NCBI GenBank assembly: GCA_963792585.1 | Contig: CAWBWI010000006.1 | Coordinates: forward strand, 992,001-1,056,000 | Source of the DNA: Candidatus Eiseniibacteriota bacterium | GTDB lineage: Bacteria; Eisenbacteria; RBG-16-71-46; CAIMUX01; VGJL01 | Length of the DNA: 64,000 nt | Direction: 5' to 3' | Shown here: piece after piece, positions 1-64,000 of the stretch | How the letters are laid out: each line of letters begins with the position of its first letter | Position numbering within the stretch: the first letter of the stretch is position 1 | The notes under the pieces: model-generated | Database searches by the model: none | What the model was told of the DNA's origin: nothing | The model's input: the letters and a program-made list of their open reading frames with translations, nothing else | Program-made: the position numbers and the translations under genes

Positions 1-489
1 GTGAATGGACTGAATCGGAACAGTCCGACCTTTCGGGGTCCGGCGGCCGACAGAGTTCGCGCCGCCCTCCCGTACGTCGATCTGCTCCAGCTCCCCGAGG
101 GAAGCGGCGATGCACACACCCCGATGCCACGGCACGATCCCGATGTGCGCGGGACGATCCATTCTCCGGCGCCGATGCCCCCGCTCCCTGACGCCGAGGT
201 CGCGGCGATCATCGATGCCGGCGTGGGCGTTCTCGTGCGAACGCGGGGCGCTCAGGGAGTCTTGCTGCGGTCGCGGGATGCGGAGAGCATCGCCGTCGCC
301 GCGCTGCCGACCACGGTGATCGATCCGACCGGCGCGGGCGACGCGTTCGCCGCCGGCTTCCTCGACGCGCGCATCGCCGGCGCGACGATTGTCGACGCCG
401 CGCACCGGGGCGTAGACTGGGCCGCGCGCGCATGCCGGCACCTCGGCGCGCGCGGATGGCTCGACGCCGAGCCGCCGGAGACCAATTGA
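1..489 (+). CDS. PfkB/ribokinase-family carbohydrate kinase, 5'-truncated by window edge
   Basis: PfkB signature DPTGAGDAFAAGFL and upstream TRGAQG motif; stop TGA 487-489. Confidence 0.85.
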   Translation: MNGLNRNSPTFRGPAADRVRAALPYVDLLQLPEGSGDAHTPMPRHDPDVRGTIHSPAPMPPLPDAEVAAIIDAGVGVLVRTRGAQGVLLRSRDAESIAVAALPTTVIDPTGAGDAFAAGFLDARIAGATIVDAAHRGVDWAARACRHLGARGWLDAEPPETN

Positions 490-2792
490 ACGCGCGATCA
501 CTCGTCTTCATCCTCTTCTGCCTGTCGATTCCCGTCGCGGGACGCGGCCGCGCGGACGCGGATGCGGGCTTCGAGGCATTTCGCCGCACGGCCAGCCTTG
601 GTTTCGGACCGGTCCTCGCCGCGACATTCGCCGATGACTCGGTTCTTGCCGCGATCGACGCCTTGCCGGAAGACGGCGCCATCCGCTTCGATCTGGACGG
701 CGACGGCATGGACGACGCCCTTGCATGGCGCGAGGGAACCACGCGCGTGGTCGGAATCGATGAGGACGGCGATCTCGCTGCGGGCGAAATGCGAACGGAC
801 GGCGACGACGACTGCATTGTCGTCGATATCGGCGGCGATGGAATCCCCGATCGGGTCGTCGACCGCTCGGATGGGAACGGTGACGGGATCGCCGACTGGG
901 AGGCGATCTACGAGGTCACGACCGGGGCGCTCGGTGCCCCGGGTGTCGGCGTCCTGGTCTACTTCGACCTTGATTGCGACGGCCGGATGTTCCACCTGAC
1001 GAATTACGACTACCACGCGAACCGCGACATGTGGCAGAGCGACTTCGCCGGGGACGCTTGCTTCCTCGCAGGTCGGCGCGATGAGGCGACCGGACGCTGG
1101 ACGTCGGCATACGAAAACCCCTTCTGTTTCTACGACGACGACGGCGACGGAGCGACCGACGAGGCGCTGCGCCTGGAGGGCGAGGATCTGCGCATCGAGT
1201 CGCTACGGTGGAGTTTCGACGCCGACGGGGATGGAACCGATCATCCAGACTACGATTTCTCGCTCACAGCAATCGGGCCGAGCCAGGCGCCGCCGTCGCT
1301 CGCCGACAGCCTCGTGCTCCGCGATGGTCGGGCCCTACGGTTCGTCGCGTGGAATCGCGCGAGGGATTTCGCCCGCTGGGCGCTCTGGCGATCGATCCTC
1401 CTCGTGTGGGACGAGGACGACGCGAACGTCGCCCCCTTCAGCGAGACGCCCGACCGCGAGCGGTGGGAGGGTGTCATCGCGATGCCCTACAAGGGATTCC
1501 CCTCCGTTGGAGGGCCCGACTGCGGAAGAGTCAACAAGCGCTACGAGATCGACCGCGACGGATCGGGGCGCCTCGGCCTCTACTTCAGCGCGGTCGACGA
1601 TCGAATCCACCTGCGCGGCGCGGAGGAGGGCGAAATCGATATCGTCCTGCCCGCCAACCCGGCGATCCAACGGCAGGTTCAGACCGAGGACGCCGACGGC
1701 AACGGATACCTGGACACGTGGACCTATTCAGGCGGGCCCCACGACCGAACGATCCGGCTCGCCGACGAGGGCGCCCGCCTCCTCCCGCTCGACATCAACC
1801 CTTTGCGGGGATTCTGGCGCCGGGCCCTGGGCGATGCGCGCGACCGCTCGAAATGGAATGGGGAGCAGATCGAGCGATCGATTCCCCGAAGAGACTCCAA
1901 TCGCGTTCGGTCCTGGTGGAACGAGGCGCGCGATCGCCACGACCCCCTGATTGTCCGAGCCGGACGTAACGAGGAGACCGAGCGGCTCATCCTCGACGCG
2001 CTCCTCTGGGAGACCGGAGGCGGCTTTCTCGCACTCAACCCCGACGAGCCGCCCGCCTCCGATGCCCCACCTCCGTTGCGACCGGCAACGGCACGGGTTG
2101 ATCCCTATTTCGGCAGCGGGATTGCCTTCGAGTCCCTATCGATCGCCTATCGCACCTATGACGGACGGATCGACGTCTTCTCGAAGAAGCGCAGGCAGCT
2201 CGTGCTTCGCGGCGATCTCGGCGACTACCATCGGCCGCAGCCGTGGGGAATCGACGCGCTCGACGTCGGCGTCGGTCCCGGGCTCGGCGGGCTGTACGCC
2301 TTCGCTTCCGAAACCTGGAACCCCTTGTTCGGCGCAGATGCCGTGCGCGGCCAACGTGTTGTGACCGACGCTCCGGATCGCGCCGTGGTGGAGATCGACC
2401 TGTGCGGCGGAACGGGAAGCGTCCGCAGACGCTGGTCGATCGCGGGAACCGGTTCCGTGATCGAGGAGACGCTCGTCGCCCTCGCGGGCCCCTCGTCCCT
2501 GGCCGTCGCGATCCCACGACTCGAGGAGGCCGGCGTGTCGGCGGACAGTCTCATGGTCTGGTCGTACGGGGTCTCAGCCTCGGGGGCGGGGGCGATCGGG
2601 CTAGCCGGCGCGGTCGAGTCCCGACGTCCGCACAAGCTCTTCGTGATCGACGGGAACCCCGCGATCGGTTTCGATGCAGCGCCGGGCGACACGGTCCGGT
2701 TGCGCTGGGTTGCGGGGGGTGCGGTCTACGGCGACTCGAGCGCGGCGTCGTGGTCCGCCCGCGCCGCGGCGCTGCTCGGCGTGCGGCAGTAG
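486..2792 (+). CDS. Secreted protein with many DxDxDG (Ca-binding-like) loops and a C-terminal DUF4861-like domain
   Basis: TTG at 486 overlaps the upstream stop (TTGA) and is followed by a hydrophobic signal-like segment (LVFILFCLSIPVAG). Repeated DLDGDG/DEDGD/DGNGDG/DDDGDG/DADGDG. C-terminal GIAFES..AYRTY..IDVFSK..DYH...WGIDALDVG..PGLGG resembles DUF4861. Confidence 0.65.
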   Translation: MNARSLVFILFCLSIPVAGRGRADADAGFEAFRRTASLGFGPVLAATFADDSVLAAIDALPEDGAIRFDLDGDGMDDALAWREGTTRVVGIDEDGDLAAGEMRTDGDDDCIVVDIGGDGIPDRVVDRSDGNGDGIADWEAIYEVTTGALGAPGVGVLVYFDLDCDGRMFHLTNYDYHANRDMWQSDFAGDACFLAGRRDEATGRWTSAYENPFCFYDDDGDGATDEALRLEGEDLRIESLRWSFDADGDGTDHPDYDFSLTAIGPSQAPPSLADSLVLRDGRALRFVAWNRARDFARWALWRSILLVWDEDDANVAPFSETPDRERWEGVIAMPYKGFPSVGGPDCGRVNKRYEIDRDGSGRLGLYFSAVDDRIHLRGAEEGEIDIVLPANPAIQRQVQTEDADGNGYLDTWTYSGGPHDRTIRLADEGARLLPLDINPLRGFWRRALGDARDRSKWNGEQIERSIPRRDSNRVRSWWNEARDRHDPLIVRAGRNEETERLILDALLWETGGGFLALNPDEPPASDAPPPLRPATARVDPYFGSGIAFESLSIAYRTYDGRIDVFSKKRRQLVLRGDLGDYHRPQPWGIDALDVGVGPGLGGLYAFASETWNPLFGADAVRGQRVVTDAPDRAVVEIDLCGGTGSVRRRWSIAGTGSVIEETLVALAGPSSLAVAIPRLEEAGVSADSLMVWSYGVSASGAGAIGLAGAVESRRPHKLFVIDGNPAIGFDAAPGDTVRLRWVAGGAVYGDSSAASWSARAAALLGVRQ

Positions 2793-2809
2793 ACTCCTGG
2801 ACAATAAGT

Positions 2810-2930
2810 GCGGGCGCTGATTCGGGCGGCGGCGGAAGTGCACGGGCTGCGTCTGCGACCGCTCGGGATGAGTTGCGCCGGCACGCGTAGCGCAGACGCG
2901 CCCTTCCGCCGCCGCCCTGCATGCGCCCGC
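2810..2930. repeat. Long intergenic imperfect inverted repeat (about 120-nt hairpin)
   Basis: Nested complementary arms: 2810-2817/2923-2930, GGGCGGCGGCGGAAG 2824-2838 / CTTCCGCCGCCGCCC 2903-2917, and 2849-2857/2891-2899. Confidence 0.75.
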
Positions 2931-2989
2931 CCGCTGCCCGGACAGCACTGCCGTAGCGGCGCGCCGCGGGATCGCCTAACCTCGCGCCC

Positions 2990-3811
2990 ATGGAACAAGA
3001 GCCTCTTTCACGTCAACCGCACGTCGTCCTCGTCGTCTCCGACGGCACCGGGGTCACCGGCGAGCGAGTCGTCCAGGCCGCACTGACCCAGTTCGACCCC
3101 GACGCCGTCGCGGTCGAGCGTCTTGGTCAAGTGCGGGCTCCCGAGCGGATCACCGAGGCGATCGAGGACGCCGCGCGCCGGCGTGCGACCGTCCTCTTCA
3201 GCCTCGTCGTGCCGGAGCAGCGCCGCCATCTCCTTCATGAGGCGCGGCGCCACAACGTCACCGTCATCGATCTCCTCGGGCCCATCCTGCAGAGTCTCGC
3301 GCACGTCCTCGCGGTCTCCCCTCGCGCCGACCCTGGAATCTTCCGCCAGCTCGACGAGGAATACTTCCGCCGGATCGACGCGATCGACTTCGCCGTCAAG
3401 CATGACGACGGGAAGGCGGCCGACGAGCTGGCTTCCGCCGACCTCGTGCTCGTCGGCGTCTCGCGCACGTCGAAGACCCCGCTGTCGATGTTCCTCGCCT
3501 ATCGCGGTTGGCGCGTCGCCAACGTTCCGATCGTGCTCGGAATGGAGCCTCCTCCCGAGTTGTTCGCCATCGACCGCTCGAAGGTGATCGCGCTCTCCGC
3601 CCGCCCGGTCTGGCTCGAGGGGATCCGCCGCGAACGCCAGCAACGCCTCGCGCGCGGGCTCTCCATGACCTACGCCGAGATGGAGCACATCCAGGCCGAG
3701 CTGGCGTGGTTCCGACAGATCCTGGCGCGCGGCGGCTGGACGCTGGTGGAGGTGACCTACAAGGCGATCGAGGAGACGGCCGGCGAGATCGTGACCCTGA
3801 TGCGCGGCTGA
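2990..3811 (+). CDS. ppsR: PEP synthase / pyruvate phosphate dikinase regulatory protein (DUF299 kinase/pyrophosphorylase)
   Basis: SDGTGVTGE, YFRRIDAIDFAVKHDDG, LVGVSRTSKTPLS, KAIEETA motifs. Confidence 0.93.
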   Translation: MEQEPLSRQPHVVLVVSDGTGVTGERVVQAALTQFDPDAVAVERLGQVRAPERITEAIEDAARRRATVLFSLVVPEQRRHLLHEARRHNVTVIDLLGPILQSLAHVLAVSPRADPGIFRQLDEEYFRRIDAIDFAVKHDDGKAADELASADLVLVGVSRTSKTPLSMFLAYRGWRVANVPIVLGMEPPPELFAIDRSKVIALSARPVWLEGIRRERQQRLARGLSMTYAEMEHIQAELAWFRQILARGGWTLVEVTYKAIEETAGEIVTLMRG

Positions 3812-3934
3812 GGCGGTATCGCCGGATCGGCTTGACAGCGCCGGTTCCCGCCATGGATCATGCCCGGTTTCCGGGGGTCGCCGTGAAGCCCGCCCAACCC
3901 GCCGATCCACACGCGAACCAGGGGGTCTTTCTGC

Positions 3935-5989
3935 ATGTCCGTTTCCATCGTTCGCGCACGGAGCCGGCAAACAGCGCACGCATTGCGTCTCGCCCCCGCG
4001 ATCATGATCCTGCTCGAGCTGCTCCTCGCAGCCCGTGCAATCGCCGCGGAACCCGAGCCCGTTCCCGACCCGAACAAGATCTTCCGGCTGCCCGAAGTCG
4101 TCATCACGGCCAAGCCCATTCTGCAGGAGACGCGGTTCGACAGCCTCGGAACCCTCATGACGATCGTGACCCGTAAGCAGATCGACGGGTTGAACGCGCT
4201 GGATCTTCCCTCTGCCCTTCGCCGGATCCCCGGAGTGGTCATCTCCCGATACAACCTGGTCGGCAGCTACGGCGGCGGCGACGGCGGCGCCGTCTACCTT
4301 CGTGGGCTCGGTTCGGGTCGCCCCGGCGCGGAGATCGGCACCCTCTTCGATGGAGTGCCCCGATTCGTGGGCGTTTGGACCCATCCGATCATGGATGCGC
4401 TCTCGCTGGATTCGGCGGACGGCATCGAGGTCTCCAAGAGTCCCCAGTCGGTCCTGCAGGGAAACATGGCCTTCGGATCGGTCAACATGGTCCCGTTCCG
4501 GCGATCTTCGCCCGGCTACGAGACTGCGGTCCAGGGCGCGTGGGGTCGATACGGGACGCGCTCGGGCGACATCCGGCATGGCGGCCGCACGCGATCCTTC
4601 GACTACTACCTGAGCGCCGGGCAGAAGCGCAGCGACGGAGAACGTGACCTCGCCTACGGAAGGACGGAGTCGATCTATGGGCGGGCGGGCCTGCAGCTCG
4701 CGCCGGGGTGGGACTGGAGCCTGCAGGTCGATCATACGGGCGGATCCGTGCAGGATCCGGGTTCGAAGGACAATCCGTGGCCTGTGGAGGACCCTGCATT
4801 CAAGGTTCCTCGCTTCGACACCAACACGGAATTCTACCTGGCCACGATGCCGCACCGGATCGGCCGCGCTTTGGGGGTGGCAAAGCTCTACCTCGACCAC
4901 GGGCGGATGGATTGGCGCCTCTGGGACTCTCCGAGTTTTGGACAGCCTCCGGAGAGCTTCCGCGGTTTGACCGAGTACGACAACTACGGCCTGCGCCTTC
5001 ATGAGTCCATCTCCGGACCGTCGGCGATCCGCATGATCCTGGGATTCGATCAGGACTTCTATGGAGGCAAAGCATGGGAGGTGCACGCGTCCGGAAAGAC
5101 ACCCGAACTCGAGCACTTCTTCCGCAACCGCGCCCCCTACATGACCGCAAGCCGCGCGATCCGTCTAGGCGACGATGCGTCGAACGCGTGGTGGGTGACG
5201 CCGGCGGCGGGCGTCCGATACAACGACAGCCGCTCCTTCGACTCCGATTGGGGTTGGCAGGCCGGGGCCGTCGTCGAGCAGGGTCGAAGGCACTTCCACA
5301 TTCAGCGCAGCCGCGGCTTCAATCTACCGGGCGTCTACGTGGCGACCATGTATGACGGCTGGAATCGCCCGGGAGAATGGGAGGATCTGCGTGCGGAAAC
5401 TCTGGATCACAACGAGGTCGGCCTGCGCATCGGCCTCCTCCCGAGGGTCGAGATGGAAGCAACCGCCTTCTACGATGAAGTGCGGTCCGCCCTGCGCTGG
5501 GTGCCGCCCGTCATCCCACCGCCGCCCCCATTTCAGTCGCCTCGATTCGACAACGGTGGGCGTTCCGTGAACAGGGGCGTGGAGACGAGCTTGACGGCCG
5601 ACGTCGGCGCCTCCGCGCTCTTCGCCGGGATCGCCTTGATGAATCCATCTCCGAAGGATCTTCCGAACGCCCCCGCCTGGTCCGTCGACGCGGGTCTGAA
5701 CGCACGCCTGACGCGGGCGCTGGGCCTGAGCGTGGACGCAAGCTGGACTGCCGAGCAAGTCGTGCTCAATCCGCGGTTCGCATCCCCGACCGACTACGAC
5801 CAGCCGACCGCTCGCGTGGGCCGGCACTTCCTCCTCAACGCCCGGCTCGGGTATGCCTTGAGGGCGGCGGGCGCGCAGTCGGAGATCTACCTCGCCGCGG
5901 AGAACATCACCGATGAGGAGTATGAGTACAGACCCGGCTACCCGATGCCGCCCGTGACATGGATGACGGGAATCCGGGTGAACTTCTAG
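3935..5989 (+). CDS. TonB-dependent outer-membrane receptor (true start may be the downstream Met of MILLELLL)
   Basis: TonB-box-like EVVITA, plug motifs ALRRIPGV and YLRG...DGVP, C-terminal ENITDEEY...GIRVNF ending in Phe. Confidence 0.9.
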   Translation: MSVSIVRARSRQTAHALRLAPAIMILLELLLAARAIAAEPEPVPDPNKIFRLPEVVITAKPILQETRFDSLGTLMTIVTRKQIDGLNALDLPSALRRIPGVVISRYNLVGSYGGGDGGAVYLRGLGSGRPGAEIGTLFDGVPRFVGVWTHPIMDALSLDSADGIEVSKSPQSVLQGNMAFGSVNMVPFRRSSPGYETAVQGAWGRYGTRSGDIRHGGRTRSFDYYLSAGQKRSDGERDLAYGRTESIYGRAGLQLAPGWDWSLQVDHTGGSVQDPGSKDNPWPVEDPAFKVPRFDTNTEFYLATMPHRIGRALGVAKLYLDHGRMDWRLWDSPSFGQPPESFRGLTEYDNYGLRLHESISGPSAIRMILGFDQDFYGGKAWEVHASGKTPELEHFFRNRAPYMTASRAIRLGDDASNAWWVTPAAGVRYNDSRSFDSDWGWQAGAVVEQGRRHFHIQRSRGFNLPGVYVATMYDGWNRPGEWEDLRAETLDHNEVGLRIGLLPRVEMEATAFYDEVRSALRWVPPVIPPPPPFQSPRFDNGGRSVNRGVETSLTADVGASALFAGIALMNPSPKDLPNAPAWSVDAGLNARLTRALGLSVDASWTAEQVVLNPRFASPTDYDQPTARVGRHFLLNARLGYALRAAGAQSEIYLAAENITDEEYEYRPGYPMPPVTWMTGIRVNF

Positions 5990-6009
5990 ACTCTGGACGA
6001 AACCCCCGC

Positions 6010-7248
6010 CTAGAAGACGCTCATGCCGGTCGTCGTGATGGAACCGCGGTAGTCGCGGTAGAACGAGCCGCTGCTCTTGTTGGTGTCCCGTGTGTAGTAG
6101 TTCCAACCGAGGAACAGCCAAGTCGTATCCACCAGACGGAATCGGGAACCGACACCGACTTGCCAGAGCGCGTACGCGAGCGGTTTGCCCGCATCGCCCA
6201 TGATGTGCTCGTAGCGGCGCCAGCTCTGTTCCGCATTCGTTCGAATCTCCAGCCTCTCCATTGCGTTGAAGGCGCCGAGGATCTGGACGGTATGCGTTCG
6301 GTTGTTCTCGTACCCGGCGAACAGGTCGGTCTTGCCGCTTCGATCGTACCGGGCTTCGAATCGCGTCTTGGATCCCACCGGCATCGTGCACGACACGCCG
6401 GCGGTGCGATAGCGGTGGAGCTCCGTCGGATGATCGGGAAGCTCGTGCCCGTCCTGCGTGGCGGCCAGTTCCTTCCGGTAGCCGCGCTCCCCGGATGAGT
6501 AGGAGAACTCCAGGTAGCGATACGGACCGAAACGACGCCGGTACTCGGCCGTCAACGCCCACTCGGTCCAGTCGATCGAGCGAAGTCCCTTCGTTTCGCT
6601 GTAGTTCTTCGCGATCTGCTCTCCGCCGAAGGTGAACATGTGTCGCTCGTTGATGCGCCATACGAGGGCCGCTTCCGCTCCATACCTCCAGTATGCGTAG
6701 TCTCGCAGATAGTCCAGACCGACGATCGTCGTGGCGTCATCGTTCTTGTGACTCAGTTCCAGATTCGCCTCGACCCGGACTCCCCCGCCCAACCGGCGGA
6801 CATACAAGCTGCTGGCGTTTCCGTAGGTCGAATTGCTGTTGGCGTATCGGGGCCGCTGGGTCTGGTTCCAGCTCACGCTCGAGATCCACTTGTCGCCCCT
6901 GGCGGATCGCACCTCCGTCTGGAGGATGGCCCAATCCCCCCATGCCAGGCCCTTCTTCTCGAGCGCCGCGGGACTTCTGTAGACATTGTTGTCGGACCCC
7001 ATGAAGCCACTGACGCCGCCGAGCATCGAGAAGCCTCCGGCTGCGGCCAACTCCCGCTTCTGCTCGGCGATGCGATCGGGTATCGACGCCATCACCGACC
7101 CGATACCGATCTCATCTTCCTCTTCGTCCACGACGGCATGGGACGGTGTCGCGCAAAGGACGGAAGCGCAGATGAGCAGCAGCAGATCCCGTCCCGGATG
7201 CCTCCTTCCGCGGCCCGTTGATCCGTTTTCGAGAGTCACTCGCTTCAT
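6010..7248 (-). CDS. Putative outer-membrane beta-barrel protein
   Basis: AGGAGG RBS before ATG 7248; signal peptide (LLLLICASVLCATPSHA); DNNVYRS motif; alternating aromatic beta-strand pattern; terminal Phe. Confidence 0.65.
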   Translation of the reverse strand: MKRVTLENGSTGRGRRHPGRDLLLLICASVLCATPSHAVVDEEEDEIGIGSVMASIPDRIAEQKRELAAAGGFSMLGGVSGFMGSDNNVYRSPAALEKKGLAWGDWAILQTEVRSARGDKWISSVSWNQTQRPRYANSNSTYGNASSLYVRRLGGGVRVEANLELSHKNDDATTIVGLDYLRDYAYWRYGAEAALVWRINERHMFTFGGEQIAKNYSETKGLRSIDWTEWALTAEYRRRFGPYRYLEFSYSSGERGYRKELAATQDGHELPDHPTELHRYRTAGVSCTMPVGSKTRFEARYDRSGKTDLFAGYENNRTHTVQILGAFNAMERLEIRTNAEQSWRRYEHIMGDAGKPLAYALWQVGVGSRFRLVDTTWLFLGWNYYTRDTNKSSGSFYRDYRGSITTTGMSVF

Positions 7249-7306
7249 CTCATTCCTCCTGTCGCTGAATCGACCGGGCGTGCAGAGCAGTGCGCATTGG
7301 AGACGC

Positions 7307-10300
7307 TCATCTGGCGACGACAACTCGACGCGCGTCGAATCCACGACCCATGGCGGCCCGTGCGAGATAGACGCCGTTCGGCAATCCCGCGGTATCGAGT
7401 TCCAGGTTCACAACACCTTCGCCGGACACCGACGTGGTTCGACGGGTGACGGCCCGGCCCTGGACGTCGAAGAGGGTCAGATCGACGGAGCCCGGCTCGG
7501 AAACGAGGATGCTGATGTGGAGGATCCCGCCCGTGGGATTGGGGCTCGCATTCTCGATGGCGAGCCCGATCGGCCGGAGGCCGCCCGAGGCGACGTCCGA
7601 AGTCGGGACGTAGAAGTAGCGTTGCCCGTAGACCTCGAATTCATTCGGGCCGATGCCGAGCGCATCGTCGTCCCCGACCCACACGACGAGGAACTCGTTG
7701 ATCGGCGCCGCGTAGACCACGGCCGGCCGAAGCGCGTCGAAGAGCCCGTCGCCGTCGGGACCCATGTCGCTCAGCCGGAAGTCGTTCTCCCCGGTCTCCA
7801 ACCCGGTGGAGGCGACGATCCGCTGCCCGAAGATCTCCGACTCCCCGTCGGCCAATAGACCCGTGTTGTCATCGCCATGCCAGAGGACGAGGAACTCCCG
7901 CTCCCGACCGTTGAACACCACTGCCGGCGCCTGAGCGTCGTAGAGCGGATCCCCGTTTGGACCCATGTCGCTCACGCGGAAGTCGTTGGCCCCGAGTTGC
8001 GCGCCGCCGGCTCCGTCGATCCTCTGGGCGAAGATCTCGAACTCTCCCGCGACCAGCGGAGCGATGTTGTCCTCACCCTCCCATGCGACCAGGTACTGAT
8101 TGACGAATGGGTCGTACGCCGCCGCGGGGGCAAAGGCGTCGAAGTTCGGATCTCCATCCGTCCCCATGTCGCTGATCCGGAAGTCGTTGGGCCCGACCGC
8201 CGAACCGGCCCCTGTCAGCAGCTGCCCGTAGATCTCGAACTCGCCGTTCACCAGGAGACCGGAATTGTCCTCACCCGCCCATGCGACGAGGTACTGATTG
8301 GCGGAGGAGTTGAAGGCGACGGCGGGCACGGCCGCGTCGAACTCGAAGTCGGAATCCGACCCCATGTCGCTTACGCGGAAGTCGTTCGATCCCACCTCGG
8401 CGCCCGTAGAGCCGGAGATTCTCTGGCCGAAGATCTCCGTCTCTCCTTCGACCAGGGGAAGTGTGTTGTCATCCCCCTCCCAGACGACGATGTACTCGTC
8501 CAGGGTCGGGTTGTACGCGAGGGCGGGCTCCGCCGCATCGTAGAGGGCGTCGCCATCCGGTCCCATGTCGGAGATCCGGAAGTCGTCGACGCCCACCTGC
8601 GCCCCGGTGACGGCATCGATGCGCTGCCCGAAGATCTCGAACTCGCCGTTGACGAGTGCCCCGTTGTCGTCTTCCCCCGCCCAGACGACGAGGTACTCCT
8701 GGTGGACCTGGCTGTAGACGGCCACAGGGGATTGCGCATCGTATGCGGGATCGCCCGCCGGCCCCATGTCGCTGATCCGCAGGTCGTTCGTTCCAATCTC
8801 GCGGCCGGTCAACGCGTCGATCCGCTGGCCGAAGATCTCGGTCTCTCCGTCGACGAGCGTGCCCAGGTCGTCGTCTCCCTGCCAGACCACCAGATACTGG
8901 TGCCGGTCGGGGTTGTATGCGACCGCAGGCTGGTCCGCGTCGTAATCGATGTCGCCGTCGGGGCCCATATCGCTCAGACGGAAATCGTTCACGCCGGTCT
9001 CCGCCCCGGTGGCGGCAACGACGCGCTGCCCCCACAACTCGAACTCGTCGTCGGCAAGACCGACGGCGTCGTCGTCGCCCTCCCAGATCACGAGGAACTG
9101 CCCCTGGGCGGCCGCGAAGGTGACCGACGGATGCAGCGCCGCGGCCAGCGTGTTGCCATCGGTGCCCAGGTCGCTCAGACGGCTGTCGTCCGTGCCGGCT
9201 TGCGCGCCGGTGACCGCGCTCACCCTCTGGCAGAACACCTCCAACTCGCCTTCGCCGAGTCCGCTACCGTCGGTGTCCCCGTGCCAGACGACGAGGTACT
9301 CATGCGCCGTTGGATTGTATGCCACGGCCGGAGCCAATGCGTCGAACAGCGGATCCCCGTCCTGGCCCATCTGGCTCAAACGGGAATCGTTGACCCCCAC
9401 CTCGGCACCGGTTGCGGCCGCGATCCGCTGGCAGAAGATCTCGAACTCCCCGTCCACGACGCCCCCGACGTTGTCATCACCGGACCAGGCCACGAGATAC
9501 TCGTTTTCCCCACCCGCATAGGCCACTGCCGGGGCGAGGGCGTCGTACACATCACTCCCGGTCGTGCCCATGTCGCTCAGACGAAAGTCGTTCGCTCCGA
9601 CTTCCGCGCCCGTCGCGGCCGCGATTCTCTGACCGAAGATCTCGGATTCCCCGTCCACGAGACCGCCGACGTTGTCGTCCCCTTCCCATACGACGAGGTA
9701 CTCGTTTGGTCCGCTGCCGTAGGTGATCGCCGGAGCGTTCGCGTCGTAGAGTGGGTCTCCATCGGGACCCATGTCGCTCAGGCGGAAGTCGTTGACCCCC
9801 ACCTCGGCCCCTGTCGCCGCCTGGATTCTCTGACCGAAGATCTCGGTGTCCCCCTCGACCAGGAGCCCGCTGTTGTCGTCGCCGTCCCATACGACCAGGT
9901 ACTCGCCCTGGGCGGCGCAGTAGGCGACGGCGGGATGCACGGCATCGAAGAGGGAGTCCCCGTCGGGCCCCATGTCGCTCACGCGGAAATCGTTCACGCC
10001 GACCTCCGCGCCCGTTGTCGCGTCGATCCGTTGTCCGAAGATCTCCGATTCGCCGTTGACGAGCAGGCCTGAGAGATCATCCCCGGTCCACACGACGAGG
10101 AACTCACGGTTGGTCGGGTTGAAGGCGACGGCCGGGGAGGTCGCGTCGTATTCGGCGTTCCCGTTCGGGCCCATGTCGCTGACGCGGAAGTCGTTCGTGC
10201 CGATCTCCGCTCCGCTCGCGGCATCGACCCGTTGTCCGAAGATCTCGAACTGGCCGTCCCCGAGGCCCACCGTATCGTCGTCACCCTCCCAGACGACGAG

Positions 10301-11137
10301 GTACTGATTGGCGATGTTGTCATAGGCGACCGCGGAGAACTGGGCGTCATAGGTCTGATCGCCGTCGATCCCCATGTCGCTGATCCGGAAGTCGTTCGTG
10401 CCGATCTCGGGATCGATCGTCACCGGATAGGTCGCGTGCGCGAGCGCATCGCCGTCGACGATGATCCGCGTTCCGTCCGGCCGCGCCGTCAGACTTGCGG
10501 AGAGCTCCCGCCCCTCGGCGTCGAAGACACGCACATCTCCCATGCTCACGACACCGGCCCCGGTTCGCCAAAGCCATCCACCGGCGCAGCGTTCAAGATC
10601 GCCGTCGCAGCGCACGCTTCCTCCGATGACGAGGTCGGCGCCGTCCAGCGGCAGGGGACCGCGGAGGATGAACTGCTGTTCGACATGGTCGCTGCCGAAG
10701 AGATACTGCTCCTCGATATCACCCCGGATGTAGGAGATCCGCCTCGCCCCGACCTCGAGCGGCGTCGCAACGACGGGGGGGCACGTCGCGGCCGGCGCCG
10801 CCGAGGCCGTGGCATCGAATTGCCAGTGCCATTCCGGGCCACCGCGCCGGGGTCGGAACGTGATGCCGTCCTCTTCGAACAGGACAGTGTGCCGGGGATG
10901 TTCGAGTCGGAATCCCGCCTCCGTCTTCGACAGGGCATTGACGGCGATCGCGATCGCCTGCTCGGGAACGATCCACCCTTCCGCCGAGATCCGTTCCGGA
11001 TCCGATCCGGTGGCGCAGGGAGGGATCGACGCGCAAGCCGAGGGGAGGCCGGCGGCGCCCCCGAGACGGCAATCGGTCCAGCCCGTCAGGACGGCGACGA
11101 GGAGAAGGGAAGCGAGGAAAACGGCTCGGAAACGCAT
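7307..11137 (-). CDS. Large secreted repeat protein: N-terminal domain ending YPVTIDP, 14 x about 67-aa repeats, C-terminal FlgD/T9SS-like sorting domain
   Basis: Signal peptide MRFRAVFLASLLLVAVL; repeats NDFRxSDMGxDGD..DA..PAVAY...EYLVVWxGDD..GExEIFGQRI; CTD SPNP...LFDVQGR...GLPNGVYLAR. Confidence 0.85.
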   Translation of the reverse strand: MRFRAVFLASLLLVAVLTGWTDCRLGGAAGLPSACASIPPCATGSDPERISAEGWIVPEQAIAIAVNALSKTEAGFRLEHPRHTVLFEEDGITFRPRRGGPEWHWQFDATASAAPAATCPPVVATPLEVGARRISYIRGDIEEQYLFGSDHVEQQFILRGPLPLDGADLVIGGSVRCDGDLERCAGGWLWRTGAGVVSMGDVRVFDAEGRELSASLTARPDGTRIIVDGDALAHATYPVTIDPEIGTNDFRISDMGIDGDQTYDAQFSAVAYDNIANQYLVVWEGDDDTVGLGDGQFEIFGQRVDAASGAEIGTNDFRVSDMGPNGNAEYDATSPAVAFNPTNREFLVVWTGDDLSGLLVNGESEIFGQRIDATTGAEVGVNDFRVSDMGPDGDSLFDAVHPAVAYCAAQGEYLVVWDGDDNSGLLVEGDTEIFGQRIQAATGAEVGVNDFRLSDMGPDGDPLYDANAPAITYGSGPNEYLVVWEGDDNVGGLVDGESEIFGQRIAAATGAEVGANDFRLSDMGTTGSDVYDALAPAVAYAGGENEYLVAWSGDDNVGGVVDGEFEIFCQRIAAATGAEVGVNDSRLSQMGQDGDPLFDALAPAVAYNPTAHEYLVVWHGDTDGSGLGEGELEVFCQRVSAVTGAQAGTDDSRLSDLGTDGNTLAAALHPSVTFAAAQGQFLVIWEGDDDAVGLADDEFELWGQRVVAATGAETGVNDFRLSDMGPDGDIDYDADQPAVAYNPDRHQYLVVWQGDDDLGTLVDGETEIFGQRIDALTGREIGTNDLRISDMGPAGDPAYDAQSPVAVYSQVHQEYLVVWAGEDDNGALVNGEFEIFGQRIDAVTGAQVGVDDFRISDMGPDGDALYDAAEPALAYNPTLDEYIVVWEGDDNTLPLVEGETEIFGQRISGSTGAEVGSNDFRVSDMGSDSDFEFDAAVPAVAFNSSANQYLVAWAGEDNSGLLVNGEFEIYGQLLTGAGSAVGPNDFRISDMGTDGDPNFDAFAPAAAYDPFVNQYLVAWEGEDNIAPLVAGEFEIFAQRIDGAGGAQLGANDFRVSDMGPNGDPLYDAQAPAVVFNGREREFLVLWHGDDNTGLLADGESEIFGQRIVASTGLETGENDFRLSDMGPDGDGLFDALRPAVVYAAPINEFLVVWVGDDDALGIGPNEFEVYGQRYFYVPTSDVASGGLRPIGLAIENASPNPTGGILHISILVSEPGSVDLTLFDVQGRAVTRRTTSVSGEGVVNLELDTAGLPNGVYLARAAMGRGFDARRVVVAR
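7610..10399 (-). repeat. Coding tandem repeat, 14 units of about 201 bp
   Basis: CCCATGTCG and GAAGATCTC cores recur at about 201-bp spacing; 14 units counted in the translation. Confidence 0.9.
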
Positions 11138-11152
11138 GTCATCCGTCCTTTC

Positions 11153-12202
11153 TCAGGAGATTGTCTGGTTCGGGGCGAGGTCGGTCGCGCCCTCGAGCGG
11201 CGCGGGACACCCGAAGTACCGTTCGTGGGCGACATCCACGATTCGCAGGATGAGGCTGTTGAAGTCGTAGCCGGCGGCCCTCGCCGCCGTCACATAGGCG
11301 CCACCCTGTCCCAGGGACGCCATGGAGTTGATTTCGAGAACGAAGGGTTTGCCTCGATGGTCGAGGCGGATATCGACGCGGGCGTAGTCCCTGCACTGAC
11401 AGGCGCGGAAGACGCCCAAACCGACCTCTCGAATCAACGACGTGGAGGCGCCGTCGAGCGGCGCCGGGCAAAGCTTCTGCGGCTCATCCGACGTCTTGTG
11501 GAACTTGTCCGAACCCGTCACCATCCTCAGCGATCGCCCGCCGAAGTCGATCTCCGTCAACGGGAGGATTCCGGCCGATCCGTTTCCCAAGAGCGCGACG
11601 GCGACCTCCCGCCCTTCGATGTACTCCTCGACCAGGGCATCCTGCCGGAACTCGGTGACGATTCTCTCGACCGCGGGGCTCAACTCATCTCGATCGTGCA
11701 CGAGGGCCAGCCCGCAGCTCGTCGACTCGAAACGCGGCTTCACCACGAGCGGGAACGTCAGCGCATCCGCCTTCCGCAGCTCATCCGATCCGCCCATGAG
11801 ACAGAATGAAGGGGTGGGGATCCCCTCTTGCTGGATCCGCAGCTTCGTGAGCGCCTTGTCCAGGCAGATGGCGTGCGCACGCGGCCCCGACCCTGTATAG
11901 GGCACGCCGGCCATCTCGAGCATCACCGGAACCTGCGAATAGCGGGCCTCACCCTGACTCCCGTAGGACATGTTGAAGACCATCCCCGTCGGCCGCCCGC
12001 TCAGCGGATCGGGAGGCATGAACTCCTTCAGTTCATGAAGCAGGGTCATGTCGCCTTCGAAGACCGCGGCGACATGGCCACCGCTGCGAAGCGCGTCGAG
12101 GACGGCTTGAACAGACTTCCGGCCGTATGTCTCGGGAGACTTCTGCCCGAAGTGGTTGATCACACCTTGATCGGAACGGTTCCGTACGACGGCGATTCTC
12201 AT
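11153..12202 (-). CDS. D-Ala-D-Ala-ligase-like ATP-grasp peptide ligase (non-canonical)
   Basis: GVPYTGS, DKALTK, FPLVVKP, LVEEYIEGREV, YARVDIR, LEIN motifs; lacks the N-terminal GGxSxE of true Ddl. Confidence 0.85.
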   Translation of the reverse strand: MRIAVVRNRSDQGVINHFGQKSPETYGRKSVQAVLDALRSGGHVAAVFEGDMTLLHELKEFMPPDPLSGRPTGMVFNMSYGSQGEARYSQVPVMLEMAGVPYTGSGPRAHAICLDKALTKLRIQQEGIPTPSFCLMGGSDELRKADALTFPLVVKPRFESTSCGLALVHDRDELSPAVERIVTEFRQDALVEEYIEGREVAVALLGNGSAGILPLTEIDFGGRSLRMVTGSDKFHKTSDEPQKLCPAPLDGASTSLIREVGLGVFRACQCRDYARVDIRLDHRGKPFVLEINSMASLGQGGAYVTAARAAGYDFNSLILRIVDVAHERYFGCPAPLEGATDLAPNQTIS

Positions 12203-13212
12203 GAGAGCGGCTCCCTTTCGAGTGCAGGTCGTGGATACGATGAGGTCGACGGGTTCGGGCGAGCATCGCGAGCGAGCTCGGCGCGCGGCGGCGCAGTGGA
12301 GACGGCTCCGGCCTGCGCTGGGGCGAGGCCGAGCGCCAGGGCTGGGATCGGGCCGTCGACCACCGCGGGCTTCGCGATCCGCTTCTTGCCCTTCTTGCCC
12401 TTCCTCCTCTTCTTCACCGGAGGATTGAGGGACGAGAAGAGGCGGTAGCCGAGATACTCGGTGATCAGGATGATCAGGCCGATCTCGAGGATCAGCAGCT
12501 CCGGAAAGCGAACGAGGGTGGTTACGAAACCGGGGATTTCCGCGATCTTCGTGATGAGCACGGCGACGGCGGCCGTGACCGCGCCCCGCCAGAGCGCCGA
12601 ACGCTTCCCTTCCCGGTGGAGCGTGGAGGCAAACGCATCACCGGTAAGGCAAAGAGCAACAATGGGGAAGTAGGCCACGCGCCGGAGACCATCCAGGTCG
12701 AAGGAGCGGCTGATCGACAATGTGGCGGCGATCACCACGGCGACCGTGCTCATCACGACGGAGACCCTTCCGTAGTAGGGAAGCCGGATCCTCTTGAGCG
12801 GCCGGCGCACCGCGACGATGACCCCGAGAACGACCGCCAGAAAGAAGAGGCCGAGCGGGATTCCGGTCGCCTGAAACGCCACGGCGAGCAAGAAGGAGCG
12901 GAAGGGTCCGAGCACGCGGATTCCCAGCGTGACGCGGAAGAAGACGACGATGACGGCTGCCAGCGGCACCAAGAGGACCGATCCGACCCGCTTCCCCGTT
13001 TCTCCGCCGACGCCGGCCAGCGAGGATGCGTGCTCGAGAAGCTCCCCGATCGTCGTTCCCGACAGCTTGAGGCCGATCATCAGGAGGGGCAGCGAGACGA
13101 GCAGGACGACGAATGCCTTCCGGGCCCCGCGAATGCGCCCCCGACCCGTCAGCAGGCGCCGCCGCCCGCGCGCGTTTGGAGCGTCCGCACGGAGGCTCGG
13201 CTCAGACGCCAT
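12199..13212 (-). CDS. 7TM membrane protein of the inactive-transglutaminase-associated family (7TM_transglut-like)
   Basis: LVPLAAVIVVFFRVTLGIRVLGPF, FPIVAL, FPELL...EYLGYRL motifs; multiple TM segments; ATG 13212 overlaps the ggt 3' end; stop overlaps the ligase ATG. Confidence 0.75.
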   Translation of the reverse strand: MASEPSLRADAPNARGRRRLLTGRGRIRGARKAFVVLLVSLPLLMIGLKLSGTTIGELLEHASSLAGVGGETGKRVGSVLLVPLAAVIVVFFRVTLGIRVLGPFRSFLLAVAFQATGIPLGLFFLAVVLGVIVAVRRPLKRIRLPYYGRVSVVMSTVAVVIAATLSISRSFDLDGLRRVAYFPIVALCLTGDAFASTLHREGKRSALWRGAVTAAVAVLITKIAEIPGFVTTLVRFPELLILEIGLIILITEYLGYRLFSSLNPPVKKRRKGKKGKKRIAKPAVVDGPIPALALGLAPAQAGAVSTAPPRAELARDARPNPSTSSYPRPALEREPLS

Positions 13213-14893
13213 CAGCGGTGCCCTCCCGCCGGGGATCCGCCGCCCCGATCCAGTCCCCGTTCGCATCGCGCGCGATCGCCTGCACTCCGCCCATGGCATA
13301 GCTTCTGGACGCCTTGATCTGGACCGGCTGGAAGGAACGTGAGATCTCTTCGAGGACATCGGTCGCGGCCGCGCGCCGCTCCAGCATGACCCGCCCCGAA
13401 GTGGTTGCATGAATTCGCGGGGCGTCCACCGCCTCGGGAAGATCCATCCCCCGGTGAAGGATGTTCGCCATGACCTGGAGGATCGAGGAAGTGATGCGCC
13501 GGCTTCCGGCCGCGCCGATCGCAAGGATGGGGTCCTGCCCTCCATCCGGTCGCCGGCGCAGGACCAGTGTGGGCGCCGCATTGGATTGCGGGGTGGCCCC
13601 GCTCGCGAGACGGCTCGGGTGGCGGTACCGAGGACAGGTGCAGAGGTAATTGTTGTAGAAGAAACCGAGGCGGGAGTTCGCGACCTTCGCCCCGAACAGG
13701 GACTGCACCGATTGCGTGAGGCTGACGACCATCCCGGAGGCATCGGCGACACACAGATGCGTCGTGTCACCAGGTCCCTCCGCCGTCGGACGATCGGAGC
13801 CTGAATTCCCTGCGAGAATTCCACGAGCGATCTCCTCGGCCCGTTCGTCACTCACGAGCCACGCAAGGAGGGATCGAGGTGTGCCGTCCGCCCGAACGGG
13901 CCACCGATCCCGCTCCTGAAAGATCGCGCGCGTGACCTGAGCGATCGCCGCATACCATGTGGGGAGCGCGCACCCTTCGGGCAGTCCGAGTTTCTCGAGA
14001 ACCCGCAACCCCAAGAGCAGCTGCACGCCGCCGCCGGGCGGGGGAACGCTCACGATCCGGTACCCTTGGTGATCGATCGACAGCCCCTCCCTCGTGACGG
14101 GGAGGCGGCAGCCGGACAGATCTTCCCTGGTGATCAGCCCATCCTGCTCGCGCATGTCGGCGACGATGTCGTCCGCGATCGCTCCACGGTAAAAATCATC
14201 GACCCCGAATTCGGAGATTCGTTCCAGCGCGCGCCCCAACTCCGGCTGGCGCAGAATCGAGCCGGTCTTGAGCGGCTTTCCATCGGGCATGAAGCGACGA
14301 CGTGCGAGCGGGGACGCCTCGAGCGCCGTTCCGCACCACTGGATTTGCTTCCGAAGCAACCGCGTCACCGCGAAGCCCTCGTTGGCAAGAGCGGTGGCCG
14401 GTCCCAGTACCGCCGATAGCGGGAGTCTTCCGAATCGCTCCGATGCCGCGCCCAGGGTTGCGGGAGTGGACGGAATCGTGCACGCGCGCGCTCCGCGCCT
14501 CTGCTCGCTCCGGCTGATGCTCTTTCGGCCGGCCCCGGCCGGGCCGTGAGAATGACCGTCCAAGATCACGTTCTTCCCGTCCGGAAGGTGGATGAGCATG
14601 GTCGTCTGCCCGCCGAGACCGGAGCCGCTCGGTTCGCATACCGAGAGGGCCCAGGCGGCTGCGACCGCTGCGTCCACCGCGTTCCCGCCGGACCGAAGGA
14701 TCTCCATCGCCGCCTCGCTGGCGGCGGGGAACGCGGTGGCAACGACGCAACTGGGACCACGCGCGACGCGATCGGTCGGCCGTGCCTTGATCCCACTCCC
14801 GATTTCGGTCACGGCTACCCCCGGATGCGCAGGGTCGTTCATCGGACCCGGCGCCAGTTCCGTCGATGGACCGCCCGGCGGATGTCCCCGCAT
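13202..14893 (-). CDS. Gamma-glutamyltransferase family protein (start 14893 or 14842)
   Basis: ILRSGGNAVDAAVA, VCEPSGSGLGG, FYRGAIA, catalytic TTHL, GAADPRREG; ATG 14893 overlaps the kamA stop (TGATG). Confidence 0.92.
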   Translation of the reverse strand: MRGHPPGGPSTELAPGPMNDPAHPGVAVTEIGSGIKARPTDRVARGPSCVVATAFPAASEAAMEILRSGGNAVDAAVAAAWALSVCEPSGSGLGGQTTMLIHLPDGKNVILDGHSHGPAGAGRKSISRSEQRRGARACTIPSTPATLGAASERFGRLPLSAVLGPATALANEGFAVTRLLRKQIQWCGTALEASPLARRRFMPDGKPLKTGSILRQPELGRALERISEFGVDDFYRGAIADDIVADMREQDGLITREDLSGCRLPVTREGLSIDHQGYRIVSVPPPGGGVQLLLGLRVLEKLGLPEGCALPTWYAAIAQVTRAIFQERDRWPVRADGTPRSLLAWLVSDERAEEIARGILAGNSGSDRPTAEGPGDTTHLCVADASGMVVSLTQSVQSLFGAKVANSRLGFFYNNYLCTCPRYRHPSRLASGATPQSNAAPTLVLRRRPDGGQDPILAIGAAGSRRITSSILQVMANILHRGMDLPEAVDAPRIHATTSGRVMLERRAAATDVLEEISRSFQPVQIKASRSYAMGGVQAIARDANGDWIGAADPRREGTADGV

Positions 14894-16188
14894 CACAGGG
14901 AGCGCCCGTACGCGGCGGTGGCTTCCTCGGACCGCGAATTCGTTTCCATCTCCGCGGATTCGGATCGCCCCGAAAATGCCGCCGGCTTCAGTTGATCGAG
15001 CCAGATCGCCCGGTCGTCGCGGTGGAAGATCATCACACGGCCGACATTCTCCTCGTCCTTGGCCCGGTGATAGCGGGTGTATATGAAGTCGGCGTCGACG
15101 CCGATCACCTCGACCTTGCCGGTCGCGTGAGACATGCAGAATCGCGCGCGGCGCGACAGACCCGAAGACAGTTCCTGAGCCTGACTGAAGATCCTCCAGC
15201 TCTCCACGATCGGGATGTCGAAGGGCTCGTTTCCCGCAGTGGGTCTGCACTGAAAGACGTAGTATTGGGGCGCGCCCAGATTCGTCATCGTGTTGAAGAG
15301 CGCCGCCAGGGTTTCCGGTTTGTCGTTGATCCCCCGGATCATGGGGCACTGGTTCACGACGCGCGCGCCACTGCGCATCGCGCAGGTGACCGCCTCGCGC
15401 GCCTCGGCGGTGAGTTCCCGGGGATGATCGAAGTGCGCCATGATGTAGAGCGCTCTCTCGGGTGTGGCGATCTCCCGTATGAGGCGCTGCAATTCAGGGT
15501 CGTCGAGCAGGCGGAATGGATTGAACGCGAGCATCTTGCTGCCCGTGCGGATCGTGCGGACGTGCGGGATGGCCGCCAGGCGCTCGAGGATGGGCCGCAG
15601 TTTGCCGGTGCTCATGATCAAGGGGTCCCCGCCGGTCAGGAGCACGTCCGTGATTTCCGAGTGCGAAGCGATGTAGGCGAACGCGGGCTCGAGTTCGTGT
15701 ACGGCTTCGTCGTGGTCGTTCATGAAGAGCCGCTTCCGAAAGCAGTAACGGCAGTAAGCGCCGCAGACGTTGTTGACCAGCACCAGCGCCGTGTCCCGGT
15801 ACTTGTGCTGGACGCCCTGCGCCACCGTCACGGCAGCCTCGTTGCTGGCGTCGAGCTTTCCCCACTCGGTCATCTCCCCGCTCGTGGGGATGACGAGCCT
15901 TCGGATCGGGTCTTCGGGATCGTTCCAGTCGATCAGGTTGAGGTAGTAGTCATTCGCCCGGAAGACGTACCGCTTCGACACTTCCTCGAGCGCTTTCTTG
16001 GCTTCCTCGGACAGGCCCTCGACCTGTTGCAGGGAGCGGATGTACTTGACCTTCCTCGACTGCGAACCGGTGGAGGGAACCTCCACGCTGGCCGGCGTGC
16101 GCGACGGGCTCTGTCCAACGTATCCCGAATCTATCCCGGTGGTCTGGATGTCATAGCTGCTGGCCTGGGGTTCGTAATCGTTGTTCAC
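14893..16188 (-). CDS. KamA-family radical SAM protein (lysine 2,3-aminomutase-like)
   Basis: GVQHKY, CGAYCRYCFRKR, LLTGGDPL, HFDHPREL, NQCPMIRGIND; AGGAG RBS before GTG 16188. Confidence 0.92.
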   Translation of the reverse strand: MNNDYEPQASSYDIQTTGIDSGYVGQSPSRTPASVEVPSTGSQSRKVKYIRSLQQVEGLSEEAKKALEEVSKRYVFRANDYYLNLIDWNDPEDPIRRLVIPTSGEMTEWGKLDASNEAAVTVAQGVQHKYRDTALVLVNNVCGAYCRYCFRKRLFMNDHDEAVHELEPAFAYIASHSEITDVLLTGGDPLIMSTGKLRPILERLAAIPHVRTIRTGSKMLAFNPFRLLDDPELQRLIREIATPERALYIMAHFDHPRELTAEAREAVTCAMRSGARVVNQCPMIRGINDKPETLAALFNTMTNLGAPQYYVFQCRPTAGNEPFDIPIVESWRIFSQAQELSSGLSRRARFCMSHATGKVEVIGVDADFIYTRYHRAKDEENVGRVMIFHRDDRAIWLDQLKPAAFSGRSESAEMETNSRSEEATAAYGRSL

Positions 16189-16258
16189 GGCGTTGCTCCT
16201 CGTGCAAGGGACCGAATCTCAACTTCGACGGACCGGATTGAGACCGCGACCGGGTCTT

Positions 16259-16293
16259 CTCCTTGCAGTGCGACTCCACGCCGATTCGATACA
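16259..16293 (-). promoter_or_regulatory. Candidate ECF-sigma promoter for the kamA operon: TGTATC-N18-ACTGCAAGGAG
   Basis: Same bipartite motif as at 18079-18114 (both boxes identical) and similar to 18760-18795. Confidence 0.65.
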
Positions 16294-16493
16294 TCGATTT
16301 CGGGGAATTGAAGGAATGTCCTTCCGATGTGCAGAGTGGATCACGGGCGGATCAAGCCGTCGCGCACACACGCACGCATCCAGAGACGATGCGACCGCGC
16401 TAGAGAGCCGCGATGGTGGATGCAGCTACGGCTTGGTAACTGCGGATCGGGGGCGCGGATCCATCCGGCGGGGTGGACGAGGCTCGTCGCGAT

Positions 16494-17993
16494 CTATCGT
16501 GGAAGGATGCTCACGCGGGAACCCAGCGCTTCTCCTTCCGTCCCGATGCGAACGAAGTAGGTTCCCGGGGAAACGAGACGGGCCGCCTGATCTCTGCCGT
16601 CCCACACGGGCCGGTTCGACCGGCCGAGAACGCGCACGAGCCTTCCCGCGGAATCGAAGATCCGCACATCGAGCTCTCCGAGACTCTCGGGGGCAACGAT
16701 GCGTACATCGCCGGCGCTTGGATTCGGAACGGCGCGGAGATGCTCTCGAGCAAGGACCCCATCGCCCACCGCCGCAATCCCTTCGAGAGCCGCGGGGAGA
16801 TAGATCCGTCCGCTGCCGAGCTTGCCCTGGTATGGATCATTGCCCGGAATCTGGTCGATCGGATCGACGGCGGACTCGATCCGCAGTCGGACGACCTCGG
16901 GAATCTCCAGTGGAAGGAGACTTCGTATCAGGGCGGCCTCGCCGGCAACAAAGGGCGTGGCGAAGGAGCATCCGGCCCCCATGGCCCATAGCCCGCCCGG
17001 ATAGGAACTCCGAACGCCGGTACCGGGGGCGGCTACCAGGACCTTGGAATGCCAGTCGGCAAAGGCGGCTTTCGTGTCCAGCGAGTCGACGGCGGTCACC
17101 ATTTCCGCCTCTTCCGTCCCGGCGGGATAGTAGAGTTGCTCCAGATTGTCGTTGCCGGCCCCGGCGACGACGATGATGCCGTGTTCCCGGGCCAGCTCGA
17201 GCTGATGGCGAATGATCGCGACCCCGCGGGGAACTCCGAAGCTCATATTGAGCACATGGGCCCCTTGATTCACCGCGTAGCTGATTCCCTTTGCGATCTG
17301 GTATGCGTCGCCGTTGCCCTCGTCGCTGAGGACGCGAATGGGAAGGAGCGTGGCCTCCGGGGCGACCAGAGCCACGATGCCGGCGACCATGGTCCCGTGA
17401 CCGTAACCCTCGTCCGCGACGCCGTCCTGATCTTCATCCAGTCCGTTGGCGATCTCCCAGGGACTGCTGTCATCGTCGACGAAGTCGTATCCGAACGGGG
17501 AGAGCTTCGCTTGGATCGCTTCATGGCCGGGATCCACGCCCGTGTCCAGAACGGCAACGGTGACGCCGGCGCCTCGGCTCATCAGGTGCGCGGCATCGAG
17601 ACCGATTCGAGGGCCGATGCTCTGATCTTCGTAGTCGACGTAGCCTCCGCCGACGATGACGATCACCATCTGACGGATGGTCTCCGGCGTGTCGTGGAAG
17701 TAGTTGGCCTCGGCCTCCAGGATTGCCGGATCGGTTTCCATCTGCGATGCCAACCCTTCGACGTCACCCAAATCGGTCGCATCGAGAAGGTACAGGTTCC
17801 CTTCCGGGTAGGCGTCCAGTGTGGTGGTCCCCCAAACGGAGTTGACCTCCTCGATGACATGCCCAGGCTGCAGGTTCACAACCACCTGAGCGGCCTCGTA
17901 GTCATCGGCGATCGCCAGGGCGGGCAGGAGCAGCCCGATCGCGCAGAGGACCCGGCCCATCAGCGGTTGCAGAAGCTTCACGTTGCTCCTCAT
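16494..17993 (-). CDS. Secreted S8 subtilase with FlgD/T9SS-like C-terminal domain (copy 1)
   Basis: Catalytic triad motifs VAVLDTG, GHGTMVAG, GCSFATPFVAG; oxyanion AGAGN; signal peptide; CTD PNP...WDGRD..GTYFVR. Confidence 0.92.
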   Translation of the reverse strand: MRSNVKLLQPLMGRVLCAIGLLLPALAIADDYEAAQVVVNLQPGHVIEEVNSVWGTTTLDAYPEGNLYLLDATDLGDVEGLASQMETDPAILEAEANYFHDTPETIRQMVIVIVGGGYVDYEDQSIGPRIGLDAAHLMSRGAGVTVAVLDTGVDPGHEAIQAKLSPFGYDFVDDDSSPWEIANGLDEDQDGVADEGYGHGTMVAGIVALVAPEATLLPIRVLSDEGNGDAYQIAKGISYAVNQGAHVLNMSFGVPRGVAIIRHQLELAREHGIIVVAGAGNDNLEQLYYPAGTEEAEMVTAVDSLDTKAAFADWHSKVLVAAPGTGVRSSYPGGLWAMGAGCSFATPFVAGEAALIRSLLPLEIPEVVRLRIESAVDPIDQIPGNDPYQGKLGSGRIYLPAALEGIAAVGDGVLAREHLRAVPNPSAGDVRIVAPESLGELDVRIFDSAGRLVRVLGRSNRPVWDGRDQAARLVSPGTYFVRIGTEGEALGSRVSILPR

Positions 17994-18078
17994 CTCTCTC
18001 GGCCCCTGCCCGGGCGCAGGAACGGCGGGTAACACCCTCGTCGGCCCGGCCCTCGACCATCGGGGGCGACCTGAACGA

Positions 18079-18114
18079 CTCCTTGCAGTCGTCCATATTT
18101 CGGCGATTGATACA
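18079..18114 (-). promoter_or_regulatory. Candidate ECF-sigma promoter for subtilase 1: TGTATC-N19-ACTGCAAGGAG
   Basis: Lies between the divergent subtilase and ECF sigma genes; matches the motif at 16259-16293. Confidence 0.65.
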
Positions 18115-18205
18115 AAAGGATACCATTCCCCCGTTCCCAGCTTCCATCCCCCGTACCCCAGGGGTGCGCCCGGGGTTTGCGGGCCCGGCGGTCTATCGTG
18201 GTAGG

Positions 18206-18778
18206 ATGCTGACCATGCGTGAGTTGCACGGTTGGGTGGCGGATCTCCAGGCTGGTGACGACGGGGCCTGGAGGGAGTTCATTCGGGTCTTCTCTCGATT
18301 CGTCCCCCTCGTTGCCGGCCGGCTCGGCCTCACGGCGGAAGAAAAGGAGGAAGTCCTCCAGGAGATGACCCTGACCGCCTACCGATCGATCCGGAATCTC
18401 CGCGATCCGGAACGGCTGAGTTCCTGGACGTACACCATCGCCCGCCGGGCGGCCATCACCATGTGGCGCTCCAAGAAACGGCATCCGGGCTCCGAGCATG
18501 ACGAGGAGGCGGAATTCGACAGGCTTCCCTCCGGGGAGCCCGCGGTCGATACGATCTTGATCGATCACGAGGAAGGTCAGAAGCTGCGCGAGGCGGTCGC
18601 CACGCTTCGCCCTCTATGCCGTGGGCTCATCGATGACCTCTTCCTGAAGGAACCGCGGCGAAGCTACCAGGAGGTCTCGCAGGAACGGAGCATGCCGATC
18701 GGGAGCATCGGTCCGACCCTGGCCCGTTGCCTTCAGACCCTTCGCCAGGCATGGAAATCGGTATCAAATACAGGATGA
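18206..18778 (+). CDS. ECF sigma-70 factor (copy 1)
   Basis: Region 2 (AWREFI...EEVLQE...LRDPERLSSWTYTIARR) and region 4.2 SYQEVS...PIGSIGPTLARCL. Confidence 0.92.
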   Translation: MLTMRELHGWVADLQAGDDGAWREFIRVFSRFVPLVAGRLGLTAEEKEEVLQEMTLTAYRSIRNLRDPERLSSWTYTIARRAAITMWRSKKRHPGSEHDEEAEFDRLPSGEPAVDTILIDHEEGQKLREAVATLRPLCRGLIDDLFLKEPRRSYQEVSQERSMPIGSIGPTLARCLQTLRQAWKSVSNTG

Positions 18779-18795
18779 GGGTCCTCTGCAATGAG
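18760..18795 (+). promoter_or_regulatory. Candidate ECF promoter for anti-sigma/CHAT 1, overlapping the sigma 3' end: GGTATC-N19-TCTGCAATGAG
   Basis: 5/6 and 9/11 matches to the two boxes of the motif at 16259 and 18079, with the same spacing. Confidence 0.55.
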
Positions 18796-18843
18796 TGACC
18801 AGTCGTTTGGGAACCATGTCGAGCCGTTACTAGAGGAGCAACC

Positions 18844-19440
18844 GTGTCGGAGATAACCCGTCCGCAAGATGATCCGCTCCTGCAGGCACCCGAGCTGCGT
18901 GAGATGATCTGGGCGTTGGAACTTACCTCGGCTCCCGAGTTGAGCCCGCAGAAGGTCGCCACCCTCTGGCGGGAAGTCCGATCGAGGGCATCCGCCGGCG
19001 CGGCGCCGGGCGTTGCAGGAATCCTGAATCAGATGCGCGATGGCTTGGCGCACGCCTTGCGCGAGATTGCCGCGACCCTCGTCCAGGAGTCGCTCGTCCC
19101 GTCACCGGCCGTCCGCAGCACCGAGACGGCCCTGCCGAGGCTCCTGGTTTACGAGACCGATGAGTATGCGATCTCTCTCACGTTTCAGGCGCCCCCCGAG
19201 GCGACGCTTCTGAAGCTCATCGGTCAAGTGGTTCCAAAGCTCGCGCCCGACCTCCCCCCGGGAGGCGAGATCGCCGTGTGGAGCGAGTCCGAGACGAAGT
19301 TCGGCCGGCTTGACACGAACGGCGAATTCTCCGTGGAAGGCGTCCAGAGCGGCGATCTCCACATCGACATCCTGCTCGGGACCGACTCGATTCAGCTTTC
19401 TCCGATCCACACCGGGGCCTTCCGGGCCAGGGAGGACTAG
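18844..19440 (+). CDS. Putative soluble anti-sigma factor with C-terminal carboxypeptidase-regulatory-like beta-sandwich (copy 1)
   Basis: GAGGAG RBS before GTG; lies between sigma and CHAT; shares LVxxS/T..[VI]R[SG]..RxLx[YF]E, IGQ and GEF motifs with 37409-38065; no TM helix. Confidence 0.65.
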   Translation: MSEITRPQDDPLLQAPELREMIWALELTSAPELSPQKVATLWREVRSRASAGAAPGVAGILNQMRDGLAHALREIAATLVQESLVPSPAVRSTETALPRLLVYETDEYAISLTFQAPPEATLLKLIGQVVPKLAPDLPPGGEIAVWSESETKFGRLDTNGEFSVEGVQSGDLHIDILLGTDSIQLSPIHTGAFRARED

Positions 19441-19443
19441 AAA

Positions 19444-22254
19444 ATCCCGGACGATCCTGACGAATCGGGCGCCCCGTCTTCCGACGCTCCCCAACTTCTG
19501 CGATCGCTCGAGGATCCGCACTGGGTCCCGAGCTTCCGTGAGGCAACGATCCTGCGAGATCATGTCGCCTCTCTCCTCCAGGCCGACCCGCGACTCGCCG
19601 GTCGGATCGCCATGGATCTCCTGCGCTCCGTTCAGGGCAAGACCTCGGCATCCATCGGCGCGCAAGCCGTCGGATGGAGGGCGCGGGCCGAGTCCCTGCT
19701 GTATGCCGGCGAGTACAAAGCCGCCCGATCCGCTTACGAGAAGGCATGCTCTTGCGCCGGCGCCGCCTCGGAGCATCGTCTTCTCGGCCAAATCCTCGTA
19801 GGCAGGATCGGCACCCTCCTCGTGATGGGCGATTTCCGCTCGATCCACGCGATGACCCGCCAAGCGGAGGCCTTGCTGCGAAGGAACGACGATCAGGAGT
19901 ATCTCCGGCGTCTCCACATCAATCTGGGGAGCGGTCTCTACCATCGCGAGAAGTACGCCGAAGCCTACGCCTCCTTCGCCGAGGCCCTTCGACTGATGGA
20001 GGAGGCGGGCCAGCACGACGATCTGTGGGCGTCCCTGACGCTCAACTTCGGGATCGCGTGCAGCCAGCTCGCGCGCGTGCAGGAGGCGCGCGAGGCGTTC
20101 GCGAAGGCGGAGGCGTACGGCCGCGCCCACGCGCAGGACCGCATGGTGGCCCAGGCGGTGTTCAATCTGGGGGCCCTCGAGGGGCTCCGCGGCGGTTACC
20201 GCGCGGCCCTTCGGTCGCTCACCGAAGCCGAGGAAGCGTTCGTCCGTCAGGGAGTGCAGGAGCTCCTCGCGGCCACCCACCTCGAGCAGGCCCAGATCTA
20301 TCTCGATCTATCCATGGCCACCGAGGGCAAGGAGCTTGCCCAGAGGGCGGCCTCCGCATTCACCTCGGAAGGGATGCTCCTCGACGCGCAGCTGGCGCGG
20401 ATCGCGGAGGCGCGAAGCCTCGTGATGTTGGGACGGCCCAAGGAGGCGGAGGGGCTTCTGCGCGATGCCGAGCGCTTCTACCGGGCGCAGCACATCGCGG
20501 CAAGAAGAGCGCAGGCCCTGCTGGACATCGCGCTGGCGATGTCGGCCCGCGACGAGACGGCAGCCGCGATGCAAACGGCCCGCAGCGCGCTCAGCGTGGC
20601 CGAGCGATTGCACCTGGGAAGCCTGACCTGCGCTTGCCGTTGTCTCATCGCAGAGCTGCTCCTCCGAACTGGTGCCGGGCCCAAGGCTGAACGCGCCCTG
20701 GCGGGCATCGTCCCGGGGCTTTCGAAATTGCCGATGCGCGATCGCCTCGAATACTGGAGCACGGCCGCGCGGGTCGCGGCGTTCCGAGGAATGACCGCGC
20801 TGGCCGGACGCCGCTACCGCAGGGCAACGCAGTGTTTGGAAGCTCAGAGGGCACTGATTCCGGGTCTCGAACTCCGCACGAAGTCGTTCGAACAGAACGT
20901 CCGCGTCTACCACGAGAAGATCGCGCTCCTGGCGGGGTCTCGACGCCCCCAACTCGATCGCATCCTGCTCCTGATGGAGCGGGCGCGGGGTAGAACGTTC
21001 CGGGAGCTCGTGGCCGCGCGGGGCCGGCAGTCGCAGGGGGAGATTGCGGAGCTCCGAGCCGTGCTCGGCTCCCTGGTGCGGCGCCTCGACCACCTCGTGA
21101 TGGGAGAGCGTCCGGCGGCGCCCCAGGAGGTAGAGCCCCTCCGACGGCAGGTCGTGCAGCTCGAACACCAGATCACCTCGCGCGTGCGCCGGATCGAGAC
21201 GACGGAGGGGTCCGTCACCGGAAGCGGTTCGTTCCGAAGGTCATCCCAGATCGTCCCCCTTCTCGCCGCCGACGAGGTGATGATCGAGTACTTCGTAGCG
21301 AAGGATCGAATTCTGGCGGCGGTGGTGGGAAAGCAGGAGCGTTTCCTGCGGACGCTCGAGGCACCACTGCCCAGGCTACGGGATCTCCTCGACCATTTCG
21401 GCCTCCAACTGGAATCGCTCGCCGCCACCGCGAGCCGACCCTTGGGGGGCCAGGCGTTCCTGCGACGGAGCGCGGAAGCGAAACTGGAGGAGTTCTACTC
21501 GTTGCTCCTCCGACCCATCCTCGGGGATCTTCCCCCCTGCGGACGGCTCACGATCATTCCGCACGACATCCTGCACCAGATCCCGTTCGAGTGTCTTCAC
21601 GACGGAACTCAGTACCTCGATCGTTCTTGGCAGATCACGCGGTGCCCGACGGCAGATTTCCTGATCGAGCGCAGAAGTCGGTCACGGGGGGCCCCCGTAG
21701 GGAATACGGTGGTCATCGCCGGAACTCGCCCCGGATCCCCATTCATCGAGGTGGAAGCACGGCGGGTGCTGGATTCCTGGGAGCCGTCCGGCAGCCGGTT
21801 GTTGGTCGATCCATCCTCTGCCGATGCTCTGGCCGCCATGAAGGGGGCCCGGGTCATTCACGTGAGCGCCCACGGCAACTTCCGCGGCGACAACCCCCTA
21901 TTCTCGACGCTGCACCTCGGTCGTGAGGTGCTCTTTCTGGCCGATATCCTGGAGACGCCCCTCACCGCCGACCTGGCCGTTCTGAGTTCCTGCGACAGCG
22001 GACAAACATTCAGTGGCCGAGGGGACGCCCTACTGGGCGTCGCACATGCATTCCTCGCCGCCGGCACGGACCGCCTGGTGGCCTCCCTCTGGCGCGTCCA
22101 CGATCAAGCCACGGCTTCCTGGATGGAGGCCTTTCACCGCGCCTTGCGGGAGAGCGGGGACGCCCCGGCGGCCCGCCTTCACGCTTGCCAGGTGGTTCGG
22201 GAAGAGTGGCCGCATCCCTTCTACTGGGGCGGATTCAGCGTTCTCGGAGGCTAG
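19444..22254 (+). CDS. TPR-CHAT (caspase HetF-associated) protease (copy 1); first ATG is 19612, but the frame is open and homologous from about 19444
   Basis: Long TPR-like helical region; CHAT motifs IIPHDILHQIPFE, IHVSAHG (His), LSSCDSG (Cys), VASLWRV, HPFYWGGF. Confidence 0.9.
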   Translation: MPDDPDESGAPSSDAPQLLRSLEDPHWVPSFREATILRDHVASLLQADPRLAGRIAMDLLRSVQGKTSASIGAQAVGWRARAESLLYAGEYKAARSAYEKACSCAGAASEHRLLGQILVGRIGTLLVMGDFRSIHAMTRQAEALLRRNDDQEYLRRLHINLGSGLYHREKYAEAYASFAEALRLMEEAGQHDDLWASLTLNFGIACSQLARVQEAREAFAKAEAYGRAHAQDRMVAQAVFNLGALEGLRGGYRAALRSLTEAEEAFVRQGVQELLAATHLEQAQIYLDLSMATEGKELAQRAASAFTSEGMLLDAQLARIAEARSLVMLGRPKEAEGLLRDAERFYRAQHIAARRAQALLDIALAMSARDETAAAMQTARSALSVAERLHLGSLTCACRCLIAELLLRTGAGPKAERALAGIVPGLSKLPMRDRLEYWSTAARVAAFRGMTALAGRRYRRATQCLEAQRALIPGLELRTKSFEQNVRVYHEKIALLAGSRRPQLDRILLLMERARGRTFRELVAARGRQSQGEIAELRAVLGSLVRRLDHLVMGERPAAPQEVEPLRRQVVQLEHQITSRVRRIETTEGSVTGSGSFRRSSQIVPLLAADEVMIEYFVAKDRILAAVVGKQERFLRTLEAPLPRLRDLLDHFGLQLESLAATASRPLGGQAFLRRSAEAKLEEFYSLLLRPILGDLPPCGRLTIIPHDILHQIPFECLHDGTQYLDRSWQITRCPTADFLIERRSRSRGAPVGNTVVIAGTRPGSPFIEVEARRVLDSWEPSGSRLLVDPSSADALAAMKGARVIHVSAHGNFRGDNPLFSTLHLGREVLFLADILETPLTADLAVLSSCDSGQTFSGRGDALLGVAHAFLAAGTDRLVASLWRVHDQATASWMEAFHRALRESGDAPAARLHACQVVREEWPHPFYWGGFSVLGG

Positions 22255-22287
22255 GGCGCCTCGCCTCCTCTTCGGGTTCCTCCTCCC

Positions 22288-23373
22288 TCACTTCCCCCCG
22301 TACTTCATCCGCATGATGTCCTGTGTCGACCGACTGATGCGCTTCCACCGGGCCTGCTCTTCGAGTCGCAGGCGAATGTCCTGCTTCCTCTCGAGGAAGC
22401 GCAGCTCGCGCCGGAGCTTCACGTAGCTCGCGTAGCGCGCCTCCTGCAGGGTGCCGTCCTCGAGCGCCCGGCGCACCGCGCAATCGGGCTCGCTCTGGTG
22501 TTGGCAGTCGGCGAAGCGACACTCCGCAGCGATCTCCTCGATGTCGTGGAACGCCGCGTCCAGACTCTCCTCGTCGGCCCAGAGCTGGACCTCGCGCATC
22601 CCCGGCGTATCGATGACAATTCCCCCACCCGGCAGCAGGAGAAGCTGCCGCCAGGTCGTGGTGTGCCGGCCGCGGCCGTCGGAGTCTCGAATCTGCGTGG
22701 TCTTCAGCCGCTCTTCGCCAAGGAGACGGTTGATGATCGTGGACTTTCCGACTCCCGACGAACCGATGAGGGCGACCGTGTCTCCCTCACCGACGTACGA
22801 GCCGAGCGCATCGAGGCCGTTGCCGTCGAGCGCGCTCACCGCAAGCACGGTTGCGCCGCCGGCGACGACCTCGATCTCGCGCACCAGAGACGCGGCGTGG
22901 GCATTCAGATCCGCCTTGTTGAGCACGACCACCGGCCGCACGCCGCTCTCGCGCGCGATGGTGAGGTAGCGCTCGAGCCGCCGCGGATTAAAATCCTTGT
23001 CCACGTCGGTGACGATGAAGAGCGTGTCGAGATTCGCCGCGATGACCTGTGCTTCGGTCAACATCCCGGCCGCCTTTCGCAAGAGCAGCGTCCGGCGTGG
23101 CAGCACCGCGTGGATGATGGCCGTCGAATCGCCGTTCAACTGCAGCGCCACCCAATCCCCGACGGCCGGAAAGTCGAGACGCGATGCGGCCGTGTACCGC
23201 AACCGGCCGGTCACCTCGGCGTCGCGCACTCCCTCGACACAGAAAACCGCGTAACGATCCCGATGTTCTTCCGCGACCCGCGCCGGGATGAACCCGGCGT
23301 CATGATGTGGCTGGAAACTCTGTTCGAAAGATGCCTGCCATCCCAGTTGATGGAGGTCGAATTCGATACCCAT
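22288..23373 (-). CDS. rsgA: Ribosome small subunit-dependent GTPase A
   Basis: PAVGDWV, circularly permuted NKAD / GSSGVGKS / GRHTTT / DTPGMRE, and Zn finger CRFADCQHQSEPDCAV. Confidence 0.96.
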   Translation of the reverse strand: MGIEFDLHQLGWQASFEQSFQPHHDAGFIPARVAEEHRDRYAVFCVEGVRDAEVTGRLRYTAASRLDFPAVGDWVALQLNGDSTAIIHAVLPRRTLLLRKAAGMLTEAQVIAANLDTLFIVTDVDKDFNPRRLERYLTIARESGVRPVVVLNKADLNAHAASLVREIEVVAGGATVLAVSALDGNGLDALGSYVGEGDTVALIGSSGVGKSTIINRLLGEERLKTTQIRDSDGRGRHTTTWRQLLLLPGGGIVIDTPGMREVQLWADEESLDAAFHDIEEIAAECRFADCQHQSEPDCAVRRALEDGTLQEARYASYVKLRRELRFLERKQDIRLRLEEQARWKRISRSTQDIMRMKYGGK

Positions 23374-23491
23374 GACGATTGCACCTCTGATTCTCGGTGA
23401 GCCAATGATTGCCGAACCCGCTACGCGCGGGAACGGAATATCCGGGTGGAATCGAGGTGTGTTCGGAGAGCGGACTCAGCGGGCCGAGAAA

Positions 23492-23551
23492 CTAGGCGCC
23501 GAAAGCGCCCCCGAGGCACACCGCGACGAGATCAAGAACATGGGCAGTCAT
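23492..23551 (-). CDS. Candidate 19-aa leader peptide (MTAHVLDLVAVCLGGAFGA) upstream of rsgA
   Basis: AAAGGAGG (23568-23561) 9 nt before ATG 23551; TAG at 23494-23492; lies between the promoter and rsgA. Confidence 0.55.
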   Translation of the reverse strand: MTAHVLDLVAVCLGGAFGA

Positions 23552-23603
23552 TTGGCTGTGCCTCCTTTCGAGTCTTGCGGCAACGGACCTGTTGACTTGA
23601 AAA

Positions 23604-23631
23604 ATAGTAGCGCGTTTGTCGGCGATGTCAA
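23604..23631 (-). promoter_or_regulatory. Sigma-70 promoter for the rsgA leader: TTGACA-N16-TACTAT
   Basis: Near-consensus hexamers in an AT-rich patch, oriented toward rsgA. Confidence 0.65.
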
Positions 23632-23660
23632 GCAGTCCGGCCTCCGGCGGTCCCCGATCG

Positions 23661-24491
23661 TCAGACCGATCGGACCCGAACTTCCCTCCGGGGCCGCACG
23701 GCCGGTCGCTCCGCGGGCCATCCCAGCGGCGTCACCGTGACCAGGTAGCGCTCCTTCGGAATCCCGAGGACTTCTTTCGCGTCCTCGCGATTCAGCGCGC
23801 CGATCCAGCAAGTGCCGAGGCCGCGCGCCCACGCGGCGAGCATCAGATGATAGGCCGCGATGCAGCCGTCCTCGATCGGCAGAGGCGAGGCTCCGGGGTC
23901 GCTCACGATCGCCACGGCCATGGGCGCGCCCCCGATCGGATCGGACGAGCCGGGACGCACCAGGGCCAGGCGATCGAGGATTGCGCGGTCCCTGACCACA
24001 ACGTACTCCACCGGCTGCGAGTTGCGCGCCGACGGCGCGAACCGGCAGCTCTCGAGCACGGCCGTCAACGTGGCCTCGTCGACCGCGCGTCCGGTGAACT
24101 GCCGCACGCTCCGGCGGGTGTGGAGCAGTTGCTCGCCGTCCAGGTACGGATCGAGATCGTGCTCGAAGGACTGGAACTCGAGCCGCCTTCCCTCCGGATC
24201 GCGACCGAAGAAGTGGTAGATCCGGTACTTCTCGTCGAGCCTGGGAGCTGCATCCGCGATCGGAGCAAGGCGAGCATGGGCCGCATCGACGCCCGTGCGG
24301 TCGGGATAGAAGACCGTGATCATCGCATCGACATCCGCCTTGCCCGTCGCGTGGAAGCCGACCTTGAGATTGCCGTGGGACAGGATCAGGCAGTCTGCCT
24401 GGTCGAGCCACTCACGCATCCCGACTTCGTCCGTGTAGAAGCGCCGGAGCTTCTCGAGTTCGTTCGTCGCGAAGAAGACGATTCCCGACAT
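23661..24491 (-). CDS. VOC/glyoxalase-like domain fused to nitroreductase
   Basis: N-terminal RRFYTDEVG...FFGRDPEGRRLEF; C-terminal RRSVRQF, APSARNSQP, GLGTCWIG. Confidence 0.88.
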   Translation of the reverse strand: MSGIVFFATNELEKLRRFYTDEVGMREWLDQADCLILSHGNLKVGFHATGKADVDAMITVFYPDRTGVDAAHARLAPIADAAPRLDEKYRIYHFFGRDPEGRRLEFQSFEHDLDPYLDGEQLLHTRRSVRQFTGRAVDEATLTAVLESCRFAPSARNSQPVEYVVVRDRAILDRLALVRPGSSDPIGGAPMAVAIVSDPGASPLPIEDGCIAAYHLMLAAWARGLGTCWIGALNREDAKEVLGIPKERYLVTVTPLGWPAERPAVRPRREVRVRSV

Positions 24492-24512
24492 CGTTCCCTT
24501 CCTCCCGGAGGC

Positions 24513-24707
24513 TCAGTCCTTGTTCTGGTTCCGCTCCTTCCGCGCAGGCGGCCCCTCCCGCTTCAGGCGCCCCTCGTCCTCGAGAACGCGGCGCAGGACG
24601 AACTCGATCTGGCCGTTCAGGCTTCTGAGATCGGCATCCGCCCACCGCTGCAGCGCCTCGAGGATCGAGGGATCGATCCGCAGCAGGAAACTCTTCCGCG
24701 CCGCCAC
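24513..24707 (-). CDS. Arc-like ribbon-helix-helix DNA-binding protein
   Basis: RKSFLLRIDP...LQRWADADLRSLNGQIEFVLR; typical partner of SPFH genes. Confidence 0.85.
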   Translation of the reverse strand: MAARKSFLLRIDPSILEALQRWADADLRSLNGQIEFVLRRVLEDEGRLKREGPPARKERNQNKD

Positions 24708-24719
24708 GTCCGTTCCCTT

Positions 24720-25589
24720 CTATGTGTAGAGGGTGCCGGTGTTGACGACAGGCTGGGTGTGGGCGTTGCTGCAGAGCACGACGAGCAGATTGGAGACCAT
24801 CGCCGCCTTGCGCTCCTCGTCGAGTTCCACGACCTTCCGCTCCGACAGCTTGTCGAGGGCCATCTCGACCATCCCGACCGCCCCTTCGACGATCTTCTGC
24901 CGCGCGGCGATGATCGCCGTGGCCTGCTGGCGCTGGAGCATCGCGCTCGCGATTTCGGGCGCGTAGGCCAGATGGCTGATCCGCGCCTCGATCACCTCGA
25001 CGCCGGCCTTGGACAATCGCGTCTGCACCTCCACCTTGAGCTGCTCGGCAATCTCGGCCGGATTCGCCCGCAGCGACGGCTCCCCTTCGGCGTGCGAGTC
25101 GTAGGGGTGGGTCGTCGCGAGATTTCGCACGGCGGCTTCGGTCTGCACCTTGATGAAGTTCTCGTAACTGTCGACCTCGAACATCGCCTCGGCCGTGTCG
25201 ACGACCCTCCAGACGACGATCGCGCCGATCTCGATCGGGTTGCCGATCGAGTCGTTGACCTTCAACTTGGCGCTCTCGAAGTTCCGGATCCGAAGGCTCA
25301 GCGTCCGTCGCGTGAAGAACGGACTCATCCAGCGCAGTCCCGCCGTTTTCGACGTGCCCACGTAACTGCCGAAGAGCTGCGCAACCGCGCCTTCGTTCGG
25401 GTTCAGGACAAAGAGCCCCGCCATGAGGAAAAGAACGACGAACATTGCGATGACGCCGATGACCCCCATTACCGGATGCGAGGACTTCGCCGCGGTGACG
25501 ATCCAGTAGATCGTTCCGGCCAGAGCGGCGAGCAACACGAACAGAACCGGATAGCCGGAAACCGTCTTCAACTCACGTTCACGGACCAT
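24720..25589 (-). CDS. SPFH/Band 7 domain membrane protein
   Basis: Two N-terminal TM segments; [47 protein letters not shown]. Confidence 0.93.
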
Positions 25590-25608
25590 GGGAACCCTCC
25601 TTTACTGA

Positions 25609-25647
25609 GATATCAATATGATATCACTGCGATATCATTCCAGTCAA
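25609..25647 (-). promoter_or_regulatory. SPFH operon promoter (TTGACT-N18-TATCAT, extended TG) overlapped by three GATATC boxes
   Basis: GATATC at 25609, 25620 and 25631 (11-bp period); -35 at 25647-25642, -10 at 25623-25618. Confidence 0.65.
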
Positions 25648-25717
25648 GAGGGATAACAGGAAGGGGCGGCCGGAGCCGCCCCTTCCGGGCTGCGCAATCT
25701 GTGAGACCTGCTCGCCG

Positions 25718-27451
25718 TCAGGGTAGCCGCAGTAACCGACCTCCCGCGCTGCGCTCAACACCTTGCGTCTGAAACAGATAGACTCCTGGGGCAGCCGGAC
25801 GACCGGCCCGGGTCCGGCCGTCCCAGACCGCGGCGGCCCCGCCATCGGAGCCGATCTCGAGAGGGATTGTTCGGATGAGCGCCCCGTTCACCGCGTAGAT
25901 CGATACCTCCCTGCCGGGGGAGACGCCCGGGGCGAGCTCGATCCGCGCCCCATCGCGCGTTGGATTCGGCCAGAGCCGAAGCCCCTGAGGCCGCGAGGTT
26001 GGATCCTCGACCCCTGCCGGGACGGCCTCATCCACGGTGATCCTCTGGGGAACCGGGACGTTCGGAATGCGCTGCACGATGTGGTTCCCGCCCGAGCCGG
26101 GCCACGTGATCTGCAGATCGACCGCGGTCATGGCCCCGATGCCGAAGAAGGCTTCGATCGGGTTCTGCGAGGAAAACCCGCCGTGGGCCTCGATCTCCCT
26201 GAAGCCGAGCAGGTGAGCCGGCTGCCCGACGAAGCCGGCATCATAGATCGCGACCTTCGCGCCGACACCGTCGCGGTTCGAGTAGCCGAGTCCCCGATCA
26301 TGGCGGTGGCCGACCAGTCGAACGCTCAGCGATCGGCCATCATTCAGGTTGTTCACGTATAGATAGTTCTGCCCGGGCGTGTGCTCGTTGCCGATCCCCG
26401 CATCGAGATCGCCGTCGGCGTCGCAGTCGGCCCATGCGATCGAATCCGTGCTGCCCAGTCCCAATTCGGCCAGCTCCGTGAAGGTCCCGTCCCCGTTGTT
26501 CAGATAGATGTAGTTCTGATCGGCGCTGGTGAAGTCCCCATTGCCGACGGAAACATCCAGGTCTCCGTCGTTGTCGACATCGGCCCAGACGATCGTATTC
26601 GTGTCCCGCGATCCGAACTGAGCCTGCCCCGTGAAGGTGCCGTCGCCGTTGTTCACGTACAGGGCACAACCGTGCGCGTCCCAGTTGCCGACGGCCATGT
26701 CGAGGTCCCCGTCGTTGTCGCAATCGCCCCAGGCAAGACTCGCCGTGTCACTCGACCCGAACTCCGCCCGCTCGGTGAACGTGCCGTTGCCGTTGTTGAC
26801 ATAGAGGTAGTTTTGTCCGATGAAGCCGAAGCCTCCGTTCCCGACGGCCATGTCCAGGTCGCCGTCATTGTCGAAGTCGCCCCAGACGAGCGAGTCGGTC
26901 TGCCCCAGCCCGAACTGCAGCTGCTGGGTGAAGGTCCCGTCGCCGTTGTTGATGTAGAGATAATTCTGTTCCGATACGCCGAGGATCCCGTTTCCGACCG
27001 CAAGATCCAGATCCCCGTCGTTGTCGGAATCCCCCCAGGCGACTGCGATCGTCCGCTTCAGACCGAATTGGGATTGCTGGGTGAACGTACCGCTCCCGTT
27101 GTTGACGAAGAGGTAGTTCTGCTGGTTGCTGCCGCGGCCGACGGCCATGTCCAGGTCACCGTCATTGTCGAAGTCCGCCCCGGCAACGGCGAAGGTGGCG
27201 CCGCTTCCGAACTGGGCCTGCTGGGTGTAGCTGCCGTCCCCGTTGTTGACGAAAAGGGCGTTCGCCCCACCGTTGTGCCCCACGGCAAGGTCGACCCTTC
27301 CGTCGTTGTTGAAGTCCCCCCACGCAATCGGGATCGTGGTGCCGCTCCCGAACTGGAGTTGCTGGGTGAAATCCGCAAACGCATCCGCCGGCGCGAGTAT
27401 CGCCAACGCGCCGAGGCAGATGAGAGCCGCAACCGACCGGGATGCCTGCAT
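25718..27451 (-). CDS. Secreted FG-GAP/VCBS 7-repeat protein with ASPIC/UnbV-like domain and FlgD/T9SS-like CTD
   Basis: Seven WGDxDNDGDLDxAVG...NxLYxNNGDGTFT repeats; SNRDGVGAKV...GFSSQN...FGIG; CTD WPNP...WDGR..GVYL; signal peptide. Confidence 0.9.
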   Translation of the reverse strand: MQASRSVAALICLGALAILAPADAFADFTQQLQFGSGTTIPIAWGDFNNDGRVDLAVGHNGGANALFVNNGDGSYTQQAQFGSGATFAVAGADFDNDGDLDMAVGRGSNQQNYLFVNNGSGTFTQQSQFGLKRTIAVAWGDSDNDGDLDLAVGNGILGVSEQNYLYINNGDGTFTQQLQFGLGQTDSLVWGDFDNDGDLDMAVGNGGFGFIGQNYLYVNNGNGTFTERAEFGSSDTASLAWGDCDNDGDLDMAVGNWDAHGCALYVNNGDGTFTGQAQFGSRDTNTIVWADVDNDGDLDVSVGNGDFTSADQNYIYLNNGDGTFTELAELGLGSTDSIAWADCDADGDLDAGIGNEHTPGQNYLYVNNLNDGRSLSVRLVGHRHDRGLGYSNRDGVGAKVAIYDAGFVGQPAHLLGFREIEAHGGFSSQNPIEAFFGIGAMTAVDLQITWPGSGGNHIVQRIPNVPVPQRITVDEAVPAGVEDPTSRPQGLRLWPNPTRDGARIELAPGVSPGREVSIYAVNGALIRTIPLEIGSDGGAAAVWDGRTRAGRPAAPGVYLFQTQGVERSAGGRLLRLP

Positions 27452-27510
27452 GATCGCCTCCTGCTTTCTTTCGGAAGTCCAGGCTCAACCCCGTCGAGCA
27501 ATGGACAACG

Positions 27511-27628
27511 ATTTCTAGAAATATAACATCGGGCATGAGCCGGATCAAGGCCCTCGTAATAGCCGGTGATGCAATATGTTATGAGCGTTCTATTGACGCC
27601 CGTCCTGTGTTATTATATTTCTAGAAAT
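27511..27628. promoter_or_regulatory. Pair of palindromic operator-like sites ATTTCTAGAAAT in a divergent intergenic region
   Basis: ATTTCTAGAAATATAA at 27511-27526 and its exact reverse complement at 27613-27628. Confidence 0.7.
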
Positions 27629-27711
27629 GGCCAAACTGACGGGGTTGCCCCCCTCAGGTGCGCGCTGGTAGGCTGCCCTGGCCGTCACTCCGGGATCATG
27701 GAGGTTCGTCC

Positions 27712-29289
27712 GTGAGTCTGCTTCGCCCGCCCGAGTCCCTGCCGCGGGACTACACCGAGATCTGGAAGGCCTTGCGCGACGCGGACGGCCGGGCGACTTC
27801 GCGACAGGCGCTCGCCGAGCAACTCGGCGTGTCGACACACACCCTGCAACGGATCCTGGTCCGCGGCGACGTACCGGTCTTCTCGGATGCGACAAGCACC
27901 CGCGTCGTCCACTCCTGGACCCGCACTCTCACCCGTGTCGCCTCGCGCCTCGGCTTCCAGCCTCGAGCGTGGATCGAGAGTGTCGGCATCCCATGGACCG
28001 CGGAGATCCGCAAGATCTCGGACCAATCGATCCAAGGCGCGCGCGCGACGCGCCTGCGCTCCGAGAAACGCGCTCCCGTCGGCGACACAACGGGCGGCGT
28101 GCTTCGCGTGGGCATCGTGGATCGTCCCACTTTCGGGGCCTTCCTGACCGACGCCGGCGGCTCCTTCCTCGAGGCCGCCATCCGGCGCATTCTCCATTCC
28201 ATCGACCCGGCGGCGAGAATTCAGATCGAGCTGACACGGGAAGACGAGGCGCTCGCCGAGATGGAGCGCCCGACCTCCCGCTTCGACCTTGCGGCCGGCG
28301 TTCTCGATACGACCGCCCGGCGGCGGCGAGGACTCGACTTCGTCGCGATCCCAGGCTGGAATGTGCGTCTCGACGCAGTTTGCGTCGCTCGGCGAGAGCT
28401 CGCCTCGAGCCTCTCCCGCTGGAGCGCCTGGATCGGGCCGACCTGCACGGTTCCGATCCTCGCGGCGGATGGCAGCGCCGCCCACGCGTACATCTCCGGC
28501 GCTTCGGGCCTCCCCGAGCCGCGGCTGCGCATCCTCCCGTCGAGCGACGGAATTGCCAACGCACGCGCGCTCATCGAGGAAGCGCGGCACAGCCCCGAGG
28601 GAGCGGCCATCCTCGTGTGTGACGGCGATTCGATCGGCGGTCCCCCAAGCGTGGGGGTGACGGAGATCCTCGAGGGGGACACGGAACTCGCCCGCGCGTT
28701 TGCGATCGTCTCGATGGGGGACGCCGCCGCGGCGCCCGCATTCCCCATCGCGATCGCCGCGATCGACAATGGTCCGATTCCCACACACCTCATGCGACGC
28801 GTCATGGAGCACGAGCTCTTCCGCGTCGGCGCCATCGCCACGGCCCATCTCTATGCGACATTGGCAGCGTCGTTCCACCGGGCGATCGAGGACTTCCCGC
28901 AGGCGAATCCCGTCTTCCGTCAATCGGTCTGCGACTTCCTGGTGGCCCTCGTCCGCCCGCCCGAGTATGCACGCACCCTGATCCCGATCGCGTGGCATCC
29001 GCATCTCGACGCGGCGCTGCGCGGGGAACTCGATCCGACGCGGCTTTCCGTTTCACCGCACCAGTGCCAGTCCTGCTCCGCGTCTCTCGACGACGGCGTG
29101 CACGGAGGTGTCTCGGACCACTACTGCCGGTTCTGTTCCGACGAGCAGGGACGCCTCCGGCCGCGCGAGCAGGTGCAGGGGGTGATCGCGCGCTGGCTGC
29201 AGGGCTGGCAGGGGGGAATCCCCGAGCAGGAGGCGATGCGGCGCGCAGCGGTCTTCATGCAGGCGATGCCCGCCTGGAGTCACAACTAG
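27712..29289 (+). CDS. Putative transcriptional regulator: N-terminal HTH, central alpha/beta sensor-like region, C-terminal Zn-ribbon
   Basis: GGAGG RBS before GTG 27712; SRQALAEQLGVSTHTLQRIL HTH; C-terminal CQSC...YCRFC...MPAW resembles Zn_ribbon_2. Confidence 0.65.
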   Translation: MSLLRPPESLPRDYTEIWKALRDADGRATSRQALAEQLGVSTHTLQRILVRGDVPVFSDATSTRVVHSWTRTLTRVASRLGFQPRAWIESVGIPWTAEIRKISDQSIQGARATRLRSEKRAPVGDTTGGVLRVGIVDRPTFGAFLTDAGGSFLEAAIRRILHSIDPAARIQIELTREDEALAEMERPTSRFDLAAGVLDTTARRRRGLDFVAIPGWNVRLDAVCVARRELASSLSRWSAWIGPTCTVPILAADGSAAHAYISGASGLPEPRLRILPSSDGIANARALIEEARHSPEGAAILVCDGDSIGGPPSVGVTEILEGDTELARAFAIVSMGDAAAAPAFPIAIAAIDNGPIPTHLMRRVMEHELFRVGAIATAHLYATLAASFHRAIEDFPQANPVFRQSVCDFLVALVRPPEYARTLIPIAWHPHLDAALRGELDPTRLSVSPHQCQSCSASLDDGVHGGVSDHYCRFCSDEQGRLRPREQVQGVIARWLQGWQGGIPEQEAMRRAAVFMQAMPAWSHN

Positions 29290-29308
29290 ATCGAGGAACC
29301 TCCAAAGG

Positions 29309-29977
29309 TCAGATGGCGGTCGGCGGGAAGTAGGGAAGCAACACCGAAAGCTCCTCGGTATCGAGGGCGACGTCGCACACCCCGATCAACTCCTCGCAGC
29401 GCGAGTTCAGCGCGATCGCGAAACCCGCCTCCCGCGCAATCTCGACATCGTTGAACGCGTCGCCGACGAATGCGCACCGATCGAGCGGAATCCCCTCGCG
29501 CGCGGCGATCTCCCGCAGGGCCCGGGCCTTTCCGTCGACGTCATACGGCGTGGCGGCCCACCCGGTCAGTCGTCCCGACGCATCGAAGTGGAGCCGGTTG
29601 ACGAAGACATCGTCGAAGGGATGGTCCGGGAAGAGGGTGTCGAGCACGATGTCGAGGGTGCCCGAGACCACGGCGAGCTTGTAGCCGCGCCGCTTCAGCT
29701 CTGCGAGACTCTCGCGGGCCCGGCCGATGAGGCGCAGATCGGTGATCGCCTCGAGGATTTCCGTCCGGGTGGCATGCACGCGCAGCCAGTCCCCGACGTC
29801 CAGAGCGACCCACTCTGCGTAGGTGATCTCGCCGTCGCGGTACTTGAGGAAGCGGGAGTGGTTCGCCTCGTCCCCACCCGTGAAACGCGTGTTCAGGATC
29901 TCCCAGACGATTCGCCCCTCGGGGTGGACCACCAAGGTCCCGTCGACATCGAAGCAGATGAGATCATACGGACGCAT
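29309..29977 (-). CDS. HAD-superfamily phosphatase (phosphoserine-phosphatase-like, IB)
   Basis: FDVDGTL, VVSG, GK, FVGDAFND motifs. Confidence 0.9.
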   Translation of the reverse strand: MRPYDLICFDVDGTLVVHPEGRIVWEILNTRFTGGDEANHSRFLKYRDGEITYAEWVALDVGDWLRVHATRTEILEAITDLRLIGRARESLAELKRRGYKLAVVSGTLDIVLDTLFPDHPFDDVFVNRLHFDASGRLTGWAATPYDVDGKARALREIAAREGIPLDRCAFVGDAFNDVEIAREAGFAIALNSRCEELIGVCDVALDTEELSVLLPYFPPTAI

Positions 29978-30142
29978 CGGCCCTCCCGGCGCCAGCATAC
30001 CGATCGCCCCATGGCCCTGCACGATCGGCTTCTCTTCTGGTAACCATCTTGTGAATTTTGATATTCTTATAACGCTGTCGCATGAATGGCGGAGATGTCG
30101 GATCTCCCGCCCGGGCTCAACCACGCCGGAGGCAATTCCTAT

Positions 30143-32757
30143 ATGACGCGGCCCATGACGATCCTCACCCTCGTCCTAGCCCTGAGCACCATCGCCCTGG
30201 CTCCGCCGGCGGCGGCCGCCCCCGCCCCCGGGCTGGAGGTCTGGTCCCCCGGAGATCCCGACCCGACCATTCCCTTCTCGGATCGGTTTCCCGTCGCCGT
30301 CCAGACGACGACGGAGTCCGACGCGAGGGTGATCGTCGCCACGGGGATCGACGTCGAGGACGTGCGGCGATACGAGGGCGGCTGGATCGTCCGGGCGAAC
30401 ATCGATGAGGCGGAGCTCGCCTCGCTCGCCGGCCCGAGCCGGGAGATCGTTCGGCTCCGGAATCTGGCGCTCGAGTCGGCGCGGGCGGAGGGCCGGGATC
30501 GTGCATGGCCGACCTGGGCGGAATACGAGGCGAGCCTCCAGCAGATTGCGCAGGATCATCCGACGATCGTCCGTCTGCTATCCATCGGCCAGACGGTGCA
30601 GGGTCGGCAGATGTGGATTCTCAAGATCACGGACAACCCCGACGTCAACGAGGACGAGCCCGAGTTCAAGTACACCTCCAGCCTTCACGGCGACGAGGTC
30701 ACGGGGATGGAGATGTGCCGCCGCCTGGCGGGCCTCCTGACCGACGGCTACGGCGTCGATCCGACGCTGACCGACTACGTCAACAACGCGGAGATCTGGA
30801 TCCAGCCGATGAGCAACCCCGACGGTTTCGTCGCGGTCTCCCGCTACAACGCGAGCGGCATCGATCTGAACCGCGACTTCCCCGATCCGGTCAACGACCC
30901 GGTGGACAACCCTGCGGGGCGGGCGATCGAAACGCAAAATCTGATGAACTTCGGCTACGCCCACCGGTTCATTCTCTCGGCGAACTACCACGGCGGCGCG
31001 CTCGTCGTGAACTACCCATGGGACAGCTTCGTGGGATACACGCCGGACGACACCATGATCGAGAACTTCTCGCTCGGCTACGCCTTCCGGAACCCCCCGA
31101 TGTGGAACTCATCGGAGTTCCTCCACGGGGTCACCATCGGTTGGGCTTGGTACATCATCGACGGCGGGATGCAGGACTGGTGCTACAACTGGCGCAATGA
31201 GATCGACGTGACGATCGAGGTCTCGAACACGAAGCGCCCGAGCTGGACGCTGATGGACCAGTTCTGGACCGAGAACAAGGATGCGATGATCTGGTATCTC
31301 GCCCGCGTCTTCGTCGGCGTCCGTGGAATCGTGACCAACGCGGTGACCGGCCTGCCCGTCGACGCGACGGTCGATATCGTCCAGATCGGCAAGTCGATCC
31401 GCACCGATGCATCGATCGGCGACTACCACCGGATGCTGGAGCCCGGGACCTACACCGTGAAGGTCGACGCGGCCGGGTACGTGTCGCAGCAGATCCCGAA
31501 CGTGGTCGTCGTCGACGGCCCGGCAACGCGCCTGGACATCGCCCTCCAGCCGCTGCCGACCTACACGGTCAGCGGGACCGTGACGGAAGAGGGACCGGAT
31601 CGCCGCTCGGCGGAACCGTCGAAGCGCGCCGCATCACCGACGGGCAGCTGGTCGGAACGGCGCCGACCGATCCCGCCACGGGCGCGTACGCGCTCTCCCT
31701 CCTGAGTTCGACCTATGACATCCGCGCGACGGCGCCGGGCCACGCTCCGGTGACGCGCCGCATGACCGTCGAACAGGATCGCACCGAGGACTTCGTGCTC
31801 GCGCTCACCGCCAACAGGATCCTGATCGTGCGGGACGTGGTGGCGACCCGCATCGCGAGCGATCTCGCGAGTCTCGGGAACCTGACGACCGTCGAGGCCT
31901 CCAGCGTGACCGATCCCGCATCCTGGTCCGGCTACCGCATGCTGGTCTGGAGCGCCGGATCCGCCGCGGACCCGGTCGCGGACGCCACGCGCCGGGCTGG
32001 ATTGGAGAGCTATGTCGCAGCGGGCGGCACGCTGCTGATCGAGGGCGGACAGATCGGCTACGACGTCTTCCGCACGCCCGGCTATCCGACGTTCGGGGCG
32101 AATGTCCTGCACTGCTCGGCATGGGATGTGAGCAGCGCCGGACCGATCTCGATCGCGACAGGGCAGTCCGGGCACGCTCTGGTGACGACCCCGAATACGC
32201 TGCCGTCGCAGTACGCGATCAACTACACGGAAACCGGCGACGAGGACGCGGTTCGACCGCTCGCGAACGCCCTCATGATCTACAGGACCCAAGCCTATCC
32301 GAACGATGGCGGGATCATCGTCTATGACGACACGCCGGTCGATCCGGCCCGCGGCCAGATCGTCTACTATGCCTTCAACTACGACAGACTCACCGATACG
32401 GCGAACGCGGTGAGGCTTCTCGAGAACACGGTTGCCTACCTGAGCAGGACGAATCCGGCGGACGCCGGCGAGCCGGTTCCAACTCTCGCGGCGCTGCTCG
32501 GCCCGGCATTCCCGAACCCAGCGCAGGGAACCGTCCGATTCCGGATCGATCCGCGGGCGGGGCGTTCGCTCCGAGCGGAGGTGATCGACCTGCAGGGGCG
32601 CGTGATTTGCGCGCTGGTCGTTGATGAGGCCGAAGGCGCGCTCACATGGGACGGGCGCACCGGTCTGGGCCGCGTGGCGCCGACGGGAATCTACTTCCTG
32701 AAAGCGCGCAGCGGCACGGAGGAGGCCGCCCGCAGCTTCCTCTGGATCCGTCCGTAG
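30143..32757 (+). CDS. Secreted M14 zinc carboxypeptidase with two carboxypeptidase-regulatory domains and FlgD/T9SS-like CTD; interrupted by one frameshift at about 31592
   Basis: LHGDE, NPDG, DLNRDFP, SANYHGG, GGMQDW, TIEVS motifs; adding one base in the G-run at 31591-31593 joins the 30143 frame to the 31750..32757 frame. Confidence 0.85.
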
Positions 32758-32792
32758 GTGCGAGAGCACCAGCGGTCGACGACAAGCGGGGA

Positions 32793-34322
32793 CTAGCGGT
32801 CCAGGACGATTCGTCCCTGGAGCGATCCTCCGTCGACGTGCACGAAGTAGACGCCGGGCGGGACCGCTCGACCCGAAGCGTCCCGTCCATTCCAGCGCGC
32901 CAGACCGGTGGGTCCGGGTTCGATCGTCCGGACGCGGCGACCCGCTGCGTCGACGACGACCATCCGGGAAAGCCCGCCGGTGTTGCCGAGCCTGAAGGAA
33001 ACCCCCTGTCCGACCCGGGCGGGATTCGGGAAGAGTTCGAGGCGCCCTACCGTCAAGCCCGTGCCGTCGACGTCCGCAGTCTTGGGGCTCGCGACCCACG
33101 TCGCCATCCCGTCGAAGCGCCCGCTACCGAGTTGGCCCTCGTAGGGCCCATTCTCCGGGATTTGGTAGATCCCGACGACCCCGAGCCCGACGGTGCCGTA
33201 GACAGTCTGTACGCTTGCGTCGGGCTTCAGCGACAGGACGAGGGCGCACTGCCCGCTGACGAATGGCGCCGAGAAGGACGTCCCGGCTCCGATCGCATAC
33301 TCCCCGTCGTAGAAGGGTGCCAGCACTCCATCCCCGGGCGCGGCGACGTCGACGGTCGATCCATAGCTCGTAAAGCTCGTCCGGACGTCGACGGAGTCGA
33401 GTGCCGCGACGGAGACGACCTGAGGGTCGCTTGCGGGGTAGTAGACGGGATAGTCGGAACCGCCGTTGCCGGCCGCACCCACCATCGCGACCGACAAGTC
33501 GTAGGCCGCGCGGACCTCATGCCTGATGACCATGCACTCCTGGGTCAGCCCCAGGCTCAGGTTGATTACCTGCGCGCCATGCTCGACCGCATAGCGGATC
33601 CCCTTGGCGACATGGAAGGTCGTTCCACGACCTTCGTCGTCGAGGACCCGGATGGGCAGGATCCTCGCATTCGGGGCGACGAGGTGCACGATCCCGGCCA
33701 CCATCGTTCCGTGGCCCGCCCCATCATCGGTCAAACCGTCGAGGTCATCATCGGCCCCGTTGGCCTCATCGAGTGGATCCGCGTCGTTATCCACGAAATC
33801 CCAGCCATTCGGATCGATCGCGCCGTTGAAGGCCGGGTGATCGGGAAGCACCCCTGTGTCGATGACGGCGACCAGGACGCCGTCCCCCATCGTGTGGGAC
33901 TGGATCTCGGCGAGACGGATCCGCGTGGTCAGGTGCTGGTCGAGATAATCCGTAATGGTCCCGCCTACGGCGGCGACCATCATCTGCCGCGTGCCCTCGG
34001 GGGTTTCGTTGTCCCACGAGTACTCGGCCTCGACCACGTTCGGATTCTGGCGGATCTGGTAGACATATTCGGCTTCGCTGCCGTCGGGGCACCGCAGCAG
34101 GTAGAGCGGCGGCAGAGAATCAAGCGTCGAGGTGCCATAGAGATCATTGATGACCGAAATCGGCGTCCCCGGAATGAGCTCCACCTGGAGTTGTCCGATT
34201 TCCCAGTCGTCCGCGAAGCTGCGCTTCGCCTCTGCGCCCATGAGCAATGCCACGAGTAAGGCGATGAGCGCGGGCACGAGGGTCAGGCGTCTGCGGCGAA
34301 TGGAGATTGTCGAGCGATCCAT
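32793..34322 (-). CDS. Secreted S8 subtilase with FlgD/T9SS-like CTD (copy 2)
   Basis: VAVIDTG, GHGTMVAG, AAGN, GTSFSAPFVSG; GGAGG RBS; signal peptide; clearly paralogous to 16494-17993. Confidence 0.93.
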   Translation of the reverse strand: MDRSTISIRRRRLTLVPALIALLVALLMGAEAKRSFADDWEIGQLQVELIPGTPISVINDLYGTSTLDSLPPLYLLRCPDGSEAEYVYQIRQNPNVVEAEYSWDNETPEGTRQMMVAAVGGTITDYLDQHLTTRIRLAEIQSHTMGDGVLVAVIDTGVLPDHPAFNGAIDPNGWDFVDNDADPLDEANGADDDLDGLTDDGAGHGTMVAGIVHLVAPNARILPIRVLDDEGRGTTFHVAKGIRYAVEHGAQVINLSLGLTQECMVIRHEVRAAYDLSVAMVGAAGNGGSDYPVYYPASDPQVVSVAALDSVDVRTSFTSYGSTVDVAAPGDGVLAPFYDGEYAIGAGTSFSAPFVSGQCALVLSLKPDASVQTVYGTVGLGVVGIYQIPENGPYEGQLGSGRFDGMATWVASPKTADVDGTGLTVGRLELFPNPARVGQGVSFRLGNTGGLSRMVVVDAAGRRVRTIEPGPTGLARWNGRDASGRAVPPGVYFVHVDGGSLQGRIVLDR

Positions 34323-34532
34323 GAACACCTCCAATAGATGCTCTGATTCATGATATGCGCAAACATCATAGCAGAGAGAGCGCGATTCGTTCAAAGCCGT
34401 TCCCAGTACACCGATTCCCTCCGGGACCTGGAGCTGACCGAAGGGTCAGCAGCGGCCGTCGCGACAAATATCCAAGAAACTGATCTAATAATGATCATGC
34501 CATTAGGCCAACTCACGATTCGACCCGAGAGG

Positions 34533-37412
34533 CTATCTCCCGATGCCTCCGAGCGACGCGAATGAGGCCCAATGCCATGGATGGGGACGCCGGATCATGA
34601 GGGAACGCATCGCGCGGCCCAGCGCGATCGCCGGGGCGTCCCCCGTCGCGAACGAATCGTAGAAGAACTCCATCAACTCGAGGGTCGGGTCGTCCTGGAT
34701 CGGCCAGAGACTCGCAACGACCGAGGAGGCACCCGCCTGCAGAAAGCCTCGAGCAAGCCCGATCCACTCGTCCCCTACGGGAGCGGCGCCCCGGCCCGAA
34801 GAGCAAGCCGTCAGCACCACCGTGGACGAGGGAAGGCGAAAGTCCGCCAGGTCGTGAACGAAGAGCGGCCCATCCGCCAACTGGACGAAGGAGTAGGCAG
34901 GGTTGTCGCGACGCAGCATTCCGTGGGCCGCGATGTGGATGAGGTGCGCCCGTCGACCTTCCCGGCGCATGCTTTCGATCGTGGGCGCGAGGTCGGAGTG
35001 AATCTCCCAACCGGGCAGGTTTGCCTGAACGCGCTCCACCTCGACCGCCACCGAAGGCAGTAGATCCGAAGGGACCCCCGCGACGAAGGCGGCCCTCCCT
35101 GCGCGCGCCGGAGCGGGAGGAAGTGCGCGCCAGATACGCGCGCTGGGGACGATGGCGATGTCCGTCCGCTCGGCGATGTAGCCGTCGCGGCCCCGCAGAG
35201 CATGAAGCGGCACGCGATGGATCGCTCCGTGCGGAGAGACGATCCAGCGCAATGACGCATCCACGCCCATCTGCTCGAGAGGCTCCCAGAGGAGTCCGTG
35301 GAGCTCCGCGAGAATCGCGTCGGCGGAGGATTGAAGACGCCGCTCCGCGGCGCTCGGCGCACACGATTCGGTGGCGGCCAATTGCGCGCCGCGCACGCTC
35401 GTCATGGCCGCAGCGGTCCACTGGAAATCGAGTCGGTCGGTCAGACGGGCGAGCCGTGCGCCGAGATCGTTCGCCAGGCGGCGCCAGACGGAGCCATCGC
35501 GGGTCACGGCGAGCGCCACTGAGAAATCAGGCCCGATGTGGTAGGCGAGGAAGCCCCAACCCCGTGGGAGATCACGTTGGAGTTCCGGTAGCGAGGGGGG
35601 CTCTCCGCTTCCGATCCGGTCGCGACCGGATCGACGCTCTCGATCCTCGCGCAGGGCCTTGCTCCACTCCCCCTCCGTGGCGATCAAGCGCGGGCGGAGC
35701 TCGATTGCGCGCGCGCGATCCTCGGGCGAGCCGAGTTCCAGGCGGGAGATCCGCGCGTGCAGCCAGGCAAGCCGACGCCGCGCAGCGGTGAGGCGACGAT
35801 CCCGCGGCCTCTCCCCCTCGAAGAGGTAGGCATCGGGGTCGCGCAGGCGATCCCAGAGGCTCTGGGCGCGGGCGCGTTCCGTCCACTCGAACAGCCGATC
35901 GATCGAAGGCCGCGGGCGATCGATCTCGATCGCGAGGAGACGGTCGTGGAGGTGGTTCTTGTCGCCGAGGAAGGCGATCTTCGAGTCTTCGGTCGGGATT
36001 CGAGAGCGCAGATCCTCGAGTCGGGTCAGGGCGTTTCGGTAGGAGCGGCTCGCCTCGCCGGACTTGCCGGCTTGCTCCTGCGCCCTACCGAGCGCCTCGA
36101 GCAACCGATAGGCGGGGATCGGATAGACCTGCTGGGGCAGGCGACGGAGCAGCCGGCGAAGCCGGGGAATTCGCTCCTCTCCCGTCTCCCGCCGCTCGAG
36201 CAGCTCATCCAGAAGAACGGTTGCCGTCGACTCCCATCGGATCAGACCGAGCCGCTCGAAGGCATCGATGGCGGCGCGCACGCGTCGCTCCGCCTCGGCG
36301 CGCCCCCCGCGCCGGCGCAGCGCCTCCCCTTTCAGCATGTCCATCAAGGCGACACGGGGCGCGTTCTTCTCCTTCCGGAAGAGTCTCTGGCCCCGCCGGA
36401 TCCGATCGAGCGCCGTCGGGAGATCCCCGAGCGCCATGCTCGAGAGGGCCTCCTGGCTGAGAGCCAACGCCTCGTCGTATGCGAGCCCCTCTTCAGCGAA
36501 CAAGGGGATCGCCTGTCTCGAGAGATCGAGCGCCTCCTGATGGAGGTTCAACTGGTGGTAGATCTCGGCTCGGTTGAGAAGACACTCCGCTTCGAACGCA
36601 GGATGCTCTGTTTGGTGGAAATAGGTGGTCAAGAGGCTTATCTCTCGGAGTGCCTTGCCAAAATCCGCCCTTTGAGCGTGCACATAGGCGGCATTCATCC
36701 GAACTTGGGCCTGGAGAACCTCGAAACCGCGCTTGCCGGTTTCCTTCTCCAGCCGCTCGAAAAGGGCCAGCGCCTCTTCGTCTCGGTCGAGCTGGCTCAG
36801 GGCGACCCCTCGATTGACTTCCAATCCGAGGACCGTTTCGTCCCGGATGCGAAGCCTGCGAAAGATCTCCGAGGCCCGTTCGATCTCCTCGAGCGCCGGG
36901 CCGTAGCGGTCGTGCTGGAAGTGGCTCGAGCCGAGGTTCATGGCGAGCTTGGCCAGATAGGTCTGATCCCCCGCCTCCTCGAGATTGCGGCGGGCTTCGA
37001 TCACGGCTTTCTCGGCGTCGCGATGGCGGCCGAGGAGCGAGAGGACATGGACGGCGCCGACGAGGAGTTGACCGAGAAGGCCCGGAGCACTCGCCCGCCG
37101 CCAGGCCTCGGCAGCCTGGGTGTAGGAGGCATTGGCATCACGCATCCGACCGGAGAAGAGGAGCGACTCGGCCACCGCGCGGTGGCCCCAACCGAGGGAG
37201 AGGGGATCGCCGAGAAGCTCGGCGAGTTCGAGGGCGCGCGAGGCGATCCGCCGGGCGGCGGAAGCATCGGTGTGGTAGAAAGGGACCGCCTCCATCCGGA
37301 GGGCCTGAACCCAGCCGGCTCCGGTCCCAGGTAGTCCTTCCCGAACGCGCCTCCCTAGCTCCTGGGAGGAGGCATCAACCAGATCCTTCGTGCTCGGAGG
37401 ACTACCGGTCAC
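34533..37412 (-). CDS. TPR-CHAT protease (copy 2)
   Basis: TPR-like repeats; PHGAIHRVPLHAL, IHIAAHG (His), LTACSSG (Cys), VVASLWPI, HPWHWASF. Confidence 0.92.
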   Translation of the reverse strand: MTGSPPSTKDLVDASSQELGRRVREGLPGTGAGWVQALRMEAVPFYHTDASAARRIASRALELAELLGDPLSLGWGHRAVAESLLFSGRMRDANASYTQAAEAWRRASAPGLLGQLLVGAVHVLSLLGRHRDAEKAVIEARRNLEEAGDQTYLAKLAMNLGSSHFQHDRYGPALEEIERASEIFRRLRIRDETVLGLEVNRGVALSQLDRDEEALALFERLEKETGKRGFEVLQAQVRMNAAYVHAQRADFGKALREISLLTTYFHQTEHPAFEAECLLNRAEIYHQLNLHQEALDLSRQAIPLFAEEGLAYDEALALSQEALSSMALGDLPTALDRIRRGQRLFRKEKNAPRVALMDMLKGEALRRRGGRAEAERRVRAAIDAFERLGLIRWESTATVLLDELLERRETGEERIPRLRRLLRRLPQQVYPIPAYRLLEALGRAQEQAGKSGEASRSYRNALTRLEDLRSRIPTEDSKIAFLGDKNHLHDRLLAIEIDRPRPSIDRLFEWTERARAQSLWDRLRDPDAYLFEGERPRDRRLTAARRRLAWLHARISRLELGSPEDRARAIELRPRLIATEGEWSKALREDRERRSGRDRIGSGEPPSLPELQRDLPRGWGFLAYHIGPDFSVALAVTRDGSVWRRLANDLGARLARLTDRLDFQWTAAAMTSVRGAQLAATESCAPSAAERRLQSSADAILAELHGLLWEPLEQMGVDASLRWIVSPHGAIHRVPLHALRGRDGYIAERTDIAIVPSARIWRALPPAPARAGRAAFVAGVPSDLLPSVAVEVERVQANLPGWEIHSDLAPTIESMRREGRRAHLIHIAAHGMLRRDNPAYSFVQLADGPLFVHDLADFRLPSSTVVLTACSSGRGAAPVGDEWIGLARGFLQAGASSVVASLWPIQDDPTLELMEFFYDSFATGDAPAIALGRAMRSLMIRRPHPWHWASFASLGGIGR

Positions 37413-38065
37413 TCATCCAGGCCTGCTTCCAGGTCGATCGGATCGCTGACCAACTCCCGGCCGGCCCACGCAATCCGTATCCGGACCGGGCCACCGGGGA
37501 TCCCATCGATGCGGAACTCCCCCGTCTCGGAGAGGCGCCCCCGGGGCGATCCCTGCTCGACCTCGACACGAACCACCCCACCCCGGAGGCGATCCGCCGG
37601 GTTCGAGGGCACCAGTTGACCGATCACCGTATAGGATCCGGAACCGGCCTCCACCTGGAGGTGGAGACTCCCGAGTGGTGATTCGAACATGAGCTGCCGA
37701 TGCTCGGAGACTGCGGAGCCCCGGATTCCCTGCATGGACGCGCCGATCGCCGTGTCGAGGACGAGTCCCAGGCGGACCTCCTCGAGGACCCGCCGGACCT
37801 TCTCCTTCACCGCACCGATCGCGGTGCGGGACGTCTGCCCCTGCCGGAGCGCCGCGATCTTCTCGAGCGCGGAATGAACGAACGCCTCCGGGGCCACAGA
37901 CAACGGCGGGACGCGCAGGGCGGCCAGGATCTCTCTGGTCGAGGCGACCCTCTCGGAACATCGCTCGCAGCCCGTCTCGAGATGGCGGCGGACCTGCTCC
38001 ACGGCCGGCGCATCGTCCGACTCGCAATACTCCAACAGGTTCTCGTCGCTCGGATGCCGGTTCAT
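37409..38065 (-). CDS. Putative soluble zinc-binding anti-sigma factor (zf-HC2-like) with C-terminal beta-sandwich (copy 2)
   Basis: N-terminal HPS...HLETGCERC; lies between ECF sigma and CHAT; stop overlaps the CHAT start; no TM helix. Confidence 0.78.
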   Translation of the reverse strand: MNRHPSDENLLEYCESDDAPAVEQVRRHLETGCERCSERVASTREILAALRVPPLSVAPEAFVHSALEKIAALRQGQTSRTAIGAVKEKVRRVLEEVRLGLVLDTAIGASMQGIRGSAVSEHRQLMFESPLGSLHLQVEAGSGSYTVIGQLVPSNPADRLRGGVVRVEVEQGSPRGRLSETGEFRIDGIPGGPVRIRIAWAGRELVSDPIDLEAGLDE

Positions 38066-38124
38066 GGCTCGCCCCTCCAGGAAGGTGGTGTTCTGTTTGC
38101 TCGGCGGCTCCCTGTGAGATTGTC

Positions 38125-38159
38125 ATTCGAGAAGTCGACCTAGGAGCTGGGCTGATACA
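38125..38159 (-). promoter_or_regulatory. Candidate ECF promoter for anti-sigma/CHAT 2: TGTATC-N18-ACTTC
   Basis: TGTATC immediately after the sigma 2 stop, the same position as in module 1; ACT conserved at 18-nt spacing. Confidence 0.5.
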
Positions 38160-38164
38160 CGCCT

Positions 38165-38818
38165 CTAACCGGTCCACCCCCGTTCCTCGTAGATGCGGCG
38201 CATCTTCTCCAAGCAGCGGGCCCGGGTGGGACCGATGCTCCCGACCGGAAGCCCCTCCCGACGGGAGATCTCCCCATAGTCGGGGGAAGGATCTTCGTAG
38301 AAGAGAATCTGAAGCAGGCGACGGCAACGCCCCGGCAGTCTCTCGAGCGCCTCCGCGATCTGCTGGGCCCGCTCGAGTTCCACCCGGCTGTGATCCGGCA
38401 GATCCCCCGAGTCGGGAGGATCGACCATGACGCGGCCCGAGCCCTCGTCCCCCTCTTCCAAGGCGGTCTCCCGCGCACGGGTCCGCGAGCGGATTCGGTT
38501 GATCGCCTGGCGGTAGGTGATCCCAACGATCCAGGAGGCAAGGCTCTCGCGGTTTCGTAGCCTGCCCAGGTCCGCGTAGATCACGAGCATCGACGATTGA
38601 AAGGCATCTTCCTGGTCTTCATCGGGCAGACCGACCTTCAGAATCGTCGAGTAAATTAGGTTCGCATAGCGCCGGAGGAACTCCTCCCATGACTCGGGTC
38701 GTTGGGCGATGCAAGCGTCGATCAACTCGATCGCGGTGAGGGCGCGCAAGGCGGCGGAAGTTCCACCGGGCAGGAAGGATCGCTTCCGCCCTGGTCGCGA
38801 CGAGGCCTCGTTCGGCAT
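38165..38818 (-). CDS. ECF sigma-70 factor (copy 2)
   Basis: SWEEFLRRY...EDAFQ...LASWI and DYGEISRREGLPVGSIGPTRARCL; same subfamily signature as copy 1. Confidence 0.93.
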   Translation of the reverse strand: MPNEASSRPGRKRSFLPGGTSAALRALTAIELIDACIAQRPESWEEFLRRYANLIYSTILKVGLPDEDQEDAFQSSMLVIYADLGRLRNRESLASWIVGITYRQAINRIRSRTRARETALEEGDEGSGRVMVDPPDSGDLPDHSRVELERAQQIAEALERLPGRCRRLLQILFYEDPSPDYGEISRREGLPVGSIGPTRARCLEKMRRIYEERGWTG

Positions 38819-38928
38819 GCGGCTACAGTAGCATACGCAGGGCTCCAGAGGAGCCAAGGAGACAGCACCGCGCTTCCCCCTTCATGACCGGCCTGCTGGG
38901 GAAAGTGGCGCCTCGTGATCGGAACGCA

Positions 38929-39228
38929 TCATTCGTCGCCGTTGAAGGGCGGGTACTGGTCGGTCATGAAGCTCGTGTAGGCATGGACACGCGCGTGCCA
39001 CCGATAGTACTTCACCAGGATGTTGAAGAGATCTCGCGGGAAGACGCCCGTGAAGAGGACCGCGAACCAGGCGATCACCAAGATCACGAACGCCACGATG
39101 CCGTAGACCGCCAGGCAGATTCCATGGGGGATCCCGACATAGAGGGGCGCGAAGAGGGTCCGCAGGATCAGGATTCCGCGCGAGAGCCGCTCGGGGTACT
39201 CGATCTCGAGGTGGACGGGATAGGGCAT
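38929..39228 (-). CDS. DUF4389-like small membrane protein
   Basis: YPV..EIEYPERLSR, IPH, AWFAVLFTG.FP, RW..RV.AY...TDQYPPF. Confidence 0.82.
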   Translation of the reverse strand: MPYPVHLEIEYPERLSRGILILRTLFAPLYVGIPHGICLAVYGIVAFVILVIAWFAVLFTGVFPRDLFNILVKYYRWHARVHAYTSFMTDQYPPFNGDE

Positions 39229-39354
39229 GGTTCGAACCTCCTTGGGGCGTCATTCGTTCATGCGGCCGCGCGGGGATTGTCGGGTTCCGGCGACGGGCAT
39301 GTCCACCGGGAAGTTGCGCCCGGCCACGTCCGGGTGAGAGATTCGATCCACGCC

Positions 39355-41547
39355 ATGAACTCGGAAGAGAGGACACCGCAAACGCTCGAGGGCGCTCTGG
39401 ATCGGATCGTCTACGCGAGCGAGGAGAATGCTTGGAGCGTCGTCCGCGTCGCGGTGCCGGGGCGCCGTGAACCGGTCACCGCGGTCGGGAACCTGCTTGG
39501 CGTCCAGCCCGGAGAGAGCGTTCGGCTGCACGGGCACTGGATTCACGACCCGCGCTACGGTGAGCAGTTCCGCGTCGAGTCCTACGTCACCGTCGAACCG
39601 GCCACGCTGGTCGGAATCGAACGATATCTCGGCTCCGGTCTGGTTCCAGGGATCGGAAAGGTGATGGCCAAGCGGCTCGTCGAGCGGTTCGGCCTCGACA
39701 CACTCGAGGTGATCGAGACCAAGCCCGCGCGGCTCACCGAAGTCGAGGGGATCGGCGCGGTGCGCAGCGAGCGCATCCGCAAGGCTTGGAGAGAGCAGCG
39801 CGGCATCAAGGAGGTCATGCTCTTCCTTCAGTCCCACGGCGTGACCACGGCACACGCGGTGCGGATCTACAGGGAATACGCCGAGCGAGCGATTGCGATC
39901 GTCAAGGAGGACCCCTACCGCCTCGCGATCGACATCTACGGGATCGGCTTTCGCACGGCCGACCGGATCGCCATGGACATGGGGATTCCGAAGGACGCGC
40001 CGCGTCGCGCGCAGGCGGGTCTGCTCCACCTGCTCGGGGAGTTCGCGGGCGAGGGACACCTCTACGTTCCGGCGGGAAGGCTCACGGCGGCGGCGACGGA
40101 AATGCTCGGGGTCGAGGCGTCCCTCGTCGAGGAGGCGATCGCCCGGCTCGAATCCTCGGGGTCGGTCATCGTGGAACCGCTGTCGGATGGCCCCGACCGG
40201 GCCATCTACTTGAAGGCGCTCTACGCCGCGGAGGCCGGAGCCGCAAGACGTCTCGTCGACCTGATCCGGGCCCCCGCGCGGAGCGTTCCGATCGATGTCG
40301 AGCGGGCGCTGGCTTGGTTCGAAGATCAGGAGCGGATCTCCCTGGCCGCGGCACAGCGCGAAGCGATCCGGCTCGCGCTCTCCGAGAAGCTGCTGGTCGT
40401 CACCGGGGGCCCGGGCACGGGCAAGACGACCCTCGTGCGGGGGATCATCCGGATCCTCGAGAGGAAGCGGCAGCGGATCCTCCTGGCCGCGCCGACCGGC
40501 CGCGCGGCGAAGCGATTGAGTGAGTCGACGGGCCGGGATGCGAAGACGATCCATCGGTTGCTCGAGTTCAGCCCCAAGACGGGCGCTTTCGAGCGCAATG
40601 CGCAGCACCCGCTCGAGGCGGACCTGGTCATCATCGACGAGGTCTCGATGGTCGATCAGGCGCTCGCGCACAACCTGCTGAAGGCCGTCCCCGACCCCAC
40701 CCGCCTCATCCTCGTCGGCGACGTTGATCAACTCCCATCGGTCGGACCGGGAGACTTCCTGCGCGAGGTGATCGACGCCTCGGTCGGCCCCGTCGTCCGG
40801 CTCGAGACGATCTTCCGGCAAGCGGAGGACAGCCGGATCATCGTCAACGCCCATCGGGTCAATGCGGGGGAGATGCCGCTCCTCGGGGAGGAGGGGGACG
40901 CGAGCGACTTCTACTTCATCGAGCGGGAGGAGCCGGAAGAGGCGCTGGCCACGATCACGGCCCTCGTGACCGAGAGGATCCCGCGCCGCTTCGGTCTCGA
41001 CCCGATCGACGACGTGCAGGTGTTGACCCCGATGCATCGGGGCGCGCTCGGCACGATCAACCTGAATGCGGCACTCCAAAAGCTGCTGAACCCCGCCGGT
41101 GAGGAGATCGTTCGGGGCGCCCGGGTGTTCCGCGCGGGCGACAAGGTGATCCAGATGCGCAACAACTACGACCTCGAGGTCTTCAACGGCGACATCGGGC
41201 GGATCGTCTCGATCGACGACGTCGAGCGGGAGATGCGCGTCCGCTTCGACGAGCGGGTCGTCGTCTACGACGCCGCCGCGCTCGATGAGCTGTCGCTCGC
41301 CTACGCCTGCTCGATCCACAAGTCCCAGGGAAGCGAGTATCCCTGCGTCGTCATGCCGCTCCATACGCAGCACTACGTCATGTTGCGGCGCAATCTCCTG
41401 TACACGGGAATCACGCGGGCGAAGCGCCTTCTCGTCCTCGTCGGGACGCGCAAGGCGCTCGCGATTGCGGTGCGCAACCGGCACGTCGACGAGCGCCGGA
41501 CGCGCCTCACCGAGCGGTTGCGGGACGGTCACTTCATCAGCAGATAA
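39355..41547 (+). CDS. recD2: ATP-dependent RecD-like DNA helicase
   Basis: HhH motifs (GIGK, GIG), TGGPGTGKTT, APTGRAAKRL, IIDEVSM, GDVDQLPSVG, AYACSIHKSQGSEY, LYTGITRAK. Confidence 0.95.
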   Translation: MNSEERTPQTLEGALDRIVYASEENAWSVVRVAVPGRREPVTAVGNLLGVQPGESVRLHGHWIHDPRYGEQFRVESYVTVEPATLVGIERYLGSGLVPGIGKVMAKRLVERFGLDTLEVIETKPARLTEVEGIGAVRSERIRKAWREQRGIKEVMLFLQSHGVTTAHAVRIYREYAERAIAIVKEDPYRLAIDIYGIGFRTADRIAMDMGIPKDAPRRAQAGLLHLLGEFAGEGHLYVPAGRLTAAATEMLGVEASLVEEAIARLESSGSVIVEPLSDGPDRAIYLKALYAAEAGAARRLVDLIRAPARSVPIDVERALAWFEDQERISLAAAQREAIRLALSEKLLVVTGGPGTGKTTLVRGIIRILERKRQRILLAAPTGRAAKRLSESTGRDAKTIHRLLEFSPKTGAFERNAQHPLEADLVIIDEVSMVDQALAHNLLKAVPDPTRLILVGDVDQLPSVGPGDFLREVIDASVGPVVRLETIFRQAEDSRIIVNAHRVNAGEMPLLGEEGDASDFYFIEREEPEEALATITALVTERIPRRFGLDPIDDVQVLTPMHRGALGTINLNAALQKLLNPAGEEIVRGARVFRAGDKVIQMRNNYDLEVFNGDIGRIVSIDDVEREMRVRFDERVVVYDAAALDELSLAYACSIHKSQGSEYPCVVMPLHTQHYVMLRRNLLYTGITRAKRLLVLVGTRKALAIAVRNRHVDERRTRLTERLRDGHFISR

Positions 41548-41888
41548 CGCATCGAGGCAAGCAGGAGGACCACGCCGAAGATCTTTTTCAGGGTCGCCTG
41601 AGGGAGGTCGAGGGCAAGCTTCGCGCCGAACACGGAGCCGATGAGGATTCCCGCCGCGATCAGGGCGGCCGCCTTCAGGTTCACGTCTCCCGCCTTGTAG
41701 TACTTCAGCATCGCCAGCAGGCCTACCGGCGGGATCAGGACGGCGAGAGAGGTCCCCTGCGCCATGTGTTGGGTGAAGCCGAAAGCGAAAACGAGCAGCG
41801 GCACGATGATGATCCCGCCGCCGACTCCGGCCAGGCCGGCCAGCACGCCCGCGGCGAGCCCAAGCACGATGAATCCGACGATCTGCAT
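41529..41888 (-). CDS. TSUP (TauE/SafE) family membrane protein, single-repeat half size
   Basis: GLAAGVLAGLAGVGGGIIIVP, QHMAQGTSL motifs. Confidence 0.88.
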   Translation of the reverse strand: MQIVGFIVLGLAAGVLAGLAGVGGGIIIVPLLVFAFGFTQHMAQGTSLAVLIPPVGLLAMLKYYKAGDVNLKAAALIAAGILIGSVFGAKLALDLPQATLKKIFGVVLLLASMRYLLMK

Positions 41889-42081
41889 GACGGTTTCTCC
41901 TCTGTGCGGTGCGGAGGGTCCAAGAAGCAACCCGGGCGGAGTCTAGCACGCCCGCCGGCCCCCACGCCGCGCGGCTGCCGCGCGCGGCTGTCCTTCCAAC
42001 CCCGCCCGCGTTCATGTATGCTGCATGGCGACATTCAGACGATCTGCATCGTGAATGGTCCAACCGTTCAGGAGGTTCGAG

Positions 42082-42726
42082 ATGGAATCGTTCCGAAAGT
42101 CGATCCTCGAAAGCTCCTCAGACCTGATCGATGGGCTGCTCGCCCACCCCTTCGTGGTCGAGACGGCGAACGGCACGATATCGGATGAGCGATTCCGTCG
42201 GTGGCTCGTGCAAGACTACCTCTGGATCAAGGAATTCGAGCGATTCCTGGCGGTCTTGGGCGCGAGGGCGCCCCAGGAGATCCGCCGCCCCCTCTTCGAG
42301 GCGATGATGAACCTCCACGGCGAGATCGAGATCTTCGAGGAGATGGCGGCAAGAATCGATGTCGATCTCTTGCAGGCGCGGATGACGCTCGCCTGCAACG
42401 CATACTCGAGCTTCCTCCATGCGACCGTGAGCATGAAGACCTTCGCCGAGGCGCTCTCGGCTTGCTTTGGTTCCGAGTACTCCTACCTCGCCGCGTGGAG
42501 TCACGTGAAGCGGGAGTTGAGAGGGCCGAGCCCCTGGCAGGAGTTCATCGACCTCTGGTCGGGCGAGGAATACGCCGCATGGGTCGATTCCCTCGGCAAG
42601 ATGATCGACTCGATTCCGATTTCTTCGCCACCCATCCTTCTCGATCGCATGAAGGATACCTTCCGCCTCGCGATCCAATACGAGACGCATTTCTGGAACA
42701 TGGCCTACCAGGGATCCGAGTGCTGA
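42082..42726 (+). CDS. tenA: TenA/THI-4 family protein (probably TenA_E type)
   Basis: HPFV, FRRWLVQDYL, YETHFWNMAY; Glu in GSEYSY where TenA_C has Cys; AGGAGG RBS. Confidence 0.82.
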   Translation: MESFRKSILESSSDLIDGLLAHPFVVETANGTISDERFRRWLVQDYLWIKEFERFLAVLGARAPQEIRRPLFEAMMNLHGEIEIFEEMAARIDVDLLQARMTLACNAYSSFLHATVSMKTFAEALSACFGSEYSYLAAWSHVKRELRGPSPWQEFIDLWSGEEYAAWVDSLGKMIDSIPISSPPILLDRMKDTFRLAIQYETHFWNMAYQGSEC

Positions 42727-42960
42727 ACGAGGGTGGGACGCGCGCGGCGTTAACGAAGCAGGGGGCCCACCGCATCCTCCACGTCGTCGAAACGATCGCA
42801 GAAGAATAGGCGGGGCCCCCGCAAGCTTCGGCGCAAAGTTTATCAAAGGCCACACATGACGCAAGCCCCTTCCTCACCGTAGCGATCGTAGGTACCATGG
42901 CCTCTTGACAACCGAGCTCGAAGTGCATCCATGGCTCGAGGAATGGGAGGCAGGATCCGA

Positions 42961-43542
42961 ATGAACCCGACCCAACCAACCCGAGAGCAGGCATGGAACC
43001 TGCTCTGCGAGTACACCCAAACGGACAGCCTCCGAAAACATGCACTCGCTGTCGAGGCGGCCATGAGCGCGCACGCGATTCGTTGCGGAGAAGAGGTCGA
43101 GTCCTGGGGAATTGTTGGTCTTCTCCACGATTTCGACTACGAACGCTGGCCGGATGCGGAAAATCACCCCTTTCGCGGCGCGGAAATCCTCGCGGAGCGT
43201 GGGTATCCGGAAGCATGGCGGCGCGCGATCCTCGGGCATGCCTCCTACTCCGGCGTCCCCCGAGACACGGAAATGGCCCGAACATTGTTCGCCGTCGACG
43301 AACTCTGCGGATTCATCACGGCCGTCGCCCTCGTGCGCCCGACGAAACGCCTGGCGGACGTGGATCCCCGCGCCGTTCGGAAGAAGATGAAGGAGAAGGG
43401 GTTCGCTCGATCCGTCAATCGCGAGGAGATCCTTCAGGGCGCTGCGGAGTTGGGAGTCGATTTCGACGAGCACGTCGCCTTCGTGATCGACGCCCTCCTC
43501 CCGATCGCCGCAGCCCTCGGTCTCGAGGGTGCCGCCGTCTAG
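42961..43542 (+). CDS. HD (HDIG) domain metal-dependent phosphohydrolase
   Basis: LRKHALAVE, GLLHDFDYE, LFAVDELCG, KKMKEKGFA.SVNR. Confidence 0.9.
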   Translation: MNPTQPTREQAWNLLCEYTQTDSLRKHALAVEAAMSAHAIRCGEEVESWGIVGLLHDFDYERWPDAENHPFRGAEILAERGYPEAWRRAILGHASYSGVPRDTEMARTLFAVDELCGFITAVALVRPTKRLADVDPRAVRKKMKEKGFARSVNREEILQGAAELGVDFDEHVAFVIDALLPIAAALGLEGAAV

Positions 43543-45425
43543 CCTTTCAGATACCGATCGAAGAATTCCACCATCTTCCTGTAGAGGACGAGTCGGTTGG
43601 GTTGTTTGCCGACGCCGTGCCCCTCGTCCGGGAAGATCAGGCTGTCGACCGGGGATCCTCGCCCCCGGAGCGCACGGATGATCTGTCGCGCTTCGCCCAC
43701 GGGGACGCGGGGATCGTTTTCTCCGTGAACCACGAGGAGCGCGCCGCGGATCCGATCGACCTTGTGGATCGGAGAGATCGATCGGAGGAAGAGCGAGTCG
43801 CTGGGCGGGCCGTACTCCGAGGCCCGGAGGTCGCGCCGGTAGGCCGCGGTGCCGCCAAAGAAGGTCTCGAAGTTCGCGATCCCGACCTCATCGATGCCGG
43901 CCGCGAACAGCTCGGGATACTCGGTCATTGCGGCCAGGGTCATGTAGCCCCCATAGGAGGAACCTTTCACCCCGATCTTGCCGGCGGCCGCGCGTCCGCT
44001 CGAGATCAGGTACTTCGCCCCCCAGGCGAGATCCTTCACCGAGTCGAGCCGCTTCTTGTAGTTGTCGGCCTCGGTGTATGCGCGCCCGTAGCCGGTGCTC
44101 CCGCGGACGTTCGGCGCGAAGACCCCATATCCGTTCAGGAGCAGGTACTGGAAATGCCGGTTGAAATAGGGTCGGAACTGCCCTTCCGGTCCTCCGTGGA
44201 CATCGATGATGAACGGGATCGGTCCCGTGCGCGCGCCCGTGGGTAGGTACAGAAACGCGGGGATCTTCGTGCCGTCGAAGCTCTCGTAGTGGACCAGCTC
44301 GGGTGGCGCGAACCACTGCGGGTCGATTCCCGCATAGCTCGAGAAGGTCCGCTGGCGGAGCTGGCCGCCTTCCCCGCTCGCCGGCCAGTCCCAGGTCCAG
44401 ATGTCGGCGGTCTGGAGCGGGCTGTTGAAACCAAAGGCCAAGCGACCGTTATCGGAGAGTGATAGTCCCGAGCAGATCCCATCGAGCTTCGGGACGGGCA
44501 ACTCCCGACTGCCGGCGATATCCCACAGATGAAGGCGGCCCCAGCCGTTCTCGTTGACGGTCCAGGCCAACGTCTTGAAGTCGGTCGACATGGTGATCGA
44601 CTCGATCGACCAAGGGGAATCCTCTTCGGGAAACAGCGGCGTGCGGGTCGGCGGGTCCCCCTCGATCTTCGCGAGACGGGCGGCCCCCTGAGGATTGTCA
44701 TCCGCCGCGACAAAGACCGTCCGCGCATCCCCGACGAAGAATGCGGCGGAGAAGGAAATCCCCCCTTCATGGGGGGTGAGATGGCGCGTCCGCCCCGTTT
44801 CGATATCGAGCGTATAGATGTCGTTGTCCGTGTTCGATGTCGCGTGCGCGATGAGGAGGGTCTTGCCGTCCTCCGCGATGTCGATGACCGAGTTCAGCCC
44901 CTCGCGTTTGTAGACGATTCGCCGGACGCCCGATTCCATGTCCTGCTCGTAGAGGTAGAAGTCGGCGGGACTGTCCGGGTTGCCGCTGAAGTAGATCTTC
45001 CGATCATCGGGACCGAAGGACGGGGTGCCGAAGCGCGCCTTGGGATCGGCGACGACGGGCGTCAGGAGGCCGGTGACCGCGTCGAGTAGGTAGATCTGGT
45101 AGCGCTCGTTGCCATCCGGCGCGGCGGTGACGGCGATCCTCTTCTCGTCACGCGACAGGTTGATTCCGCTGATCCCGCTCGGGAAGAAGGTGAGCTGGTA
45201 GGGCCATCCCTCGGGGGTCAGCCGATAGAGCTGCCGCGTGCCCGTGACCGCCGTGGTGAAGTAGAGGGTCTGGCCGTCCCGGGTGAGCTTCGGGGTCGTG
45301 GCCGAGCCGATCTGCATGAACGTCTCGATGTCCGGGATCCGGGCGGGCAGGGCCTGATCTGCAACCGAAACCTCGGGTCCGCAGAGAACAAAAGCGGCGG
45401 AAAAAACGAGAAGCAACCGGCGCAC
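43539..45425 (-). CDS. Secreted S9 family (prolyl oligopeptidase/acylaminoacyl) peptidase
   Basis: AAGGAGG RBS before GTG 45425; signal peptide; VHGGPE, GSSYGG, HGENDPRV, DEGHG triad motifs. Confidence 0.93.
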   Translation of the reverse strand: MRRLLLVFSAAFVLCGPEVSVADQALPARIPDIETFMQIGSATTPKLTRDGQTLYFTTAVTGTRQLYRLTPEGWPYQLTFFPSGISGINLSRDEKRIAVTAAPDGNERYQIYLLDAVTGLLTPVVADPKARFGTPSFGPDDRKIYFSGNPDSPADFYLYEQDMESGVRRIVYKREGLNSVIDIAEDGKTLLIAHATSNTDNDIYTLDIETGRTRHLTPHEGGISFSAAFFVGDARTVFVAADDNPQGAARLAKIEGDPPTRTPLFPEEDSPWSIESITMSTDFKTLAWTVNENGWGRLHLWDIAGSRELPVPKLDGICSGLSLSDNGRLAFGFNSPLQTADIWTWDWPASGEGGQLRQRTFSSYAGIDPQWFAPPELVHYESFDGTKIPAFLYLPTGARTGPIPFIIDVHGGPEGQFRPYFNRHFQYLLLNGYGVFAPNVRGSTGYGRAYTEADNYKKRLDSVKDLAWGAKYLISSGRAAAGKIGVKGSSYGGYMTLAAMTEYPELFAAGIDEVGIANFETFFGGTAAYRRDLRASEYGPPSDSLFLRSISPIHKVDRIRGALLVVHGENDPRVPVGEARQIIRALRGRGSPVDSLIFPDEGHGVGKQPNRLVLYRKMVEFFDRYLKG

Positions 45426-45554
45426 GGGTACCTCCTTGCGGGCTCGGGCCCGCGGGGCAAGACTAGCACTTTCGGTCCGCGGCGCGGCCGAGTGGAACCC
45501 GGCCGGCCCCCCCGACGTAGGGGGTCTAACGTGCCGTCCAAGAGGAGGACCCTC

Positions 45555-46154
45555 ATGCGCGCCATCCGTTCCCGCCAGCTCGTCTTCGTCGCCGTCATGC
45601 TCGCGATCCCCTTTGCCGCCCTTGCCGAGACGGGCACGGTCTGGTTGACCGGAACGATCGAGGGCAACGGCGATGCCGGGCGTTTCCGAATCCCGCTGGA
45701 GTGGCTCGCCGCCGTCAACGATCAGGAGGGAGACACCATCCGCGTCGAGGACGTGACCGTCGACGCGGCCAAGCTCTGGAGGACGTACCGGGATCTGCCC
45801 GCGGGCGAGTCCCGTCAGGTGGAGAAGGGGATCAGCAAGAAGGGGAGCGCCTACGATATCCACGTCGTCTCCGAGACGCCTGCCCAAACAAAGGCCAAAG
45901 GGAAGGTCCGGATCCTGAATCGTGATGAGAAGGGGAAGGTGACCGACATCGGCTTTCCTCTCGACATCCCCGGCTTGATCCAGTCGATCGCCAACTCTCT
46001 CGTGCACGTCGAGGGCGGAGAATCGAAGATCACCGTCAACAGCGTGAGCCTCAACAATCCGGCCGATCTCCGGAAGCTGGCGGATTACGGTCCGTTCACC
46101 TTCTTCGAGGGAAGTGAGAAGGACTCGAGCCGGGTCAAGATCTGGATCGAGTAG
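45555..46154 (+). CDS. Hypothetical secreted protein
   Basis: AGGAGG RBS; signal peptide ending ALA; typical codon usage; ends VKIWIE. Confidence 0.7.
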   Translation: MRAIRSRQLVFVAVMLAIPFAALAETGTVWLTGTIEGNGDAGRFRIPLEWLAAVNDQEGDTIRVEDVTVDAAKLWRTYRDLPAGESRQVEKGISKKGSAYDIHVVSETPAQTKAKGKVRILNRDEKGKVTDIGFPLDIPGLIQSIANSLVHVEGGESKITVNSVSLNNPADLRKLADYGPFTFFEGSEKDSSRVKIWIE

Positions 46155-46175
46155 TCCCGGCCCGTCACCGCCGCG

Positions 46176-46901
46176 CTATTCGTTACCCAGGATACCCCCG
46201 AGGAGACCGCCCCCACGGCCGCCGCCCGACGCGCCGCCACGCGGCAGCTTCGGCATGAGCCAGCTCAGGAACGCCTGTGTGCTGCGCGTCTGCAGGTAGA
46301 GCGTTCCGTTTCCACGGAACTCGCAGACGAGCCCTTCCCCCGACAGCAGGGTCGATTTCATCCCGCCGACGGCGCGCACGTTGAAGTCGAGGCCGCTCGT
46401 AAATCCGACGACGTGACCCGTGTCGACGACGTAGGGCTGCCCGGAGATCTGCACCGGATGGATCGCCCCGTAGCTCGAGAAGACCAGGGGGCCGCTTCCC
46501 GTCGCCTTCAGCAGGAAGAGTCCCTCACTGCCGAAGAACCCCTTTGCGCCGGCCCAGCTCGCGTCGACAGTCACCTCGGGGGGCGCGGCGAGGAACGAAC
46601 CGGACTGGATGAAGAAGGTGTCCCCGTTCAGGTGGACGACAGAGATGTCGCCGGGAAGGGCGGGGGCCAACGTGATCTCGCCGGGCCCGCCCCGCGGGGC
46701 AAAGGTATTGAAGAACAGGGACTCCCCGCCCAGGACCGAGCGCTTCAGGGCTCCGAAGATGCCCCCCTTCATCCCGGTCCGGATCTCCAGGTTCGCGCTC
46801 ATGCTGACCATGGCGCCGCCTTCGGCCTGAATCGCCTCTTCGGCCGCAAGAGACACGATTGCAAGGGAATAGGACGGTTGGTACTTGATCTCTACGTTCA
46901 T
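46176..46901 (-). CDS. AIM24 / TIGR00266 family protein
   Basis: AEGGAMVSMS, GGESLF, APALPGDI, GEGL-like repeats, VVDTGHVV. Confidence 0.9.
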   Translation of the reverse strand: MNVEIKYQPSYSLAIVSLAAEEAIQAEGGAMVSMSANLEIRTGMKGGIFGALKRSVLGGESLFFNTFAPRGGPGEITLAPALPGDISVVHLNGDTFFIQSGSFLAAPPEVTVDASWAGAKGFFGSEGLFLLKATGSGPLVFSSYGAIHPVQISGQPYVVDTGHVVGFTSGLDFNVRAVGGMKSTLLSGEGLVCEFRGNGTLYLQTRSTQAFLSWLMPKLPRGGASGGGRGGGLLGGILGNE

Positions 46902-46935
46902 GGGTGACCTCCTGGTGGGGAGCCTAACACAGCTC

Positions 46936-46970
46936 TTGACAGCACGGACCCTATAGCGTACATTTGTTTG
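46936..46970 (+). promoter_or_regulatory. Promoter TTGACA-N17-TACATT overlapped by a Gram-positive-type LexA box (CGTAC-ATTT-GTTTG)
   Basis: -35 at 46936-46941, -10 at 46959-46964; box 46957-46970 resembles CGAAC-N4-GTTYG. Confidence 0.65.
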
Positions 46971-46972
46971 GT

Positions 46973-47983
46973 ATGAAGACGGAAGCGGTGCAGACCTTCT
47001 TCCCCCTCGAGCCGACCACTCAGGCGGCGCCCCCGCGGCGTCGCTTCCACGGGGAGCCGGTGGAGGAAACGCCCCGCGCCCAGTTCCGGCCGCTGGCCTG
47101 CAACACGATCCTGAACGAGAACGCGAATCGCGCGCTCCCCTTCCGCTGGACGATCAATCCGTATCGCGGGTGCGAGTTCGGCTGCACCTACTGCTTCGCG
47201 CGCTACACCCACGCATACCTCGATCATGCGGACCCCGCGAGCTTCGAGTCGAAGATCTACGTGAAGTTCCAGGCCGCGCAGGTCCTGGCCGAAACACTGA
47301 AACCGGAGATGGTGCGCGGTCGCCCGATCGCGATTGGAACGGCGACCGATCCGTACCAGCCGGCCGAGAAGCGATTCCTCGTCACGCGGAGGCTGCTCGA
47401 GGTGCTCGCCCGTTGCCCGGACGTCGATCTCTCGATCACGACGAAGAGCCCCCTCATCGTCCGCGACGTTGCGCTCCTGCAGAGGATCGCCAGGAACGCG
47501 CGGCTCACCGTTCACGTCAGCCTGATCACGCTGAACTCCGACCTGGCCCGGATCGTCGAGGGTCGCGCCCCCACCCCCCGCCGACGCCTCGATACGATCC
47601 GGGCCCTCCGCTCCGCGGGCATCGACGTCGGCGTCTTCGTGATGCCGATCCTGCCCGACATCACCGACGCGCGCGGCGATCTCCGCGGTCTTCTTCGCGC
47701 CGCGCGCGAGGCGGGCGCCGGGTTCGCGGTCCCCGGCGCCGTGCGCCTGCTCGGACCCGCTTGGCTCGCCTTCGAGCCGGTACTGCGCCGCCACTTCCCG
47801 CACCTCCTGGCGCGCTACCGCGCCTTGAGGGAGAGCGGCGGCGAGTTCTCCTCGGAGGTCGTGGGCGCCATCATGGATCGCTTCCGCGAGGCGCGGGAGG
47901 AAGTGGGGCTCGCGGGGAATTGCGGCGGGGGCGACGACGACTCATCGAGGCGCTCGGGAACCGGGTGGCTGTTCGAGGCGTGA
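46973..47983 (+). CDS. SplB-like / Rv2578c-PA0069 family radical SAM DNA-repair protein
   Basis: INPYRGCEFGCTYCFAR, GTATDPYQPAE, ITTKS, MPILP.ITD. Confidence 0.9.
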   Translation: MKTEAVQTFFPLEPTTQAAPPRRRFHGEPVEETPRAQFRPLACNTILNENANRALPFRWTINPYRGCEFGCTYCFARYTHAYLDHADPASFESKIYVKFQAAQVLAETLKPEMVRGRPIAIGTATDPYQPAEKRFLVTRRLLEVLARCPDVDLSITTKSPLIVRDVALLQRIARNARLTVHVSLITLNSDLARIVEGRAPTPRRRLDTIRALRSAGIDVGVFVMPILPDITDARGDLRGLLRAAREAGAGFAVPGAVRLLGPAWLAFEPVLRRHFPHLLARYRALRESGGEFSSEVVGAIMDRFREAREEVGLAGNCGGGDDDSSRRSGTGWLFEA

Positions 47984-48024
47984 TTCGTCTCCCGGCGCGA
48001 TCGGTCCGAGCCGGATTGCGGTCG

Positions 48025-49935
48025 CTAGCCACCAAGAAGATGATTCCGATACCACCGCACCATCGCGAGCAACGTGAAGATCGCCCGCGCGCGGTCGGCA
48101 CGCCGCTCGAGGTGTTGCTCGACGATCCGGCCGACCGCCGCACCGTCGAGGAAGCCTTCCGCGTCGATTCTCATCGGGTCGAGATCCGCAAGCACCGTCG
48201 CCTTCAGATCCCGCCGGAACATCCCCGCCAGGGGCACGGAGAGGCCGCGCTTGCGTCTCTTGAGCAGTTGGCGCGGCACGGTCAACATCGCCGCCCGGCG
48301 TAGGATTCGCTTCGTCTCCCACCCGTGGACCTTCATCTCGATCGGCAGGCGCGCGGCGAACTCGACAACCTCGCGGCTCAGATAGGGCGAGCGACTCTCG
48401 AGAGAGCAGGACATCGAGGCGCGATCGACCTTCGTGAGGAGCCCCTCGCCGAGGTAGGTGCGGAAATCGAGGTAGAGAACCTCCTCGAGGTCGGCACGGC
48501 TCCACTCATCCTCCGGACCGAGCATCGCTCGGTAGATGGCGATCGGATCGGCCTCGGCGCGGGCGAGCCGCGGCCCGACCAGCGCGCCGACCTCTTCGGG
48601 GGGGAACGCCCCGAACCACGCGGCATGGCGATCGAGGAGCGGCCGCGCGGCGTGGCGTACGAACCGTTTCAGCAGGAACTCGAGCGAGACCTTGCCTTCC
48701 GAGGCCGGCCACGACTCGATCAACGGGCGCAGCAGGCGCTCCCGCAGCCATGAAGGCCAGCGAGCGTACCCGCGCGCGAGATGGTGTCCCAGATAGGTCG
48801 GGTACCCGCCGAAGAGCTCATCCGCCCCCTCGCCCCCGAGGATCACCTTCACGTGGCGGCGCGCTTCCTCTGCGAGGAGGAAGGTCGGCAGAACGGCGGG
48901 ATCGCCCAGCGGTTCGTCCAGGTGACGGCCGAGGAGATCGAACGCGCGGGCGAGCGAGACCGTGTCGGCGGGCGCAATGTGATGGATCGTCCCCAAGCGC
49001 GCGGCAAGCCAGGCGGCGGCATCCCCTTCGTCGTACGACGCGTCGGCGAACGATACGGTGAACGTGTGAAGCCGCTCCTTCGATTCCTTCGCGGCGACCG
49101 TAGCGATCCAGCCCGAGTCCAGACCGCCGCTCAGCGCGACCCCGGCCGGCACATCCCCCATCAGCTGGCGGCGCACCGACGCGTCGATCCGCTCGCGCAG
49201 GTCGTGCGCGGCTTCGGCTTCGGTCATGCGGATGGGCCTAGTCGCGCCCTCGATCGCGTGCGACCGCAGCGACCAGTAGGTTCGCAGATCGAGCGATGCC
49301 ATCCCCGATACGGCGATCCCCATCGTTCCGGGAACCATCTTGCGGATGTCGCGATATGGGGAATACGGGGCCGGCAGGTAGCCAAAGGAGAGATAGAGGC
49401 GAAGCGCCTCGGCATCTTCCTCGCGTCCGATGCCGTCGACCACGCGCAACGCGGCCAGTTCGCTCGCGAAGTAGAGGGTGCGGTCCCGCCAGGCATAGAA
49501 GAGCGGCTTTTCGCCGGCCCGATCCCGCGCAAGCACGAGGCGCTGCGAGGTAGCGTCCCACAGGGCGATCGCGAACATCCCATCCACGGGCTCGAGAAAA
49601 TCGAGTCCGCGGTCTTCATAGAGGTGGACGAGAACCTCGACATCGGAGTGGGTGCGGAAGGTGTGACGCCCCTCGAGGTCACGGCGCAACGCGGGTGCGT
49701 TGTAGATTTCGCCGTTGCACACGATGTGGATCGATCCGGTTTCGTTGTGCAGGGGTTGGCGGCCGGTCGCGAGGTCGACGATCGAGAGGCGGCGGCTGCC
49801 GAGCGCGACGCATCCTTCCGCGAACACACCCCCCTCGTCCGGACCCCGGTGGAAGAGTGCGGTCCCCATCCGCTCGAGCGGCTCGCGCGCGGAGACCTGG
49901 TCCCCCGTCGCAAAGAATCCGTAGATGCCGCACAC
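48025..49935 (-). CDS. asnB: Asparagine synthase (glutamine-hydrolysing) family amidotransferase
   Basis: N-terminal MCGI, HRGPD, NGEIYN, LSGGLDS, GEGADELFGGY, KVDRASM..SLE.R.P. Confidence 0.92.
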   Translation of the reverse strand: MCGIYGFFATGDQVSAREPLERMGTALFHRGPDEGGVFAEGCVALGSRRLSIVDLATGRQPLHNETGSIHIVCNGEIYNAPALRRDLEGRHTFRTHSDVEVLVHLYEDRGLDFLEPVDGMFAIALWDATSQRLVLARDRAGEKPLFYAWRDRTLYFASELAALRVVDGIGREEDAEALRLYLSFGYLPAPYSPYRDIRKMVPGTMGIAVSGMASLDLRTYWSLRSHAIEGATRPIRMTEAEAAHDLRERIDASVRRQLMGDVPAGVALSGGLDSGWIATVAAKESKERLHTFTVSFADASYDEGDAAAWLAARLGTIHHIAPADTVSLARAFDLLGRHLDEPLGDPAVLPTFLLAEEARRHVKVILGGEGADELFGGYPTYLGHHLARGYARWPSWLRERLLRPLIESWPASEGKVSLEFLLKRFVRHAARPLLDRHAAWFGAFPPEEVGALVGPRLARAEADPIAIYRAMLGPEDEWSRADLEEVLYLDFRTYLGEGLLTKVDRASMSCSLESRSPYLSREVVEFAARLPIEMKVHGWETKRILRRAAMLTVPRQLLKRRKRGLSVPLAGMFRRDLKATVLADLDPMRIDAEGFLDGAAVGRIVEQHLERRADRARAIFTLLAMVRWYRNHLLGG

Positions 49936-49944
49936 GGTCGTATC

Positions 49945-51816
49945 TCAGCGCGGGGGAGGGGGAATCCCCTCGCGTGCCCAGATCCGATACTTGCGGACGC
50001 GCGAGGCTAGACGGAACTCGGGTCCCGGCGGGGTGTCGCTTCGCGTGATCAGGATTCCGACCGTCCCCGCGAGCAACGCCGCATCGAGATCCTGCGGCGA
50101 CCAGAGCCCCGGCGCGCCCGCCGCCTTGAGGGCATCATGGTTGCGCGCGACATAGGTGCTCGTGATCTCCCTCCCCGTCTCGGTTACGACCGGCACGACC
50201 CGCCCCAGATAGAAGTCGAGGCTCGTCGGGAAGCACCGCACCGTCGCCACCGTCAGCGTCTCCGCCCCCAGTCTCCTGAGTTCGGCGGCAAGCTGTCGAG
50301 AGGAGTTTTGATCGGCGTAACGGACCATCGGCGCGATCGCGACGACAAACACCATCGGGGCGACCAGCCCGAGAACGATGGGCGCCCATGCCGGGCGTCG
50401 CATCCGGTGGAGGACGAGCAGCCCGAGCCCGCACACGGTGAACACGATCCCGATCCCCGTGAGCAGATCCCCCGCCGCGCCCGCTAGAACCGCCGGTTGT
50501 CTCAGCCATCGATCCAGCGGCAGCCCAACCCTTGCCCCGATGATCAGCACTGCGCCGAGCACCACCAGCACGATGCCGGGCACGAGAGTCCAGGCCCTGG
50601 TTGCGCTCGCCCACACGTCGGCGGAAGGAGCTGCGCTGCTGAGGTCCGCGCTGGATCGGGGGCCGGCGGAAGGAGCTGCGCTACTGGGGTCCGCGCTGGA
50701 TCGGGGGTCGGCGGAAGGAGCTGCGCTACTGAGGTCCGCGCTGGATCGGGGGTCGGCGAAAGGAGCTGCGCTATGCGCCGACTGGAGCCGACCCCCGATC
50801 CAGCAGCCAGCCACAATCTCCCTACCAACAAGCACCGCGATCAACGGCACCACCGGCAGCACGTACCCCCCCAGCTTGCTGCTCGACGCCGAGAAGAACG
50901 CCACGATCGCCAACACCGCGAACAGCAGTCCCCGCTCCGCCGACGGCCGCAGGAAATCACGGTGGGAGCGGAAGTACGCCGGCAGCCTACCGACCGCGAC
51001 GATGCTCCACGGCAGCAACCCCATCAACAGGATCGGCACGTAGTAGTAGAACGGCCCCGTCCGCTGAAACGTCGGTCTCGTGAGCCGCTCGACCGTCTCG
51101 ACCATGAGCGCATAGCGCAGGAATCCCGGCTGACGCAACTCGACCGCCAGCACCCAGGGCATGCACACGACCAGAAAGGCCGCGATCCCGACCGGGTGGA
51201 GCAGCCCCCGCAATCGCCACGGCCTTCCGAGTCCGATGGTCAGAGCAAGGAATCCCAGCAGGGGCAGGAGCAGTCCAACCGGTCCCTTGGTCAGCACGGC
51301 CAACGCGGTGCAGACCCAGAACAGGGGAAATCCCCATCGTCGACCCCCGCGCGCCTCCACCGCGAACCAGAGCGCGTAGGTGACGAAGCAGGTGAGCGCG
51401 ATGTCGAAGATCACCGTGCGGGCGAAAACCAGGAAGAGCGGAGAACTCGCGAGCGCGATCACCGACGCCCACGCCGCCTGCGCCGAGAAGAGCCGCCGCG
51501 CCAGCGCCCACGTCGCGAGTCCTGTCGCGATCGCGAAGAGGAGCGACGGCAGACGGGCCGCGGCCTCGGTCGATCCGAACAGCGAAAGGCTCGACGCGAC
51601 CGCTGCGAAGTAGAGGATCGGCTTGTCGAGATAGGGCATCCCGTGAAAGTGGGGCAGCACCCAGTCGCGCGAGGCGACGATCTCCTGGGCCACCCGGGCG
51701 TTGCGTCCTTCGTCGGGCTCCAGAAGTGGGATCCGGCTAATCCCAAGGAGGATAGAAAGTAACACGATTGCGGCGAGCCCGATACTGACCGATCTGGGAG
51801 CGAGCCGTCTCATCAC
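49945..51816 (-). CDS. ArnT/PMT-like GT-C (GT83/GT39) membrane glycosyltransferase
   Basis: EPDEGRNA, YLDKP, EAAARLPS, LTKGPVG, GPFYYY, SKLGGYVLP; many TM segments. Confidence 0.88.
   Translation of the reverse strand: MMRRLAPRSVSIGLAAIVLLSILLGISRIPLLEPDEGRNARVAQEIVASRDWVLPHFHGMPYLDKPILYFAAVASSLSLFGSTEAAARLPSLLFAIATGLATWALARRLFSAQAAWASVIALASSPLFLVFARTVIFDIALTCFVTYALWFAVEARGGRRWGFPLFWVCTALAVLTKGPVGLLLPLLGFLALTIGLGRPWRLRGLLHPVGIAAFLVVCMPWVLAVELRQPGFLRYALMVETVERLTRPTFQRTGPFYYYVPILLMGLLPWSIVAVGRLPAYFRSHRDFLRPSAERGLLFAVLAIVAFFSASSSKLGGYVLPVVPLIAVLVGREIVAGCWIGGRLQSAHSAAPFADPRSSADLSSAAPSADPRSSADPSSAAPSAGPRSSADLSSAAPSADVWASATRAWTLVPGIVLVVLGAVLIIGARVGLPLDRWLRQPAVLAGAAGDLLTGIGIVFTVCGLGLLVLHRMRRPAWAPIVLGLVAPMVFVVAIAPMVRYADQNSSRQLAAELRRLGAETLTVATVRCFPTSLDFYLGRVVPVVTETGREITSTYVARNHDALKAAGAPGLWSPQDLDAALLAGTVGILITRSDTPPGPEFRLASRVRKYRIWAREGIPPPPR
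50617..50773. repeat. 45-bp tandem repeat, 3.5 copies, in frame within the ArnT-like gene
   Basis: Units start at 50617, 50662, 50707 and 50752; they encode SAAPSADPRSSADLS variants. Confidence 0.92.
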
Positions 51817-51872
51817 GATCGGGCGATCTTCGGCTTCCGCCGACCCCGAAGATCAGCATCGGAAAATCTCTC

Positions 51873-51901
51873 TTGACAACTATCGTCCACGCGAGTAGAT
51901 T
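51873..51901 (+). promoter_or_regulatory. Orphan sigma-70 promoter TTGACA-N17-TAGATT
   Basis: Near-perfect consensus; no credible + strand gene follows for about 8 kb. Confidence 0.6.
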
Positions 51902-51906
51902 TCACT

Positions 51907-52090
51907 GGTTCGGCTGGAACCGCATCACAGACTTTGCTCCCCGAACCAGACTTTGCTGTGGTGGACTGTCCGACCCCTCGAGCGGGGCACGTTAGGTTCC
52001 CCCCTGGTGTCTTGCTGAGGATCGGCTGGTCTCACCCTTTGTGAACGGGCGGAAGCGATCAATCCATGGTCGCCCCGCCCGTTCCCTTTC
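51907..52090 (+). ncRNA. Candidate structured small RNA (family not recognised)
   Basis: Follows the orphan promoter; internal stems and an 11-nt direct repeat; ends at stem 52043-52052/52075-52084 followed by CCTTT. Confidence 0.3.
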
Positions 52091-55000
52091 CGGCAATTCC
52101 TCCGTGCGCGCCGGCATCCCGTGGATCGATTGCAGAGATTCCACCTCGAAGTCCGATTCGCGCAGGGCCCGGATCGCATCACACGCGGCACGCGCGCCCT
52201 CGAGCGTCGTGATGCAGGCGACCCCGCGCTCGAGCGCTCGAGAGCGAATCGCGCGCTCGTCGAACATCGACGCCCGGCCAAGGGGCGTGTTGATGACGAG
52301 ATCGCATTCCCCCAGACGAATCCGGTCGGCGATGTTGCGGGTGCCCCTCGTTCACCTTGAAAACCATCCCGCATGGGATTCCGCACGCCTCGAGCCAGGC
52401 GGCCGTGCCTCGCGTCGCTATGAGCCGGAACCCCATTCCGGAAAGGGAAGCGGCGATATCCTGCAATCCGCGCTTGTCCGCCTCGTTCACGCTTAGGAAG
52501 ACGGTCCCCTCGACCGGCAGGCGGATGCCCGCCGCCATGCACGCTTTTGCGAACGCGGGGCCGAAGCCGTCGCCGATCCCGAGGACCTCGCCCGTCGAGC
52601 GCATTTCCGGCCCGAGGATCGTGTCGTTGTCCGGAAAGCGGCGAAACGGGAAGACCGGCATCTTGACGAACGACCGGGGAGGACGCGGCTCGGCGGGCAG
52701 GCCCAGACTCTCGACCGTGGCGCCGAGGAGCAACCGCGTGGCGAGGCCCGCGAGCGGCAACCCGATCGCCCGGCTCACGAAGGGGATCGTGCGCGAGGCG
52801 CGCGGGTTCGCCTCGAGGACGTAGATGCGGCCATTTGAAATTGCGAACTGGATATTGAGCAGACCCACCACGCCGAGCGCGACGCCGAGCTTCTCGGTCG
52901 CCTCACGGATTCCCGCGAGCAGCTCGGGGGCGATTCGATCGGGTGGCAGCACAGACGTCGAGTCGCCTGAGTGGATCCCCGCCATTTCGACATGCTGCTG
53001 GATCCCGGCGATCCAGACCGTCGCGCCGTCGCAGAGGGCATCGACATCGACCTCGGTGGCCGCCTCGAGGAACCGGTCGAGGAACAGAGGATGCTCCGCA
53101 TCGACCCAAGCGGTCCTGTCGAGGTAGCCCGTGAGCGACGGCTCGTCGTAGACGCGGATCATCCGCTGTCCGCCGAGCACGTACGAGGGACGGACCATCA
53201 GCGGGAAACCGATTTGGGCGGCGAGCTCGATCACCTCCTCGCGCGTGCGCGCGATCCCGTGCTCGGGGACGGGGATGGCGAGTTCGCTGCGCGAGGCGCG
53301 CCGAAGCGGAGCCGGTCCTCGGCGAGATCGATCGAGTCGGCCGACGTGCCGAGGACGGGAACGCCCGCTTCCTCGAGCGGCGCGCGCGAGAGCGAGCGGC
53401 GTCTGGCCGCCGAACTGGAGGATCACCCCCTCGGGCTTCTCCCGCTCGACGACCTCGAGAACGTCCTCGGCGGTGAGCGGCTCGAAGTAGAGACGGTCGG
53501 ACGTGTCGTAGTCGGTCGAGACCGTCTCGGGGTTGCAGTTCATGAGGATCGACTCGATCCCCTCCTCGCGCAGGGCGGCCGCCGCCTCGCAGGCGCAGGC
53601 GTCGAACTCGATCCCCTGACCGATCCGGATCGGTCCCCCTCCGAGGACGAGCGACCTTGCGCCGCTCCGTCGGGTGCGCCTCGCAGCGGCTCTCCCAGGT
53701 CGAGAAGAGGTAGGGCGTGTGCGACTCGAACTCCCCGGCGCAGGTGTCGATCCGCTGGTAGACCGGACGGATCCCGAGCAGGCCCCGCGTCGCGCGAACT
53801 TCCTCCTCGCTCTCACCGACGAGAGCCGCGATCCGAGCGATCCGAGAACCCTTCCCGCTTCGCTTGAAGGAGGAACTCGCGCGGCATCCCGCGGAGGGCG
53901 TGCGCCGCGATCTCCTCCTCGAGGGCGAGGATCAGCGCGGATCTGGTGCAGGAACCAGGGATCGATCGCGGTCGAGTGCGCGACCGCGTCGACCGAGGCC
54001 CCGCGGCGCAGCGCCTCGGCAACGGCGAGCAGGCGCTCGGGACCGGGCTGGGTCAAGTGCGGTCTCGAGATCCTCGTCTCCGGTCCATGGGTCGAACCCC
54101 GCGAGCCCGACTCCAGGGAACGCAGTCCCTTCTGGATCGCCTCGCGGAAGGTGCGACCGATCGCCATCACCTCGCCGACCGAGCGCATCTCAGTCGAGAG
54201 ATCGGGCGTGCGTGCCGGGGAACTTCTCGAAGTTCCAACGCGGGATCTTGACGACGACGTAGTCCAGAGCCGGCTCGAAGCAGGCCCTCGTCTTGCGCGT
54301 GATGTCGTTCGCGATCTCGGCGAGGTCGTAGCCGAGCGCCAGACGCGTTGCGATCTTGGCGATCGGAAATCCGGTCGCCTTGCTGGCGAGGGCGGAGGAG
54401 CGCGAGACGCGGGGGTTCATCTCGATCACGACGCGGCGGCGCGTCTGCGGATGGACGGCGAACTGGATGTTGCTGCCGCCCGTCTCCACCCCGACGATCC
54501 GGATCACGCGGAACGCATCGTCCCGCATCGCCTGCAGCTCGCGGTCGGTCAGGGTCATCGCGGGGGCGACGGTGATCGAGTCACCCGTGTGGATCCCCAT
54601 CGGATCCAGGTTCTCGATCGAGCAGACGACGACCGCCTGGTCCGACCGGTCGCGCATCACCTCGAGCTCGAACTCCTTCCAGCCGAGGAGCGACTCCTCG
54701 ATCAGGACCTCGCCCGACCGGCGAAAGCTCGATTCCACGGCGGACGATCCGGCGGAACTACTCGATGTCGTGCGCCACACCGCTTCCCGGTCCCTCCGAG
54801 CGTGAAGGAGGGACGGATGATCGCGGGAAGTCCGGTCGCCCGGAGGGTCTCCTCGGCTTCCTCGACGTCTTGCAGGTTCGGCCGCTTCGGAACATCCAGC
54901 CCGCCGTCCCGCATCGCCTTGCGGAAGGCGCTCGCGATCCTCGGCCAGGCGGAGCGCGTCGATCGAGGCGCCCGAGCAGCCGCACGCCGTATCGCTCCCA

Positions 55001-55325
55001 GAGCCCGTTCGTCGGCAAGGGCGACGGCGAGGTTCAGGGCGGTCTGGCCGCCGACGGTCGCGAGGACAGGCGTCGGGACGCTCCCTCGCGACGACCTTCT
55101 CGACGTACTCGGGCGTGAGCGGCTCGATGTAGGTCGCATCGGCAAGGCCGGGATCGGTCATGATCGTCGCCGGGTTCGAGTTGACGAGGATCACCCGGCA
55201 TCCCTTCCTCGCGGAGCGCCTTCACCGCCTGCGTTCCCGAGTAGTCGAACTCGCATCCCTGCCCGATCACGATCGGGCCCGGACCCGAGGACGAGGACCG
55301 AGCGTGATCCCGCCCTACGGGGCAC
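51992..55325 (-). pseudogene. carB: Carbamoyl-phosphate synthase large subunit, split by many indels (probably sequence errors rather than true decay)
   Basis: Motifs scattered over three frames: [95 protein letters not shown] domain. Confidence 0.9.
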
Positions 55326-56442
55326 CAGGCGGCCCCTCCGTGTCGCCGCGCGAACGAAGTGCGTCGAAAATCTCGCACGAGTCTCGTGCGGGCCGGGCGC
55401 TCCCTCCGGATGGAACTGGTACGGACCAGAGGCGCCGCGTCGTGATCGGCGAATCCCTCGATCGTGCCGTCGTTTACGTTCGATGGGTGAGCTCGACCGT
55501 CGCGGGGATCCGGAGATGCCTCGACCGCGTAGTTGTGGTTCTGAGCGGTGATCGACACATGCCCCGTGCGGAGGTCCTTCACGGGATGGTTTCGCGCCGT
55601 GGTGGCCGAACGGGAGCGGTGCGTGACCGGCCGCCGAGCGCAAGGCCGGCCAGCTGGTGGCCGAGGCAGATCGCGAGCGTCGGGTAGCGATCGATGCAGT
55701 GGCGCACCGTTCCGAGCAGCGGCGATCGAGCGTCTCGCGGATCGCCGGGTCCGTTCGAGAGGACGACGCCGTCCGGCCGCAGATCGTCGATCGCCGCCGC
55801 ATCGGCCTCGCCGGAAGGATCGTAAGCGTGCAACCGCGACGCGCCAGTTCGTCGACGATCGATCGTCTTGACGCCGATAGTCGATACGGCGAGGTGCGGC
55901 GACACGCGGGCCCGTTCGGCGCATGCTGTCGCGCGTTTCGATCCGTGGACCCACGGTTGGCGGCACGTCACCTCGGAGACGAGGTCGCGCTCGGACATCG
56001 AGGGAATCTGGCGCGCGCGGGCGACCGCTTCGTCCGGATCCTCGATGCCGGTCGTGAAGTAGCCGCGCATCACGCCGCCGCGCGCAGGTGGAGCGTGAGC
56101 GCGCGCGTGTCGACGTCCGTCATGCCGCGAAGGCGGTGCGCCGCACGAACTGACGGAGAGTCTCGACCGACCCCGGATGGGACGGCGTCTCGCAGAGATC
56201 GCGGCAGATCGACCCCCGCGGCCCACGCCACGTCGATTCCTGGTCTCCGTCGTGGATTCCATAGTTGCCGATGTGCGGAGCGGTGAAGACGACGATCTGG
56301 CCGCGATAGGAGGGGTCGCTCAGGACTTCCTGATAGCCTGTCATCGCCGTGCAGAAGACGACCTCGCCGCCGATCTCGTTGGGATCACCGAAGGAGGTGC
56401 CGTAGAAGAGACGGCCGTCCTCCAGCGCGAGCAAGGCTGCAT
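55322..56442 (-). pseudogene. carA: Carbamoyl-phosphate synthase small subunit, split by many indels
   Basis: [67 protein letters not shown], found in different frames. Confidence 0.9.
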
Positions 56443-56587
56443 GGCGCCTCCGCGTGGCTCGGCGGGTAGAACGTATCCGCCGCGACGTCCTGGAAACCCG
56501 CGGCGGTCATGGATAACCGAGCCTGTAGGAGCATACGTAGACGCAGAGTATTCCGCAAGATGGAATGATCGTTCGGGCGTCTATCCC

Positions 56588-57998
56588 TTATTCGCCGACT
56601 CGATGAATCGCGCGATCGTCCTCGACGACCTCGCGGACGCGCAGCGGCCCGAGCCATCGCTCCGGGATCGACGCGGGACCCTGCCGCGCTCCGAGGATCG
56701 CGCCCGCGATCGCGGCATGCGTGTCGGCATCCCCTCCGCGGTGGACCAGGTCGAGGAGGACCTCCTCGAGGCGCCGCTTCCTGCCGCGATGCCCAGAACG
56801 CGGAGCGGAGCGTGTGGAGCGAGTGTCCTCGCTCGTGGCCGTTCCATTCCGGTCCGCCGGGATTCCAACCCTCCGCGACGGAGTCGAGTGCGGCCGAGAC
56901 GCGATCGTCCCATGCCGTGGAGCGCGCGGCCTCGAGGGGATCGGCGCCGCGGAGGGCGGCGGCGACTCCGTCGGCCACCGCGACGGCGCAACCGAGATCG
57001 ACGGGGGCCGGGTGGGTCATCGCGGAGGCGGCGATTGCCGAAGTGCGGCGGAGGTCGTCGTCCCGGGACAGGGCGATGCCGACAGCGGCGGCGCGACTCA
57101 GAGCGGCGTTGAATTCGGGCCGGCGGTGCGCCCTCTCCCAGGCGGCGCGGGCGGCGGCAACGGGCGACTGCTCGAGGTAGTCGGAAAGGATGCCGCGGGT
57201 CAGGTGGCCGAAATCCCGCGGGCGGCCGAGCGCCCAGCGGGCGAGCGCCTGGCCGAGGCGCGTGCGGTCGTCCGCAGTGTGGACCGTGCGGCCGTCGGCG
57301 AACTCGCGGAACCAGAGGAGCGCGAGGGTGGTCTCGCGGGTCGGATGGCCGGGGCCCCACCCGCGACCGCTCACGTAGTCACGAAAGGGGCCGTGGATGC
57401 GGGCGATCTTCTCGGCGGGCCAGTTCTCGACGGGCGCGCCGAGGGCGTCGCCGACGGCGAGGCCGAGCAGCGCGCCGCGGAGCTTGTCTGCGGTGGGCGC
57501 CGATACCGGCGCAAGGCCTTGGGCCGGTTCCGTGGTGCCCGCTCCCCTTCGCAGCGCGTCATCTCGGTCCGAGCCGGGGTCGGAATGGACGCTTCTCGGA
57601 GCGCCGCGCCCCCCTGATGTAGCGGCGCGCAGGGAAGCGTCCTTCTCCGGCCCGCCTGCGGAGCTCAACGCAGCGAGCCCCGACGCCGCGATTCGGATCG
57701 CGTCGAGCGCCCCGCCGGTCAGGACATCGATCTCCTGCACTGCGGTGCGGGCCGCATCGACGTCGGCTCCCGTATCGATCGTGCAGGTCGCGACAAGCGG
57801 CCGAAGCCCGGCCAGACGCCAGCGCCACAGCGTTCCCACGAAATCGGGGGCGAGCGTGATCCCGCCCGGCGTCAACGTCCCCCCCGCCCGGAGGAGCGCT
57901 TCGTCGAGATCGATCCAGCGGATCGCATCGGGCAGCGCCTCGTCCGGTGCGAGACGCGAGGAGATCAGCTCGCCGCGAAGCCAGATTCCGCCGGTCAC
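56588..57998 (-). CDS. ADP-ribosylglycohydrolase-family protein with an N-terminal extension; frameshift at about 56775
   Basis: RGALLGLAVGDALGAPVE and THP motifs; the C-terminal GGDADTHAAIAGAILGA...IPERW motif reads in a shifted frame ending at TAA 56590-56588. Confidence 0.8.
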
Positions 57999-58519
57999 CG
58001 GCGCGTCCCCCCTTCTCCCATCGGCCTGAACAACTCGATCTCATCCCGCAGGGGTATCCCGTCCATACCGATCATCGGAATCGACGGCTTCAGCGCCCGC
58101 GAACGCTCGATCGCTCCGGCGTGGATGCGCCGCAGCAACCAACCCCGCTTCTGATAGAAGCCGATCGCGCGGAGGTTGTCGTTCGTCGTGACGAGCCATC
58201 CCTCGCGGCAACCGGCATTGCTGGCGGCGCGCTCCGCCGCCCGCAGCAGGCGCGTGCCGATGCCCCGGCCCTCGCGGAGGCTGTTCAGGGAGATGACCTC
58301 GCAACGCGCGCCCAGGATCCGGTAGGTCAGGAGTCCGACAATCCGCCCGCGCGCGACGGCGACGAATCCGGGGTAAGCGTGGGCCGGATGGACGCGCCCG
58401 CGCGTCACCACGTCCCCGGAACCCCACGAGGCGGTGAGAATCCGCAACACCACCGGCCGATCGGCCTCACGAATAGCGCGGATGCGAATCGCCTCGGAAG
58501 CGGACGACGTTGTCATCAT
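57995..58519 (-). CDS. GNAT family N-acetyltransferase
   Basis: GRGIGTRLL, LVTTNDNLRAIGFYQKRGW, GIPLRDEIEL. Confidence 0.92.
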   Translation of the reverse strand: MMTTSSASEAIRIRAIREADRPVVLRILTASWGSGDVVTRGRVHPAHAYPGFVAVARGRIVGLLTYRILGARCEVISLNSLREGRGIGTRLLRAAERAASNAGCREGWLVTTNDNLRAIGFYQKRGWLLRRIHAGAIERSRALKPSIPMIGMDGIPLRDEIELFRPMGEGGTRR

Positions 58520-58618
58520 CGCCGTAGCCTAGGAACGGGGAGGGGCCACGTCAACGTCCCCCCGCGGAACTCGGGGCTGTCGCGATCCGAGGCGGGCGAT
58601 TCTTCTATGCGGGGCGCG

Positions 58619-59413
58619 CTATTCCTCGGGCTCCGTGCAGTTCACGTCGACGAACTTCGTGGCCGTGGCCTCGTCGCCCGCGATCGTGGCGCGCGCACTG
58701 ACCTTGGCTCCCGGCCTGTAGGAGCCGCCCGGCCCGACGACGACCGATCCGGTCGGGCAATCGTACGAATTCGTGGTGAATGTGAACGTGTCCGAGAGCA
58801 TCGAACCCACGGGGATCGTGACGTGCGCCTCCGGGAAGCCCCCGGTCGCCCCGTCCTCCCATTCCACGGTCAGGTCGACGAGCACCGCCGCCGACACCGG
58901 GCTCGGCGTACGTACCTGGCCTTGCGCGGTCGCTCCGCCGTCGATCTCGTCTGCGTTCATCGTGATCGTGATTGATGGCGGCGGGATCACGAAGCTCGCG
59001 AGAGCGGTCGACGTGGCGGCGTCGCCCATCCGCTGGTAGTCGAGCTTCCAGGTCAGATCGATCCGATCGTTCCCGCGGAAGGACGCGGTTCCTCCGAGCG
59101 GGTGGAGGATTTGCACGCTCTTGAGATCCCCGACGGAGTTGACCACGACATCATGACCCGCGTCGGGCTGATTCGTCTCCCGCGGGGTGTAGACGTAGCG
59201 GGCGGTCGTCGTTCCTTGAGAGGCCCCCAGATACCGGTGGATCTTCGCCTGCGCCTCGAACTGCGCGGTGCCGGCGGGTGGATTGGGTCGATCGATCTTG
59301 CTGATGGTGGCCCCGCATCCGGAGAGCAGAACTCCTCCCAGAGGACGATCGGACCAAGGCCGAAACTGTTCGCGACTTTCAATGCCCCTCCCCGTTGCGC
59401 GGCCGGCTGTCAT
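58619..59413 (-). CDS. Hypothetical lipoprotein (start uncertain; possibly TTG 59382 with an indel in the signal peptide)
   Basis: Lipobox LLSGC; beta-rich Thr/Val mature region; RBS-like GGGAGG precedes TTG 59382 in another frame. Confidence 0.55.
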   Translation of the reverse strand: MTAGRATGRGIESREQFRPWSDRPLGGVLLSGCGATISKIDRPNPPAGTAQFEAQAKIHRYLGASQGTTTARYVYTPRETNQPDAGHDVVVNSVGDLKSVQILHPLGGTASFRGNDRIDLTWKLDYQRMGDAATSTALASFVIPPPSITITMNADEIDGGATAQGQVRTPSPVSAAVLVDLTVEWEDGATGGFPEAHVTIPVGSMLSDTFTFTTNSYDCPTGSVVVGPGGSYRPGAKVSARATIAGDEATATKFVDVNCTEPEE

Positions 59414-59851
59414 TCGTCATTCGTGGAACCGAGATGATTCCAAACGAAACAGACGAGATAACCCCGACAACCGGCGAGCGTCAACGGAAAACTCCGGGTC
59501 CGCAGAAGTCCTCGTTCCTCGCGAGAGGGCTCCGCACGGGCATCGTCTCGGTGCCGCCGGCCGGATTCCGGCGGGCAATTCAATCTCACGAGAGTCGCAC
59601 TATCTCATTGTGTAACAATAAAGTACGCGATTGCACCGCTGCGATTCGATCCCGACCGACTCGCGCCTTCAGGTGGAGCTTTTCCGGGCCGATCCATGTA
59701 TGATCGCCCGGATGAGGCAGGGACCTCGCCCACAAGCCCTCATCGATGAGATCCACCGACTTTCATTCTCAATAGAGAACCGGAACCTGGTTCCGGGCCC
59801 GTCGTACCACTGTGCGGCGATGGGTGCTTGGATTGAAGGAGGACCCTAGAA

Positions 59852-60442
59852 GTGAAGCACGAGGCAAAGAACTTCGACCATCTCCTCGGAGCGGTCGATG
59901 GATTGAGCGATGCGCAATTGAAGGCCCACTTCGGCCTCTACCAGGGATATGTCAACAAGCTGAATGAGATCGAGGAGAAGTTGAAGACGGCCGACCCCGC
60001 AACGAGCAACTACTCCTTCGGCGATTTCAGCGAGCTGAAGCGCCGCGAGGCGGTCGCCTTCAACGGCACCTACCTGCACCAGATGTACTTCGAGAACCTC
60101 GCCCCGAACCGCGGCGAGATCTCCACGTCATTGAAGGGCGCCATCGACAGCGACTTCGGCTCTCAATCGGCGTTCGAGGCGAACATGAAGGGCGCGGCCG
60201 GCTCGACGCCGGGCTGGGTCCTCTTGACGCTCAGCCGCATCGACAAGAAGCTCCACAGCTACATCATGTACGAGCACCACATCGGCCTGCCCACCCATCA
60301 GGAGATCCTGCTCGCCCTCGATTGCTGGGAGCACGCCTTCATGATCGACTACGGCACGAAGAAGCCCGACTACCTCGCGGCCTTCTTCCGCAACGTCAAC
60401 TGGAACGTCGTCAACGAGCGCTTCGCCAAGGCGAAGGCATAG
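59852..60442 (+). CDS. Fe/Mn superoxide dismutase family protein
   Basis: AHFGLYQGYV, NGTYLHQMYFENL, DCWEHAFMIDYG; AGGAGG RBS. Confidence 0.9.
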   Translation: MKHEAKNFDHLLGAVDGLSDAQLKAHFGLYQGYVNKLNEIEEKLKTADPATSNYSFGDFSELKRREAVAFNGTYLHQMYFENLAPNRGEISTSLKGAIDSDFGSQSAFEANMKGAAGSTPGWVLLTLSRIDKKLHSYIMYEHHIGLPTHQEILLALDCWEHAFMIDYGTKKPDYLAAFFRNVNWNVVNERFAKAKA

Positions 60443-60547
60443 CAAACCCACGCGGCGGCACAATCGGCGCGGCAGGCGGCACGCCCGCCTGCGCCGAGCC
60501 CTGCGCCGAATTCCGATGAGTCGACCACGGGCAGCGAGGCCCGCTTG

Positions 60548-62947
60548 ATGCACCTGACGCTCCACGGGCATTTCTATCAGCCGCCGCGCGAAGACCCCTG
60601 GACGGGAAAGATCCCGCTCCAGCCGAGCGCGGCGCCGTATCACGATTGGAACGAGCGGATCTCCGCCGAGTGCTACGCCCCGAATGCGCGAAGCCGCGTG
60701 CTGGACGATCAGGGGCGAATCGAGGAAATCGTCAACAACTACGACTGGATCCATTTCGATTTCGGACCGACGTTGTTGCGGTGGCTCGAGACCGAGAATC
60801 CAACACTGTATGCCGAGATTCTGCGGGCCGACGCCCGCTCGCGTGAGCGTTTTGGCGGCCACGGGAATGCGATCGCGCAAGTCTACAACCATGTGATCCT
60901 GCCGCTCGCCAACGAACGTGACAAGCGAACCCAGGTTCTTTGGGGACTGCGCGATTTCGAGCACCGGTTCGGCCGGACGAGCGAGTCGATCTGGCTGTCG
61001 GAAACGGCGGTCGATCTCGACACGCTTCGGATCCTCATCGAGAAGGGCATTCGCTACTTGATCCTCGCTCCGCATCAGGCGAAGCGGATCCGGCCGATCG
61101 GCGGCGGCGCATGGAAGGACGTCTCGGGTGGACGGATCGATCCGCGCAGTGCCTACCGCTGGATTCAACCGGGCACCCGCGACGCGTCGAAGGGGATCGA
61201 CGTCTTCTTCTACGACGGGCCTCTCTCGGTCGGGATCTCGTTCGAACACTTGCTGCGCAATGCGTCGACCTTCGCGGATCGGCTGTCCGCCGCAGCGCGC
61301 GGCGCGGCGCAGGAGGGGCTGATTCACGGCGCGACGGACGGCGAGGTCTACGGCCATCACGAACCGTTCGGCGACATGTGCCTGGGATACCTGATCGCCC
61401 GCGAAGGGCCATTACGGGGGATCCGTTTCACGAACTACGGGGCGCACCTCGACGCGCACCCGCCGCGCCATCAGGTCGACATCGACTTCGGCGAGGCGGG
61501 CGAAGGGACATCCTGGTCATGCGCGCACGGCGTCGACCGCTGGAAGCGCGACTGCGGCTGCTCGGTCGGCGCGCCCGCCGGATGGAACCAGAAGTGGCGC
61601 GCCCCGCTGCGGCGCGGACTCGACGGGCTGCGCGATCGATTGGTCGACGTCTTCACATCCGGAACGGCCGACCTCTTGCACGACCCGTGGCGCGCACGGG
61701 ACGCATATATCGATGTCCTGCTCGACCCGACGCGAAAGGCGTCGTTCCTCGAGACCCATGCGCGACGGCCGCTCGACGGCGCGGAGTCGCTGGCGGTTTG
61801 GCGTCTACTCGAGTCTCAGCACAACGCGATGCTGATGTTCACCTCGTGCGCATGGTTCTTCAACGATGTCTCCGGAATCGAGGTGCAACAGAACCTCGCC
61901 TACGCCGCGCGCGCCTGCGAACTGGCGCAGCCGTACGCCCGACAGGACCTGGAAGGCGGATTGCAGGATTCGCTGATCTCCGCCAAGAGCAATATCCCCG
62001 AAGTGGGAAACGCTGCGGACGTCTTTAGGCGTTTCGTTCTGCCGATGCGCCGGCCGATGTCTCTGGTCGCCGTCGAGGCCGCCGCACTCCTCGCGGCGCG
62101 ACAGAACGTCCAGCACGCGAGCAGCGCCGCCTTCGAGATCACGCCGCGCTCCTGTGCGAGCGACGCCGAGGACGGGGAGGTTCGGGGCGAAATCCTCGTG
62201 CGGGACCGAAGAACCGAGGAGACGGCCACATTCGCGTTCGAGGCGCGTCATGATCCGTCCACGCTGTTGACACTGGTCGTACGCGACCTCGCGGAGGGAG
62301 CGGAGACGATCCGCAGGGTCGACGACTTGCCCGGGGACACGCGGCTCAAAGTCGTTCAGGCCTTGCTGTCCGATCAACGAGAGCGGGCGCATGAGCGGCT
62401 CGAGGACATTTTTGATGCGGCGCTCCCCCTCATGGAGCGGTACCATGCCCTTGGGCTCGCCCTTCCGCCGATCTACCTGGCACTGGCCGGCGATGTGCTT
62501 CGGAGGCGCTGCGAGCAAGCGGCGGATGCGCTCGCGCGCGTCCCCATGGCGGAGATGAGCGGCGATCGTGTTCGATCATGTGCCGCGGGGCTTCAGTCGC
62601 TCGCCGCAGCGATCGGCATCTCTCCCGACATGGATCCGATCGTGAAGATCATCGATCGGACACTGGAAGACAGTCTGCGGAATACACGAGAATTCTCGAG
62701 CGAGGCGGCGCGGCAAGCCCTCGATCTCGTGGCGACCTGTGGCGCGATCGGCATACCGATCCGTCGAACAACGCTCGAAGAGAATGTTTATGCCCTGCTT
62801 GCACACAATGAGGAAGCGATCGTAGCGAGGTTGGCCGGCCGATCGACGTCGGGATCCCCAGTCGATCCGGACGCATTGATCGCACTCGCAGAGCAGTCGA
62901 ATTTGAGTCTACGCCCGTGGAAGCGGACGCCGGCGCTGTCCGCCTGA
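60548..62947 (+). CDS. GH57-like glycoside hydrolase with DUF3536 domain
   Basis: HGHFYQPPREDPW, DWNERI..ECY.PN, FGPTLL.W, WLSETAV, ATDGEVYGHH, SWSCAHGV.RW..DCGC, MFTSCAWFF. Confidence 0.92.
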   Translation: MHLTLHGHFYQPPREDPWTGKIPLQPSAAPYHDWNERISAECYAPNARSRVLDDQGRIEEIVNNYDWIHFDFGPTLLRWLETENPTLYAEILRADARSRERFGGHGNAIAQVYNHVILPLANERDKRTQVLWGLRDFEHRFGRTSESIWLSETAVDLDTLRILIEKGIRYLILAPHQAKRIRPIGGGAWKDVSGGRIDPRSAYRWIQPGTRDASKGIDVFFYDGPLSVGISFEHLLRNASTFADRLSAAARGAAQEGLIHGATDGEVYGHHEPFGDMCLGYLIAREGPLRGIRFTNYGAHLDAHPPRHQVDIDFGEAGEGTSWSCAHGVDRWKRDCGCSVGAPAGWNQKWRAPLRRGLDGLRDRLVDVFTSGTADLLHDPWRARDAYIDVLLDPTRKASFLETHARRPLDGAESLAVWRLLESQHNAMLMFTSCAWFFNDVSGIEVQQNLAYAARACELAQPYARQDLEGGLQDSLISAKSNIPEVGNAADVFRRFVLPMRRPMSLVAVEAAALLAARQNVQHASSAAFEITPRSCASDAEDGEVRGEILVRDRRTEETATFAFEARHDPSTLLTLVVRDLAEGAETIRRVDDLPGDTRLKVVQALLSDQRERAHERLEDIFDAALPLMERYHALGLALPPIYLALAGDVLRRRCEQAADALARVPMAEMSGDRVRSCAAGLQSLAAAIGISPDMDPIVKIIDRTLEDSLRNTREFSSEAARQALDLVATCGAIGIPIRRTTLEENVYALLAHNEEAIVARLAGRSTSGSPVDPDALIALAEQSNLSLRPWKRTPALSA

Positions 62948-62970
62948 CCCCAAGGAGAAGGAGCCTGTTG

Positions 62971-64000
62971 ATGAAACCGGAAGATCTGGCAGCCAAGCCG
63001 AAGAAGGACCTGCTCGAGCTGGCGAAGAAGCATTCGATCGCGGGCCGCAGCGCGATGTCGAAGGAGGAGCTGGCCCGTGCGATCGCGCGATCCGCTGCCA
63101 CGTCTGGCCATTCATCGAAGGCGGATGCGGTCAAGGGCGGTGTGAAGAAGCGCCCTACCGGCGCGAAACCGGCGACCACGGCCAAGCCGTCGGCGCAAGC
63201 CAAGCCGGCCGCGAAAGCGATCGCCAAGCCCTTGGCCAAGAAAGTGATGGGAAAGGGGCCGGAGAAGCCGGTCGCTGAACGCCCGCATGCCGAGAAGCAA
63301 TCTGCGGAGAGATCAGCCGCGGAGAAGCCGCCGACGCACGAGCCTCGGCCTGCAGAGACGCCGCGGGCTCCGGAGCCTCCGCGCCACGAAGCGCCGCGCC
63401 CGCCGCAGCAGGCGCCGACCCATCGGCCCGAACCTCCGCGTGGAGATCGCCCGCAGAGACCGATGCCCCCGACGCAGGGGGGCAGCCGTCCCCCACAGCG
63501 CGGACCGATGGACAAGCGCGGCGGACCGCACGATTCTCGCGGGCCGCGACGGGGTATGCCGCCGATCGACCCGGCCATGAAGCTCTCCCGTGTCGAGGAG
63601 ATCCGCCGAGACTCGCCCGGGCGCGGCGGACGGCCCGGAGGCCCCGGAGGACGGTACCAGCGCGACCAAGGTGGGCCCCGTGGCCCTCATCCTCGAGGCC
63701 CGCTCGACCGCGGACCCGGCGGGCGCGATGATCGTCGTCCACCAATGCGTGGGGATCGCTTTCCGCAGAGGGGCCCGAGCGGACCGCCGCCACCGCCGGC
63801 GCGTGGAAGCCTGGCCGAGGAGCGGGCGCACCAGGCGCGCGAGCACCTGAGGCGATCGGGAGAGGCGCGCCGAGAGAGTCCCTACACGCCGCAACACGAT
63901 CGCCCGGTCGAGCGGCGGGACGACCGGATGCGCCACGATCGGCCTCAGCACGATCGGCCTCAACACGACCGGCCGCAGCATGACCGGCCGCAGCACGATC
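62971..64000 (+). CDS. Rho_N/HEH-domain protein with a long low-complexity region; runs off the window end (absent from the ORF track)
   Basis: AAGGAG RBS; MKPEDLAAKPKKDLLELAKKHSIAGRSAMSKEELARAI; I translated 343 codons without a stop. Confidence 0.8.
   Translation, partial: MKPEDLAAKPKKDLLELAKKHSIAGRSAMSKEELARAIARSAATSGHSSKADAVKGGVKKRPTGAKPATTAKPSAQAKPAAKAIAKPLAKKVMGKGPEKPVAERPHAEKQSAERSAAEKPPTHEPRPAETPRAPEPPRHEAPRPPQQAPTHRPEPPRGDRPQRPMPPTQGGSRPPQRGPMDKRGGPHDSRGPRRGMPPIDPAMKLSRVEEIRRDSPGRGGRPGGPGGRYQRDQGGPRGPHPRGPLDRGPGGRDDRRPPMRGDRFPQRGPSGPPPPPARGSLAEERAHQAREHLRRSGEARRESPYTPQHDRPVERRDDRMRHDRPQHDRPQHDRPQHDRPQHD
63934..64000 (+). repeat. 15-bp coding tandem repeat (HDRPQ pentapeptide), at least 4 copies, truncated by window edge
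   Basis: CACGATCGGCCTCAG / CACGATCGGCCTCAA / CACGACCGGCCGCAG / CATGACCGGCCGCAG / CACGATC. Confidence 0.85.

Follow-up and report, generated by a model that had tools for sequence, protein, structure and literature searches.

A bipartite motif as the likely promoter of two ECF54-like sigma factors in a Candidatus Eiseniibacteriota genome

What does a bipartite motif do that recurs at four places across two sigma factor cassettes and a neighboring kamA operon? The window analyzed here, a stretch of 64,000 nucleotides from a little-studied bacterial phylum, raises this question because a motif that proved to be the promoter of a catalogued sigma family would reveal what a protease-controlled switch turns on. 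Cassettes of the ECF54 type occur widely, and few outputs are known for TPR-CHAT proteases that act outside CRISPR. The first-pass annotation had proposed that the motif is the cognate promoter of the neighboring ECF sigmas and that its regulon comprises the anti-sigma/CHAT genes, a subtilase and the kamA operon.

Sigma factor cassettes and the four sites

Both sigmas lie in ECF54-type cassettes of subtilase, sigma, small partner and TPR-CHAT protease (Table 1), and CHAT and S8 domains were found together in 20 of 28 larger sigma-bearing stretches. In a midpoint-rooted tree, the sigmas of the window and its relatives grouped with four actinobacterial sigmas, apart from 14 other sigmas of the genome (99/99); these four, taken from plasmid-collection records, are a proxy for the ECF54 clade, and only one (L203) sits in a full ECF54-type cassette. 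Alignment with hhalign to an actinobacterial ECF54-context sigma, again as proxy, gave 99.9% (E 2.8e-34). We class the window sigmas as ECF54-like, not as ECF54 members. The sigma is not confined to Actinobacteria: of 206 genomes from the phylum of the window, 87 carry it, and its closest named relatives are labelled Candidatus Eisenbacteria.

Table 1. Features of the window in order of position; promoters, anti-sigma roles and transcript types are predictions.
Feature	Position	Strand	Remarks
Secreted acidic repeat protein, 1276 aa	7307..11137	-	Fifth gene of conserved operon; Por/FlgD-type tail
D-Ala-D-Ala-ligase-like ATP-grasp ligase	11153..12202	-	
7TM_transglut / RloB-like membrane protein	12199..13212	-	
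Gamma-glutamyltranspeptidase-family protein (GGT)	13202..14842	-	TTH motif present
KamA-family radical SAM aminomutase	14893..16188	-	Below all equivalog cut-offs
Predicted sigma-1 promoter of kamA operon	16259..16293	-	TGTATC-N18-ACTGCAAGGAG; -35 GTATCG (16292..16287), 16 nt, -10 CACTGC (16270..16265)
Subtilase 1	16494..17981	-	Signal peptide, S8 domain, FlgD-Ig/Por-type tail
Predicted sigma-1 promoter of subtilase 1	18079..18114	-	TGTATC-N19-ACTGCAAGGAG; -35 GTATCA (18113..18108), 17 nt, -10 GACTGC (18090..18085)
Housekeeping-type extended -10 (TG-g-TAGGAT)	18199..18207	+	7 nt before sigma 1 ATG; predicted leaderless transcript
ECF sigma 1 (ECF54-like)	18215..18778	+	Sigma70_r2, TIGR02937
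Predicted internal promoter, anti-sigma 1 and TPR-CHAT 1	18760..18795	+	GGTATC-N19-TCTGCAATGAG; -35 GTATCA (18761-18766) within last sigma 1 codons (Val-Ser), 17 nt, -10 CTCTGC (18784-18789)
Anti-sigma 1 (predicted)	18844..19440	+	N-terminal helices, loop with invariant Arg91, beta-sandwich; lacks the family zinc motif
TPR-CHAT protease 1	19612..22254	+	His754/Cys794 motifs; no signal peptide seen; frame open from about 19441
Subtilase 2	32793..34322	-	Motif absent upstream
TPR-CHAT protease 2	34533..37412	-	Catalytic motifs present
Anti-sigma 2 (predicted)	37409..38065	-	Zinc anti-sigma motif HxxxxCxxC; weak ChrR-family match
Predicted internal promoter, anti-sigma 2 and TPR-CHAT 2	38130..38159	-	TGTATC-N18-ACTTC (38159..38131), directly past sigma 2 stop; -35 GTATCA (38158..38153), 16 nt, -10 GACTTCT (38136..38130)
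ECF sigma 2 (ECF54-like)	38165..38818	-	33% identical to sigma 1
Housekeeping-type extended -10 (TG-c-TACTGT)	38825..38833	-	6 nt before sigma 2 ATG; predicted leaderless transcript

The sequence and position of all four sites were confirmed, and each points toward its downstream gene as first described; the spacing of 50-90 nt given for them is slightly too narrow, since the start codons follow the motif end at 49 nt (anti-sigma 1), 66 nt (anti-sigma 2), 71 nt (kamA) and 98 nt (subtilase 1, or 86 nt to an upstream ATG). The pattern TGTATC-N17-20-CTGCA matched twice in the window versus never in 100 shuffles. Its relaxed form, [TG]GTATC-N17-20-[AT]CTGCA, has four matches in the 5.4-Mb genome, three of them within one 2.5 kb stretch of the window, a count that is not an independent test because the pattern was derived from the window sites. 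We scored the upstream regions of 4585 genes with a family matrix trained on other genomes, without the window genome. Subtilase 1 ranked first (20.4 bits), anti-sigma 2 second (19.2 bits) and anti-sigma 1 fifth (17.8 bits), in keeping with the proposed place of the subtilase and of the anti-sigma/CHAT genes in the predicted regulon. The motif was absent upstream of subtilase 2 (0.0 bits). Hits above 11-12 bits were about as frequent in sense as in antisense orientation across the genome (32 versus 27; 20 versus 24), so most weak hits are noise. Scans for sigma-70 promoters and terminators stayed at shuffle level. Metatranscriptome contigs from four runs, from a strain about 95% alike, showed flat cover across genes and intergenic DNA.

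The kamA operon and its unlinked orthologues

Of the four sites, that of kamA scores lowest (6.1 bits, rank 494 of 4585): its -35 box is GTATCG, whereas the A of GTATCA is present in 57 of 58 family sites, and its spacer is short. These features would suit a reading in which the motif is a sigma promoter and the window kamA site a decayed copy, with the operon reached by another promoter or, for the most part, by read-through from the promoter of subtilase 1, which is co-oriented 305 nt upstream with no terminator-like site found between. We consider this unlikely. Elsewhere in the genome, a secreted gene has another intergenic GTATCG...GACTGC site before it, orthologous kamA-GGT operons keep the site at the same distance and, in a related strain, among the substitutions listed (40 of 893), only spacer positions 16273 and 16277 of the site differ, against at least 23 substitutions in 16308-16486. 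The kamA site is also among the seven genome matches to the sigma-1-type pattern GTATC[AG]-N16/17-[GC]ACTGC, a pattern picked after its matches had been seen; all seven are intergenic and six lie 79-132 nt before a same-strand gene, while the four matches to the reversed pattern all fall inside genes.

At orthologous loci, the proposal that the kamA operon belongs to the regulon held up. The motif exceeds 12 bits before 8 of 12 kamA-GGT orthologues (the other four operon sites are weak), compared with 0 of 12 antisense and 5 of 74 other kamA genes, and no sigma or CHAT gene was found near unlinked kamA-GGT operons in the 10 stretches read. The sigma is present in 11 of 11 operon-bearing genomes versus the 87 of 206 across the phylum, and the kamA -10 box resembles that of the resident sigma 3' end (64 versus 58.5 +/- 2.1 in permutations, P=0.006); both results depend largely on six kin genomes from a single family. 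Outside the phylum, the kamA-GGT-7TM-ligase cassette lacked the motif (none of 12 kamA upstream regions exceeded 6.7 bits), and 30 loci showed neither sigma nor CHAT.

We predict that the operon makes a peptide of the beta-amino-acid or gamma-glutamyl kind that serves the envelope or matrix, and this is the least certain step of our model. KamA scored 183-203 bits against the lysine, glutamate and arginine 2,3-aminomutase equivalogs (cut-offs 396-650) and 195.1 bits against the KamA subfamily model (cut-off 199.2). An atlas look-up of the repeat protein gave no match at 0.9 or above. An aminomutase/7TM/ATP-grasp cassette may already have been described by Iyer et al. in 2009.

The motif at sigma 3' ends and divergent genes in relatives

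Enrichment and orientation at orthologous loci held, and they point to the shared motif as the probable cognate promoter. TATCA occurs downstream of sigma region 4 in 44 of 49 loci of relatives, versus 1 of 47 control windows and 1 of 49 on the antisense strand. The family motif consists of GTATCA, 16-17 nt and then GACTGC, GACTTCT or CACCTCT depending on lineage, and the -35 consensus (G/C)TATCA(G/A/C) was recovered in 58 of 63 regions. The site lies in one frame of the sigma coding sequence in 27 of these, in another frame in 13 and between genes in 18, with none in five; because it occurs in three positional settings at the sigma 3' end, it must be conserved as a DNA signal. The -10 boxes of relatives vary (ACTGC, TCTAC, ACTTCT, CCTCT) and are similar, not identical, to the CTCC of ECF54.

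The claim that feedback starts at the sigma 3' end rather than upstream of sigma also agrees with the relatives, where the motif precedes the sigma gene itself in 4 of 61 regions in sense versus 21 of 61 on the divergent strand; upstream autoregulation as a rule was rejected. A strong site precedes only part of the divergent subtilases. The sigmas may instead rely on a housekeeping-type extended -10, which lies before an in-frame sigma start at 27 of 65 loci (out of frame 5, antisense 3; genome-wide 105 of 4590 genes). At two loci (L142 and L143) a small secreted protein lies downstream of the motif, the L143 copy being read in frame; it has no match in the window genome.

A reading in which another transcription factor binds the motif as its operator, with the sigmas reading different sequences, we regard as very improbable. 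In the window and in relatives, the boxes before target genes run in one direction only and stand 16-17 nt apart, which is the layout given for ECF promoters (16-18 bp) in the portion of the literature used here. The -10 half shifts with sigma lineage; in family f17, a distinct sigma region 2.4 goes with CACCTCT at linked and unlinked genes alike. No other conserved regulator was found in the cassettes read. GTATC...GATAC inverted pairs in some divergent intergenic regions would fit an operator, although a palindromic operator was rejected as a reading of the motif, and so would motif-like sites (15.5 and 13.6 bits) before a non-GGT kamA paralogue in two genomes (G051, G052; 96% complete) in which no sigma was detected. 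Scarcely credible, and largely refuted, is the reading of the matches as by-products of a conserved Val-Ser/Leu-Ser at the sigma C-terminus, of local duplication or of AGGAG as a ribosome-binding site: the 27 in-frame sites do sit at a fixed offset, and an identical run of 11 bases with AGGAG at its end is common to the sites of kamA and subtilase 1, but coding constraint was rejected on the 31 of 63 sites in another frame or between genes and on the rarity of the codons used (GTA, TCA and CTA, 2-3.5% here), and a ribosome-binding site on the tail (GGAG-containing in 4 of 58 sites) and on the lack of a start codon after AGGAG at kamA and subtilase 1.

A proposed circuit and its relation to known systems

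We consider it likely that the four sites are the -35/-10 promoter of the two neighboring ECF54-like sigmas and that these form part of a CHAT/anti-sigma circuit. The ACTGC-type -10 found at kamA, subtilase 1 and anti-sigma 1 is probably recognized by sigma 1, and the GACTTCT type by sigma 2. A leaderless promoter of housekeeping type would keep each sigma at a steady level, and the soluble +1 protein would hold it in a complex that is itself predicted. A cytoplasmic signal would activate the TPR-CHAT protease, which would then cleave the anti-sigma behind its invariant Arg91. The freed sigma would transcribe the subtilase together with the kamA-GGT-7TM-ATP-grasp-repeat-protein operon and, at unlinked loci, a few genes for secreted beta-propeller proteins. 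The internal promoter would yield more anti-sigma and CHAT without more sigma, and therefore the switch would reset.

Several observations bear on the +1 protein and its predicted anti-sigma role. The zinc anti-sigma motif is present in 45 of 55 +1 ORFs, a choice of ORFs that itself scored this motif, and anti-sigma 1 lacks it. The carboxypeptidase-regulatory-like domain PF13620 was found in 12 of 51 +1 proteins, with no Pfam match for anti-sigma 1 itself, and the +1 profile matched the actinobacterial +1 protein (93.5%, E 2.4e-7). A predicted sigma 1/anti-sigma 1 complex scored 0.71 versus 0.30 for the best of three controls, with runs agreeing in at least 88% of contacts and a partner pLDDT of at least 73; the mark applied is reached by 116 of 157 solved pairs and 2 of 215 mismatched pairs, and the model may pass it by likeness to solved ECF/anti-sigma pairs. 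A Foldseek search of the anti-sigma 1 model gave no match to a solved anti-sigma at E<=0.001. Arg91 is kept in 51 of 51 +1 proteins and lies in a loop outside the listed predicted interface. The surrounding linker reads [AG][VIL]R|G/S in 51 of 51 (the bar marks the hypothetical cut); a look-alike sequence, E[AG][VI]R|Q, stands at the pro-subtilase junction, with Arg in 34 of 36.

A broader reading, which we offer only tentatively and hold to be rather doubtful as a whole, is that ECF54-type cassettes are CRISPR-free, caspase-like surface-remodelling switches. An Arg-specific CHAT would cut both the anti-sigma linker and the pro-subtilase junction; the freed, non-autoregulated sigma would switch on a hitherto undescribed pathway for beta-amino-acid peptides, along with glycosyltransferases and secreted beta-propeller proteins, and would resupply its inhibitor from the 3'-end promoter. 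A promoter, a candidate anti-sigma, a candidate cut site and named targets together make the ECF54 family approachable by simple reporter and cleavage assays, and the unlinked kamA operon hints at a peptide pathway not yet described. In our literature searches, neither an experimental study of ECF54 nor an account of the internal promoter or of the link to an unlinked kamA operon came up.

In the portions of the ECF classification drawn on here (Casas-Pastor et al., 2021, PMC7826278; review PMC8999054), the ECF54 neighborhood holds a +1 carboxypeptidase-regulatory-like protein, a subtilase and a TPR-CHAT protein; the group is described as 100% actinobacterial and without an anti-sigma, with a predicted promoter of -35 GTATCAG and -10 CTCC. 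The -35 half of the window motif is thus already predicted for ECF54. The window cassettes share the subtilase, the TPR-CHAT protease and this -35 box, the family at large also shares the carboxypeptidase-regulatory-like +1 protein, and the actinobacterial sigma and +1 protein are homologous. They differ in phylum, in the zinc-type anti-sigma domain of most +1 proteins, in lineage-specific -10 boxes, in unlinked targets and in a promoter at the sigma 3' end rather than ahead of a sigma-containing operon. An actinobacterial cassette has TGTATCAG-N15-TCTCTG in front of its subtilase-sigma operon, which favors the promoter reading. As far as it is set out in the part used, the published motif pipeline searches only upstream of sigma, its operon and the divergent gene, and 3'-embedded feedback promoters would therefore be missed.

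Further likenesses are likewise drawn from parts of the cited papers. DdvA-DdvS of Myxococcus xanthus (PMC11506125) also brings an ECF sigma into a single circuit with TPR-CHAT and a zinc anti-sigma domain; unlike the separate, soluble window parts, DdvA is a single transmembrane protein with a periplasmic TPR-CHAT, and ddvS has its own promoter, whereas the window sigmas have no motif upstream. Pseudomonas rloABC (PMC11957051) likewise sets a 7TM_transglut RloB-like protein beside an ATP-grasp enzyme and has an envelope-related role, but the window 7TM protein does not have the long architecture of RloB (69.6 bits against a cut-off of 900), its neighboring ligase resembles Ddl, and the retropepsin is replaced by an aminomutase, a GGT and a repeat protein. 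In Anabaena, the CHAT protease HetF cuts PatU3 at R117|S118 and releases a partner regulator (HetF-PatU3-HetZ; PMC9457339), a cut of an inhibitor after Arg like the one predicted here, although HetF is a divisome protein. The type III-E CASP system (Csx29, Csx30, CASP-sigma; Strecker et al., 2022, PMC10028731) differs in its Cas7-11 and CRISPR link, neither of which was seen in the window (no Cas family among 54 ORFs scanned), and the window targets are envelope and secreted genes. It shares with the window a TPR-CHAT protease of the cytoplasm that is accompanied by an ECF sigma and a soluble anti-sigma (a predicted one in the window), an ECF sigma motif that marks local targets and a weak match of the Csx29 profile to the two window proteases (29.1 and 34.8 bits, below the cut-off of 300).

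Motif sites at the sigma loci and across the host genome

The four sites proposed in the first-pass annotation are all present as written in the window, and the motif they share is quite probably an ECF54-like promoter. The claim that it is the cognate promoter of the neighbouring sigmas holds as the likely reading; the same-position motif in relatives and the high genome-wide ranks of three of the sites (listed below with other features) speak for it.

Coordinates of sites and genes in the window and in compared sequences (bits under the family motif matrix; rank among 4585 genes)
Feature	Sequence	Position	Strand	Bits	Rank
Site upstream of kamA	window	16293..16259	-	6.1	494
Site upstream of subtilase 1	window	18114..18079	-	20.4	1
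Site upstream of anti-sigma 1	window	18760..18795	+	17.8	5
Site upstream of anti-sigma 2	window	38159..38130	-	19.2	2
Aminomutase-GGT-7TM-Ddl-like cassette	window	11153-16188
Subtilase 1	window	16494-17981	-
Sigma 1	window	18215-18778	+
Subtilase 2	window	32793-34322	-
Extended -10 before subtilase 2	window	34340-34360	-
Carbamoyl-phosphate synthase genes	window	52179-56262	-
Distant sigma/anti-sigma pair	host genome	C2:360629-362253
Distant sigma/anti-sigma pair	host genome	C2:405620-406847
Distant sigma/anti-sigma pair	host genome	C4:30375-31698
Unlinked secreted genes	host genome	C1:1288321-1301653
Unlinked secreted genes	host genome	C1:140142-142925
Small secreted protein behind CHAT	L142	13880-14365	+
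Small secreted protein behind CHAT	L143	5217-5606	-
Site before peroxidase-like gene	L203	2631	-
Site before cytochrome-P450-like gene	L204	7588	+

Genes were identified by Pfam and NCBIfam scans of the window. Cassette 1 comprises subtilase 1, sigma 1, a 198-aa gene directly after sigma (the +1 gene, a predicted anti-sigma) and TPR-CHAT 1; cassette 2 comprises sigma 2 (minus strand), a 218-aa +1 gene, TPR-CHAT 2 and subtilase 2. The His and Cys motifs are kept in both CHAT domains. Genes for KamA-family radical SAM, gamma-glutamyltranspeptidase (GGT)-family, 7TM_transglut (RloB-like), Ddl-like ATP-grasp and 1276-aa secreted repeat proteins lie 3' of subtilase 1. The nearest named relatives are labeled Candidatus Eisenbacteria, and the sigma family is present in 87 of the phylum's 206 genomes. 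More distant sigma/anti-sigma pairs, whose partners match the anti-sigma profile weakly, lie elsewhere in the host genome. The carbamoyl-phosphate synthase genes are spread over several reading frames, which suggests frameshifts or assembly errors.

TGTATC-N17-20-CTGCA matched twice in the window versus never in 100 shuffles, and the strict form of the motif matched four times in the 5.4-Mb genome, three of these inside the 2.5 kb that the annotation singled out; because this pattern was taken from these very sites, independent tests were needed. The AGGAG tail of the sites is not conserved in relatives. At sigma loci of other genomes, 44 of 49 windows just 3' of sigma region 4 contained TATCA; the control counts were 1 of 47 for windows placed 400 nt beyond these and 1 of 49 for the opposite strand. 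A two-box site, (G/C)TATCA, 16-18 nt and a C-rich -10, occurs in 58 of 63 sigma-3' regions, the same regions on which the matrix was trained. Protein constraint does not account for these sites: 27 share the frame of sigma, 13 use a different one and 18 follow the stop codon, and those in frame use low-frequency codons (2-3.5% in the window's genome).

The genome-wide test covered 4585 genes from codon-model gene calls, using a matrix trained without the window's genome. Under this matrix, the regions upstream of sigma 1, sigma 2 and subtilase 2 reached only 4.4, -1.4 and 0.0 bits, respectively. The ECF motif is absent upstream of subtilase 2, where a TG-c-TATGAT extended -10 is found instead, so transcription of this gene may depend on the housekeeping sigma or on read-through from the anti-sigma 2 promoter. 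Half of the genes above 11 bits (16/32) meet a crude signal-peptide rule, versus 878/4587 overall (P=8e-5), as do 2 of 27 antisense hits, but hit totals above this score are similar on both strands, so weak hits are mostly noise. The pattern GTATC[AG]-N16/17-[GC]ACTGC, picked after its hits had been seen, has seven genome matches, all intergenic, whereas its reverse has four, every one within genes. Six lie 79-132 nt before a same-strand gene, and the seventh has no clear target. The six targets are kamA, subtilase 1 and four signal-peptide genes, three of the latter with beta-propeller repeats and FlgD-Ig or Por tails. Sigma-1-type sites stand 79-109 nt upstream of the four unlinked secreted genes, three of which lie within 14 kb.

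The kamA operon

As to the annotation's inclusion of the kamA operon in the regulon, the window kamA site is the weakest local member of the motif set, yet it is backed by the operons of relatives. The kamA-GGT-7TM-ligase-repeat operon is kept in these relatives; their sigmas are on different contigs, and neither sigma nor CHAT was found around the operon in the 10 stretches read. Where kamA has an adjacent GGT gene, 8 of 12 upstream regions exceed 12 bits (0/12 on the opposite strand), as against 5 of 74 for other kamA genes. The four weak regions (the window, one relative and two copies in another) have a GTAT box and a -10-like box 105-130 nt upstream. The sigma is present in 11 of 11 genomes with the operon, and the kamA -10 resembles that of the resident sigma-3' site (64 vs 58.5 +/- 2.1 in permuted pairings, P=0.006), a statistic overstated because 6 of the 11 genomes are kin of one family. 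As counter-evidence, a motif-like site also stands ahead of a non-GGT kamA paralogue in two genomes in which no sigma was detected. Among the differences listed for RNA contigs from a related strain, those in the kamA site affect two spacer positions only. One relative (G090, contig C5) has the operon twice on one contig, both copies with a GGTATTTC -35 variant and an intact CACCTGT -10.

In 30 metagenome loci, the ligase cassette occurs with motif, sigma and CHAT all absent, and the kamA-motif link is thus confined to this phylum within the material searched. The aminomutase-GGT-7TM-Ddl-like set recurs in two gene orders on unrelated metagenome contigs (L223-L252), where kamA is less closely related (32-42%) and the repeat protein is missing; it is apparently a wider, undescribed biosynthetic cassette. 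The window aminomutase scores below every equivalog cut-off in the NCBIfam scan. Judging from their families, the aminomutase would produce a beta-amino acid for ligation by the ATP-grasp enzyme, and export, transfer or trimming of the product would fall to the 7TM and GGT proteins. In Pseudomonas, envelope traits are affected by an RloB/ATP-grasp pair (PMC11957051).

Sigma expression and candidate proteolysis

The motif lies upstream of sigma itself at 4 of 61 loci and on the divergent strand at 21 of 61, where its target is a subtilase or, in one family of relatives (f17), a glycosyltransferase. In f17 loci L180, L181, L183-L186, L196 and L197, this gene is of the GT4 type and its site scores 17-23 bits. 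At 27 of 65 loci, those of both window sigmas among them, an in-frame sigma start is preceded at 5-8 nt by an extended -10, which we take to be a housekeeping leaderless promoter; the control counts were 5 for starts out of frame, 3 for the antisense strand and 105/4590 for genes genome-wide.

HxxxCxxC was found in 45 of 55 +1 genes, having itself been used in ORF choice, and is absent from anti-sigma 1. Structure modeling predicts that sigma 1 binds anti-sigma 1: the complex scored 0.71 versus 0.30 for the best control, with contact agreement of at least 88% and partner pLDDT of at least 73, and the mark for this score was attained by 116/157 solved and 2/215 mismatched pairs. Part of this score may come from resemblance to ECF pairs of solved structure. 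Arg91 of anti-sigma 1 is invariant (51/51 +1 proteins) and sits in a 15-residue loop joining the helical and beta-sandwich parts. Because HetF cuts PatU3 after Arg (PMC9457339) and separases also cleave after Arg, Arg91 is the predicted CHAT site; by analogy, the TPR-CHAT protease would cut anti-sigma 1 there.

Both window subtilases and their homologues carry PE[AG][VI]R[QM]M close to where the prodomain is predicted to end. Its Arg is kept in 34 of 36 distinct rows, and it is similar to [AG][VIL]R[GS] of the anti-sigma linker. This may be a second CHAT site; against it, signal peptides are present on these subtilases and the CHAT proteins are apparently cytoplasmic. In two stretches from elsewhere (L142, L143), a motif site behind CHAT is followed by the gene of a small secreted protein that has a beta-sandwich and a tail rich in Gln and Tyr, and no match to this protein was found in the window's genome.

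Comparison with ECF54

The supplement of PMC7826278 describes ECF54 as found in Actinobacteria only, with a carboxypeptidase-regulatory-like +1 gene, subtilase, TPR-CHAT and no anti-sigma, and with a predicted promoter of GTATCAG and CTCC. The literature searched yielded neither an experimental ECF54 study nor a report of the internal promoter at the sigma 3' end or of the kamA link. In L203, an actinobacterial stretch with a full ECF54-type cassette, TGTATCAG-N15-TCTCTG stands ahead of a subtilase-sigma-partner operon. Motif sites also precede a peroxidase-like gene after CHAT in L203 and, in the likewise actinobacterial stretch L204, a cytochrome-P450-like gene just 3' of a CHAT-less sigma, both genes labeled from reading their translations. 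The L203 sigma and +1 protein both match the window's counterparts. The window system probably works like ECF54; it falls outside formal membership on phylum, ECF54 being described as actinobacterial.

Follow-up and report, generated by a model that had tools for sequence, protein, structure and literature searches.

An ECF54-type sigma factor neighbourhood with a predicted soluble anti-sigma factor, a TPR-CHAT protease and a secreted subtilase: a possible caspase-controlled switch

Can a caspase-like protease control a sigma factor outside of a CRISPR system? The question is raised by a locus in the 64-kb stretch of DNA analysed here (the window), in which genes for an ECF sigma factor, a +1 protein (hereafter, the partner), a TPR-CHAT protease and an S8 subtilase lie together at 16494-22254 (Table 1). 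Profile searches and residue checks recovered all four components named in the initial annotation, including the lack of a transmembrane segment in the partner and the secretion of the subtilase. The four components were also said to be repeated at 32.8-38.8 kb. They do recur there, but the divergent orientation of the S8 gene does not, as this gene lies on the same strand and downstream in copy 2. The second module (32793-38818, minus strand) is anciently diverged from copy 1; its proteins are 28-42% identical to those of copy 1, and the DNA of the two shows hardly any similarity. With respect to the stated absence of CRISPR, no array was found within the 64-kb window, but the genome contains an unlinked type I-E CRISPR-Cas system on another contig. 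No match to PF03787 (RAMP) was detected in the 84%-complete genome.

Table 1. Features of the two modules, with positions in the window
Feature	Position	Strand	Properties
S8 subtilase, copy 1	16494..17993	-	signal peptide, pro-region, catalytic domain, Por/FlgD-like sorting tail
Predicted S8 promoter, copy 1	18084..18114	-	TGTATCAA-N16-GACTGCA; score 18.3, in the top five of the genome scan
ECF sigma factor, copy 1, ECF54-type	18206..18778	+	TIGR02937, alignment, tree; likely ATG 18215
Predicted partner and CHAT promoter, copy 1	18760..18790	+	GGTATCAA-N16-CTCTGCA; within the sigma gene's 3' end
Soluble +1 partner, copy 1, predicted anti-sigma	18844..19440	+	N-terminal helices, R91 loop, C-terminal Ig-like beta-sandwich
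Cytoplasmic TPR-CHAT, copy 1	19444..22254	+	936 aa from probable ATC; His810 (21871), Cys850 (21991)
S8 subtilase, copy 2	32793..34322	-	GTSFS, signal peptide, FlgD-like tail; downstream of CHAT
TPR-CHAT, copy 2	34533..37412	-	His830, Cys870; GTGA overlap with partner gene
Partner, copy 2	37409..38065	-	zinc-type motif intact (H4, H28, C33, C36); invariant R115
Predicted partner-CHAT-S8 promoter, copy 2	38130..38159	-	TGTATCAG-N15-GACTTCT
ECF sigma factor, copy 2	38165..38818	-	profile, alignment, tree

Gene context and distribution

Huang et al. are said to have described, in 2015, the ECF54 group of ECF sigma factors together with its genomic surroundings. The initial annotation implied that the neighbourhood is novel, which did not hold up: the combination of a sigma factor, a CarboxypepD_reg protein, a TPR-CHAT protein and a subtilase is the published ECF54 context, catalogued together with the promoter GTATCAG/CTCC by a genome survey (PMC7826278, Casas-Pastor et al. 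2021), and a review has proposed the proteases as controllers, through breakdown of the sigma factor by proteolysis (PMC8999054). ECF54 shares with the window the +1 CarboxypepD_reg-like protein, the TPR-CHAT protein, the subtilase and the -35 element GTATCAG. However, the published group is described as 100% actinobacterial and as lacking an anti-sigma factor (PMC7826278, PMC8999054), whereas the host of the window is Eisenbacteria-like and most partners in the family analysed here bear a zinc anti-sigma domain. Furthermore, the promoter is located 3' of the sigma gene here but before it in ECF54, and the subtilase, judged by a hydropathy proxy, is exported in 68 of 76 non-actinobacterial loci, compared to 0 of 8 in Actinobacteria, the range of ECF54. 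Because the host is not actinobacterial, we use the label ECF54-type rather than ECF54, although the host range describes the group and does not define it. In the literature searched, mostly outside subscription journals, we found no experimental work on any ECF54 locus.

The copy 1 sigma factor matches TIGR02937 above the cut-off. In a quick tree, both sigma factors of the window belong to a clade of 41 rows (SH 99), which joins (SH 86) a group of 10 rows with nine Actinomycetota sigma factors (SH 95); they adjoin, in this tree, actinobacterial sigma factors that show the ECF54 context. A synteny search across genomes corroborated the expectation that similar sigma-CHAT-S8 neighbourhoods exist in other phyla. 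Among sigma-selected loci flanked by 6 kb or more, 36 of 44 have the full set of four genes, and among all sigma-selected loci, whatever their flank, 50 of 79 do, many of the surveyed loci being kin; the complete sigma-selected loci span at least seven phyla. Two module lineages were inherited as units, and the nearest named loci are those of Candidatus Eisenbacteria. The partner family is present in 66 of the 151 searched genomes of the host phylum and in at least six further phyla. One locus was retrieved by the second of two metagenome scans and none by the first, and matches in the ESM Atlas were unnamed clusters only. Among 532 ORFs nearby, of which the biggest clusters carry no annotation, we recognised no further gene that is conserved as a fifth member.

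The protease and the predicted anti-sigma factor

The CHAT domain of copy 1 (Pfam CHAT, 2.7e-43) follows the TPR array and, as the initial annotation claimed, contains the catalytic histidine (HVSAHG) and cysteine (LSSC) intact; the dyad, H810/C850 in copy 1, is conserved in 93 of 93 homologous CHAT domains. An acidic residue is found in 84 of 84 sequences at the position of D887 (W-x-V-x-D) and is not seen in Csx29 alignments. Its identification as the Arg-binding residue was not sustained: equivalence to the separase Asp (PMC4626109) could not be demonstrated, and D887 therefore stays a lead. With the Csx29 model NF041237, the TPR-CHAT protein scores 29 bits, compared to a cut-off of 300.

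The homology of copy 1 CHAT extends about 55 codons upstream of the first ATG (19612), up to an ATC codon at 19444 that is preceded by GGAGG, and, judging from the sequence, translation probably starts at this ATC. Two other explanations of the junction are disfavoured. Pyrrolysine read-through of the TAG between the partner and CHAT is countered by the absence of a PylS match above the cut-off, and also by another locus (L032) in which ATC is the only start and the frame differs from that of the partner. Against a sequencing error, one contig of run X1, of low depth and possibly not independent, covers 19402-19583 without a difference, and another locus (L139) shows the identical TAG-codon-ATC layout. 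Contigs of RNA run X7 span the stretch, which by itself does not show transcription.

The copy 1 partner lacks hydrophobic segments, its hydropathy over 19 residues peaking at 0.83, and on its own matched no Pfam or NCBIfam family. The profile of its family matches RsiW (7.5e-8), ChrR (3.8e-6), the N-terminus of DdvA (4e-4) and chain 3hug_B (5e-4), which we take to be RslA. By profile, the +1 family is thus predicted to be a soluble zinc-type anti-sigma factor, in line with the ancestry originally suggested. The motif HxxxCxxC is present in 107 of 121 family representatives. It is absent from the copy 1 partner, its closest relatives (P0001-P0005) and the actinobacterial partners, and is kept in copy 2 if one extra residue is allowed. 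A match to PF13620 (CarboxypepD_reg) was observed for 14 of 87 family members at E<=0.01, both window partners remaining below the Pfam threshold.

One arginine (R91 in copy 1, codon 19114-19116) is invariant in all 121 representatives; 86 of the 87 rows in the alignment have it in the same column, and the remaining row has R one column away. The next residue is G, S or A in 77 of the 87, usually Gly or Ser. A structure model places R91 in a predicted loop (residues 83-98) between two strands. The C-terminal part of the model is an Ig-like sandwich, and the N-terminal helices have a pLDDT of just 60-72. Fold searches with the model, which barely probed the N-terminal helices, gave only generic Ig-like sandwiches (best Z 7.8), with no Foldseek hit at E<=0.001. 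By analogy, R91 is a candidate cut site: it resembles the R-S site of HetF, a CRISPR-free CHAT protease that cleaves between R117 and S118 (PMC9457339), and LcCaspase cleaves between R and G (PMC12642450). The invariance could also reflect a docking or inhibitory residue, a role that counts against cleavage.

Promoters and predicted regulon

The TGTATC promoter element, noticed originally in the sequence, was substantiated by a motif scan and agrees with the published ECF54 element. The motif was found in 89 of 106 sigma-downstream regions, the same regions on which the matrix was trained, compared to 2.8% of shuffles, and upstream of S8 in 34 of 86 cases versus 5 of 196 control stretches. Upstream of five Kribbella sigma genes, the same matrix detected GTATCA(G/A/C) with CTCCG. 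Both the partner-CHAT genes and the subtilase gene have an ECF54-like promoter upstream, and the sigma gene has none; copy 2 has the exact GTATCAG, and copy 1 has GTATCAA with CTCTG. No sigma-70 promoter was found in the region of 16-23 kb. In the genome of the window, the motif occurs before 7 of 262 genes bearing the sorting tail versus 12 of 3183 (p=3e-4). The output looks more like an envelope or secretion programme than like phage defence.

Readings of the circuit

We propose that TPR-CHAT cuts the predicted anti-sigma factor at R91 and thereby releases the sigma factor, a reading that we consider about equally likely to be right or wrong. The partner would hold the sigma factor inactive, its N-terminal helices binding sigma. 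A ligand would activate the cytoplasmic TPR-CHAT protein, the beta-sandwich of the partner would dock on the protease and offer it the R91 loop in the manner of Csx30 with Csx29, and the cut after R91, probably followed by general proteolysis, would free the sigma factor. The latter would then transcribe the secreted subtilase as well as more partner and protease (feedback), along with a small number of further exported proteins that share the subtilase's sorting tail, its own gene being excluded.

The closest known systems resemble the module in part. The Craspase arm Csx29/Csx30/CASP-sigma (PMC10028731) also combines a TPR-CHAT protein with an ECF sigma factor, and Csx30, to which we liken the predicted partner, inhibits sigma, has two domains and is cleaved within a loop. 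However, neither Cas7-11 nor an array is nearby here, the Csx29 score is low, and the partner is of a different family. Several points count against release by cleavage: the copy 1 partner lacks the zinc motif and by itself matches no known family in Pfam or NCBIfam, its N-terminal helices are modelled at low pLDDT, and Csx29, the nearest solved TPR-CHAT, cleaves after Met or Leu, not after Arg, the P1 residue predicted here. DdvA/DdvS of Myxococcus xanthus (PMC11506125) shares with the module a zinc-type anti-sigma domain, TPR-CHAT and an ECF sigma factor, and sigma release triggered by CHAT, without a Cas effector, has been proposed for it; but DdvA, in which TPR-CHAT is fused to the anti-sigma domain, spans the membrane as a single protein, has its TPR-CHAT in the periplasm and depends on RseP, whereas the parts here are separate and soluble. 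In HetF/PatU3 of Anabaena (PMC9457339), a CHAT protease that works independently of CRISPR eliminates an inhibitor with a single cut between R and S, as proposed here, but HetF is membrane-anchored and controls division and differentiation in a scheme without a sigma factor or subtilase. Protease and inhibitor share a predicted sigma-dependent promoter, a layout that fits negative feedback equally well.

Several alternatives have to be weighed. Possibly, although we doubt it, the partner is an anti-sigma factor freed by another cue (a zinc or redox change, or general proteases), and TPR-CHAT and the subtilase are sigma outputs with other targets; the partner may, with the same doubt, also use its Arg loop to inhibit the protease in a securin-like way or to serve it as an adaptor. 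Predicted sigma-dependent promoters precede CHAT as well as S8, the distances of these two show the highest correlation (0.73, versus 0.62 for partner and CHAT), and in the PCaspase system a protease inhibitor adjoins the sigma factor. Yet copy 1 and the actinobacterial partners keep the arginine though the zinc motif is absent, and the two-domain partner with its exposed loop resembles the cleaved Csx30. It is unlikely that the protease is an off-switch that, once induced by sigma, degrades it or processes the partner so that it inhibits more strongly. The suggestion of sigma degradation for ECF54 (PMC8999054) presumed that there is no anti-sigma factor, whereas by profile the +1 family is such a factor, and the invariant arginine of the sigma factor (R171 in alignment A3) appears to lie within the DNA-recognition helix of region 4, which would explain its invariance without a cut site; in favour of an off-switch, the prediction is that CHAT and the inhibitor are induced together, and PCaspase cuts its own sigma factor.

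A stand-alone anti-phage system, in which TPR would detect a phage protein and sigma would induce defence, is very unlikely: the characterised TPR-CHAT/sigma pairs (Csx29/CASP-sigma and DdvA/DdvS) serve defence, but PADLOC matched only 5 of 124 neighbouring proteins, seemingly through generic enzyme domains, the neighbours in the window are housekeeping or secreted proteins, and the predicted outputs are exported proteins. It is also improbable that the caspase switch monitors its own subtilase, with TPR reading an export-stalled S8 precursor or a pro/mature junction peptide and the R91 cut switching on the regulon of exported proteins; such an export-stress or quorum-like circuit, CRISPR-free and peptide-gated, is no more probable.

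ECF54 figures among the sigma groups for which lists give no regulator, and its +1 gene is here recognised as encoding a predicted soluble anti-sigma factor; added here, besides this assignment by profile, are the invariant arginine in a predicted loop, the intact dyad across the CHAT domains, the promoters of the partner-CHAT genes and the subtilase, and the probable ATC start of copy 1 CHAT. Should release by cleavage at R91 prove true, caspase-controlled sigma release would be a common stand-alone signalling mode, and the module could plausibly be related to the Craspase arm; the two insulated lineages in one genome would offer orthogonal protease-substrate pairs.

The copy 1 subtilase (Pfam Peptidase_S8, 4e-38) has the triad D150/H199/S343, with S343 in GCSFA, a signal-peptide-like N-terminus and a Por/FlgD-like tail. 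It likely starts at ATG 17993 or GTG 17981, and its open frame extends to GTG 18035. Of 34 loci in the window's lineage, 31 have an arginine at the pro/mature junction as part of the motif PE-x-x-R-QM, which echoes A-V-R and R-Q-L-L of the partner.

Gene content and distribution of the module

As the initial annotation claimed, four genes form the module: an S8 subtilase gene on the minus strand (Pfam 4e-38 in a profile search; triad D150/H199/S343), whose product has a signal-like N-terminus and a Por/FlgD-like C-terminal tail, and, beside it on the plus strand, genes for an ECF sigma factor, a 198-aa soluble partner protein and a TPR-CHAT protease. The CHAT His and Cys described as intact are His810/Cys850 in copy 1 and are invariant in 93/93 domains compared; hydropathy revealed no convincing membrane segment in the TPR-CHAT. 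All four genes recur at the second site as stated, but there they lie on one strand and are not divergent. The proteins of the two copies are 28–42% identical and their DNA shares a single 36-nt match. In 21 of 27 further loci of this group, all four genes were closest to one and the same window copy, which, by sequence comparison, marks copy 2 as a separate old lineage.

Consistent with the initial annotation, no CRISPR array was found within the 64-kb window. The genome (completeness 84%) does carry a type I-E CRISPR-Cas locus, L147, unlinked to the module (Cse1, Cas7 family, cas1; ~40 repeats), and a search of this 84% complete genome returned no PF03787 match.

The predicted synteny extends well beyond this genome, whose modules have their closest named loci in Candidatus Eisenbacteria. 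Of 41 related genomes, 32 had a full-length-type CHAT match; across the phylum, 66 of the 151 genomes searched contained the partner family. A GTDB scan with the sigma motif alone gave at least 590 confirmed matches, the best 80 of which yielded 79 loci from Eisenbacteria, Acidobacteriota, Chloroflexota, Actinomycetota, Planctomycetota, Pseudomonadota and Armatimonadota; these contained the partner in 72 cases, CHAT in 59, S8 in 55 and all four genes in 50. For the 44 of these loci with at least 6 kb on each side, the numbers were 41, 41, 36 and 36, and sigma stood without any other module gene in three; many loci are kin, so that the counts are not independent. In one decayed module (L055), partner, CHAT and S8 are all frameshifted or stopped, and sigma and promoter are intact. 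At four more loci of the genome, a sigma-like gene adjoins a TPR-CHAT that is apparently exported; most of these have a hydrophobic tail at the CHAT C-terminus and a gene resembling an anti-sigma, and in two the CHAT frame seems to be broken. Apparently, they represent a second, extracytoplasmic CHAT-sigma type.

Features of the window, of its genome (C1 and C3, contigs) and of locus L139
Feature	Location	Strand	Details
Module copy 1	window 16494-22254		S8 minus, other genes plus
Module copy 2	window 32793-38818
Probable ATC start and GGAGG, TPR-CHAT copy 1	window 19431-19446	+	ATC at 19444, 8 nt after GGAGG
Same layout in homologous locus L139	about 4520-4540
G-C-S-F of S8 copy 1	window 16965-16973	-
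Type I-E CRISPR-Cas (L147)	C3:640000-652000
Sigma-like gene and apparently exported TPR-CHAT	C1:1659862-1663443
Sigma-like gene and apparently exported TPR-CHAT	C1:1308607-1312734
Sigma-like gene and apparently exported TPR-CHAT	C3:421931-426030
Sigma-like gene and apparently exported TPR-CHAT	C3:1280765-1285182
Gene run	window 7307-16188	-	radical-SAM protein, gamma-glutamyltranspeptidase, 7TM transglutaminase-associated protein, ATP-grasp ligase, 1276-aa secreted protein
543-aa protein	window 27658-29289	+	N-terminal HTH-like segment, C-terminal Cys-rich segment
M14 carboxypeptidase with CarboxypepD_reg, tail-bearing ORF downstream	window 30086-32757	+
45-nt tandem repeat	window 50617-50773		~3.5 copies, 94–96% identical

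Partner, protease start and promoters

The proposal that the +1 protein is an anti-sigma factor was upheld at the level of the family: the N-terminal part of an 87-row profile matched the solved anti-sigmas RsiW (7.5e-8) and ChrR (3.8e-6) as well as the DdvA N-terminus (4e-4), but the copy 1 partner as single query matched no family in profile searches. CarboxypepD_reg and zf-HC2 matches occurred in 14 and 9 of the 87 members. At least 69 of 105 locus proteins have an HxxxCxxC-type motif; this is a minimum, as the start was placed too far downstream by guesswork in some. Among 121 full-length representatives drawn from the best 150 matches, 107 have it. In the copy 1 partner and five close relatives it is deleted, with the following helix retained. 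R91 is the joint most conserved residue (86/87 aligned rows; 121/121 of the same representatives). The next residue is G, S or A in 77/87, and G/A/S/P/T make up 59% of the linker that holds them. With a mean pLDDT of 81, the AlphaFold2 model places R91 in an unstructured loop (83–98) between helices (11–71; pLDDT 60–72) with strands (73–82) and a beta-sandwich (99–189); fold searches with the model retrieved generic Ig-like matches only.

Homology of the copy 1 TPR-CHAT extends ~55 codons upstream of ATG 19612, and the homologous N-terminus contains no ATG, GTG or TTG; the sole plausible start appears to be an ATC. A low-depth contig of sequencing run X1 agrees with the sequence letters here, and in two other loci ATC (L032) or CTG (L022) is the only candidate. 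Gene callers will truncate such proteins. Inefficient initiation there would hold protease levels low.

The TGTATC promoter element was recovered as a bipartite motif, NGTAT[CT][AT]N-N15/16-[CG][AT]CTG, in 89 of 106 sigma-partner gaps (2.8% of shuffles), the same regions on which the matrix was trained. In held-out tests, it preceded S8 in 34/86 cases, versus 5/196 stretches inside CHAT genes, and sigma in only 12/111, six of them actinobacterial. In the window's genome, it precedes both partner genes and S8 copy 1; it was not found before the second S8 gene, whose transcription probably continues from the upstream module genes. Among ~3450 roughly called genes, ~262 encode the Por/FlgD-like sorting tail; by these calls, the motif precedes 7/262 of them versus 12/3183 others (p=3e-4; 7.5e-4 without the module's own genes). 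The tail-bearing candidates include beta-propeller, FG-GAP and multi-heme cytochrome proteins.

Regulatory models and known systems

The module is genuine and conserved; it is a variant, from outside the Actinobacteria, of a neighborhood catalogued in genome surveys. For ECF54, an actinobacterial group, the supplement of PMC7826278 lists a +1 carboxypeptidase-regulatory-like domain, subtilase, TPR-CHAT and a GTATCAG/CTCC promoter, and no putative anti-sigma; according to PMC8999054, control by proteolysis was proposed. The initial annotation knew of no mechanistic description; the neighborhood and its proposed control are already in print, and the literature searched contained no experimental study of ECF54.

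In the likeliest model, sigma would be sequestered by the partner until activated TPR-CHAT cuts the partner after R91, the detached N-terminal half of the partner would be degraded, and freed sigma would drive subtilase, partner, protease and a small regulon of exported proteins. Among known systems, Csx29 cleaves Csx30 within a loop, relieving CASP-sigma (PMC10028731), DdvA is a membrane anti-sigma carrying its own TPR-CHAT (PMC11506125), HetF cuts at R117|S118 (PMC9457339) and a bacterial caspase at R|G (PMC12642450); other systems are described in the SAVED-CHAT preprint, PMC8195603 and PMC4626109. Against the likeliest model count the missing zinc motif of copy 1, the type III-E protease Csx29, which is not Arg-specific whereas the predicted cut here follows Arg, and the predicted co-induction of protease and inhibitor. 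This co-induction also fits a protease that is the off-switch, or one that is an output of sigma. A defence system is not favored: PADLOC matched only 5 of 124 neighbor proteins (representatives from 358 clusters of 532 ORFs), in parts resembling generic enzyme domains. The R91-cut model is now sharply testable.

As to the signal, the boldest candidate is the S8 precursor or its peptides, because the pro/mature junction carries PE-x-x-R-QM in this lineage (L021–L059 and the window; Arg in 31/34) and CHAT and S8 distances correlate (0.73, although longer domains correlate better for trivial reasons).

Further observations

Copy-1-type subtilases have G-C-S-F, not G-T-S-F, before the catalytic Ser throughout their lineage. 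Tandem W-x-x-G repeats occur in 17/84 S8s (Acidobacteriota loci such as L083, L092 and L095), and CPATEP in 7/84, actinobacterial. The M14 carboxypeptidase and the downstream ORF appear to be a single gene that a frameshift at about 31700 has interrupted, and the 543-aa protein had no Pfam match at 1e-4. In the minus-strand gene run, the radical-SAM protein has what we take to be KamA-like motifs, and the 1276-aa secreted protein comprises ~13 repeats of 67 aa.
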